A stretch of DNA of 33,483 nt from a bacterium (GTDB lineage Bacteria; Patescibacteriota; Patescibacteriia; UBA1558; UBA10009). Positions 1-33,483 of the stretch are shown here, piece after piece. Position numbers and translations under genes: made by a program. Below the pieces are notes generated by a model. It saw only the letters and a list, made by a program, of their open reading frames with translations. It did no database searches and was not told where the DNA came from. The stretch is taken from NCBI GenBank assembly GCA_018672055.1, contig JABHGM010000001.1, positions 573,494-606,976 of the forward strand, given 5' to 3'. The number at the start of each line of letters is the position of its first letter. Position 1 is the stretch's first letter.

Positions 1-1
1 A

Positions 2-454
2 GGTGAATTAAATTTAACATTAAGTGATATAAATGGTGATGGTAGTAGCGAGATAGTTGTTAATTCGGGTCAAGAAGTTAAAATATTTACAAATAGTGGT
101 AAGTTAATTCATAAATTTAATATATCTGTAAATAATTTATCTAATGATGTTAGAGTTATAGCTTCCAATCTATATGGTGATATACGTAGTGAGTTTATAG
201 TAATAGCTGGTACTACTGATAAAGCTTTTGTAAATATATTTAGTACAACTGGTAACTTAGAATATAGTTGGCAGGCATTTAATGAGTTTGATTTACATGA
301 CTTAGATATAGCTGTGGGTAATTTTAACAAAGGACCAAATAAAGAAGTATTAGTTATTAATAAGAATCTATTAAGAGTATATAGTTTTAATGGTGAGTTG
401 CTAGATGAATTAGTTGTTGATTATAATAATCAAGGAGTAAATATTGTATATTAA
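2..454 (+). CDS. 5'-truncated protein, C-terminal part with FG-GAP/VCBS-like repeats (probable secreted/surface beta-propeller)
   Basis: Manually translated open frame from base 2 to TAA at 452-454: GELNLTLSDINGDGSSEIVVNSGQEVKIF...IASNLYGDIRSEFIV...IAVGNFNKGPNKEVLV; DINGDG..EIVV is the FG-GAP Ca-loop pattern. Not in the ORF track because it lacks a start. Confidence 0.75.
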   Translation, partial: GELNLTLSDINGDGSSEIVVNSGQEVKIFTNSGKLIHKFNISVNNLSNDVRVIASNLYGDIRSEFIVIAGTTDKAFVNIFSTTGNLEYSWQAFNEFDLHDLDIAVGNFNKGPNKEVLVINKNLLRVYSFNGELLDELVVDYNNQGVNIVY

Positions 455-460
455 AAAAAG

Positions 461-490
461 TTGCCAAATACTACATATTTAGGGTATAAT
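461..490 (+). promoter_or_regulatory. sigma70-type promoter for the glycan operon
   Basis: TTGCCA (461-466), 18-nt spacer, TATAAT (485-490), 14 nt before the ATG at 505. Confidence 0.7.
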
Positions 491-504
491 ATATTCTGAT
501 TTAT

Positions 505-1203
505 ATGGATTTAAGTATTATCATTCCAGTATATAATGAAGAGAAAGTTATTGAATCTACGCTTGTTGATATAGTAGATTTTTTAAAAAGTCTTCACTTT
601 GAATATGAGATTATTGTTGTTGATGATGGAAGTTTAGATAATACTAAAAAAATAGTTAATAGCTTGAATATTGATAACTTAACATTACTTGAACATAGTA
701 AAAATATGGGTAAAGGCTTGGCTGTTAAAGATGGTGTCTTATTTTCAAAAGGTGATTATATATTATTCATGGATGCTGATAGTTCTACGACTATTAATCA
801 TTTAACTAGTCTTATAACTAGTCTTAAATCAAATAATGCTCATATTGCAATTGCTTCTCGTGAACATAATGAATCGATAATTAAAACACGTCAAAGCACG
901 TACAAAGAAGCATTTGGTAGGTTTGGTAATTTATTTATGAATTACATACTAAAGCTCGATCTTAAAGATACTCAGTGTGGTTTTAAATTATTTAAGAAAG
1001 AAGTTAAAGAAATTTTTAAAAAGCAGACTTTAAATGGTTTTAGCTTCGATATGGAGCTATTGTACTTAGCTAAGAAGTTAAATTACAAAGTTATTGAAGT
1101 GCCAATTACTTGGTCAAATAATATTCATTCAAGTGTTAAGTTAAAAGATTATTTTAAAACAATATTAGATATATTTAAAATTAAATTTAAAAACTATGGG
1201 TAA
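505..1203 (+). CDS. GT2 polyprenol-phosphate glycosyltransferase (dolichyl-phosphate beta-glucosyltransferase-like)
   Basis: SIIIPVYNEE, VVDDGS, NMGKG, FMDAD, DTQCGFKLF, FDMEL motifs. Confidence 0.9.
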   Translation: MDLSIIIPVYNEEKVIESTLVDIVDFLKSLHFEYEIIVVDDGSLDNTKKIVNSLNIDNLTLLEHSKNMGKGLAVKDGVLFSKGDYILFMDADSSTTINHLTSLITSLKSNNAHIAIASREHNESIIKTRQSTYKEAFGRFGNLFMNYILKLDLKDTQCGFKLFKKEVKEIFKKQTLNGFSFDMELLYLAKKLNYKVIEVPITWSNNIHSSVKLKDYFKTILDIFKIKFKNYG

Positions 1204-2206
1204 GCAAAATAGTATATTAGTTTTTGGAGGAGCTGGTTTTGTAGGAAGTCATTTATGCGAAGAACTAGTTAAAAATAATCAGGTTATTTGTGTTGATAAT
1301 TTTAAAACATCTTCCATGGAAAATATTAGGTATTTATTACAAAATCCTAATTTTATTTTCATAAAACATGATATTAATGATCTACTTGATTTAAATACAC
1401 AGCCTGAACTTAAAAGATTTAATGTAGAAACTCAAGGTATTCAGGAAGTATACAATTTAGCATGTCCTACCAGCGCTAAGAATTTTGATGAATTTGTTAT
1501 TGATACTGTTTTATCTAATTCTCAAGGTGTTAAGAATATCCTAGACTTAGTATTAAAATATGATGCTAAGTTTTTACATTTATCATCTGCTGTTGTTTAT
1601 GGAGCTCGTTCCAAAAATAATGTTAAAGAAGAAGACAACGGGCAAGTTGATTTTTTAAGTCCACGTGCTTGTTATGATGAAGGTAAAAGATTTGCTGAAA
1701 CTTTAATTACTACATATAGTAATTTTCATAAAAAGAATTTTAAAATCGCACGTCTCTTTAGAACATATGGACCTCGTATGATGTTAAATGATGGTCAAAT
1801 GATGCCTGATTTTATGTTAGATGCTTTAGAAAATAGAGATTTAGTAATATATGGTGATAAGAAATTTGAAACTTCTTTACTATATATTGATGACGCTATT
1901 GCTGGTTTAACTAAATTTATGGATTCTGATCTTTCCGGTGCTTTAAATATCGGTAATCATGAATCAATAACTTTAAATAAAGTTGCTGAGATGATTATTA
2001 GTAAAGCAGATTCTAGTTCTAAGATTGTATTTAAATCACCCCTAATGTTTATGACTCCTTTATCATTACCAGATATTTCTAAAGCTAAGAATGAATTAGA
2101 TTGGTTTGCTTTAACTAAATTAGAAGATGGAATAAATAAGACATTAGATTATACTAGAGCTAATAAACAATTATTAAGTACTCAATATCAAGAATCATTA
2201 AAATAA
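1196..2206 (+). CDS. UDP-glucuronate decarboxylase-like extended SDR with altered active site
   Basis: [22 protein letters not shown] and TYGPRM are kept, but STSEVYG is replaced by SSAVVYG. Confidence 0.85.
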
Positions 2207-2214
2207 ATAAAATT

Positions 2215-3363
2215 ATGAACAAATACATTTTTACTTCAGAATCAGTTACTGAAGGACATCCAGATAAAGTATGTGATCAGATTTCTGACGCTATTTTAGA
2301 TGAATTAATTAAGCAAGATCCAGAATCAAGAGCTGGAATTGAAACTCTTGTTACTACAGGTTTAGTAGTTATTGCTGGGGAAATTAGAACTAAAGGTTAT
2401 GTTGATGTTGCAGACATCGCAAGATCTGTCATAAATGACATTGGTTATGATAATGGTAACATTGGATTTTCTGGTGATGACGTTGGAGTTATTGTAGCTA
2501 TTGATGAACAGTCTCCAGATATATCTCAGGGCGTTGATTCGGGTAAAGGTAAATTTAAAGAGCAAGGTGCTGGTGATCAGGGTTTAATGTTTGGTTATGC
2601 ATGTCGTGAAACTAGAGAGCTAATGCCATTACCAATTAGCTTAGCTCATAAAATGAGTAAGAAGTTATCTACTGTAAGAAAGAATAAGAAATTACCATAT
2701 CTTAGACCTGATGGTAAAACAGAACTTGCTATAGAATACGTAGATGGTAAGCCTAAACGTATTGATACAGTAGTAATTGCAGCTCAACATGATGAAAATG
2801 TAAGTGGTAAGAAATTAGAGCGTGATATTATTAAACATGTTATAAAACCTGTAGCTGGAAAATACTTGGATAAAAAAACTAAAATATTTGTTAATGCTAC
2901 CGGTAAATTTGTTAAAGGTGGTCCGCCTGCTGATGCTGGACTTACTGGACGTAAAATTATCGTAGATACTTATGGTGGACAAGGACGTCATGGTGGTGGT
3001 TGTTTTTCTGGTAAAGATCCTTCTAAAGTAGATAGAAGTGCTTCATATATGGCTAGATATATTGCTAAGAATATTGTGGCTTCTAATTTAGCTTCAAAAT
3101 GTGAAGTTCAACTCTCCTATGTTATAGGTCGTGCTTTACCTGTTAGTGTTATGATAGAAACTTTTAATACTGGTAAGGTTAGTGATGAAAAATTAGAGAA
3201 AATTGTTAGAAAACATTTTCCATTAAAGCCAGCTGATATTGTAAGACACTTGAAGTTAAAGCGTCCTGTATATAGAGACACTGCTGCCTATGGACATTTT
3301 GGAAGAAATGGCTTTAGTTGGGAAAATACAGATAAAGTTAAAGCGCTTAAAAAATATTTATGA
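2215..3363 (+). CDS. metK: S-adenosylmethionine synthetase
   Basis: [62 protein letters not shown]. Confidence 0.98.
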
Positions 3364-4268
3364 AAATTTTAGTTACGGGTGGAGCTGGTTTTATTGGTTC
3401 ACACTTAGTAGACAAATTAATAGCTAAGAAACATAAAGTTATTGTAATTGATAACCTGACTACAGGTTACCAGAAGTTTGTTAATCCCAAAGCTAAATTT
3501 ATTAAAATTGATACTCGTAGTAAAAAACTACTTGAGGTTTTTAAGAAAGAGAGGCCTCAAGTAGTTTTTCATTTAGCTGCTCAAAAGAGCGTACCATTTT
3601 CTTTAAAAAATCCAGCACTTGATGCAGATATTAATATAAATGGTTCATTAAATGTAATTGATGCTTCTTTGAGTGTTAAAGTAAAGAAATTTATTTTTAT
3701 TTCTACAGGTGGTGCTATTTACGGAGAAACTAAAGATTTGCCAACTCCAGAAACTGCTAAGGAAAAACCAGATTCACCTTATGGTAATGCTAAATTAACA
3801 ATTGATAACTATTTTAAAAATTATTACTTACCAGTTCGTAAATTAAATTACGTATCACTTCGTTTAGCTAATGTTTATGGTCCGCGTCAAGATCCTTATG
3901 GTGAAGCAGGAGTTATCGCTATATTTATCTCAAATCTATTAAATAACAAGCAATCATATATAAATGGTACTGGTAAACAAACTCGTGATTTTATTTATGT
4001 AGATGATGTAGTAAATGCTTGTATTAAATCCATTAGTAAAGGTAAGGGGATATATAATATAGGGACTAGTAAAGAGATTTCAATTAGTAAGCTATATTCT
4101 AACATCTCTAAGTTAATAAATGAAAAAAAAGTAAAATATAAGAAAGCTATACCAGGTGAAGTAATAAGAAGTGTTTTAAAGTGTCAGAAAGCTAAGAGAG
4201 AATTAAATTGGAAGTCTCAAGTAACTTTAGAACAAGGCATAAAAAAAACTATTAACTATTTTAAATAA
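3360..4268 (+). CDS. NAD-dependent UDP-sugar 4-epimerase family SDR
   Basis: [34 protein letters not shown] (YxxxK), [16 protein letters not shown]. Confidence 0.9.
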
Positions 4269-4271
4269 CAT

Positions 4272-5210
4272 ATGAATATACTAGTAACTGGAGGCGCCGG
4301 TTTTATAGGATCACATTTATGTGACCATTTAATAAAAGAAGGACATGTAGTAACATGTCTTGATAATTTATTAACTGGCTCTAAAGAGAATATAGAACAT
4401 TTATTAAATAATGATAATTTTAAATTTGTTGAACATGATATAACTAATGAATATGATAATGGACCATTTGATCAAATATATAATTTAGCATGTCCTGCAT
4501 CACCAATTCATTATGTTAAAGAACCGATGGAAACGATTAGAACCAATGTAATTGGTATGGACAATATGTTAAAGTTAGCTTTAAAACATAAAGCAAAAAT
4601 ATTACAAACATCTACCTCAGAAGTATATGGAGATCCTCAAGTTCATCCGCAACCAGAAACATATTGGGGCCATGTTAATCCAATTGGACCTCGTTCATGT
4701 TACGATGAAGGAAAAAGATGTGCTGAAACTCTTTGCTATGACTATCATAAAAAATATAATCTTGATGTTAAAGTCGTCAGGATTTTTAATACTTACGGAC
4801 CTCGTATGCAATATAATGATGGTAGAGCATTACCTAACTTTGTAAAACAATCTTTACTTAATGAATCACTTACTATTGCTGGTGATGGTAGTACTACCAG
4901 AGCTTTTAGTTATGTTTCTGATTTAATACGTGGTTTAACTACAATGATGAATAAAGATAACTATTTTGGTCCAGTTAATTTAGGTAATCCTGATACTGAG
5001 TTATCTATGAAGGAACTTGCTAAAAAAATAATTAAATTAACCAGCTCTAAAAGCGAGATAACATATTATCCCTTACCTAAAGATGATCCAATTAAAAGAA
5101 GACCAGATATATCCGTGGCTAAGAAAGAACTAAATTGGCAACCTGAAATAAGCATAGAAGATGGTTTAAACAATACCATTGAATATTTTAAGAAGAAATT
5201 AAACATTTAA
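4272..5210 (+). CDS. uxs: UDP-glucuronate decarboxylase (UDP-xylose synthase)
   Basis: NLACPASPIHY, STSEVYGDP..HPQPETYWGHVNPIGPRSCYDEGKR, RIFNTYGPRM, DDPIKRRPDI. Confidence 0.92.
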   Translation: MNILVTGGAGFIGSHLCDHLIKEGHVVTCLDNLLTGSKENIEHLLNNDNFKFVEHDITNEYDNGPFDQIYNLACPASPIHYVKEPMETIRTNVIGMDNMLKLALKHKAKILQTSTSEVYGDPQVHPQPETYWGHVNPIGPRSCYDEGKRCAETLCYDYHKKYNLDVKVVRIFNTYGPRMQYNDGRALPNFVKQSLLNESLTIAGDGSTTRAFSYVSDLIRGLTTMMNKDNYFGPVNLGNPDTELSMKELAKKIIKLTSSKSEITYYPLPKDDPIKRRPDISVAKKELNWQPEISIEDGLNNTIEYFKKKLNI

Positions 5211-5211
5211 A

Positions 5212-6351
5212 ATGAGTAAAAGAATTTTAATTTATTCTACTGCATATTATCCATTTGTTGGAGGTGCAGAAATCGCTATTAAAGAAATAACTGATCGTTT
5301 AGAAGATTTTGAATTTGTTATGATAACTGCTCAGTTAGATAGTAAATTATCAAAAGTTGAAAAGATAGGTAATATTGAAGTACATAGAATAAGTTGTTTT
5401 TTACCAAGCTCTAAGCTAGCTAAATTTAAGTTAGCTTTCAAAGGCCATAAACTAGGTTTAAAATTACACAAAGAGAAGCCTTTTGATATAGTTTGGTCTA
5501 TGATGGCTTCGTATAGTGGTTTTGCGGCTTTAAAGTTTAAATTAAAGAGTAATCTTAAATATTTACTAACTTTGCAAGAAGGAGATCCTATTGAAGAGAT
5601 TTTAGAAAAAGTAAGATTTAGAAAAAAAACATTTAGCAATATATTTAAAAAAGCTGATGGTTTACAATCAATAAGTAATTATTTACATGCCTGGGGTAAT
5701 AAGATGGGATTTAAAGGTAGTCAGAGCGAAGTAATACCAAATGGTGTAGATATTAGTAAATTTACTAAAAAATATTCTAAAGAAGAAATACAAAGTAAAA
5801 GAAATTCATTTGGTTTTCCAGATAATTCTAAAATTGTAGTTACAGCATCTAGGCTCGTTAAAAAAAATGGTGTAGCTGATGTAATAAGAGCACTGGATAA
5901 ATTACCTGAAGAATATTGTTTTTTAATATGTGGTGATGGTGAGTTAGAGAATGAATTAAAAAGTTTAAGTAAAGATTTAAAAAAACGTGTTAAGTTTTTA
6001 GGCTTTGTATCACATGATGAGTTACCACTTATATACAAAGCAGCGGATATTTTTATACGTCCTTCTTTAACTGAAGGACTTGGCAATTCATTTTTAGAAG
6101 CTATGGCTTCAGGATTACCTACAATTGGAACTTTGGTTGGGGGTATTCCTGATTTTTTGGAAGATGGTAAGACTGGTATAGTTTGTCAGCCTGGAGATAT
6201 AGATTCAATAGTTAAAGCTATTACCAGAGCAAGTAAATTATCTGATGATGAAAAAAAAGAATTACATAGTAATTCAATGAAATTAGTTAATGAAACTTTT
6301 AATTGGGATAGTGTTGCAAATAGAATGGAACATTTATTTAAAATATTATGA
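5212..6351 (+). CDS. GT4 glycosyltransferase
   Basis: YPFVGGAE, IPNGVD, SRLVKKNG, EGLGNSFLEAMASGLP (ExxxxxxxE). Confidence 0.9.
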   Translation: MSKRILIYSTAYYPFVGGAEIAIKEITDRLEDFEFVMITAQLDSKLSKVEKIGNIEVHRISCFLPSSKLAKFKLAFKGHKLGLKLHKEKPFDIVWSMMASYSGFAALKFKLKSNLKYLLTLQEGDPIEEILEKVRFRKKTFSNIFKKADGLQSISNYLHAWGNKMGFKGSQSEVIPNGVDISKFTKKYSKEEIQSKRNSFGFPDNSKIVVTASRLVKKNGVADVIRALDKLPEEYCFLICGDGELENELKSLSKDLKKRVKFLGFVSHDELPLIYKAADIFIRPSLTEGLGNSFLEAMASGLPTIGTLVGGIPDFLEDGKTGIVCQPGDIDSIVKAITRASKLSDDEKKELHSNSMKLVNETFNWDSVANRMEHLFKIL

Positions 6352-6875
6352 AAAAGGTAATTATTGCATCTAAAAACCCAGTTAAAATGAAGGCCACAAA
6401 AATTGGTTTTGAAAAAATATTTCCTAATGAAGAATTTGAATATGATAGTATTGCAACTCCTGATGTATCTGAACAACCTGTTAGTTCTAAAGAAACAATG
6501 AATAATGCTTTAAGCAGAGTAAATAGTGCTGAAGAAAGTTTTCAAAATGCTGATTATTGGGTAGGTATTGATGGAGGTATAGAAAGAATGGGTCAAGAGA
6601 TGGAATTATTTGCATGGATTATTATTAAATCTAAAGATTTAGTTGGTAAATCTAAAACAGGTACATTTTTTTTACCTAAAGAAGTTATAAAATACATTGA
6701 TGATGGTAAAGAACTAGGTGAAGCAACAGATATTGTTTTTAAACAAAATAATTCAAAGCAAAATAGTGCTACGGTTGGTATTTTAACAAATGATATAATC
6801 GATAGAACTAAATATTATACTGAAGCTATTATTTTAGCTTTAATACCATTTAAGAATAAAAATTTAAAATTTTAA
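6348..6875 (+). CDS. yjjX: inosine/xanthosine triphosphatase (non-canonical purine NTPase) family
   Basis: IASKNPVK, VSEQP, ADYWVGIDGGI, GKELGEA, GILT...DRT..Y. Confidence 0.85.
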   Translation: MKKVIIASKNPVKMKATKIGFEKIFPNEEFEYDSIATPDVSEQPVSSKETMNNALSRVNSAEESFQNADYWVGIDGGIERMGQEMELFAWIIIKSKDLVGKSKTGTFFLPKEVIKYIDDGKELGEATDIVFKQNNSKQNSATVGILTNDIIDRTKYYTEAIILALIPFKNKNLKF

Positions 6876-6892
6876 ATAAATTTGAATAATTT

Positions 6893-8176
6893 ATGAAAAT
6901 ATCAATAATAGGCACAGGTTACGTAGGATTAGTTTCAGCTGTAGGACTAGCTGAACTGGGTCACGAAATCTGGGGTGTAAATAGATCACCTGAAAAAATA
7001 GAGAAATTAAAAAAAGGTCAACAAATATTTTATGAACCTGGTCTTTCTAAATTACTTAAAAAGAATTTAAAGAAAAATAGATTGCACTTTGGTACAGATC
7101 TAGAAGAAGCTATAAATAATACAGATTATGTTTTTATTTGTGTTGGTACGCCTCCTAAAAAAGATGGTGGAGCAGATTTATCAGCTGTTAAAACTGTAGC
7201 TAAACAAATTGCTAAAGTTGCTAAAAGAAATTTAATAGTTATTGATAAAAGTACAGTACCTATTGGTACAGCTAGAATGGTACAAAGTATATTGAATAAG
7301 AATAAACATAAGTTTGAAGTTGTAAGTAGCCCTGAATTTTTAAGAGAAGGTAAAGCAGTTGAAGATTTTTTTCATGGTGATAGATTATTAATAGGTGCAG
7401 ATAATAAGCAAACTGCTAAAAAAGTAGCAAATATATATAGTAAGCTTAAAACACATAAAATGATTACCGATTTAGAAACAGCTGAACTTACTAAATACGC
7501 TTCTAATGCATTTTTAGCAACTAAAATATCTTTTATTAATGAAATTGCTAACCTATGTGAAAAAGTAGGGGCTAATGTAGAAGAAGTAGCTTATGGCATG
7601 GGCTTAGATAGGAGAATAAATCAATATTTTTTAAATGCAGGCATTGGTTACGGTGGTAGTTGCTTCCCCAAAGATGTTAAAGCTTTAAATCATATTTCAA
7701 AAGTTAATGGTTTTGATTTTAAAATATTAAAAGCTGTTTTAGATGTAAATGAGAGACAAAGAAAATTAGTATATAATAAAGCAAAAAAAGAACTAGGTTC
7801 ACTAAAAGGTAAAACAGTTACTATACTAGGACTAGCTTTTAAAGATAATACAGATGATATACGTGAATCACCGGCTATTGATTTAATTAAATGGTTTAGT
7901 AAAGCAGGATCCAAAGTAAAAGCATATGATAGGGAAGCACAAGAGAATTCTAAAATGCTTTTAAAGGATAAAGCTACTTGGTCTAAAAATCCATATGATG
8001 CTTGTAAAAATAGTCAGTTAGTTATTATTGCTACTGAGTGGCCTAGCTTTAAGAATCTAGATTGGGCTAAGATAAAAAGAAGCATGAAGAAAAAAGTAAT
8101 AATAGATGGTAAGAATTTATTAAGTAGAGATAAAATGGAAAAGTTAGGTTTTAAATATATAGGCGTAGGTAAATAA
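6893..8176 (+). CDS. ugd: UDP-glucose 6-dehydrogenase
   Basis: IGTGYVGL, VGTP, KSTVP, PEFLREG, GYGGSCFPKD, LAFKDNTDDIRESP. Confidence 0.95.
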   Translation: MKISIIGTGYVGLVSAVGLAELGHEIWGVNRSPEKIEKLKKGQQIFYEPGLSKLLKKNLKKNRLHFGTDLEEAINNTDYVFICVGTPPKKDGGADLSAVKTVAKQIAKVAKRNLIVIDKSTVPIGTARMVQSILNKNKHKFEVVSSPEFLREGKAVEDFFHGDRLLIGADNKQTAKKVANIYSKLKTHKMITDLETAELTKYASNAFLATKISFINEIANLCEKVGANVEEVAYGMGLDRRINQYFLNAGIGYGGSCFPKDVKALNHISKVNGFDFKILKAVLDVNERQRKLVYNKAKKELGSLKGKTVTILGLAFKDNTDDIRESPAIDLIKWFSKAGSKVKAYDREAQENSKMLLKDKATWSKNPYDACKNSQLVIIATEWPSFKNLDWAKIKRSMKKKVIIDGKNLLSRDKMEKLGFKYIGVGK

Positions 8177-8179
8177 TAT

Positions 8180-8839
8180 ATGAAGACATTCATTATAATT
8201 CCATGTCTTAATGAATCAGAAAATATTGTTAAAGTGATTAATTCTGTTAAAGAGTATGGTCAAGTAGTAATTGTTGATGATTGTTCAATAGATAATAGTT
8301 ATGAACTTGCTTTAAATCAAGGTATAGTTGTTTTAAAACATTACATTAATCGCGGACAAGGAGCATCTTTAGAAACAGGTGATAGATATGCTTTAAAACA
8401 TGGAGCTGACATTGTAATTCATTTTGATTCTGATGGTCAGCATAATAGTTTAGAGATTCCTAAATTGATTGAACCATTACTTTTAGGTAAAGTAGACATA
8501 GTACTTGGTTCTAGATTTTTAAACAGTACTGATAGTACACCGTTTATTAAAAAGTATTTTATTTTAAAACCAGCTATATTATTTCAAAATATATTACTTG
8601 GTTTAAATTTAACAGATACTCATAATGGTTTTAGAGCTTTAAATAGAAACGCTTTAAGTAAAATGCATATTAAACAAGATGGTATGGCTCATGCTACGGA
8701 AATAGTTAGTTTAATTAAAGAACATGATTTAAAATATGTTGAAGTTCCAGTAACTGTTAGTTATAATGAATTTGGGCAGGGCTTTATAGGTGGACTTCAA
8801 ATATTAAAAGATTTATTATTTAGTAAATTAAATAAATAG
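8180..8839 (+). CDS. GT2 polyprenol-phosphate sugar synthase (DPM1/GacI/PpgS-like)
   Basis: IIPCLNE, VDDCS, NRGQGA, FDSDGQH, GSRFL, DTHNGFRA; directly followed by a DUF2304-like gene. Confidence 0.88.
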   Translation: MKTFIIIPCLNESENIVKVINSVKEYGQVVIVDDCSIDNSYELALNQGIVVLKHYINRGQGASLETGDRYALKHGADIVIHFDSDGQHNSLEIPKLIEPLLLGKVDIVLGSRFLNSTDSTPFIKKYFILKPAILFQNILLGLNLTDTHNGFRALNRNALSKMHIKQDGMAHATEIVSLIKEHDLKYVEVPVTVSYNEFGQGFIGGLQILKDLLFSKLNK

Positions 8840-8840
8840 T

Positions 8841-9185
8841 ATGAATTATTTACCACTACAAATTATTGTTACTGTATTTTCCTTACTTGTAATATATAGG
8901 TTAATTAAAAAGTTTAAGGATAAAACATTAAAAATTGGTGAGTTTATTACTTGGTTTTTAATATGGCTTGGTGTTTTAGTAGTATTTTGGGTACCACAAA
9001 CTACATCATATTTTGCTTTTTTCTTAGGTATAGGCAGGGGAGTAGATTTAGCTGTTTATGTTGCTGTACTTTTAATATTTTATTTAATTTTTAGACTATA
9101 CTTAAAAGCTGATAAACAACAAAAAGAAATTACTAAATTAGTTAGGCATTTAGCCTTAAATGAGAGAGAAGAGGATAATGAATAA
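8841..9185 (+). CDS. DUF2304-family small membrane protein (GacJ/Rv3632-like)
   Basis: Three hydrophobic segments, LGIGRGVDL motif, C-terminal EITKLVRHLAL. Confidence 0.85.
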   Translation: MNYLPLQIIVTVFSLLVIYRLIKKFKDKTLKIGEFITWFLIWLGVLVVFWVPQTTSYFAFFLGIGRGVDLAVYVAVLLIFYLIFRLYLKADKQQKEITKLVRHLALNEREEDNE

Positions 9186-9188
9186 ATT

Positions 9189-10235
9189 ATGAAAAGAGTC
9201 GCTGTTATTATATTAAACTACAATGGTAAAAAGTATCTCCCTCCACTTATGGGGAGTCTTTTTAGCTACTTACCTAAAAACGTAGAACAAGAGATTATTA
9301 TTGTAGATAATAATTCAAGTGATGATTCCATTGAATATGTTAAAAGTAATTATCCGCAAGTTAAATTAATTTTAAATAATGAAAACCTTGGTTTCGCAGC
9401 TGGTAATAACGTTGGTATGAAATATGCAATCGAAAATAATTTTGATTATATCATGCTTTTAAATCAAGATACTCAAGTAACTGAAGGTTATTTAGATAAA
9501 TTAGTTGAGGAAATAGCCAGTGATGAAAAAATAAGTGCAGTACAACCTAAAATATTACTTTACCCAGAGACAGATAAAGTAAATAGTTTAGGGAATGTAA
9601 TTCATTATCTAGGCTTTGGTTATACCTTTGGTCATAAAGAGTTAGATAAAAAGTCATTATTTAAAAGCAGAAATATTAATTATTGTAGTGGTGCTGCTTG
9701 TTTATACAAAGTATCTGTTTTAAAAAAAGTAGGTTTGTTTTATGATGAACTATTTATGTATCACGAAGATTTAGATCTTGGTTGGCGTATGAAGTTACTT
9801 GGCTATAATAATATAGTAGCTAAAACTAGTGTTGTTTATCATAGTTATGAATTTTCAAGAAGTATTAAAAAATATTATTATATGGAACGAAATAGATTTA
9901 TTGTTATGTTTCAGAATTACAAACTAGGTACAATATTATTAATTTTGCCTGTTTTAGTTATAATGGAAATGGGACTATTACTTTTTTCTTTAAGTAATGG
10001 TTTTTTTAAAGAGAAGCTTAGAGTATATAAATATTTTTTAAAGAGAGAAAGTTGGCAGAAATTAAATAAAAAAAGAATTGAAGTACAAAGTAATAGAATA
10101 TTAAATGATCAGCAAGTTGTTAAAAGATTTTCTGGTGAAATATTACATCAGGAAGTAAAAAGTAACTTATTAAATTTTATAAATCCCTTATTTGATTTAT
10201 ATTGGCAAGTAGTTAAAAGATTAATAATTTGGTAA
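9189..10235 (+). CDS. GT2 glycosyltransferase (rhamnosyltransferase-like subfamily)
   Basis: IILNYNG, VDNNSSD, NLGFAAGNN, LLNQD, SGAA, FMYHEDLDLGWR. Confidence 0.9.
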   Translation: MKRVAVIILNYNGKKYLPPLMGSLFSYLPKNVEQEIIIVDNNSSDDSIEYVKSNYPQVKLILNNENLGFAAGNNVGMKYAIENNFDYIMLLNQDTQVTEGYLDKLVEEIASDEKISAVQPKILLYPETDKVNSLGNVIHYLGFGYTFGHKELDKKSLFKSRNINYCSGAACLYKVSVLKKVGLFYDELFMYHEDLDLGWRMKLLGYNNIVAKTSVVYHSYEFSRSIKKYYYMERNRFIVMFQNYKLGTILLILPVLVIMEMGLLLFSLSNGFFKEKLRVYKYFLKRESWQKLNKKRIEVQSNRILNDQQVVKRFSGEILHQEVKSNLLNFINPLFDLYWQVVKRLIIW

Positions 10236-10239
10236 TTAT

Positions 10240-11379
10240 ATGAAGATAGCTCAAGTAGTTTCAACTTTTCCACCATACCGAGGAGGTATGGGTAATTTAG
10301 CTTGCTCAATTACTGATCAATTAAGTCTATTAAATTTTAATGTTACTGTTTTCACACCAAAGCGTGCTTTTAGTGATCATGATATTAAAAGTTATTACAG
10401 ATTAATAAGTTGTAGATCTTTAGTTAGATTCGGTAACGCTGCTATTTTACCTCAACTAGCTATTAGATTATTTGCCTATGATATTGTTCATTTGCATTAT
10501 CCATTTATTGGTAGTTCACTAGCTACTGTATTCCCTAAGTTAATAAGAGGTGATCAGCAAAAATTGATCATTCACTATCATATGGATTTAGTAGGTATTG
10601 GTTGGAAAAAATATTTCTTCCTATTTTATAATAAATTATTTTTAAAACTTGTTTTAAAGTTAGCTGACCAAATAATGGTAACTACCCTAGATTATGCTCG
10701 TGAGTCTATTATAGCTCCATATCTTAAAAAACATCCTGAGAAGTTTGTCGAAGTGCCAAATGGAGTTGATATTGATTTTTTTAAACCTCGATCTAAATCA
10801 CCAAGCTTGGTGAGAAAATATGGTTTAGAGAATAAACAGGTTATATTATTTGTTGGAGCTCTAGATAGCGCTCATTATTTTAAAGGTGTAAATTATTTAA
10901 TAAAAGCTTTTGAATTATTAAAAAGAGAAGATGTTAAATTATTGATTGTCGGTGAGGGTGATTTAAAAAAAGTCTATATGGATTTAGTTGAGTCATTTAA
11001 TTTAAGTCATAAAGTAATATTTTTAGGCTATGTACCAGATGAACAATTAGTTAATTACTATAACTTATCAGATATATTTGTTTTACCATCAATTGATAAA
11101 TCTGAAGCCTTTGGTATGGTGTTAATTGAAGCCATGGCTTGTGCTAAACCTGTTATTGCTACAGATTTAGCTGGTGTTAGAAAAGTTGTTGATGCTAGAG
11201 TAAATGGTAGGTTAGTTAAACCAAAAAATATTGAAGCATTAACTGCACAGTTTGAATATTTTTTAGAAAATGAAAGAAGAAGAATTAATTATGGTAAAAA
11301 AGGTAGAATTAAAGTAGTTAATGAATATAGTTGGTATGAAGTAGTTAAAAAAATAGTAGCTTGTTACGAGAAAGAATAA
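10240..11379 (+). CDS. GT4 glycosyltransferase
   Basis: FPPYRGG, VPNGVD, FKGV, EAFGMVLIEAMACAKP. Confidence 0.9.
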   Translation: MKIAQVVSTFPPYRGGMGNLACSITDQLSLLNFNVTVFTPKRAFSDHDIKSYYRLISCRSLVRFGNAAILPQLAIRLFAYDIVHLHYPFIGSSLATVFPKLIRGDQQKLIIHYHMDLVGIGWKKYFFLFYNKLFLKLVLKLADQIMVTTLDYARESIIAPYLKKHPEKFVEVPNGVDIDFFKPRSKSPSLVRKYGLENKQVILFVGALDSAHYFKGVNYLIKAFELLKREDVKLLIVGEGDLKKVYMDLVESFNLSHKVIFLGYVPDEQLVNYYNLSDIFVLPSIDKSEAFGMVLIEAMACAKPVIATDLAGVRKVVDARVNGRLVKPKNIEALTAQFEYFLENERRRINYGKKGRIKVVNEYSWYEVVKKIVACYEKE

Positions 11380-11380
11380 T

Positions 11381-12544
11381 ATGAAATATTGTTTAATAAA
11401 TAATCTCTATCCACCTTTTTCAATAGGTGGTGCTGAAAATATAGTAGAAATAATTGCTAACTCTTTAAGTGTTAATGATCAAGTTTTAGTTATAACTTCA
11501 AGTAATAATGGAGATACAGAATTTAAAGAGATTCCTAATTTAAAAATAATACGTTTGCCCAGTAATAATATATATCACTATTTAGATAACAAGGATAAAA
11601 AAATATTTTTTAAATTAATTTGGCATATTAAAGATGTATTTAATTTTAAAACAGCGTCTTTAGTTAAAGATATTTTAAAACGTGAAATGCCTGATGTAGT
11701 TATGACACATAATTTAAAAGGCTTGTCATATGAAATACCTAAAGTAATACGTAAATTAAAATTAAAACATATTCATACCCTACATGATTATCAATTACTT
11801 GATCCTCATGGTTCATTACATAGAAAGGGAATTAATATTGAAAAATTACCTATTAGTTTAAGAGTATATAAAAATATATGTTCTAAACTGTTTAAGAATA
11901 TACCATATATCATATCTCCATCTAAGTTTGTTTTAGATAAGCATTTAGAAAATGGTTTCTTTAAAAAATCTAAAACATTTGTTTTACCAAATCCAATTGT
12001 TTTAACAGATAAAAAACATTTAAAAAAGAATAATGAAAAAATTAAATTACTTTATCTCGGACAAATAGAAGAACATAAAGGAATACAATTTTTACTTGAA
12101 TCATTTATTAAATATAATTCTGTAGATTTTGAATTACAAGTAGTAGGGGACGGTACACTTTTAAATGGGTTAAGCAAGAAATATGCTAGTGATCAAATTA
12201 AATTCTTAGGCAGAGTAGCTCATGAAGAAATAAATAATATATTTAATGATATTGATTTAACCATAATACCTTCAATCTGGTATGATAATTCACCTACTGT
12301 AATTTATGAAAGTTATGTGAATAATACACCTGTTTTAGTCTCAAATATTGGTGGCTCTAAAGAATTAGTAGAAGAGGGTAAAACTGGCTTTATTTACAAA
12401 TATAATCAATATAGTGATATGTGTGCTAAATTAGATAAAATAGCTCAAAATAGGGCAGATTTAGCTAAATATGGGGCAAATGGTTACGAATTCATTAAAC
12501 AATTTGAAGTATCTAAATATATAGATAAATTAAAGAATATATGA
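11381..12544 (+). CDS. GT4 glycosyltransferase
   Basis: YPPFSIGGAE, HTLHDY, SPS, EHKG, PSIWYDNSPTVIYE. Confidence 0.88.
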   Translation: MKYCLINNLYPPFSIGGAENIVEIIANSLSVNDQVLVITSSNNGDTEFKEIPNLKIIRLPSNNIYHYLDNKDKKIFFKLIWHIKDVFNFKTASLVKDILKREMPDVVMTHNLKGLSYEIPKVIRKLKLKHIHTLHDYQLLDPHGSLHRKGINIEKLPISLRVYKNICSKLFKNIPYIISPSKFVLDKHLENGFFKKSKTFVLPNPIVLTDKKHLKKNNEKIKLLYLGQIEEHKGIQFLLESFIKYNSVDFELQVVGDGTLLNGLSKKYASDQIKFLGRVAHEEINNIFNDIDLTIIPSIWYDNSPTVIYESYVNNTPVLVSNIGGSKELVEEGKTGFIYKYNQYSDMCAKLDKIAQNRADLAKYGANGYEFIKQFEVSKYIDKLKNI

Positions 12545-13413
12545 GTAGTTTTAGAGAGATAAAAAGTTATTTAAATACTAAGTGTAAGGTAAAAGATGAT
12601 ATATTTATTTATCTACCTACACTTACTGATTTCCAGAAAAAAGAGATAGAATTTCATGAAAATGACAGATCTAATGAAAAAGATGTACATCAATTAAATA
12701 GTTTAAGAAATCAGTATTATCATAAGTTATTTTCTAAATATTTTAATGCTTTAAAAAAAGAAAGCATAATTTTAGAAATAGGCGTTGGTATTGGTTACGA
12801 TTTAATACCTCTGCTTAAAAAAGGTTTTAAGGTAATAGCAACTGACATATCAGAAAGTACTTTAAAAGATTTAAAAAATTATATTAATACTAATTACTCT
12901 GAGTATAAAGAAAATATTATTTATTTAGTTTCTGATGGTCAGAATTTACCTCTTAAAGATAATTCCATTGAAGCTATTTTAATTGTAGCTACTCTGCATC
13001 ACTTTGAAGATCAAAATAAGCTAGTTACTGAATTAAAACGTGTTTTAGATAGTGGTTACTTAGTACTAGGCATGGAACCATCTAAATTCATGATGTCATT
13101 TACTAAACTATTTAAGAATTCAGATAAATTGAGAGTTCATAAAGGACATAGTGAAGCTGATGAAACTCATTTAGGGTATTTAAAAAGTGATTTTAAAAAG
13201 TTAGGTAAAGTTATACGTATTAAAAGAGTTTGGTTACTTCTTGGATTTTTGCATTATTTTTTAGAAGCTATATATAGATTATTTAAATTAAAAAAGAGGA
13301 TTAAAATTCCTCTTGTTATTGAATACATATTTTTAGTATTTGATGAAATATTACTTTCTATTCCAATAATAAACTCAATTAATTTTCATTGGTTAGTGGT
13401 TATTAAATTTTAA
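12541..13413 (+). CDS. class I SAM-dependent methyltransferase
   Basis: Motif I ILEIGVGIG, ATDIS, DGQNLPL.DNS, ATLHH, ELKRVL. Confidence 0.88.
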   Translation: MSSFREIKSYLNTKCKVKDDIFIYLPTLTDFQKKEIEFHENDRSNEKDVHQLNSLRNQYYHKLFSKYFNALKKESIILEIGVGIGYDLIPLLKKGFKVIATDISESTLKDLKNYINTNYSEYKENIIYLVSDGQNLPLKDNSIEAILIVATLHHFEDQNKLVTELKRVLDSGYLVLGMEPSKFMMSFTKLFKNSDKLRVHKGHSEADETHLGYLKSDFKKLGKVIRIKRVWLLLGFLHYFLEAIYRLFKLKKRIKIPLVIEYIFLVFDEILLSIPIINSINFHWLVVIKF

Positions 13414-13423
13414 ATATTACTTA

Positions 13424-13485
13424 AATAAAAAAGCCCGAGGTAAAACCAAGGGCTTTTGTAATATTTATTAAAATATTACTTATTT
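13424..13485. repeat. 62-bp block, copy 1 (identical to 15813-15874), containing the terminator and the stop codon of the cassette gene
   Basis: aataaaaaagcccgaggtaaaaccaagggcttttgtaatatttattaaaatattacttattt occurs exactly at both loci, offset 2389 bp. Confidence 0.95.
13427..13457. terminator. bidirectional intrinsic terminator between convergent genes
   Basis: aaaagccc-ga-ggt-aaa-acc-aa-gggctttt hairpin flanked by A and T tracts. Confidence 0.85.
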
Positions 13486-15606
13486 TACTAATACTATTTT
13501 TTGTAGTTCAGTAAAATTTCCAGCAATCATACTAACTAGGTAAATACCACTTGAAAAATCTGTGGCATTCCAGGTTATTTGATAATTACCAGATATTTGG
13601 TATTCATTGACTAATGAATATACTTCGCGTCCTGATATATCGTATACTATTATACTTACATCAGAATCATGAGGTAGATCATAGCCAATAGTTGTTATTG
13701 GATTGAATGGATTGGGATAGGCAGGAGATAGTTTGAATAAACTAGCTGTCTCAACTATATTTGTTGGAACTTTATTTCCAAGCCAATCAGCTACTATTGC
13801 TTTTTCAATTTTCATCTCACCGGAGTATTCGAAAACTATTTCATTTAATTCTGAACCATCCATACTAATCATGATAATCTCATTACCATTTTGTTTCATT
13901 ATCCAACCATTTGGATAGTTGGTAATAGTGAAATCGCCAGTTGTTAGTAGCTGTATGCCTGCAATATCTCCATCAACTTTGAGTGAGCCGTTGTTAAACA
14001 GGAGATTAATTAATTCAGGAGATGATCTTCCTACAGGTTCATCAATAATTATGAACAGTATTTGTACTGCATCTAAAACATTGATTTCATTATCTTCGTT
14101 CATATCACTAGCCCAGAACGTATATTCAGAACTGATTATTGTTTCAAGTGCTATACCAATTACTTGTACCAGATCCACTACATCAATTTCTTCATTGCCA
14201 TCAATGTCACCTTTCATGCCTACTTGGATAGAACCAGAATCAGCAACAGTCAGATTTAGTGGTTGTCCTTCAGAATTACTTACAGAATATTCACCAATGT
14301 AAAATTCAATATTACTTCCTGGAATAGCATCCTCATTGACATATCCCGTAATTATTAAATTTTCCAAGTAATATCCTACCCATTCACCATCCTCTTCAAT
14401 TACTTGATTAAATGGATTTTGAACTCCAATGAATTCATATGTACCACCAAAATCAGCAGCATATGAGAATTCAAATGAAGACTCATGTTGCCAGAATGTA
14501 ACTGCATTTGGGGAGTCGATTAGTTCGAATTGGATTCCAGGAAGAGGATAATCTGAAACAATATTGATAATCAATTCAGTGTGTTCATTTGGAATTGTAT
14601 AGCCATTAATAATAAACATACCTATATTCTCTTCTCCATCAGTTATGAAGATTTCAGGACCCACGGCTGGTAATTGATGCGTGTGAACTTCAAAACCATA
14701 CATACTATCTTTTAAGATGAAATTATCCTCTTCAATTGATATATGGATAATTTCATTTAGCTCAGCATCTGGATCAACGTCGGCTGCCAAATAGAAGAGG
14801 AAATTACTTTCACTTGGTAATCCATAGTTAGGTTCAATTATATAACCATTTTCAATAGTATTACCATAGAGAAAATTTACTTGATTTTCATAGTCATTGA
14901 GGCTATTATATAATCTAATATTTTGAAGGCTTTCAATACTAGAAATAGTAAAGTTAACAGCTTCAAAGTGAAGATTATTTTCCATTACATAACCTCCAAA
15001 TTCCCATAACAAGACATTTTGATCGCCAGGTTGAACAGAAATATCATTAAATTCATAACCGGAACTATTTATATAAGCATCACCGACTTCAGCATTGCCA
15101 ATAGAAATTACATTTCCTATTATCATTAAGTTATCATCTGGATTCATATCTTCATAGATTACTTCAAGTATTTCATTATGAGTATTTCTTGCAAATACTT
15201 CAGATATACCTAGGTAAAATGTGTCACCTGCAGATGGCATCGCAACATCAAGCGTAAATGTAAATGTATAATTGGTTTCTGAAAGATACAATCCCTCAAA
15301 AAGAGCTACATCATTATCAAAACTTGATAGCGAAGCAAATTCTGTCCTTTCAGGACCAAAGTTTTGCCATATGGTAATATCTGAATATTGAATAGATTCT
15401 GTTGACCCACTGATTGTAGCAGCAAATCCATCAAGTAATACGTTGTATTCAGAATCAATAACCATATCTACAATTAGTACGGGAGCGTTATTTGCTAGCC
15501 TTGCACAGGTATATGAACCTTGGTTATTTTCATTTAAAGAAAGCGTTAGTGTTTGAGCATGTCCGATGGACATTATTAACATAAGTGTAAAGACGATATT
15601 TTTCAT
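13480..15606 (-). CDS. secreted acidic protein: signal peptide, Ig-like domains, cohesin-like domain, dockerin, T9SS type A/FlgD-like C-terminal domain
   Basis: MKNIVFTLMLIMSIGHA signal peptide; GDIDGNEEIDVVD...DMNEDNEINVLD duplicated Ca loops; AYPNPFNP.TTI.Y...VYDISGREV...SGIYLV...KIVLVK tail; SD aaggag. Confidence 0.85.
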   Translation of the reverse strand: MKNIVFTLMLIMSIGHAQTLTLSLNENNQGSYTCARLANNAPVLIVDMVIDSEYNVLLDGFAATISGSTESIQYSDITIWQNFGPERTEFASLSSFDNDVALFEGLYLSETNYTFTFTLDVAMPSAGDTFYLGISEVFARNTHNEILEVIYEDMNPDDNLMIIGNVISIGNAEVGDAYINSSGYEFNDISVQPGDQNVLLWEFGGYVMENNLHFEAVNFTISSIESLQNIRLYNSLNDYENQVNFLYGNTIENGYIIEPNYGLPSESNFLFYLAADVDPDAELNEIIHISIEEDNFILKDSMYGFEVHTHQLPAVGPEIFITDGEENIGMFIINGYTIPNEHTELIINIVSDYPLPGIQFELIDSPNAVTFWQHESSFEFSYAADFGGTYEFIGVQNPFNQVIEEDGEWVGYYLENLIITGYVNEDAIPGSNIEFYIGEYSVSNSEGQPLNLTVADSGSIQVGMKGDIDGNEEIDVVDLVQVIGIALETIISSEYTFWASDMNEDNEINVLDAVQILFIIIDEPVGRSSPELINLLFNNGSLKVDGDIAGIQLLTTGDFTITNYPNGWIMKQNGNEIIMISMDGSELNEIVFEYSGEMKIEKAIVADWLGNKVPTNIVETASLFKLSPAYPNPFNPITTIGYDLPHDSDVSIIVYDISGREVYSLVNEYQISGNYQITWNATDFSSGIYLVSMIAGNFTELQKIVLVK

Positions 15607-15651
15607 CTTTTCTCCTTTTCTTGTTTATTTATTCTTTTATCAACGTTCGGT

Positions 15652-15781
15652 AACATAAATACTTAACCTTTTAAAAAAGGTATTGAATTATGTTCATTTT
15701 ATTAATTTTTTAGTGTTATTTTACTTAAATATATTGACGAATAACTTATATAAGTTATTACGTATATTATTAGTAAATAAC
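15652..15781 (-). ncRNA. candidate structured 5' leader RNA (two hairpins), copy 1
   Basis: Imperfect inverted repeats at 15715-15781 and 15652-15694, starting at the predicted TSS; conserved in copy 2. Confidence 0.45.
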
Positions 15782-15785
15782 GTAA

Positions 15786-15814
15786 AATATAGCAAAAATA
15801 GTATATTTTGTCAA
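15786..15814 (-). promoter_or_regulatory. sigma70 promoter of the 708-aa gene
   Basis: Minus strand TTGACA (15814-15809), 17-nt spacer ending TGc, TATATT (15791-15786). Confidence 0.8.
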
Positions 15815-15874
15815 TAAAAAAGCCCGAGGTAAAACCAAGGGCTTTTGTAATATTTATTAAAATATTACTTATTT
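15813..15874 (-). terminator. 62-bp block copy 2; intrinsic terminator of the 1234-aa gene
   Basis: Same GC hairpin; on the minus strand it is followed by TTTTTT, which abuts the next TTGACA. Confidence 0.85.
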
Positions 15875-18800
15875 CAGTAAAACTACTTTTTGAGTTTTGT
15901 TGAAATTTTCTGCTACCATCGAAACTAGGTAAACGCCAGATGGTAAATCATTGGCATTCCAAGTTATTTGATAGTTACCAGAATTTTTCTGTCCTTCGTA
16001 AAGAACAGTTATTTCTTTGCCATTCATATCATAGACTATGATTTGAATAATAGAATCATCTTTTACTGAATATTCAATCGTAGTTACTGGATTGAATGGA
16101 TTAGGGTAAGGAGCATTAAGTTTGAAGTTATTAGGAATAACTTCGTTAATTGGAATTTCATTTCCTGACCAATCAACAAGTAGAGCATCAACTATGTTTA
16201 GATTACCAGTATATTCAAATATTATATTTGGTAATTCTGAACCGTCAGCGCTTATTGCTAATATGGTATTTCCATTTTTTTCAAACATCCAACCATGAGG
16301 TAGGAAAATTTGATTAATTTGGAAATCTTCGGAAACTTTGAATTGAAATCCAGCAATGTCACCGTCTGCTTCAATCTTAAACTGATTATTATCTACTGAG
16401 ATTGTTGCCTGTGAAGGTAACGATCGTCCTAGATCAAGTTGCAGAATAGCATCAACCAGTAGAACTACATCAACTATATTAAGAGTTCCATCTTCATTCA
16501 TATCAGCAAGTAGGAGTTGATACTCTGTCGGTAAGTTGAATATCCAGCTTATTAATTGAACGATGTCTACGATATTAATCATGCCATCATTATTCAAATC
16601 ACCTCTGAGATCAGCACCACTACAACTGAGTATTCTAACTACATCAAGTTGATTTATGAGGTGGCCATTGAACCAGTCCATTGAACTGAGCCAACCATCA
16701 TCATTAGTGTCGGTATGAAAGTTATTACCATCAGTACCAGTCATGTCTGACCAAATCATATATGCACCAGTACCATCATTCTCACCATCAGAACTTAGAC
16801 AATATTGTCCAGGTCCTAGATCCATATCTTCACCTTCACAAGATGGTTCAAGATACATTGGTGGAAGATAATCGGTGTCACCATCATACATATATGTTGC
16901 GATTTGATCACAGCTACCAGCGCCTGTATTTACATTATCGGCTGCAGCCTTCAAAATGTAGTACTTTGAAGTCCCAGCAGGAATTAATCGATCATCATTG
17001 AAAACAAGGAATATATCATGAATACTTATTGATTCATCGTAGTAAAGATAATCAGTCAAAGCAGTAAGTTCAGTGCCTGGATAGTTTCCATGGAATATCT
17101 GATAACTGTCAGCTCCTGATGATCCTGCAATAAGCAGAGTAGCATCTTCATAACTATTTCCTTCATAGATTTGAAAGTTGCTTAGCCTTAATAAATTACC
17201 TGTTGGAATATCATCCAATAAGTTTAATTTAAAACCTTGCTTCTTATAACCTATGGAAGTATTAGCTTCTGCAGCTTCAACTCGCCAACGATACAGTTCT
17301 GCTGGACCGTTGAAAAAAATTGTGCTGGTTTCAGTATCAGGAGTGATAGTTGGAACATTACCATGAACAATCATATCATTACCATAAATATTCCAGTTAT
17401 TACTAGTAGCAGTAAAAATTGAACCAGATTCACCATGAGCTTCAAAGTTATCATCATAATCAAATTTAGCATTTATTACATCACCAGTATACGCTTCATA
17501 TGTTTGGTTGATAATTGGGACACTAAATGTAACTTCAACAATTCTTGAGCTATTAACAGGTATAAATAATGGATTTGATGTGATATCAAAGTCCATATTA
17601 CCAAATAGTTGAACTACCTCAGCAACAATTTCTTCACCAGCTTCATTTTGATACCTAATTGTTCCTAAATCAACTGATCGATTGAATAGATTACCATTGT
17701 CTTGTCTAATACGAAGCTTGTTAACATGAAATGACTCATTAGTAGCTTGGAAGTTTAGATTAAGCATAGGAACATCATAAGTACCAGCAATAATATTCGT
17801 AGTAACAGGTTGATCCCATCCAGTAACATTTAATGTGCCAGCATTAGTGATTTTTAATCGATATGAGTTATTGAATGAAGACGATGAACCATTGACATCA
17901 GTGATAGACCAAGAAGTGCCATCGTTATCAGTTAGAGTAACATTATTTCCATTCGAATCAACTATTATTAAATCATAAATAGTTGCAATATTAACCTTTA
18001 TATACTTATTACCTGGGAAGGTAATTGAGTATGCATTATGAGCGATATCACCAACAACTTTCATTATATGAGTTTCGTTAACAGGAATGATCATGTTCAT
18101 ATCGTTAAATGAAGCAGCGCCGGTAGTTGAACTAAAAGCCTCTATAGTTTCATTTAGGTTAGTGGTCATATTTGGGTCAACTGTAATATCATATAGTCTT
18201 AAGTTTGAAACCATGTCACTGATATATACATATTCACCATCACCAGTGCCTTGTCTTCTGACCATACAATTTATAGGATCTATACCAATATATCCATAGA
18301 GAGTAAGTGATGAAATGGTCATGTCAGAACCTGGTCCAGCATTAAAAGCAATTTCTCCAAGATTTATATTAGTAAGACCTTGAACAACGTTAACCTCTGC
18401 CGGGTTTGATGCTAATGCAACACCAAGTGATGAAGCTACTACCGTCATATGATTACCTTGGGTATAGGTTGATGGTGTGATATCTGTTATCCATTCATTA
18501 GTATCTGTATTTAACATCCCGTTTAAAGGACTGATTGAATATGGAGTTTCAGGTGATGTATACCATTGACCAGTAGATCCAAGTACAGAATAGTAACCAC
18601 CAACTGAATTATTCCCAAGATCCATAATGATAGCAAAGTTTCTGGTTTGACTTGTATAGAAATCAAATGAGTCTGTAAAATCGTAATATACACCATTATC
18701 ATCGTTGTTAATGTTCATAAAATCTGAGCAATCGACTGATGCAGTACTTTCGCCATTATCAGTGTCTACAATATGAATATTATAGATCCCTTCTGTACAT

Positions 18801-19573
18801 GATAACGAAGATGTATCAAGATCAGTGGACCATTCATGTAATTCAACTCGGAGGCTTTGAAGTTCTGAATTTGTTCCAGCAGTTATAGAGAATTCCATAA
18901 AGGTAACATCATTTGTACCATATCCATAAACATTTGGTTCAGGACCTAAGAATTCTACATAAACACTATTTTCACCAGATTCAGGTATTACCGCTAGATT
19001 AGCACCATATATGATTTCATCATTTGGCCATAGGTAAGTGACTTCAGGATTATAATCCCATTCTTCGGGAATGAAGAAGAATTGTCCTTCAGTACCACCT
19101 AGATTTTCAGTATAGATTCGTAAGCTAATTGAGTTAGCTTCATCAGGCATTAGATAGAAAGCTGTCTGTTCATTAAAGAACATAACTTGTGACCAACCAC
19201 TATCATCCGTCAAATGATACGAAGAAACCATTGGAGTAATCGGTTCACCATCATATCCAAGTATTTCTGCATAGAAACTACTTGAACCGATTGAACCATC
19301 AGCATAGAACTTCATATTTTGAATATATGTCTCGATATTGTTGTAGATATCTAAGCTGATTACAGTATAGGGCAATCCGGCAGGGATTTGCCCATCTTCA
19401 TGACTTTCGTAAAAAGCTACAACTCCTTCATCCCGAGTATTCAGTTCAGGTGTATTATTAACCAGTTCCATGATATCCAGATCTGGATTAACACTAGAAA
19501 CTAGGTTGTATTCGGTATCAATTCCAGCAAACATTACTGAAATAACGATCAATGGAATAAATAATGTTTTCAT
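15869..19573 (-). CDS. large secreted acidic protein: signal peptide, tandem Ig-like domains, dockerin, T9SS type A/FlgD-like C-terminal domain
   Basis: MKTLFIPLIVISVMFA signal peptide; repeated beta-rich units (SLGVALASNP..NVVQG, GTLNVTG..P...NIIAG); GDLNNDGMINIVD...DMNEDGTLNIVD; PYPNPFNP...SGVYLV...KVVLLK; SD aagggg. Confidence 0.85.
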   Translation of the reverse strand: MKTLFIPLIVISVMFAGIDTEYNLVSSVNPDLDIMELVNNTPELNTRDEGVVAFYESHEDGQIPAGLPYTVISLDIYNNIETYIQNMKFYADGSIGSSSFYAEILGYDGEPITPMVSSYHLTDDSGWSQVMFFNEQTAFYLMPDEANSISLRIYTENLGGTEGQFFFIPEEWDYNPEVTYLWPNDEIIYGANLAVIPESGENSVYVEFLGPEPNVYGYGTNDVTFMEFSITAGTNSELQSLRVELHEWSTDLDTSSLSCTEGIYNIHIVDTDNGESTASVDCSDFMNINNDDNGVYYDFTDSFDFYTSQTRNFAIIMDLGNNSVGGYYSVLGSTGQWYTSPETPYSISPLNGMLNTDTNEWITDITPSTYTQGNHMTVVASSLGVALASNPAEVNVVQGLTNINLGEIAFNAGPGSDMTISSLTLYGYIGIDPINCMVRRQGTGDGEYVYISDMVSNLRLYDITVDPNMTTNLNETIEAFSSTTGAASFNDMNMIIPVNETHIMKVVGDIAHNAYSITFPGNKYIKVNIATIYDLIIVDSNGNNVTLTDNDGTSWSITDVNGSSSSFNNSYRLKITNAGTLNVTGWDQPVTTNIIAGTYDVPMLNLNFQATNESFHVNKLRIRQDNGNLFNRSVDLGTIRYQNEAGEEIVAEVVQLFGNMDFDITSNPLFIPVNSSRIVEVTFSVPIINQTYEAYTGDVINAKFDYDDNFEAHGESGSIFTATSNNWNIYGNDMIVHGNVPTITPDTETSTIFFNGPAELYRWRVEAAEANTSIGYKKQGFKLNLLDDIPTGNLLRLSNFQIYEGNSYEDATLLIAGSSGADSYQIFHGNYPGTELTALTDYLYYDESISIHDIFLVFNDDRLIPAGTSKYYILKAAADNVNTGAGSCDQIATYMYDGDTDYLPPMYLEPSCEGEDMDLGPGQYCLSSDGENDGTGAYMIWSDMTGTDGNNFHTDTNDDGWLSSMDWFNGHLINQLDVVRILSCSGADLRGDLNNDGMINIVDIVQLISWIFNLPTEYQLLLADMNEDGTLNIVDVVLLVDAILQLDLGRSLPSQATISVDNNQFKIEADGDIAGFQFKVSEDFQINQIFLPHGWMFEKNGNTILAISADGSELPNIIFEYTGNLNIVDALLVDWSGNEIPINEVIPNNFKLNAPYPNPFNPVTTIEYSVKDDSIIQIIVYDMNGKEITVLYEGQKNSGNYQITWNANDLPSGVYLVSMVAENFNKTQKVVLLK

Positions 19574-19619
19574 TTATTTCCCCTTTATTTGTTTACTTAT
19601 TCATTTTTCAACGTTCGGT

Positions 19620-19748
19620 AACATAAATACTTAACCTTTTAAAAAAGGTATAGAATTATGTTCTTTTTTTAATTATTTATTGTTATTTTACTTAAATATA
19701 TAGACGTATAACCTATATAAGTTATTACGTATATTATTAGTAAATAAC
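19620..19748 (-). ncRNA. candidate structured 5' leader RNA, copy 2
   Basis: Hairpins at 19682-19748 and 19620-19662. Confidence 0.45.
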
Positions 19749-19753
19749 ATAGA

Positions 19754-19782
19754 AATATAGCAGAAATAGCTTATTTTGTCAA
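19754..19782 (-). promoter_or_regulatory. sigma70 promoter of the 1234-aa gene
   Basis: Minus strand TTGACA (19782-19777), 17-nt spacer ending TGc, TATATT (19759-19754). Confidence 0.8.
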
Positions 19783-19814
19783 TAATAAAACTAACTTTTA
19801 CTATAAGTTAGTTT
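19783..19814 (-). terminator. probable terminator of the 696-aa gene
   Basis: aaactaactt / aagttagttt inverted repeat (19788-19797, 19805-19814) with a T-rich tail on the minus strand. Confidence 0.6.
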
Positions 19815-19825
19815 ATAATATATAT

Positions 19826-21916
19826 TTAATTAACGTATTCAAATATATAGTTTTTACCATCAATAGCATACCAGTAATCAGCACTTTGCTTATGTTCTAA
19901 GATCCTGTCTTTAGCATCAAACCAATAATCATTTATTACTAAGTAAATAGTATTAACATCAGTTAAATATCTAGCAGTAGCAATAACATCTACTGTTTTT
20001 TCTTTAGCATAGGCTAAGTCTTCATATAATTCATATAATCTGTTGCCTGTAGGTACTGGGTAAAAGTAGAAATCATTATGATAATATTTATAACTAAGCT
20101 CAGAAATTGCAGAAGCAGAAACTGGTTGAGCAGCTAGAACTATGTATGGTCTACCTTGATTTAAGTTTTCTAAAAAGTTAACTGTTTTAATATCAGTAAC
20201 AGATGTTGAAAAACCATGATCCTCACTTATCTTATCAATTCTTGGATATGAAAGATAAAAAGAGGTGGTAAAGGCTAAAGAAATTAAAATAGTGGAGAGA
20301 AGAATAAAAGTGGAACTTTGTTTTAATAGTTTATTAATTAATAAATAGAAAGCTAAAATGATGAGAGGCAGTAAAAAGTAAAGACTCATTTCTAAAACTC
20401 GAATAGGATAATTTTGTTGTTCGTGAGATAGCAAACTAAAAAATGAAATACCTGTAACTAGTATTAAATAATTAGCTAGCATGATTAAAGTCATAACTGG
20501 ATAAATACTAAAACGTTTAAATCTTTTTTTAGTAATTAAAAATATTACAGTAATAGCTATTAAAAATACTAAGAATGCTATTATGTTATACCCATAGTTA
20601 TATATTAAATCATAAATTGAAATAAAAGGACGATAGAATAATGAGTAATCTTGATTACTTAAAACAGTAGCTAAGTTTTGAGTCCAATTACTATTTAAAC
20701 CAACTTTCATTTCTGATAGTGTTTGGGAGTTAATAAAAAAGGCAAAAGGCAAGGCAAAAAAAGAAACAACTACTATTTCCCAGAATATACTTTTACTTAA
20801 AAGTTTAGGCAGAGTAAGTCTAGATCTATGATATATAAATAGTAAAACAATAAAAATAATACAGGGTATACCAGCTAAAGGATGAATAGCTAGAGTCATG
20901 AGCGATAGTAGAGCAAGTGGCCAAATAGCAACCTTAGGATGAGATATAAAGTAAATACCTAAAAATATAGTAATTAGTAGAAATACATTAGCTAAAGCTT
21001 GAGGTGTAGTAACAATAAAATTAGTAAATGGTATAGCTAGAAGTAAAAAGATAATTAGTAAAATGGTTTTTTCTTTTATTTTAAAATTATTTTTAAGAGC
21101 ATAGTAAATAGTAAGTGGTATATAAACAGCAGACATAAGTGGTACTAGTATCTTATCTATATTAATAACTGAAAAGTTAAATAATTTATGTAAGTATATT
21201 ATTAAACTATATTGCCCAATGTAATAAAATGGCTTAGGTAGCAGAGTACCTGATTCCAAAATTAATTTAAGATTAGCTCTATGTATAAAAGGATCATAAT
21301 CAAAACCTACTTGGTAAGTAATAACAGCAATAATAGAACTAATAAAAAAATGTAATATTATTAAAGTTAAGTAATTACCTTTTTTATTAAATATTAATAA
21401 GTTAAGTAAAATAAAAGAAGCAATAAAGTAAATAAAGAATATTTGACTAGGTATTACTTCCCATGGAGATCTAATACTAAGTCCAGTTCTAGAATTAAAA
21501 ACTAAAAATGTAATTATTGATAATAGTATTAAATAGATTAAAACAAGAATTAATTTTTTTAAATTAAACTTAGTTTTTATTTTCTCTGGAAAATCAATTA
21601 ATAGAGGATACTTAATAATTATTGGTAAATAAAGTAATGGAATAATTAGTAAGTTGAATAAAAAAGTTAAATCATTTAATTTAAATAAATAAAAACAAAC
21701 AGTATTAATTAAACTAGCAATTACCAGAGTAAATAATATGCCAAAGAATATTTTACATGGATAAGAATTTTTTATAAATAGATAATTACCCAGTATTAAA
21801 GAAATATATATTAAATATAAAAGCCCAATAAGTAATTTAAAAGGGAATACTATAATTAAAACAATTAGTATTAACGAGATTAGTAAATGTTTCTGCCAAT
21901 TAATTAAATAAGTCAT
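19826..21916 (-). CDS. polytopic membrane protein, putative GT-C-fold glycosyltransferase
   Basis: Many TM segments, loop motif GFDYDPFIH, HPL motif, soluble C-terminal domain. Confidence 0.6.
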   Translation of the reverse strand: MTYLINWQKHLLISLILIVLIIVFPFKLLIGLLYLIYISLILGNYLFIKNSYPCKIFFGILFTLVIASLINTVCFYLFKLNDLTFLFNLLIIPLLYLPIIIKYPLLIDFPEKIKTKFNLKKLILVLIYLILLSIITFLVFNSRTGLSIRSPWEVIPSQIFFIYFIASFILLNLLIFNKKGNYLTLIILHFFISSIIAVITYQVGFDYDPFIHRANLKLILESGTLLPKPFYYIGQYSLIIYLHKLFNFSVINIDKILVPLMSAVYIPLTIYYALKNNFKIKEKTILLIIFLLLAIPFTNFIVTTPQALANVFLLITIFLGIYFISHPKVAIWPLALLSLMTLAIHPLAGIPCIIFIVLLFIYHRSRLTLPKLLSKSIFWEIVVVSFFALPFAFFINSQTLSEMKVGLNSNWTQNLATVLSNQDYSLFYRPFISIYDLIYNYGYNIIAFLVFLIAITVIFLITKKRFKRFSIYPVMTLIMLANYLILVTGISFFSLLSHEQQNYPIRVLEMSLYFLLPLIILAFYLLINKLLKQSSTFILLSTILISLAFTTSFYLSYPRIDKISEDHGFSTSVTDIKTVNFLENLNQGRPYIVLAAQPVSASAISELSYKYYHNDFYFYPVPTGNRLYELYEDLAYAKEKTVDVIATARYLTDVNTIYLVINDYWFDAKDRILEHKQSADYWYAIDGKNYIFEYVN

Positions 21917-21997
21917 AGTATAATTTTAACATAATTTATCAATTAAATCAGTACTTATCTAAAACTAAAAGATTTGATATAATATATAAGTAAATTT
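21917..21997. promoter_or_regulatory. divergent promoter region with extended -10 elements
   Basis: Plus: TGaTATAAT (21975-21983), 14 nt before ATG 21998. Minus: TGtTAAAAT (21931-21923), 6 nt before ATG 21916. Confidence 0.55.
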
Positions 21998-23617
21998 ATG
22001 AATAGAATATTTAGAAAGTTTAATAAGAAACTTGTAATTTTAATGTTATTTGGAATAGCTTTTTTTATTATTTATTCATTCTATGGTAATAATGCATTTA
22101 ATGTAGATTCTAGTATTAAAATATATAATTCACCTGATGCTACTGCTAATTATACGTTTAGTAAAGTTTTTTACGAAAGTAATGAGTTAAGTTTTAAAGA
22201 TGATGTTAATTCTGTAGCAGGTAAATTAGTTAGTCCTCGTAGTATGAGAGTTATTGATGGCTTAACAGTGCCTGCTAGTTTTATGGGTATGCCTCTATTT
22301 TATGGCTTACTTAGTAAAGCATTTGGTTTAAATTTAATTAATTACTTTACTCCACTTATTGCAGTATTAGGAGTTTTTATATTTTATTTCTTAATTAAAT
22401 TGTTATTTGATAAAAAAATAGCTTTTTGGTCTGCTATATTTTTATTTATTAATCCTGCTTTTTGGTTCTACTCCTCAAAGAGTATGATGCCTAATATATT
22501 ATTTATTACACTTTTCTTATTTACGTTATATTATTCTGTACTCTCAATAAAAAAGAAAAAGATATATTATTATTTATTAGGTGCTATATTTTTAGCTTTA
22601 ACTTTAATGGTTAGGACTTCAGCTATAGTATGGATATTACCTATCTTTTTTATACTTGGCATATTTAATTTTCAAAGACTTAAATGGAAATACATTATAT
22701 TATCACTACTTGTCTTTTTAATTACGTTTTCACCAATACTATATTTTAATTTAGAAAATTATGGTCATGTTTTAAGTATAGGTTATGAATTTGGCCTAGA
22801 GTTAGATGATGATAGTCTATTAAATAATAGTATTTCTTTAGTACAAAGTATATTTTTGCCATTTAGTTTTCATCCAAAAACAGCTCTATTTAATACATTT
22901 GATTATACTTTTAGGTTATTTCCTATTTGGTCTATTATTTCTTTGATTGGTTTACTCATTTTTAGTTTTAAAGCTATTACTCGTAAAAAGTATGATGAAT
23001 TAATGTATCTTTTTATATTTTCAGCAATTGGAGGATATTTAATGATATATTATGGTTCATGGAGATTTCATGATAATCCTAATCCTGATTTAATTACTAT
23101 TGGGACTTCGTATGTAAGGTACTTTTTACCTATATATATCTTTTTAATTCCTATGGTAATACATAGTATTAGTAATTTATATAAAAGGCAGAAATATATT
23201 TTACCTGTTGTCTCTGTTGTTTTATTTATAATACTCAGTTGGCAAAGTTATCAAGTAGTTGTTTTAAGTGAAGGTGATGGCTTAAAAGATGTTAGTAACA
23301 CCTTGTCAGGTTATCAAGTATTAGCTCAAGAAGTTAATAATTTAACTCCTGATAATTCTATTATAATAGCTGATCGTTTAGATAAAGTATTTTTTCCTTC
23401 AAGAAGTGTAATATTTAAATTAAATAATGATCGGGATTATAATGCAGTTTATGATTTAATTGATGCTGGATATCCTGTATATTATTTTTACTTTACTAGA
23501 TCTGATGAATTACTAAATGAATTTAATAATAAATATTTTACTAAATTTAATTTGAAAGTAGGGGAGAGTATTAAAGACTTTGAAGAACAAAGTTTATATC
23601 CAGTAAATAAATTATGA
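21998..23617 (+). CDS. GT-C membrane glycosyltransferase (ArnT/PMT_2, GT39-like)
   Basis: Acidic first-loop motif NSPDATANY, many TMs, NPAFWFYS, LMVR, YVRYFLP. Confidence 0.75.
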   Translation: MNRIFRKFNKKLVILMLFGIAFFIIYSFYGNNAFNVDSSIKIYNSPDATANYTFSKVFYESNELSFKDDVNSVAGKLVSPRSMRVIDGLTVPASFMGMPLFYGLLSKAFGLNLINYFTPLIAVLGVFIFYFLIKLLFDKKIAFWSAIFLFINPAFWFYSSKSMMPNILFITLFLFTLYYSVLSIKKKKIYYYLLGAIFLALTLMVRTSAIVWILPIFFILGIFNFQRLKWKYIILSLLVFLITFSPILYFNLENYGHVLSIGYEFGLELDDDSLLNNSISLVQSIFLPFSFHPKTALFNTFDYTFRLFPIWSIISLIGLLIFSFKAITRKKYDELMYLFIFSAIGGYLMIYYGSWRFHDNPNPDLITIGTSYVRYFLPIYIFLIPMVIHSISNLYKRQKYILPVVSVVLFIILSWQSYQVVVLSEGDGLKDVSNTLSGYQVLAQEVNNLTPDNSIIIADRLDKVFFPSRSVIFKLNNDRDYNAVYDLIDAGYPVYYFYFTRSDELLNEFNNKYFTKFNLKVGESIKDFEEQSLYPVNKL

Positions 23618-25110
23618 AAAGATTAGTAAATAATTTATATAGTTTTTTTAAAATAATTATAATTATTATTCCTTTTATATTACTAGCTTTTTTAATAAAT
23701 AAAGATTTAGTAAGAAGTGGTACTATTTCATTTGTATATGATTTTTCTCAAGATTCACCTGTTATTACCAATCTATTTCCAGCTAATCGTATGAGTGATG
23801 TAAATAAGGTTAAAGATTTTGATATTTATTGGCAGAGTATAAATAATGAACCTGTTTATTTTGAAACTAGATTACCTCAAACCTTTGATAAAGCAGAAGT
23901 AGAAGTTATGTATCAAAATAATGATTTACCTTTAATTCAAATTGGTTTAAATAATATGGGTAGTAATGAATGGAATTATGATTTTAAACCATTAGAGAAT
24001 AAGTTACTTGATAATTTAGATTGGTTTAAGCTTGAAAGTAGTGATAAAGCTTTATATCAAAGAAAAAAACAATATCTTTCAATAGATCAGTTTTTAGAAG
24101 AAAAAGATACTTTAACTAACTTTGCTGCATATAATTATGATATTGATCGTAAATTTACAATTCCAAATTATTTAGCTAGTGATGATTACAAAGTAATGGA
24201 TAAAACATTGAGAGGAACTCATAGTTTTTATACTTATATTAAAGATGAAGCTTTAGATTTTGTATTTACTATTCAAGATATAAATAGAGCAGAAGGTTTA
24301 GATGAACTTAAAATTAAATTATATAATGATCAAGGTATTTTAATTTATGAAAAAAAAGTTGATGATGATGGTTTAATAAGCAAATATGATCCAGCTTCTG
24401 CATCACGTAATATTAATTTTTATTTTGAAGGTCTAGCTGAAGGCGCATATAAGATAGTACTAGACTGCGCGGATGAAATATTTTTTAGGGAAATTAAAAC
24501 AAAACAAAAATATTTAACTTTTATTGATCGATTATACTTAGTTGATAATCCTAGTTATTCAGATGGTTTTATAGATTTAGAATACAAACCTACAGCTATC
24601 TATAGTACTATACCTAGACTTGGCTTCTATACTTCACATAAAGAAGGCAAACAGCTCATTGGGATAAATAATGAAGTTATTGAAATAGACGAAACTCATA
24701 AAAATTATTATCTAACACCAAGTAGCATGCCGGTATATATGTTTATACCTAAAAATGATATTAAAGTATTTGGTCAGGGTTTAATGAGTTTATCTGATGA
24801 TATGTATTTTAATCCAGAGATATATAATTTAAGGAATATAACTGATTTTTCAAATATTGATTATTTAATTACTGATTATATTAAACCTACCTTAGTAAAT
24901 GGTTGGCAGACAGGTAAAGTAAGTTTTGATTTAAATAATGCATCAGTTATTAACCGTAAATTACGTTTTGCAATTTCTGCGCCTGAACTTAATAGTTTAA
25001 ATGAAGAAATACCTGTTTTACAAATCAAAGTTACTTTAACAAAAGAACCACTTAGTTTAAGTGAGTTTTGGGATAAAACATTTAGTTATATTAAAAAGAA
25101 ATTAAAATGA
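23614..25110 (+). CDS. hypothetical membrane-anchored extracytoplasmic protein
   Basis: 498-aa ORF, single N-terminal TM, beta-rich; ATGA overlap with the upstream gene. Confidence 0.8.
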   Translation: MKRLVNNLYSFFKIIIIIIPFILLAFLINKDLVRSGTISFVYDFSQDSPVITNLFPANRMSDVNKVKDFDIYWQSINNEPVYFETRLPQTFDKAEVEVMYQNNDLPLIQIGLNNMGSNEWNYDFKPLENKLLDNLDWFKLESSDKALYQRKKQYLSIDQFLEEKDTLTNFAAYNYDIDRKFTIPNYLASDDYKVMDKTLRGTHSFYTYIKDEALDFVFTIQDINRAEGLDELKIKLYNDQGILIYEKKVDDDGLISKYDPASASRNINFYFEGLAEGAYKIVLDCADEIFFREIKTKQKYLTFIDRLYLVDNPSYSDGFIDLEYKPTAIYSTIPRLGFYTSHKEGKQLIGINNEVIEIDETHKNYYLTPSSMPVYMFIPKNDIKVFGQGLMSLSDDMYFNPEIYNLRNITDFSNIDYLITDYIKPTLVNGWQTGKVSFDLNNASVINRKLRFAISAPELNSLNEEIPVLQIKVTLTKEPLSLSEFWDKTFSYIKKKLK

Positions 25111-25484
25111 GAAAAAGATTATTAAATAATTTAGGACAACTAATTTTAAATATTTTTAAAATACTTTTTCCTGTATCAGTAATTACTTTTATAATATATT
25201 TTATTATTGAAAATTTTAAAGTAGGTATTATTTCTAATTATTTTGATATGCATTACTTACTACTTATTGCTTTAGTAAGTGGTTTCTTTTTATTAATGTT
25301 TAATCATAAGAAAAATAGCTATTTACCTTATAAAAAGCTATTATCTATTATCTTAACTTTACTTATTATATTCATTAGTTTTCAATATTTACAAAATATT
25401 GAAAAAATGAGATACTTTATATCACTTTTGATAGGTCTAGCTACTTATATTATAATCAACTTATATCCTTCAAAATATGATTGA
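25107..25484 (+). CDS. small hypothetical membrane protein (about 4 TM)
   Basis: Hydrophobic 125-aa ORF overlapping both neighbours. Confidence 0.75.
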   Translation: MRKRLLNNLGQLILNIFKILFPVSVITFIIYFIIENFKVGIISNYFDMHYLLLIALVSGFFLLMFNHKKNSYLPYKKLLSIILTLLIIFISFQYLQNIEKMRYFISLLIGLATYIIINLYPSKYD

Positions 25485-25953
25485 CGGCGTTAAAATTAAA
25501 AAATTAGAGGTACATAGTGATGACAGAGGCTTGGTTATGGAATTTATGAGAGATGATGATGAAATATTTGAAAAGTTTGGTCAAGTATATATGACTTTAG
25601 TTAAATACGGCATTGCTAAAGCTTGGCATTATCATAAATTACAAGATGATCATTTTGTTTGTGTTGAAGGTAAAGCTTTAGTTGCTCTATATGATATGCG
25701 TGAAGATTCTCCAACATATAAAGAATCTCAAGATTTTGTCTTATCAGCTCCTGAAATTGAAGGTGATCATTTATTAATTAAAATACCTAAAGGTGTCTTG
25801 CATGGCTTTACAGCTTATGAATGTGACCAAGCTAAAATTGTTAATACACCAACTCAACATTTTAATTACAAAGAGCCTGATGAGTTAAGATATAAGTGGG
25901 ATGATCCAGATATAGAATATAAATGGCCTAAATATGTTAAAAAAGGTGGTTAA
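25477..25953 (+). CDS. rmlC: dTDP-4-dehydrorhamnose 3,5-epimerase family cupin
   Basis: HSDDRG, FGQ, AWHYH, YDMREDSPTY, IPKGVLHGF. Confidence 0.8.
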   Translation: MIDGVKIKKLEVHSDDRGLVMEFMRDDDEIFEKFGQVYMTLVKYGIAKAWHYHKLQDDHFVCVEGKALVALYDMREDSPTYKESQDFVLSAPEIEGDHLLIKIPKGVLHGFTAYECDQAKIVNTPTQHFNYKEPDELRYKWDDPDIEYKWPKYVKKGG

Positions 25954-25958
25954 ATAAT

Positions 25959-26369
25959 ATGGATTGTATATTTTGTAAAATTGTAAAAGGTGATTTACCT
26001 TCAACTAAAGTTTATGAAGATAAAAGGTTTTTAGCTTTTCTAGATTTAAATCCTATTAATAAAGGACATGTTTTAGTAATACCTAAAGATCATCACAATA
26101 CATTTTTAAATACACCCGTTGATTTATCAAAAGATTTATTGGCTCTAGTTAAAACATTAGCCCCAGCTGTTATGACTGCTAGTGGAGCTAATGGTTTTAA
26201 CTTATTAGTTAATAATGGTAAAACAGCTGGACAATTAGTTGATCATGTACATTTTCATATAATACCTCGCTTAAAAGATGATAATTTACATCATTGGCCT
26301 GGTAAACAATACTTGGATAATGAAATGGAACTATTTTCTAAAAAGATTATTAAAGCATTAGAGAAATGA
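25959..26369 (+). CDS. HIT family nucleotide hydrolase (Hint-like)
   Basis: MDCIFCKI, GHVLVIPK, AGQLVDHVHFHIIPR. Confidence 0.93.
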   Translation: MDCIFCKIVKGDLPSTKVYEDKRFLAFLDLNPINKGHVLVIPKDHHNTFLNTPVDLSKDLLALVKTLAPAVMTASGANGFNLLVNNGKTAGQLVDHVHFHIIPRLKDDNLHHWPGKQYLDNEMELFSKKIIKALEK

Positions 26370-27325
26370 GAATATTTGTTTACGGTTCCATTGTTTATGA
26401 TAGAATAATGGATTTTCCAGATTTTTTTAAAGATTATATCTTACCGAATGAAATACATAATTTAAATGTTTCTTTTATGATTAATCAGCTTAAAGAATCA
26501 TTTGGTGGTACTGGTGGTAACATTGCTTACAACTTATCCTTAATCAAGTCTAAACCATTACTATATGGTTCAGTAGGTAAGGATTTTGAACCATACAAGA
26601 AGCATTTCAAAAATATTGATTTAACTGGGGTTAAAACTCATTTAAAAGATTTTACAGCTTCTGCATATATTATTACTGATAAATCAAATAATCAGATAAC
26701 TGGATTTCATCCAGGAGCTATGCGTTATCATACTTCTAAACCAAAGTTTAAAAAAGATGACCTAGTTATTATATCTCCAGCAAATCCAAATGAAATGCTT
26801 GATATGGCAGAAACATGTTTTAAAAAAAATATACCCTTTATCTTTGATCCTGGACAACAAATAATTCAATTTACTAAGACTCAGTTAAAGAGAGTTATAA
26901 AACAAAGTAGTATATATATAGTAAATGATTATGAACTTGCCTTAACAGTTAAGTTAACTGGTTATTCAAAAGATATTATTTTACAAAAAGCTGGTATCTT
27001 AATTACTACACTTGGCAGGAAAGGTTCATTAATTCAAGTAAGAGATGGTAAGAAAGTAATAACATATAAGATAGCTCCTGCTAAGATAAAAAAAGTAGTT
27101 GATCCAACAGGTGCCGGGGACGCTTTTAGATCAGGCCTCATAAAAGGACTTGTGGATAACAAAAAATACTTTTTAAAGAAAGAATATGTTAAAATGCCTT
27201 GGCTTGAAATAGGGCAACTGGCTTCATTAACAGCAGTTTATGCTTTAGAAAGCTACGGTACTCAGAATCATAAATATACCTTAAATAATTTAAAAAAAAG
27301 ATATAAACTTAATTATAAAACATAA
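26366..27325 (+). CDS. PfkB family kinase, probable adenosine kinase
   Basis: GSIVYDRIM, GGTGGNIAY, FDPGQ, NDYE, DPTGAGDAF; directly upstream of ahcY. Confidence 0.85.
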   Translation: MRIFVYGSIVYDRIMDFPDFFKDYILPNEIHNLNVSFMINQLKESFGGTGGNIAYNLSLIKSKPLLYGSVGKDFEPYKKHFKNIDLTGVKTHLKDFTASAYIITDKSNNQITGFHPGAMRYHTSKPKFKKDDLVIISPANPNEMLDMAETCFKKNIPFIFDPGQQIIQFTKTQLKRVIKQSSIYIVNDYELALTVKLTGYSKDIILQKAGILITTLGRKGSLIQVRDGKKVITYKIAPAKIKKVVDPTGAGDAFRSGLIKGLVDNKKYFLKKEYVKMPWLEIGQLASLTAVYALESYGTQNHKYTLNNLKKRYKLNYKT

Positions 27326-28588
<1,263 letters not shown>

Positions 28589-28589
28589 G

Positions 28590-28603
28590 TACTTTTTAAA
28601 GTA
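28590..28603. repeat. palindromic motif copy 1 (TACTTTTAAAAGTA family)
   Basis: tactttttaaagta, 13/14 match; related copies at 29849 and 30117. Confidence 0.55.
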
Positions 28604-28620
28604 ACTTATTAAACAGATAC

Positions 28621-29481
28621 ATGGATAAAGAAATCATAATAATTAGAACAAAATCTGGACATAAATATGCAGAGGCTGTTGCTAAGAAGATAAATAACTT
28701 GGGTGTAGAGTGTAGTAAAATAGTATGCTGGGAAGACTTAGAAAGTTTTATGGAGCAAAATGAATGCAGTCCTGAAAATACTTTATTTCATTTTCGAACA
28801 GCAGGGCCAAATGTTAATCCCAAAGCTTTTGAACTAGAAAAACAAGGTTATCGTGTAATAAACTCAGCTAAAGTTCTTGATCGTACATCAGATAAATTTA
28901 AATCATATGAATGGGCTCATCAGCAGGGAATTGAATTACCTATTACTAAGAAAGGTAAACGAGAAGAGATAAAGGAATATATTCATAATAAGGGTATAGA
29001 TCAGTTTGTTCTTAAACCAATTAATAGTAACGGCATGGGCGCTTTTTGTTTCCGTTCTTCTTTAAATGATCCTGAACTTGATAATAAATTATCAGATGTA
29101 CCAGGTAAAGAAATTATTATTCAAGAATTTGTTAAATATATTAAAATTTTTAGAGTAATTGTAGTCGGAAATAAAGCATTAGATAAAGCTGTATTTTATG
29201 ATGAACCAACTTCTGATGATTGGAAAGTAAGCGTTTGTATTAATCCAGCCATGAAGCTTGATAAAAATCCAGATCCGAAGCTTTTAACCTATGCTAAACA
29301 TTTAGCAGACGTGTTTGAATCTGAAGTTGCTTTTATAGATATATATGAGACTAAAGATGGTTATGTTTTAAGTGAAATTAATACAGCTTGTACTTTAAGG
29401 TTACATGAAAAGAAATCAGGATATAGTATTTCAAATGATATTGCTGAATATTTAGTTTCTGAATTAAAAAAAATTAATTAA
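28621..29481 (+). CDS. RimK/LysX-like ATP-grasp ligase
   Basis: RVINS...DK, P.T, VLKP..SNGMG, IIQEFV, RVIVVG, IDI...GYVLSEIN. Confidence 0.8.
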   Translation: MDKEIIIIRTKSGHKYAEAVAKKINNLGVECSKIVCWEDLESFMEQNECSPENTLFHFRTAGPNVNPKAFELEKQGYRVINSAKVLDRTSDKFKSYEWAHQQGIELPITKKGKREEIKEYIHNKGIDQFVLKPINSNGMGAFCFRSSLNDPELDNKLSDVPGKEIIIQEFVKYIKIFRVIVVGNKALDKAVFYDEPTSDDWKVSVCINPAMKLDKNPDPKLLTYAKHLADVFESEVAFIDIYETKDGYVLSEINTACTLRLHEKKSGYSISNDIAEYLVSELKKIN

Positions 29482-29487
29482 AAATAT

Positions 29488-29838
29488 ATGAATTTAGAAA
29501 ATTTAGAGTCTCAAGAAGCATTATCTCCTGTTTTACAGGAAATAAAAGATATGGATCTAAAGTACTCTGAAGAGGAATTTAGTAAAGTAACCGGATCAGA
29601 AAGTAATTCAATTGATACATCTATTTATGAATTTTTAGTCATTGCTAAGAAATTAATTGATGGTCAAAAACTAGCAAATAACCCATTTGATGAAATGCTT
29701 GAAATTTTAAGAAGAGAATCAATGAAAGATCATCCAAAATTTGAATTATTTAAAGATACTGTTAGAGAGTTAGTAAAAAATTCTGTAAAGACTAAAAATT
29801 CTGAGAAGGATGAAGAAGTTTGGGAATCAAATATATAG
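29488..29838 (+). CDS. hypothetical acidic protein
   Basis: 116-aa ORF starting 6 nt after the upstream stop; no recognisable motif. Confidence 0.7.
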   Translation: MNLENLESQEALSPVLQEIKDMDLKYSEEEFSKVTGSESNSIDTSIYEFLVIAKKLIDGQKLANNPFDEMLEILRRESMKDHPKFELFKDTVRELVKNSVKTKNSEKDEEVWESNI

Positions 29839-29895
29839 AAATAGTAAGTACTTTTAAAAGGAATTAAGAAGTGTACATAAACAAGGAGAAAGACC

Positions 29896-30078
29896 GTGAA
29901 TGATACTGCGAAAGATTATGAAAATAAAGAAAAAGCAAGAGATGTTAAATCTTCATTTGATGAATGTCCTAAGTGTAATGTAGGTAACTTAGTATATTAT
30001 GATTGGATTGGTAAAAATAATGAAGGTAAATATCGTGCTTGTGATGAATTGGATTGTGAATTCGATGAAAAGATCTAA
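29896..30078 (+). CDS. small C4 zinc-ribbon protein (topoisomerase zf-C4-like spacing)
   Basis: SD aaggag + GTG start; CPKC..G.L...G...KYRAC...DC.F. Confidence 0.7.
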   Translation: MNDTAKDYENKEKARDVKSSFDECPKCNVGNLVYYDWIGKNNEGKYRACDELDCEFDEKI

Positions 30079-30092
30079 GAATAATTAATGTC

Positions 30093-30123
30093 TGGGGACA
30101 TTACTATTGTCCCCATTCCTTTT
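30093..30123 (+). terminator. possible terminator/attenuator hairpin before rmlB
   Basis: tggggaca-ttactat-tgtcccca followed by ttcctttt. Confidence 0.6.
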
Positions 30124-30138
30124 AAAAGTATTTAATAT

Positions 30139-31137
30139 ATGAAAATATTAGTAACTGGTGGCGCAGGTTTTGCTGCCTCAAATTTTATTAGACAAACCTT
30201 AAAGAAGTATCCTGATTACAAGGTTATAAACTTGGATAAGTTAACTTATGCCGGTAATCTTAATAATCTAAAAGATATTGAAGGTAATGCTAATTACAAG
30301 TTCATAAAAGGTGATATTGCTGATAAACGTATGGTTGATAAGGTAATGCGTAATGAAAATATAGATGTCATTATTAATTATGCTGCTGAAACTCATGTAG
30401 ATAGATCTATTTTAGATCCTGATGCTTTTATTAGAACCGATGTAATAGGTACATATAATTTATTAGAAGCAGTTAAAGAGTTTAAAATTGGTAAATATAT
30501 TCAAATTAGTACTGATGAAGTATTTGGTAGTATAAAGCGTGGTAAGTTTAAAGAAGATTCATCTTTTAAACCAAATAGTCCATATAGTGCTTCTAAAGCT
30601 TCAGGTGATCTATTATGCAGATCATATATTAAAACATATGATTTACCTATTATAATAACTCATTCATGTAATTTCTATGGTCCATATCAGTATCCTGAAA
30701 AGCTAATTCCATTATTTATTACTAATTTAATTGAGAATAAGAAAGTACCATTATATGGTGATGGTAAAAACGTTAGAGAATGGATATATGTTTTAGATCA
30801 TTGTAGAGCAATTGATTTCTTATTACATAAAGGAAAACTTGGTGAAGTATATAATATAGGGTCAGGTGTAGAAAAAAAGAATATTGAAATTACTAAGCTT
30901 ATTTTAAAAGAATTAGGTCTTGGCGATGAAAGAATTAAAAAAGTAAAGGATAGGGCAGGGCATGATTGGCGTTATGCTGTTGATAGTACTAAGCTTAGAA
31001 AATTAGGTTGGAGCGCAGAATATGATTTTGATGATGCTATACGTGAAACAATACGTTGGTATCAGAATAATGATTGGTGGTGGAAACCTATTAAAAGTGG
31101 AGAATATTTAGAATATTATAAGAAACAATATAAATAA
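30139..31137 (+). CDS. rmlB: dTDP-glucose 4,6-dehydratase
   Basis: LDKLTYAGN, AAETHVDRSI, STDEVFG, PNSPYSASKA, YQYPEKLIP, DRAGHD.RY. Confidence 0.96.
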   Translation: MKILVTGGAGFAASNFIRQTLKKYPDYKVINLDKLTYAGNLNNLKDIEGNANYKFIKGDIADKRMVDKVMRNENIDVIINYAAETHVDRSILDPDAFIRTDVIGTYNLLEAVKEFKIGKYIQISTDEVFGSIKRGKFKEDSSFKPNSPYSASKASGDLLCRSYIKTYDLPIIITHSCNFYGPYQYPEKLIPLFITNLIENKKVPLYGDGKNVREWIYVLDHCRAIDFLLHKGKLGEVYNIGSGVEKKNIEITKLILKELGLGDERIKKVKDRAGHDWRYAVDSTKLRKLGWSAEYDFDDAIRETIRWYQNNDWWWKPIKSGEYLEYYKKQYK

Positions 31138-31138
31138 T

Positions 31139-31981
31139 ATGAGATTACTTATTTTTGGAGCAGGGGGAATGCTTGGACACGATTTAGTAAATGCTTTTAG
31201 TGACGAAGATATTTTTGTGGCTGATTTACCTGAGTGGGATATAACAGCAGATTATGAAACTCTAAAAAATAAAATATCTGAAGTAAAGCCAGAAGTAATT
31301 ATTAACGCAGCAGCTTTTACGGATGTTGAAGGAGCTGAAGAAAAAAAAGATATTTGTTTTAAAGTAAATGCTGAGGCTGTTACTTCATTATCTAAAATAT
31401 GTAAAGAGCTAGATATATTACTTGTACATATTAGTACTGAATATGTATTTGATGGTTTAAAACAAGAAGGTTATAATGAAGAAGATGTTACTAAAGCTAT
31501 AAACATATATGGTCAGAGTAAAGAGCAAGGAGAAAAGAATTTAATTGAGAATGGTGATAAATATTATTTAGTTAGATCATCTTGGTTATTTGGTAAAGCT
31601 CCTCAACAAGGTAAGCCTCGTGGTCTTAACTTTATTGAAAAGATGATAGAATTAAGTAAAACACAAAGTTCCATAAATGTAGTTAATGATCAATTTGGTA
31701 AACCAACCTTTACAAAAGATTTAGCACATGGTATTAAAGAGCTAATTAAAGCTAAAAAAGAATATGGTATTTACCATATAATAAATGAGGGCAGTGTAAG
31801 TTGGCATGATTTAGCAAAGGAAACATTTAAGTTAATGGGCTTAGAAGTTGATTTAAAGCCTATTTCATATAAAGAGTATGATTCTCAAATAGAAAGACCT
31901 ACCAATTCAGTATTAAATAATAATAAATTAAATAAACTTAGAACTTGGCAAGAAGCTCTTGCTGAATATATTAAACTATAA
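31139..31981 (+). CDS. rmlD: dTDP-4-dehydrorhamnose reductase
   Basis: GAGGMLG, INAAAFTDV, HISTEYVFDG, YGQSK, VVNDQFGKPT. Confidence 0.95.
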   Translation: MRLLIFGAGGMLGHDLVNAFSDEDIFVADLPEWDITADYETLKNKISEVKPEVIINAAAFTDVEGAEEKKDICFKVNAEAVTSLSKICKELDILLVHISTEYVFDGLKQEGYNEEDVTKAINIYGQSKEQGEKNLIENGDKYYLVRSSWLFGKAPQQGKPRGLNFIEKMIELSKTQSSINVVNDQFGKPTFTKDLAHGIKELIKAKKEYGIYHIINEGSVSWHDLAKETFKLMGLEVDLKPISYKEYDSQIERPTNSVLNNNKLNKLRTWQEALAEYIKL

Positions 31982-31985
31982 TTAT

Positions 31986-32711
31986 ATGAGAGGTATTATA
32001 TTATCAGGCGGACACGCAACTAGACTTAGACCGTGTACTAAAGTAACTAGTAAACAACTATTACCAGTATATAATAGACCAATGATCTATTATCCACTAA
32101 ACACTTTAATTAAAGCTGGTATTAAAGAAATACTTATTATCGTTGCTCCAGAACAAGCAGGTGATTATTTAAATTTATTAGGTTCTGGTGAAGAGATGGG
32201 TGTAAAATTCACTTATGAAATTCAAGATGAACCTAAAGGCCTAGCTCAAGCTTTTATTCTAGCTGAGAATTTTATTGATAAGGAAGATGTAGTAATGATA
32301 CTCGGAGATAATATATTTGAAGATGATTTAAGTAATGAAATAAATAGTTTTAAAAAAGGTGGTAAAATATTTGCTAAAGAAGTAAGTGATCCAGAAAGAT
32401 TTGGAATTGTAGAATTTGATGAGAATAATAAAGTAATATCTATTGAAGAAAAACCAGCTAAACCAAAAAGTAATTACTGTGTAACTGGATTATATATTTA
32501 TGATAATAAAGTAGTTCAAATGGCTAAGAACTTAAAACCATCAGCTAGAGGTGAAATAGAAATAACTGATATTAATAATGAGTATTTGAAATTAAATGAA
32601 TTAGAAGTTGCTATGGTTGAAGGCGAATGGATTGATGCCGGAACATTTGATAGTTTATTAAAAGCTCAGAATCTTGCTAAAGAACGATTACAAGAGAAAT
32701 TAGTAATATAA
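31986..32711 (+). CDS. rmlA: glucose-1-phosphate thymidylyltransferase (short form)
   Basis: MRGIILSGGHATRLRP, SKQLLPVY, GLAQAF, LGDN, EEKP, SARGEIEITD, WIDAGT; the ATG at 31986 is preferred over the track's 31959 start. Confidence 0.93.
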   Translation: MRGIILSGGHATRLRPCTKVTSKQLLPVYNRPMIYYPLNTLIKAGIKEILIIVAPEQAGDYLNLLGSGEEMGVKFTYEIQDEPKGLAQAFILAENFIDKEDVVMILGDNIFEDDLSNEINSFKKGGKIFAKEVSDPERFGIVEFDENNKVISIEEKPAKPKSNYCVTGLYIYDNKVVQMAKNLKPSARGEIEITDINNEYLKLNELEVAMVEGEWIDAGTFDSLLKAQNLAKERLQEKLVI

Positions 32712-32719
32712 CTTTAAAT

Positions 32720-32747
32720 AAAAAAAGCGTTGAGTTCAACGCTTTTT
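32720..32747. terminator. bidirectional intrinsic terminator
   Basis: aaaaagcgttga-gt-tcaacgcttttt between convergent genes. Confidence 0.9.
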
Positions 32748-32767
32748 AGTTTTATACAATTTGTGTA

Positions 32768-32899
32768 TTAGCGAGTTTGTGTATATGGACTGATCTCTTT
32801 TAATATTTCTGTTTTTTCTGATCCACATTCTTTACATGATTCATGTTCGTCTGCAGACATCCAAACTTTGTTACATTCACCACATTTTAGTTTATACAT
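32768..32899 (-). CDS. 43-aa zinc-ribbon protein (not in ORF track)
   Basis: SD aaggag; MYKLKCGECNKVWMSADEHESCKECGSEKTEILKEISPYTQTR with two CxxC. Confidence 0.75.
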   Translation of the reverse strand: MYKLKCGECNKVWMSADEHESCKECGSEKTEILKEISPYTQTR

Positions 32900-33093
32900 G
32901 TTCAAGTCTCCTTAGTTATATATATTATTAAAACTGTTTAAGTAGATTTTAATAATATCTTCGTTGCATGTATGAGTTAAGATGAATTAGTCTTTTTTGA
33001 TTTTCCTCCTCAATTTTTTTAATGAAAGGAAGAGCTAATTTTTTTTGTCTTTTCTTTTTTTACTCACTTTTTCTCCTAATTAATATAGATTTC

Positions 33094-33122
33094 ATACTAA
33101 TTTATATTATCAAATATGTCAA
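33094..33122 (-). promoter_or_regulatory. sigma70 promoter
   Basis: Minus strand TTGACA (33122-33117), 17-nt spacer, TAGTAT (33099-33094). Confidence 0.6.
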
Positions 33123-33124
33123 AT

Positions 33125-33150
33125 AAAAAAAGAGCTGAGGGGACAGCTCT
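33125..33150 (-). terminator. intrinsic terminator of the 60-aa gene
   Basis: agagctg-tcccct-cagctct followed by a T run on the minus strand. Confidence 0.8.
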
Positions 33151-33332
33151 TAACATATAATTATTTTCATACTTTCATCAGCTGGCGTAGCTTTAGGTTC
33201 ATCGGTAGTCTTTTCTTTACCACTTACTATATCATTAAATAATTTAACTCTTTTTTTTGCTTCAGGATGTCCTTTTGATGGGTATAGTAAACCAAATAAT
33301 ACGTATCTTCGTATTTCATTTTGTCGATTCAT
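33150..33332 (-). CDS. small hypothetical protein
   Basis: Strong SD aggagg 5 nt before ATG; terminator directly after the stop. Confidence 0.7.
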   Translation of the reverse strand: MNRQNEIRRYVLFGLLYPSKGHPEAKKRVKLFNDIVSGKEKTTDEPKATPADESMKIIIC

Positions 33333-33341
33333 TATTTCCTC

Positions 33342-33482
33342 CTATTGGATTTCTACAGTATAAAATCCAGTTATGTTATTTTGTTCAGTTAATAAATATA
33401 GTTTATCTCCTTTTTTATCTATAAATAAATTATAATCATTTAATTCTAAAAAATCAATTATATTTCTTTTATCTCTACTATC
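33342..33482 (-). CDS. 3' end of a hypothetical protein entering from the window edge
   Basis: Open frame DSRDKRNIIDFLELNDYNLFIDKKGDKLYLLTEQNNITGFYTVEIQ, TAG overlapping the next SD. Confidence 0.55.
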   Translation of the reverse strand, partial: DSRDKRNIIDFLELNDYNLFIDKKGDKLYLLTEQNNITGFYTVEIQ

Positions 33483-33483
33483 A

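What the first reader, a model, noticed from the sequence alone, without database searches (positions are those of the whole stretch)
13424..19782. Tandem self-contained expression cassettes: conserved promoter-leader and terminator around variable surface-protein genes
Seen: each minus-strand gene is preceded by a ~210-bp homologous block (15607-15814 and 19574-19782, including 44 identical bp). Each is followed by an identical 62-bp block (13424-13485 and 15813-15874). Exact identity ends one codon into the coding sequence. The shared C-terminal ~240 aa are clearly diverged and the N-terminal regions do not align by eye, so the non-coding flanks are better conserved than the genes, the reverse of ordinary duplicate decay. 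The pair splits a glycan locus. Inference: a modular cassette array (promoter-leader / variable passenger / constant tail / terminator) maintained by gene conversion or recombination, possibly a surface-variation system.
Basis: partly seen in the sequence, partly recalled or inferred. Interest (0 to 1): 0.85.

Follow-up and report, generated by a model that had tools for sequence, protein, structure and literature searches.

The report
Twin surface-protein genes with matched flanks
Two neighbouring genes for very different cell-surface proteins in a tiny marine bacterium carry almost identical on-switches and stop signals, most likely because the two copies keep correcting each other, and this is a two-gene curiosity rather than a large switching system.

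Summary
The upstream block (15607-15814 / 19574-19782) is ~91% identical and the 62-bp downstream block (13424-13485 / 15813-15874) is identical. The encoded proteins share only 45% identity over their last 249 aa, nothing before that, and synonymous sites are saturated. Each block occurs exactly twice in the 946,732-bp genome, and metagenome unitigs show the 62-mer at 2x depth with no variants.

Each unit is a complete transcription unit: a near-consensus sigma-70 promoter, a ~175-nt leader, a gene, and a two-hairpin terminator. The proteins have a signal peptide, a variable passenger, a dockerin, a cohesin-like sandwich and a T9SS-type C-terminal domain. The host is a marine Patescibacterium with no Omp85 gene.

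The 6.4-kb pair is a lineage-specific insertion. In 6 of 9 family relatives the methyltransferase and the 696-aa gene are directly adjacent.

A third paralogue with the same tail divergence has unrelated flanks. An orthologous terminator is already unalignable in the nearest relative. Tandem pairs in other genera show the same pattern with different leader sequences. I therefore favour concerted evolution (gene conversion) of the flanks. I found no support for a multi-cassette surface-variation system. Interest is moderate.

The parts
13414..19825 (-). Whole inserted segment (6,412 bp) between the stop codons of the methyltransferase gene and the 696-aa membrane-protein gene
   Evidence: In 6 of 9 family relatives the two flanking genes are directly adjacent and convergent. 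In the nearest relative (G005) their stop codons overlap. GC is 0.30-0.37 here versus 0.20-0.28 around it.
13424..13485 (-). Terminator block, copy 1 (last codon and stop of p1, AT-rich hairpin, G+C hairpin, T-run). On the + strand it can also terminate the methyltransferase gene.
   Evidence: 100% identical to 15813-15874. The fold gives -22.6 kcal/mol, z -5.2, with 0 of 200 shuffles as stable.
13480..15606 (-). p1, 708 aa: signal-peptide-like N-terminus, orphan passenger (1-460), dockerin, cohesin-like sandwich, T9SS type A-like C-terminal domain
   Evidence: Pfam and NCBIfam hits to Por_Secre_tail and Dockerin_1 over cut-off. The passenger has no Pfam hit, no homologue in 10 family genomes, and only itself in the 5.8-billion-protein search. 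RNA contigs lie on it.
15607..15814 (-). Promoter-leader block, copy 1: TTGACA-17-TATATT with TG, predicted start near 15779, ~173-nt leader, ribosome-binding site
   Evidence: It is one of the two best promoter matches in 13300-22100 (11 of 12). It is ~91% identical to copy 2. The leader fold has z -2.2. An RNA contig at 15442-15739 runs from the CDS 133 nt into the leader.
15813..15874 (-). Terminator block, copy 2 (p2), abutting the p1 promoter
   Evidence: It forms a separate 62-nt unitig with depth 44 and 36.2, versus 17-22 for unique parts, in two DNA runs.
15869..19573 (-). p2, 1,234 aa: signal-peptide-like N-terminus, passenger of a Patescibacteria-wide family of unknown function, then the same dockerin / cohesin-like / CTD tail
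   Evidence: The passenger is 52% identical to a tail-less paralogue at genome 762055-764439 and has homologues in 8 of 10 family genomes. The tail model has pLDDT 84. RNA contigs lie on it.
19574..19782 (-). Promoter-leader block, copy 2 (p2)
   Evidence: The leader fold has z -1.6.
19783..19825 (-). Short spacer with a hairpin plus T-run that can terminate the 696-aa gene
   Evidence: Read directly from the sequence. Not tested further.
12541..13413 (+). Class I SAM methyltransferase gene, left border of the insertion
   Evidence: Pfam Methyltransf_11/25. Orthologues lie next to the 696-aa gene in relatives.
19826..21916 (-). 696-aa polytopic membrane protein gene (no family hit), right border of the insertion
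   Evidence: No Pfam or NCBIfam hit. Orthologues were found in 9 of 10 family genomes at 51-83% identity.

Best explanation
Two adjacent, separately transcribed paralogous genes encode secreted surface proteins of a marine Patescibacterium with a ~0.95-Mb, 29% G+C genome and no outer membrane. Each gene sits in its own expression unit. That unit has a near-consensus sigma-70 promoter, a ~175-nt moderately structured leader, the gene, and a double-hairpin intrinsic terminator. This is the layout known for abundant envelope and S-layer proteins. The pair is a lineage-specific 6.4-kb insertion at the 3'-3' junction of a conserved glycosylation locus. The coding regions are old and deeply diverged: the passengers are unrelated, the tails are 45% identical, and dS is saturated. 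The promoter-leader and terminator blocks have been kept nearly identical by concerted evolution. By that I mean RecA-dependent gene conversion or unequal exchange between the two tandem copies, confined to the flanks because only there is enough identity left. The terminator seems to have been converted more recently than the promoter-leader. Shown: the anatomy, the copy number, the insertion, the divergence contrast, stability in metagenomes, and presence in RNA libraries. Inferred: the conversion mechanism, the promoter, leader and terminator functions, and the surface location.
For: 1. Flank versus coding contrast. The 5' block is ~9% diverged and the 3' block 0%. Tail dS is 1.36 overall and 1.88 in the dockerin plus middle part.

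2. Adjacency matters, not age. The tail of the unlinked paralogue g156 is as close to p1 (43%) and p2 (43%) as they are to each other (44%), with similar dS. Yet its leader and terminator do not align with theirs.

3. Non-coding DNA decays fast in this lineage. Against the nearest relative G005, coding DNA is 77-82% identical, but the orthologous terminator of g49 is not alignable.

4. Unequal flank divergence. There are 19 differences in ~213 nt against 0 in 62 nt. By my own arithmetic 0.91^62 is about 0.003. This points to separate homogenisation events rather than one duplication.

5. The pattern recurs. Self-BLAST of 14 loci with neighbouring CTD genes from relatives found flank repeats in 4 (L180, L181, L182, L191). 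In pairwise tests of 6 pairs, G002 has proteins 42% identical over 180 aa only, but a 134-nt upstream block at 89.6% and a 33-nt terminator block at 94%. G065 has proteins at 29% and an upstream block of 112 nt at 84%. G015 has proteins at 32% and 34 nt upstream at 100%. The leader sequences differ between genera. That is the signature of concerted evolution within a genome.

6. The machinery and substrate exist. RecA is present, and identical runs of 44 and 62 nt are available.

7. A 7-nt microhomology (TTTTATT) lies at the 5' edge of the promoter block and the 3' edge of the terminator block. This fits an original tandem duplication of one promoter-to-terminator unit.
Against: Only one genome of this genus is available, so no conversion event was observed directly. 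Homology ends close to the start and stop codons. Random conversion tracts would not obviously respect those boundaries, unless selection removes tracts that enter the coding regions. A 32-nt piece of the p2 leader is 94% identical to a piece upstream of the distant, unlinked paralogue g931. This suggests that at least part of the leader is under functional constraint. The promoter core (TATTGACAAAATA) is a genome-wide consensus, so its identity needs no conversion. Nine of the 14 relatives' loci showed no repeated flanks at E <= 1e-6.
Confidence: 0.55

Rival explanations
1. Cassette exchange. The promoter-leader and terminator blocks serve as homology anchors. A recent tandem duplication of one unit was followed by replacement of one coding region by a very divergent allele or foreign gene carrying the same flanks. 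The flanks are young and the genes old.
For: Homology stops near the start and stop codons. The p1 passenger is an orphan. CTD genes are GC3 outliers: p1 at the 96th and p2 at the 98th percentile of 378 ORFs. Housekeeping genes sit at the 6th-66th percentile. The whole block is an insertion. The tail module occurs on six different passengers in this genome.
Against: No other gene in the genome carries these flanks. No other context of the blocks was seen in the two DNA runs, where the 62-mer sits at about 2x depth and not more. Exact-pattern scans found nothing: a 29-mer of the leader in metagenome contigs, and a 31-mer of the terminator in metagenome contigs and viral contigs. The two flank types differ in divergence (9% versus 0%), which one recent event does not explain.
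Confidence: 0.17
2. Purifying selection alone. The leader is a functional RNA or protein-binding region and the terminator a precise element. Both are so constrained that they stayed nearly identical since an old duplication.
For: The promoter part matches a genome-wide consensus. An 18-mer of the p2 leader recurs exactly upstream of g931. By my own estimate the chance expectation is about 0.001 per genome. Leader folds are somewhat more stable than shuffles (z -2.2 and -1.6). The terminator fold is strong (z -5.2).
Against: The terminator is identical in its loops and spacers too, where a terminator tolerates change. The equally old paralogue g156 keeps only the architecture and not the sequence. 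There is no Rfam match. The leader was not found in 40 relatives beyond the promoter core. G000 and G002 leaders share no common structure. An orthologous terminator is lost at about 80% coding identity.
Confidence: 0.12
3. Programmed surface variation. Recombination between the direct repeats expands, contracts or switches the cassettes to vary the cell surface.
For: Direct repeats of 44-62 identical nt flank each gene. RecA could therefore delete or duplicate a unit. The proteins look surface-exposed and variable.
Against: There are only two units and both have their own promoter. No recombinase was found among the window ORFs scanned, and the only tyrosine recombinase lies ~71 kb away. In two DNA runs the p1 body, the p2 body and the outer flanks have similar depth (21.9, 19.1, 18.7 and 17.6 in one run; 20.2, 16.9, 19.4 and 17.9 in the other). 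No variant letters were seen, and there was one weak joint only (side 21, one contig, one run). Fourteen DNA runs hold 0.99 of the sampled words. Contigs cannot exclude rare variants.
Confidence: 0.05
4. Assembly artefact: a collapsed or chimeric repeat.
For: Short-read graphs break at these repeats.
Against: Unitigs from two runs of different studies cover every junction. These are the methyltransferase gene into the terminator, the terminator into the promoter at 15752-15842, and the promoter into the 696-aa gene. There are zero differences, and the shared 62-mer is at 2x depth. Either run may be the assembly's own source. The two promoter-leader copies differ at ~19 positions, so they are not one collapsed copy.
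Confidence: 0.01

Closest known systems
Tannerella forsythia S-layer glycoproteins TfsA/TfsB. The adjacent genes, T9SS C-terminal domains and O-glycosylation are recalled from memory. PMC4175972 was seen only as a search listing with the start of its abstract: T9SS mutants lack the S-layer.
   Same: Two neighbouring genes for large surface proteins that end in a T9SS type A C-terminal domain, associated with protein or glycan glycosylation genes. In the fold comparison, the tail's last domain aligns with T9SS CTDs and with an S-layer protein.
   Different: Here the host has no Omp85 and no PorV, and SprA was not found (control silent). The domain therefore cannot work as a T9SS signal. The genes are separate transcription units with duplicated flanks. 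The passengers are unrelated to TfsA/TfsB. No S-layer role is shown.
Mycoplasma variable surface lipoprotein families (vsp, vlp, vpma/vsa) with highly conserved 5' regions (recalled, no call)
   Same: Neighbouring surface-protein genes whose 5' non-coding regions are much more alike than their coding bodies.
   Different: Those families have many members. They share the signal peptide as well. They switch by promoter slippage or by a dedicated site-specific recombinase acting in the conserved 5' region. Here there are two members and different signal peptides. Each has a full promoter, there is no nearby recombinase, and no population heterogeneity was seen.
Concerted evolution of duplicated bacterial genes by RecA-dependent gene conversion (for example tufA/tufB, rRNA operons; recalled, no call)
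   Same: Within-genome copies stay nearly identical while orthologues between lineages diverge. RecA is present.
   Different: In the textbook cases the coding or functional RNA sequence is homogenised. Here only the regulatory flanks are, while the coding regions are saturated.
Long stabilising 5' leaders of abundant envelope or S-layer genes (ompA, slpA and the like; recalled, no call)
   Same: A strong promoter, a leader of 130-180 nt beginning with hairpins, and an efficient terminator. The usual leaders in this genome are about 27-80 nt.
   Different: No sequence or Rfam relationship. Stabilisation is not tested.
Cellulosome-type dockerin-cohesin modules
   Same: Dockerin_1 hits over cut-off in both proteins. 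The following beta-sandwich aligns with cohesins (4fl4_I Z 8.6, rmsd 2.5, 94 aligned; 3l8q_D Z 7.7).
   Different: No Cohesin Pfam hit. Both modules are on the same polypeptide. There is no scaffoldin and there are no glycoside hydrolases. No binding is shown.

Membership tests
T9SS type A cargo protein | C-terminal type A sorting domain (TIGR04183 / PF18962) over the curated cut-off | tested here: met
   p1 scores 40.8 and 42.4 bits, p2 43.2 and 42.7 bits, against cut-offs of 23 and 27. The fold of residues 169-255 of the tail model aligns with the PorU, mirolase and PorZ CTDs at Z 8.3-9.9.
T9SS type A cargo protein | N-terminal Sec signal peptide | tested here: inconclusive
   The translations begin with a basic residue followed by a hydrophobic stretch. 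No signal-peptide predictor was available.
T9SS type A cargo protein | Host has an outer membrane and the T9SS translocon and shuttle (SprA/Sov, PorV) | tested here: not met
   No Omp85/BamA in the 96.6%-complete single-contig genome, while the control rang in 7 diderms. No PorV (the control rang once, below cut-off). No SprA (control silent, so weak). No Peptidase_C25 (control silent).
Multigene surface-variation system (phase or antigenic variation cassettes) | Several (three or more) expressed or silent cassettes sharing the conserved flank | tested here: not met
   Each block occurs exactly twice in the genome. The 62-mer is at about 2x depth in two runs.
Multigene surface-variation system (phase or antigenic variation cassettes) | Dedicated recombinase or a slippage tract at the locus | tested here: not met
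   No recombinase family was found among the 28 window ORFs scanned. Three small or partial ORFs were not scanned. The one Phage_integrase hit in the genome is ~71 kb away.
Multigene surface-variation system (phase or antigenic variation cassettes) | Structural heterogeneity of the locus within populations | tested here: inconclusive
   There were no variant letters and no well-supported joints in 2 DNA runs. These are contigs, which drop rare variants.
Sigma-70 promoter plus intrinsic terminator (self-contained transcription unit) | -35 and -10 hexamers with 17-nt spacing; G+C hairpin followed by a T-run | tested here: met
   The promoters score 11 of 12 with a TG extension and are the two best in 8.8 kb. 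The terminator fold has z -5.2. Activity is not tested.
Known cis-regulatory RNA family (riboswitch, leader) | Match to an Rfam covariance model | tested here: not met
   0 matches at E <= 1 over 13300-19900.
Dockerin-cohesin pair | Dockerin type I repeats | tested here: met
   PF00404 scores 24.2 and 30.4 bits against a cut-off of 22.9.
Dockerin-cohesin pair | Cohesin domain | tested here: inconclusive
   No Pfam Cohesin hit. There is structural likeness to cohesins at Z 7.7-8.6, a range the tool itself calls middling.

The most novel reading that the evidence does not exclude
In this order of outer-membrane-less Patescibacteria, the T9SS-type C-terminal domain has been repurposed as the constant anchor of a modular surface-display system. 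It often occurs with a dockerin and a cohesin-like module. Standardised promoter-leader and terminator blocks act both as matched expression signals and as recombination anchors, and through them new passenger genes are captured, duplicated and exchanged. The p1/p2 pair and the similar pairs in G002, G065 and G015 would be snapshots of that process.
Probability: 0.12. Interest if true: 0.75.

Novelty: new variant of a known kind. Interest (0 to 1): 0.4.

Why it matters
The case is unusually clean: in a tandem gene pair the regulatory DNA evolves in concert while the coding DNA does not. That is the reverse of ordinary duplicate decay, and it recurs in related genomes. It shows that recombination still shapes gene regulation in a streamlined ~1-Mb genome.

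The side result may matter more. T9SS-type sorting domains are common in an order of bacteria that has no outer membrane (55 of 86 genomes). Here they are expressed in the sea. These ultra-small, probably host-attached cells may therefore use this domain for something other than type IX secretion. That would bear directly on how Patescibacteria build their surface and contact hosts.

Tried and rejected
- **Rfam.** A scan of the locus at E <= 1 gave nothing.
- **Shared leader structure.** Aligning the G000 and G002 leaders gave a consensus energy of -0.58 kcal/mol, so no common RNA was found.
- **Upstream ORF in the leader.** The ORF starting MLPNV is 17 codons in p1 and 7 in p2, and it is not conserved in G002. 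I rejected it as a conserved leader peptide (read).
- **A 'TTGA[AC]A'-type motif in leaders of CTD genes.** It occurs in 54-60% of 35 leaders against 15-22% of 65 control upstream regions. The control set was small and filtered by my own crude ribosome-binding-site rule, so this is only a lead.
- **Close relatives of p2 in genome contigs.** None were found.
- **Exact-pattern scans.** A 29-mer of the leader in metagenome contigs gave 0 hits. A 31-mer of the terminator in viral contigs and metagenome contigs gave 0 hits.
- **Complex prediction.** I tested the p1 dockerin against the p2 cohesin-like domain. The verdict was 'no answer' (0.10 against a mark of 0.32). It is evidence neither for nor against binding.
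- **ESM Atlas.** The p1 passenger gave weak leads only (best 0.84, below the 0.9 lead level). The p2 passenger resembles unnamed clusters, mostly from candidate-phyla bacteria (0.92-0.93).
- **RNA contigs.** They lie on both genes, but contigs cannot give starts, ends, strand or level. The absence of RNA contigs over 15740-15951 is not evidence.
- **High depth at 13521-13741 and 15952-16172.** It comes from contigs of other organisms that match the conserved CTD-coding stretch, and it is not copy number.
- **The joint 15485 to 19835.** It appears in one run, in one contig, with side 21. I set it aside as unreliable.
- **Expression bias as the cause of high GC3 in CTD genes.** Rejected, because EF-Tu, GroEL, DnaK, RpoB/C and EF-G are not elevated.
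- **Literature.** Three searches listed no paper with T9SS-type domains of Patescibacteria in its title or abstract. I judged this from listings only.

Full report
**1. The observation**

The window is G000:C1:573494-606976 of a single-contig genome of 946,732 bp (29.4% G+C, 96.6% complete). Two minus-strand ORFs are involved: p1 (13480-15606, 708 aa) and p2 (15869-19573, 1,234 aa).

- The upstream blocks 15607-15814 and 19574-19782 align at about 91% over ~213 nt with one 44-nt identical run. In a search of the whole genome the second copy scores E 2.1e-79.
- The downstream blocks 13424-13485 and 15813-15874 are identical over 62 nt (E 7.4e-27). The identity starts at the last sense codon and ends with the T-run.
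- The proteins align only over their last 249 residues (113 identities, 45%). The passengers do not align.
- A self-BLAST of the genome finds only 64 repeat pairs. These two are among the most similar ones longer than 150 nt.

**2. Anatomy of one unit**

- **Promoter.** Each upstream block begins with TTGACA, a 17-nt spacer with TG, and TATATT. These are the two best promoter matches in 13300-22100 (11 of 12). The extended -35 (TATTGACAAAATA) is a genome-wide consensus found before dozens of unrelated genes, mostly 27-80 nt from the start codon.
- **Leader.** Here the predicted leader is about 173-174 nt. It folds somewhat better than shuffles (z -2.2 and -1.6). It matches no Rfam family.
- **Terminator.** The downstream block is the stop codon, an AT-rich hairpin, a G+C hairpin and a T-run (-22.6 kcal/mol, z -5.2). 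The terminator of p2 abuts the promoter of p1.

The locus therefore reads promoter-leader / p2 / terminator / promoter-leader / p1 / terminator. The same 7-nt string (TTTTATT) lies at the outer edge of the promoter block and at the end of the terminator block. This is what a tandem duplication of one promoter-to-terminator unit by microhomology would leave.

**3. The proteins**

Both proteins have a signal-peptide-like N-terminus (by eye), a Dockerin_1 hit, and a T9SS type A sorting domain over the curated cut-offs.

An AlphaFold2 model of the p2 tail (255 aa, 19-row alignment, pLDDT 84) shows three modules:
- a helical dockerin;
- a beta-sandwich (75-168) that aligns with cohesins (4fl4_I Z 8.6, 3l8q_D Z 7.7);
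- a last domain (169-255) that aligns with T9SS C-terminal domains (PorU 6za2 Z 9.9, mirolase 8qb1 Z 9.3, PorZ 5m11 Z 8.3) and with an S-layer protein (7ptp Z 10.0).

These Z values are middling by the tool's own note. No Cohesin Pfam hit exists.

The p1 passenger (1-460) is an orphan. It has no Pfam hit, no homologue in 10 family genomes, and only itself in the 5.8-billion-protein search (word-based, so distant relatives can be missed).

The p2 passenger belongs to a family of unknown function. It is present in 8 of 10 family genomes and as two tail-less paralogues in this genome.

Six genes in the genome carry the CTD.

**4. The organism**

The closest RpoB sequences (63-72% identity) come from MAGs labelled Magasanikbacteria, Patescibacteria or Parcubacteria. 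Two of these closest MAGs (72% and 67%) are labelled Gammaproteobacteria and one (63%) Bdellovibrionales; I take these labels to be mislabels. All 40 relatives sampled have genomes of about 1 Mb.

The genome has no Omp85/BamA, and the control rang in 7 diderms. It has no PorV. No SprA was found, but the control was silent. There is no Pfam sortase.

So this is a cell without an outer membrane, in which a T9SS domain cannot act as a T9SS signal. Yet TIGR04183 hits occur in 55 of 86 genomes of the order, 53 of them over the cut-off.

**5. Insertion**

Orthologues of the 696-aa membrane protein were found in 9 of 10 family genomes.

- In 6 of those 9 (G005, G004, G003, G009, G007, G010) the methyltransferase orthologue is directly adjacent and convergent.
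- In G008 a 374-nt gap with a 142-aa ORF intervenes.
- In G002 a 221-aa ORF intervenes.
- In G001 the methyltransferase is not in the fetched locus.

In the nearest relative G005 (neighbouring proteins 72-83% identical) the two stop codons overlap. The segment 13414-19825 is therefore a lineage-specific insertion into a conserved sugar-nucleotide and glycosyltransferase locus.

The segment is richer in G+C than its surroundings. CTD genes as a class are GC3 outliers, while highly expressed housekeeping genes are not.

**6. Copy number and stability**

Each block occurs twice and only twice in the genome.

Fourteen DNA runs from marine or seawater metagenomes hold 0.99 of the sampled words. Six RNA runs hold 0.06-0.28.

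I laid two DNA runs of different studies and two RNA runs, all as Logan contigs.
- The DNA unitigs break exactly at the repeats and cover every junction with zero differences.
- The shared 62-mer is its own unitig at depth 44 and 36.2, against 17-22 for unique parts.
- The p1 body, the p2 body and the outer flanks have similar depth.
- Only one weak joint was listed.
- RNA contigs lie on both genes. One runs from the p1 coding region 133 nt into the leader.

Either DNA run may be the source of the assembly. Contigs drop rare variants, so rare rearrangements are not excluded.

**7. Why the flanks are alike**

Synonymous divergence of the shared tail is saturated: dS is 1.36 overall and 1.88 in the dockerin and middle part. 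The whole unit cannot be a recent duplicate.

The tail of the unlinked paralogue g156 is as close to p1 and p2 (43% each) as they are to each other (44%). Its leader and terminator share only architecture and short motifs with theirs.

Between G000 and G005, coding DNA is 77-82% identical, but the terminator of the orthologous CTD gene g49 cannot be aligned. Ordinary constraint therefore does not preserve terminators here, let alone their loops.

The two flank types differ in divergence, with 19 differences in ~213 nt against 0 in 62. By my arithmetic P is about 0.003 if both evolved at 9%. This speaks for separate homogenisation events.

The pattern recurs in relatives.
- Of 14 loci with neighbouring CTD genes fetched from relatives, 4 have repeated flank blocks at E <= 1e-6 (L180, L181, L182, L191). 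A fifth locus (L192) has a repeat in coding sequence only, and 9 have none.
- In pairwise comparisons of 6 pairs, G002 shows proteins 42% identical over 180 aa, with a 134-nt upstream block at 89.6% and a 33-nt terminator block at 94%.
- G065 shows proteins at 29% and 112 nt upstream at 84%. G015 shows proteins at 32% and 34 nt at 100%.
- G020 has short or weaker blocks, and G019 has none.
- The G002 leader is unrelated to the G000 leader beyond the promoter consensus, and the two share no common fold.

Copies alike within a genome but different between genomes are the signature of concerted evolution. RecA is present. I therefore favour gene conversion or unequal exchange restricted to the flanks (confidence 0.55).

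**8. What speaks against this, and the rivals**

Homology ends near the start and stop codons, which conversion alone does not predict. A cassette-exchange history fits that boundary: a recent duplication, with one coding region then replaced through the flanks. It also fits the orphan passenger and the odd composition. But no third context of the flanks was found anywhere.

Part of the leader is probably constrained. The promoter is a general consensus. A 32-nt piece of the p2 leader is 94% identical to a piece upstream of g931, a paralogue 340 kb away with only 29% tail identity.

A programmed variation system is unlikely. There are two units, each with its own promoter. There is no recombinase in the window. 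The single tyrosine recombinase lies ~71 kb away. No heterogeneity was seen.

**9. Comparison with what is known**

By function the units resemble the expression signals of abundant envelope or S-layer proteins: a strong promoter, a long hairpin-rich leader and a strong terminator (recalled knowledge).

By gene arrangement and domain type, the nearest analogue I know is the TfsA/TfsB S-layer pair of Tannerella forsythia (recalled; PMC4175972 was seen as a listing only). That system depends on a T9SS, which is absent here.

Mycoplasma variable-lipoprotein families share conserved 5' regions, but they are larger and are driven by recombinases or slippage (recalled).

A Cell 2023 paper on Saccharibacteria mentions an essential envelope protein with a dockerin domain (PMC10633639, one passage read).

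Three literature searches listed no paper with T9SS-type domains in Patescibacteria in its title or abstract. I judged this from listings only.

**10. Verdict**

The finding is real and neatly documented. It is a two-copy tandem pair with homogenised regulatory flanks, not a cassette array or a demonstrated variation system. It is a new variant of a known kind of process (concerted evolution of tandem paralogues), and of moderate interest (0.4).

The broader lead may be worth more than the flanks themselves. T9SS-type domains with dockerin and cohesin-like modules occur on variable passengers across an order of bacteria without an outer membrane, and they are expressed in the sea.

Noticed in passing
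outside the window: G000:C1:277200-285800 (locus L073): At least seven copies (two of them partial) of a conserved ~50-110-nt non-coding element. Each is followed by one of two terminator-like hairpins. Some lie directly upstream of small secreted-protein genes, and some stand alone behind a promoter-like site. It looks like a multi-copy small RNA or leader. There was no Rfam match at E <= 1.
   Followed up: partly
order-wide (86 genomes) and G000 genome: T9SS type A sorting domains are found in 55 of 86 genomes of this Patescibacteria order (53 over cut-off). G000 lacks Omp85, PorV and SprA hits. Absence of the machinery was not checked in the other genomes.
   Followed up: partly
G000 genome: 156653-158182, 771072-773861, 931540-935061, 49130-50767, plus p1 and p2: The CTD genes are GC3 outliers (92nd-99th percentile of 378 ORFs, except g771 at the 78th). 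Housekeeping genes are at the 6th-66th percentile. This suggests a different history, such as transfer, rather than expression bias.
   Followed up: partly
window 19585-19602 and G000:C1:931499-931516: An exact 18-mer, within a 32-nt stretch 94% identical, is shared by the p2 leader and the region upstream of the distant paralogue g931. It occurs nowhere else in the genome.
   Followed up: partly
G000 genome-wide: An extended -35 consensus (TATTGACAAAATA, one mismatch or none) precedes dozens of unrelated genes. Similar matches appear in relatives of other families.
   Followed up: partly
L181 (G065:C30) about 4330-4440, 6320-6430, 8257-8340; L170 (G063:C6): A conserved block just upstream of the -35 box recurs three times within 8.5 kb in G065, once before a non-CTD gene. 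A similar form occurs in G063. It may be an UP element or an activator site.
   Followed up: no
G000:C1:762052-766107 and 357299-360352: Two large paralogues of the p2 passenger lack the dockerin/CTD tail. They end exactly where the tail begins in p2, which shows the tail is a shuffled module.
   Followed up: partly
G000:C1:935225-937243: A 672-aa ORF next to g931 ends in a dockerin-like repeat and is also a GC3 outlier. It was not scanned against Pfam.
   Followed up: no
window 13521-13741 and 15952-16172: Contigs of other, more G+C-rich and more abundant marine organisms match the CTD-coding stretch at 90% or more over short lengths. This inflates depth there.
   Followed up: no
window 23614-25110 and 19826-21916: Two large ORFs of the glycan locus (498 aa and 696 aa) have no Pfam or NCBIfam hit. 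The 696-aa one is conserved in 9 of 10 family genomes.
   Followed up: no

Follow-up and report, generated by a model that had tools for sequence, protein, structure and literature searches.

Type A T9SS CTDs are described from PorU (6za2) and PorZ (5m11) of P. gingivalis, mirolase (8qb1) of T. forsythia and NucA (8glk) of F. johnsoniae. They form a seven-strand Ig-like sandwich at the extreme C-terminus of proteins with a Sec signal peptide, and the columns PNPFN, G.Y and K..L.K are conserved. Type I dockerins are described from the clostridial cellulosomes, together with their cohesins. Dockerin proteins are also known in Patescibacteria and one of them is essential in Southlakia, according to the available part of Wang et al. 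2023 (PMC10633639), where targeting of the host surface was suggested for the dockerin protein SEML1_0315. In the literature no paper was found on T9SS-type tails in CPR bacteria.

The window, the whole stretch of 33,483 nucleotides that was analysed, contains two genes that unite these elements (Table 1). As the original prediction had it, the C-terminal part of both P0001 and P0002 is made up of a type I dockerin, followed by a beta domain of ~95 residues and, last, a type A T9SS CTD. The predicted span of 13480-16610 covers the whole of P0001 but just the C-terminal cassette of P0002, the gene of which reaches 19573. With somewhat more confidence than doubt, we read both as extracellular proteins that a marine, Komeilibacteria-like member of the Patescibacteria (CPR) exports by way of Sec. 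Their FCB-type cassette would be of lateral origin and would serve as a calcium-dependent docking and adhesion unit outside a cell without T9SS.

Table 1. Features of the P0001/P0002 locus (positions in the window)
Feature	Position	Strand	Description
Methyltransferase gene	12541..13413	+	Pfam match; left border; last plus-strand gene of the conserved glycan cluster
P0001 3' end	13424..13482	-	59 nt from the stop codon on; GC-rich hairpin, then T run
P0001	13480..15606	-	708 aa; translated without stops
P0001 type A T9SS CTD	13492..13719	-	residues 630-705; end of the protein
P0001 short cohesin-like beta-sandwich (predicted)	13735..14031	-	residues 526-624; bears the DGDIAGIQ motif
P0001 type I dockerin	14062..14214	-	residues 465-515; two calcium-loop repeats
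P0001 upstream region	15607..15821	-	promoter-like site, palindrome AATAACTTATATAAGTTAT, hairpin, ribosome-binding site
Promoter-like site upstream of P0001	15786-15814	-	TTGACA-17-TATATT; 11/12 positions, TG extension
P0002	15869..19573	-	1234 aa; signal peptide, CPR-family passenger, cassette; translated without stops
P0002 type A T9SS CTD	15881..16108	-	residues 1156-1231
P0002 cohesin-like beta domain (predicted)	16124..16420	-	residues ~1052-1150; alignable with the P0001 domain
P0002 type I dockerin	16445..16603	-	residues 991-1043
P0002 passenger core	16625-18964		residues 204-983
P0002 upstream region	19574..19789	-	second copy of the promoter and leader shared with P0001
P0003	19826..21916	-	696-aa polytopic membrane protein, no Pfam family; right border, native

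P0001 starts with a Sec-type signal peptide (MKNIVFTLMLIMSIGHAQ), followed by an orphan passenger (residues ~19-460) and then by the cassette. This passenger has no relative besides itself in an index of 5.8 billion proteins, and none in its own genome or among the fetched loci and proteins. The dockerin is recognised by PF00404 Dockerin_1 with 24.2 bits in P0001 and 30.4 bits in P0002 (cut-off: 22.9). In P0001 its profile matches solved type I dockerins (E 3e-7) and its model superimposes on the C. thermocellum dockerin 2ccl_B over 62/62 residues (Z 11.5, rmsd 1.3). Both CTDs exceed the cut-offs of PF18962 Por_Secre_tail (42.4 and 42.7 bits, cut-off 27) and of the NCBIfam model TIGR04183 (40.8 and 43.2 bits, cut-off 23). 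The predicted FlgD-like nature of the tail is not supported by PF13860 FlgD_ig, which stays under its cut-off of 27 bits in P0001 (20.6 bits) as well as in P0002 (23.0 bits). The motifs that had been quoted (DGDIAG.Q, YPNPFNP.TTI, SG.YLV and K.VL.K) can be read in both translations and are kept in the relatives.

Compared by fold with solved T9SS CTDs, the CTD reaches Z 9.1-10.7 at 20-25% identity, but this Ig-like fold is so generic that unrelated MG and Ig domains reach the same Z. For P0001 these matches include the CTDs of PorU (6za2_B, Z 10.7, 25% identity), mirolase (8qb1_A, Z 10.4) and NucA (8glk_D, Z 9.7). The model of the whole cassette reaches a pLDDT of 93.9 and a pTM of 0.81, and that of the P0001 beta domain alone a pLDDT of 89.4. 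This domain matches no Pfam family and is ~40 residues shorter than real cohesins. Nonetheless, its best 15 VIA matches are all cohesins, with 93-97 of the 99 residues aligned and Z 8.8-7.8, where 8.8 is near the level that the tool flags as a possibly common arrangement. The first 24 Foldseek matches are cohesin entries as well (best E 3.4e-4), and the domain is predicted, by its fold alone, to be a short cohesin-like one.

The genome consists of one contig of 946,732 bases (29% GC) and belongs to the Patescibacteria, close to Komeilibacteria. Among the 120 listed relatives of the MetK from the window 21 are named: 18 are Patescibacteria-type, 3 are merely called 'bacterium' and none represents another phylum. 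A search for the ribosomal marker uL30 was negative here but positive in 14/14 control genomes, and the genome size is typical for the phylum (sampled genomes: mostly ~0.6-1.3 Mb). These observations agree with the anticipated CPR identity of the contig. The absence of an outer membrane and a T9SS had also been expected, and indeed Omp85, LpxC, SprA, PorV and full-length PorU were not found in the genome, although the SprA, PorV and PorU models were positive in FCB control genomes. The GldM model found no match anywhere, FCB controls included. In the relative G473 a C25-peptidase-like stretch was seen, but inside a protein that itself bears a CTD. Since all five components are missing from the searches and Patescibacteria are called monoderm in the available part of a 2024 PNAS review (PMC11665869), we infer that the tail cannot direct outer-membrane passage in this cell. 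It would then have a role other than its textbook one, and this FCB-type tail may hint at which cells the bacterium lives on.

The cassette belongs to the type that Marinimicrobia-like FCB bacteria possess. Its 250 residues share 31-48% identity with Marinimicrobia proteins over 89-100% of the query. Relatives with a full cassette show 36-48% identity and the named ones among them are Marinimicrobia, with just 5 cassette rows of named FCB origin. For the tail, the nearest named relatives are Marinimicrobia, Ignavibacteria, Calditrichota and Zixibacteria, in line with the FCB kinship that had been proposed. A single CPR clade was rejected (p-AU 3.5e-6; 2.9e-4 with the named-origin rows alone), and the copy at C1:931540 groups with Marinimicrobia L031 (support 99/98). 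With no single clade uniting the CPR copies, repeated transfer is indicated. In this unrooted comparison, we infer that the transfers ran from FCB to CPR bacteria, given that the T9SS, for which the tail serves as signal, is a native system of the former.

At the locus itself, the glycan cluster is conserved in the family except for a variable junction, where P0001 and P0002 make up an insertion of 6.4 kb. The bordering P0003 has orthologues in 9/10 other family genomes (51-83% identity) and shows typical codon usage, its GC3 lying at the 43rd percentile. Both sides of the junction could be read in five family genomes: in three of them (G471, G477 and G475) the methyltransferase orthologue adjoins that of P0003 without a CTD gene in between, and the other two contain unrelated ORFs at this position. 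The GC3 of P0001 and P0002 falls at the 95th and 97th percentile (codon log-likelihood z -2.3 and -2.6), as compared to the 36th and 65th for native paralogues, and codon usage is atypical in 5/6 CTD genes of the genome. The insertion, the atypical codons, the rejected CPR clade and the pairing with Marinimicrobia all agree with the suggested lateral origin. A capture peculiar to one contig, on the other hand, is contradicted by the presence of the domain in 53/86 genomes of the order (1-7 copies each), versus 22/401 across the phylum.

The two genes also share their surroundings. The region upstream of P0001, with a promoter-like site that is among the two best in 13300-22100, is repeated upstream of P0002 (214 nt, 90.7% identical; repeat families D2, D3 and D5). 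Likewise, the 3' end of P0001 is 100% identical (blastn) to positions 15813-15871 after P0002. A simple terminator scan made no call at the hairpin and T run of the P0001 3' end.

The passenger of P0002 has paralogues in its own genome and orthologues in family genomes. The two paralogues that were read both stop at '...TLDV.R.LN', precisely where P0002 runs on into the dockerin. In P0002 the cassette is appended to a passenger that belongs to a native CPR family. Compared to the orthologue P0005, the dockerin is the most conserved part of P0002 (82.8% identity), followed by the beta domain (58.7%), the CTD (56.5%) and the passenger core (50.1%). P0005, a putative CPR protein, and a MetK that is 89% identical to that of the window are each carried by one contig of 38,058 bases. 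Between orthologues the tail is as well conserved as the rest of the protein, and it is probably kept under selection.

The CTD occurs in six copies, spread along the single contig of this genome, where five other loci hold CTD or dockerin genes like P0001 and P0002. It is located at the extreme C-terminus in 6/6 cases here and in 40/40 other CPR ORFs that were fetched. The same columns are conserved in CPR and in FCB CTDs (r = 0.88), including the C-terminal K..L.K. These columns are the family's own; the needs of folding might explain them, as might a machinery that still recognises the tail. The six CTD genes lie among housekeeping genes, and their neighbourhoods have no gene in common.

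We favour the reading of the cassette as an extracellular docking and adhesion unit. With the role of outer-membrane crossing signal unavailable to the tail in this cell, the cassette would act outside the cell as a calcium-dependent plug and socket. Its dockerin and cohesin-like parts would engage partner modules, either among the surface proteins of the same cell or on a different cell, and the CTD would be the terminal Ig-like domain of the unit. Against this reading, the Pfam cohesin model gave no match in this genome, which encodes 6 dockerins, and one match in 1/4 family genomes.

The original prediction further supposed that a host may have been the donor and that the tail may serve attachment, mimicry or engagement of host surface machinery. 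Accordingly, the bacterium could be an epibiont on a Marinimicrobia-like FCB host, whose PorV, PorU/PorZ attachment complex and surface cohesins would bind or even process the CTD and the dockerin and so tether the epibiont or its proteins. The conserved FCB columns, the invariable C-terminal position, the closeness of the cassettes to those of Marinimicrobia after more than one exchange, and the six dockerins without a Pfam cohesin would all suit such a host. The runs that contain the stretch, 20 in number and drawn from 17 studies, are of marine or seawater origin, and on the side of the putative host the Marinimicrobia genome G487 contains 8 cohesin matches, with PorV and PorU present in both Marinimicrobia genomes. 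However, 36 of the 40 CTD proteins sampled in other CPR genomes do not have the Marinimicrobia-type cassette and many fall in CPR-only clades, which fits a function within CPR equally well. Moreover, the T9SS normally reads the CTD from the periplasmic side, and surface exposure is confined to the PorV and attachment steps. We consider this engagement of a host unlikely.

It is also quite unlikely that the order possesses its own sorting or anchoring system, non-homologous to the T9SS, that would recognise the CTD after Sec export and anchor or process the protein at the envelope. The enrichment in one order, the C-terminal position in 46/46 cases, the retained hallmark residues and the move of the tail onto a native passenger would be accounted for, but the six neighbourhoods point to no partner gene. 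SprA, PorV and full-length PorU were not found, the C25-like stretch of G473 lies within a CTD protein, and no candidate machinery turned up in the genomes searched.

A functionless relic of a recent FCB transfer that awaits decay could explain why the codons are incompletely adapted to the genome, why the genes occupy a variable position and why the passenger of P0001 is an orphan. Small streamlined genomes, however, are expected to lose useless DNA. A tail that is at least as conserved as the passenger between P0002 and P0005, is intact in 46/46 ORFs examined, persists in more than half of the genomes of the order and is attached to a native passenger makes the relic decidedly improbable.

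Concerning the assembly, Logan contigs from four marine runs of four studies were compared. They stop at the borders of P0001 and P0002 in all four runs and none bridges them, but the breaks coincide with the repeats that both genes share. The depths of the P0001- and P0002-bearing and the flanking contigs are equal over a four-fold range between runs (18.7/21.9/19.1/17.6; 9.9/10.7/8.65/9.71; 7.65/7/6.7/7.66; 5/5.5/5.2/6.35). Misassembly, which had been named as a risk, is thus not indicated, and the estimated contamination is 0.06%. It is very improbable that the genes come from an FCB bacterium assembled together with this one, or that the organism is in truth a diderm that has undergone reduction and has a T9SS: the GC3 of both genes above that of the genome would fit, but the five further loci on the same contig, the tails in relatives of the order, the CPR family of the P0002 passenger and the missing Omp85, LpxC, SprA and PorV all speak against it.

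The favoured docking and adhesion unit can be compared to each of the described systems. With the type A T9SS CTDs it shares HMM scores above cut-off, the C-terminal position after a Sec signal peptide, the sandwich fold and the conserved columns, and it differs by the cell, in which the machinery was not detected. With the type I cohesin-dockerin pair of clostridial cellulosomes (2ccl, 1ohz) it shares the dockerin fold, the two calcium-loop repeats and a neighbouring beta domain that is cohesin-like in fold, although the latter has ~95 instead of ~140 residues and is unseen by PF00963. In contrast to the cellulosomes, there is no glycoside hydrolase or scaffoldin here, and the dockerin and the cohesin-like domain are combined in one chain. 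SEML1_0315 of Southlakia epibionticum, likened by description alone, is likewise a protein with a dockerin, associated with the envelope of a CPR bacterium that lives as an epibiont, but a T9SS-type tail is not mentioned in the available part of its description (PMC10633639). The Marinimicrobia (Fidelibacterota) proteins P0006-P0008 and those at L005 and L031 carry other passengers, in organisms with PorV, PorU and Pfam-detectable cohesins, so that the tail has a normal use there; their domain order and motifs are those of P0001 and P0002.

According to Pfam, the window is occupied by a plus-strand series of genes for sugars and glycans: GT2 and GT4 transferases, epimerases, MetK, AdoHcy hydrolase and Rml enzymes. 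This run is broken by three minus-strand genes: the two genes under study, P0001 and P0002, and their neighbor P0003. P0003 adjoins a PMT_2-type (GT-C) glycosyltransferase, and the same holds in all five relatives showing that side of the locus. Within the surface-glycan cluster, P0003 probably provides a second GT-C-like enzyme.

Positions in the window of the cassette genes, their upstream regions and the adjoining genes
Feature	Positions	Strand	Description
P0001	13480-15606	-	708 aa
P0001 upstream region	15607-15821	-	~214 nt, 90.7% identical to the P0002 copy
P0002	15869-19573	-	1234 aa
P0002 upstream region	19574-19789	-	copy of promoter and leader
P0003	19826-21916	-	696-aa polytopic membrane protein, no Pfam family found
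PMT_2-type (GT-C) glycosyltransferase	21998-23617		adjoins P0003

The N-termini of P0001 and P0002 are short, hydrophobic and signal-peptide-like when the translations are inspected by eye. At the C-terminus both proteins share a cassette of ~250 residues, composed of a type I dockerin, a cohesin-like beta domain and a type A C-terminal domain (CTD, the tail) of type IX secretion systems (T9SS). The original prediction that both end in a dockerin and a Por-type tail was borne out by three profiles, all above their curated cut-offs: PF18962 (42.4 bits in P0001 and 42.7 in P0002, cut-off 27), TIGR04183 of NCBIfam (40.8 and 43.2 bits, cut-off 23) and PF00404 for the type I dockerin (24.2 and 30.4 bits, cut-off 22.9). 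The FlgD-like label that had been attached to the tail did not hold, as PF13860 (FlgD_ig) scored 20.6 and 23.0 bits, both under the cut-off of 27. Two calcium-binding repeats can be read in the translated dockerin of P0001, DIDGNEEIDVVD and DMNEDNEINVLD. In both proteins the CTD ends 3 residues short of the stop codon. No Pfam family was found for the stretch between dockerin and tail.

The genome carrying these genes (G000) is a single contig (C1) of 946,732 bases with 29.4% GC and 43 tRNAs, and is estimated to be 96.6% complete with 0.06% contamination. Genomes in a sample of 401 from the same phylum mostly measure ~0.6-1.3 Mb. The SSU rRNA is bacterial. Among the 120 relatives listed for the MetK of the window, 21 carry an organism name; 18 of these are of Patescibacteria type (Komeili-, Buchanan-, Kuenen-, Kerfeld- and Falkowbacteria, Parcubacteria and 'Patescibacteria group') and the other three are only called 'bacterium'. 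Patescibacteria (CPR) are not known to encode ribosomal protein uL30. It was not found in G000, while it was present in all 14 control genomes. The small genome, the bacterial rRNA, the missing uL30 and the CPR-like housekeeping genes thus argue that G000 belongs to the CPR, in line with the CPR-like look first ascribed to the flanking genes. ARAGORN also reported a tRNA-like gene at G000:C1:209888-209958 with an undetermined two-base anticodon loop '(ca)'.

Patescibacteria are called monoderm in a 2024 review (PMC11665869). No match to Omp85 (PF01103) was obtained in G000, compared to 7 of 14 control genomes, and LpxC gave no match in G000 either. The original prediction had proposed a search for the secretion components, and none of SprA, PorV and full-length PorU turned up. 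SprA had no match in three CPR genomes and was matched in both Ignavibacteriota controls; PorV had no match in five CPR genomes and was matched in all four controls from the diderm FCB group (two above cut-off). For PorU, the matches in G000 are confined to the model's CTD part and fall on the CTD proteins themselves, and near full-length matches were found in all four FCB controls (three above cut-off). The GldM result carries no information, because the model (TIGR03517) was silent in all nine genomes, the four FCB controls included. As far as gene content can tell, P0001 and P0002 would not qualify as T9SS cargo, given that SprA, PorV, full-length PorU and outer-membrane genes were not found. 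An exception to the tail-only PorU matches in CPR occurs in a family genome (G473:C9:8552-11653), where a 1279-aa ORF joins a T9SS-type tail to a stretch that matches the PorU model in its C25-peptidase part (positions 367-534, 54.5 bits). This ORF is predicted to encode a gingipain- or PorU-like peptidase inside a CPR genome.

A misassembly had been named as one way in which the two genes could have come to lie in such a genome. The observation that would fit it is that Logan contigs from four runs break at the gene borders, so that none of them bridges these borders. The break points coincide with repeats common to P0001 and P0002, and the same contigs cover all bases with zero differences. 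The separate P0001 and P0002 contigs are as deep as the flanking ones in each of the four runs, whose depths span a four-fold range. Across 20 marine or seawater runs (17 studies), 0.94-0.99 of the sampled words of the 9.8-kb stretch are present. TIGR04183 scores above cut-off in six ORFs scattered along C1; five of these six contain a dockerin as well, and one more protein, the seventh, has a terminal dockerin and no tail. Finally, a relative encodes a full-length P0002 orthologue (P0005) with a cassette 64% identical. A contig 38,058 bases long carries it, and a contig of this length also carries a MetK with 89% identity to that of the window. The spread of the CTD genes, the matching depths, the breaks at repeats and P0005 together make a misassembly of the two genes very improbable. 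An apparent joint from 15485 to 19835 was discarded: it depends on a side of 21 letters and falls within the repeated upstream regions.

These shared upstream regions hold the two promoter-like sites (TTGACA-17-TATATT) that rank best in the region, together with a hairpin and the perfect-looking palindrome AATAACTTATATAAGTTAT in the leader. Another 59 nt are identical after the stop codons of both genes. The shared leader may be a common regulatory element. Rfam gave no match to the leader regions at E up to 1, and a terminator scan called zero sites. A 32-nt piece of the leader is repeated at C1:931485-931516, a short way upstream of the C1:931540 CTD gene.

The gene order in related genomes points to an insertion. 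P0003 is native, with orthologues (51-83% identity) in nine of the 10 other family genomes. Of the six family genomes whose locus was fetched, five were readable on both sides. The orthologues of the methyltransferase and of P0003 are adjacent and convergent in three of the five, namely G471, G477 and G475. One unrelated ORF lies between them in G470 (L130:3152-3817) and three in G473 (L132:3263-7079). None of the five readable relatives has a CTD gene at this junction. From the adjacency in the relatives it follows that P0001 and P0002 are an insertion of 6.4 kb, placed at a variable junction. With ORFs that differ among family members, the junction resembles a hot spot for gene insertion. 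The base composition was compared as well: among 542 ORFs, the GC3 of P0001 (0.210) ranks at the 95th percentile and that of P0002 (0.228) at the 97th. The raised GC3 extends along both entire genes, and is typical in P0003 and in the native paralogues of the P0002 passenger (the protein part before the cassette).

The closest relatives of the cassette lie in the FCB group. Full-length matches in the protein index share 36-48% identity, and the named ones are Marinimicrobia. Where only the tail matched (~50% identity), the names were Ignavibacteria, Calditrichota, Zixibacteria and 'FCB group'. Species-representative genomes, when scanned, yielded 592 relatives; in the top 80, the records that bear a name were mostly FCB-type, and the full-cassette matches were Neomarinimicrobiota. 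A CPR-only group (89/92) unites P0001, P0002, P0005 and one more copy from G000 in an unrooted tree of 31 full cassettes. The C1:931540 copy groups with Marinimicrobia, with good support. A single CPR group was rejected (p-AU 3.5e-6), also when the rows were restricted to those of named origin (10 CPR, 5 FCB, p-AU 2.9e-4). Horizontal capture, as originally proposed, is thus supported by the insertion in conserved synteny, the high GC3, the rejection of a single CPR group and the Marinimicrobia-paired copy. The trees are unrooted; the direction of transfer, presumably from FCB to CPR, is argued from the secretion system being native to FCB bacteria. The phylogeny of the tail alone, which had been suggested as a check, succeeded in part. 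The CPR label is clustered on it (13 changes compared to 37.3 in shuffles), but the tree does not reveal the origin, with 3 of 122 branches well supported (125 rows, 92 columns). PNPFNP-type T9SS tails are also encoded on contigs labeled 'Candidatus Dependentiae' (L053) and 'uncultured Alphaproteobacteria' (L036); these could be mis-binned or represent more non-FCB cases.

The passengers of the two cassettes differ. Residues 204-983 of P0002 are found in two paralogues in G000 (52-55% identity) and in orthologues from the family genomes. The paralogues end at '...TLDV.R.LN', exactly where P0002 goes on into the dockerin. In P0002 the cassette is thus attached to a native CPR protein. The cassette-less paralogues are located at C1:762052-766107 (1351 aa) and C1:357299-360352 (1017 aa), and this family of surface proteins is conserved throughout the CPR family. 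For the P0001 passenger (residues ~19-460), no relative could be detected in the protein index, in G000 or in the fetched loci and proteins. The ESM Atlas returned weak leads only (scores <=0.82, TM <0.5).

The tail is widespread in the lineage. TIGR04183 scores above cut-off in 53 of the order's 86 genomes, and each carrier has 1-7 copies. Leaving out G000, the carriers amount to 7/10, 14/14, 6/6, 19/39 and 6/14 in the families f1, f2, f151, f149 and f147, respectively. In the phylum sample it was 22 of 401 genomes. In other CPR genomes, each of the 40 ORFs retrieved has the tail directly before the stop codon, and the full cassette is present in only four of them, which makes G000 unusual in bearing a Marinimicrobia-type cassette. 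The same columns are conserved in CPR and FCB tails (r = 0.88). Between P0002 and P0005, identity amounts to 82.8% in the dockerin, 58.7% in the cohesin-like domain, 56.5% in the tail and 50.1% in the passenger core. The neighborhoods of the other four CTD genes have no partner gene in common. The CTD gene at C1:931540 has directly upstream of it the gene for a protein of 1640 aa that combines RHS and FG-GAP repeats with a TcdB-midN-like region (L137:11-4930 = C1:926510-931429). The CTD gene itself is followed by a paralogue ending in a dockerin without the tail.

What the cassette would do in such a cell can be proposed from these parts. Judging from their hydrophobic N-termini, P0001 and P0002 would be exported by Sec. 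The tail would be no T9SS signal in this cell, because no genes for an outer membrane or a translocon were detected. The dockerin would act as a plug, carried together with a socket-like domain. G000 encodes six dockerins and gave no match to the Pfam cohesin PF00963, and the Marinimicrobia genome G487 has eight cohesin matches. Because of this pairing of plug and socket-like domain, the six dockerins without a Pfam cohesin and the eight cohesins in G487, the favored reading is that the cassette may serve as an extracellular, calcium-dependent docking or adhesion unit. Its partner would reside either on the surface of the cell itself or on a different cell. A more far-reaching proposal, which is considered improbable, is that the marine CPR of this order live on FCB bacteria (here Marinimicrobia), repeatedly acquire cassettes from them and present these on proteins of their own, and that PorV, the attachment complex or the surface cohesins of the host bind or covalently process them. 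If so, the tail would be a molecular grappling hook whose nearest relatives name the host.

In diderm FCB bacteria the T9SS CTD counts as a marker of type IX secretion. The present case is a monoderm, ultra-small order without detectable T9SS, in which the CTD is intact, conserved and common, and has been moved onto native proteins. A second, undescribed use of the CTD would follow from this, and the annotation as 'T9SS cargo' from the tail alone would be wrong for these lineages. For marine CPR bacteria, none of which is known to have been cultured, the clear Marinimicrobia affinity of the cassette points to a candidate for a partner or host that can be tested. A full-text literature search found no description of T9SS-type tails from Patescibacteria; dockerin proteins in Patescibacteria are already mentioned in PMC10633639.

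The individual domains could be compared to solved structures with an AlphaFold model of P0001 residues 455-708 (55-row alignment, pLDDT 93.9, pTM 0.81). The beta domain was also modeled by itself (pLDDT 89.4). In the VIA structure search, which is independent of Foldseek, its best 15 rows were all cohesins (Z 8.8-7.8, 93-97 of 99 residues), and in Foldseek the first 24 rows were cohesin entries (best E 3.4e-4). PF00963 did not match the isolated beta domains at E up to 1. A similarity to the jelly-roll binding domain of clostridial neurotoxin (E ~1e-3 in a profile search of solved structures) was taken as chance resemblance between beta-sandwiches. With ~95-99 residues, the domain is ~40 residues shorter than the nine-strand jelly-roll cohesins (~140) and its Z is borderline, and it was therefore named cohesin-like rather than cohesin. 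The tail model resembles the solved CTDs of PorU (6za2_B, Z 10.7, rmsd 2.1, 84 residues aligned), mirolase (8qb1_A, Z 10.4), NucA (8glk_D, Z 9.7) and PorZ (5m11_A, Z 9.1) at 20-25% identity. Generic Ig and MG domains reach equal Z, so that the fold alone does not discriminate and the identity of the CTD family rests on the HMMs. The model of the P0001 dockerin superimposes on the type I dockerin of C. thermocellum (2ccl_B) over 62 of 62 residues, with Z 11.5 and an rmsd of 1.3.
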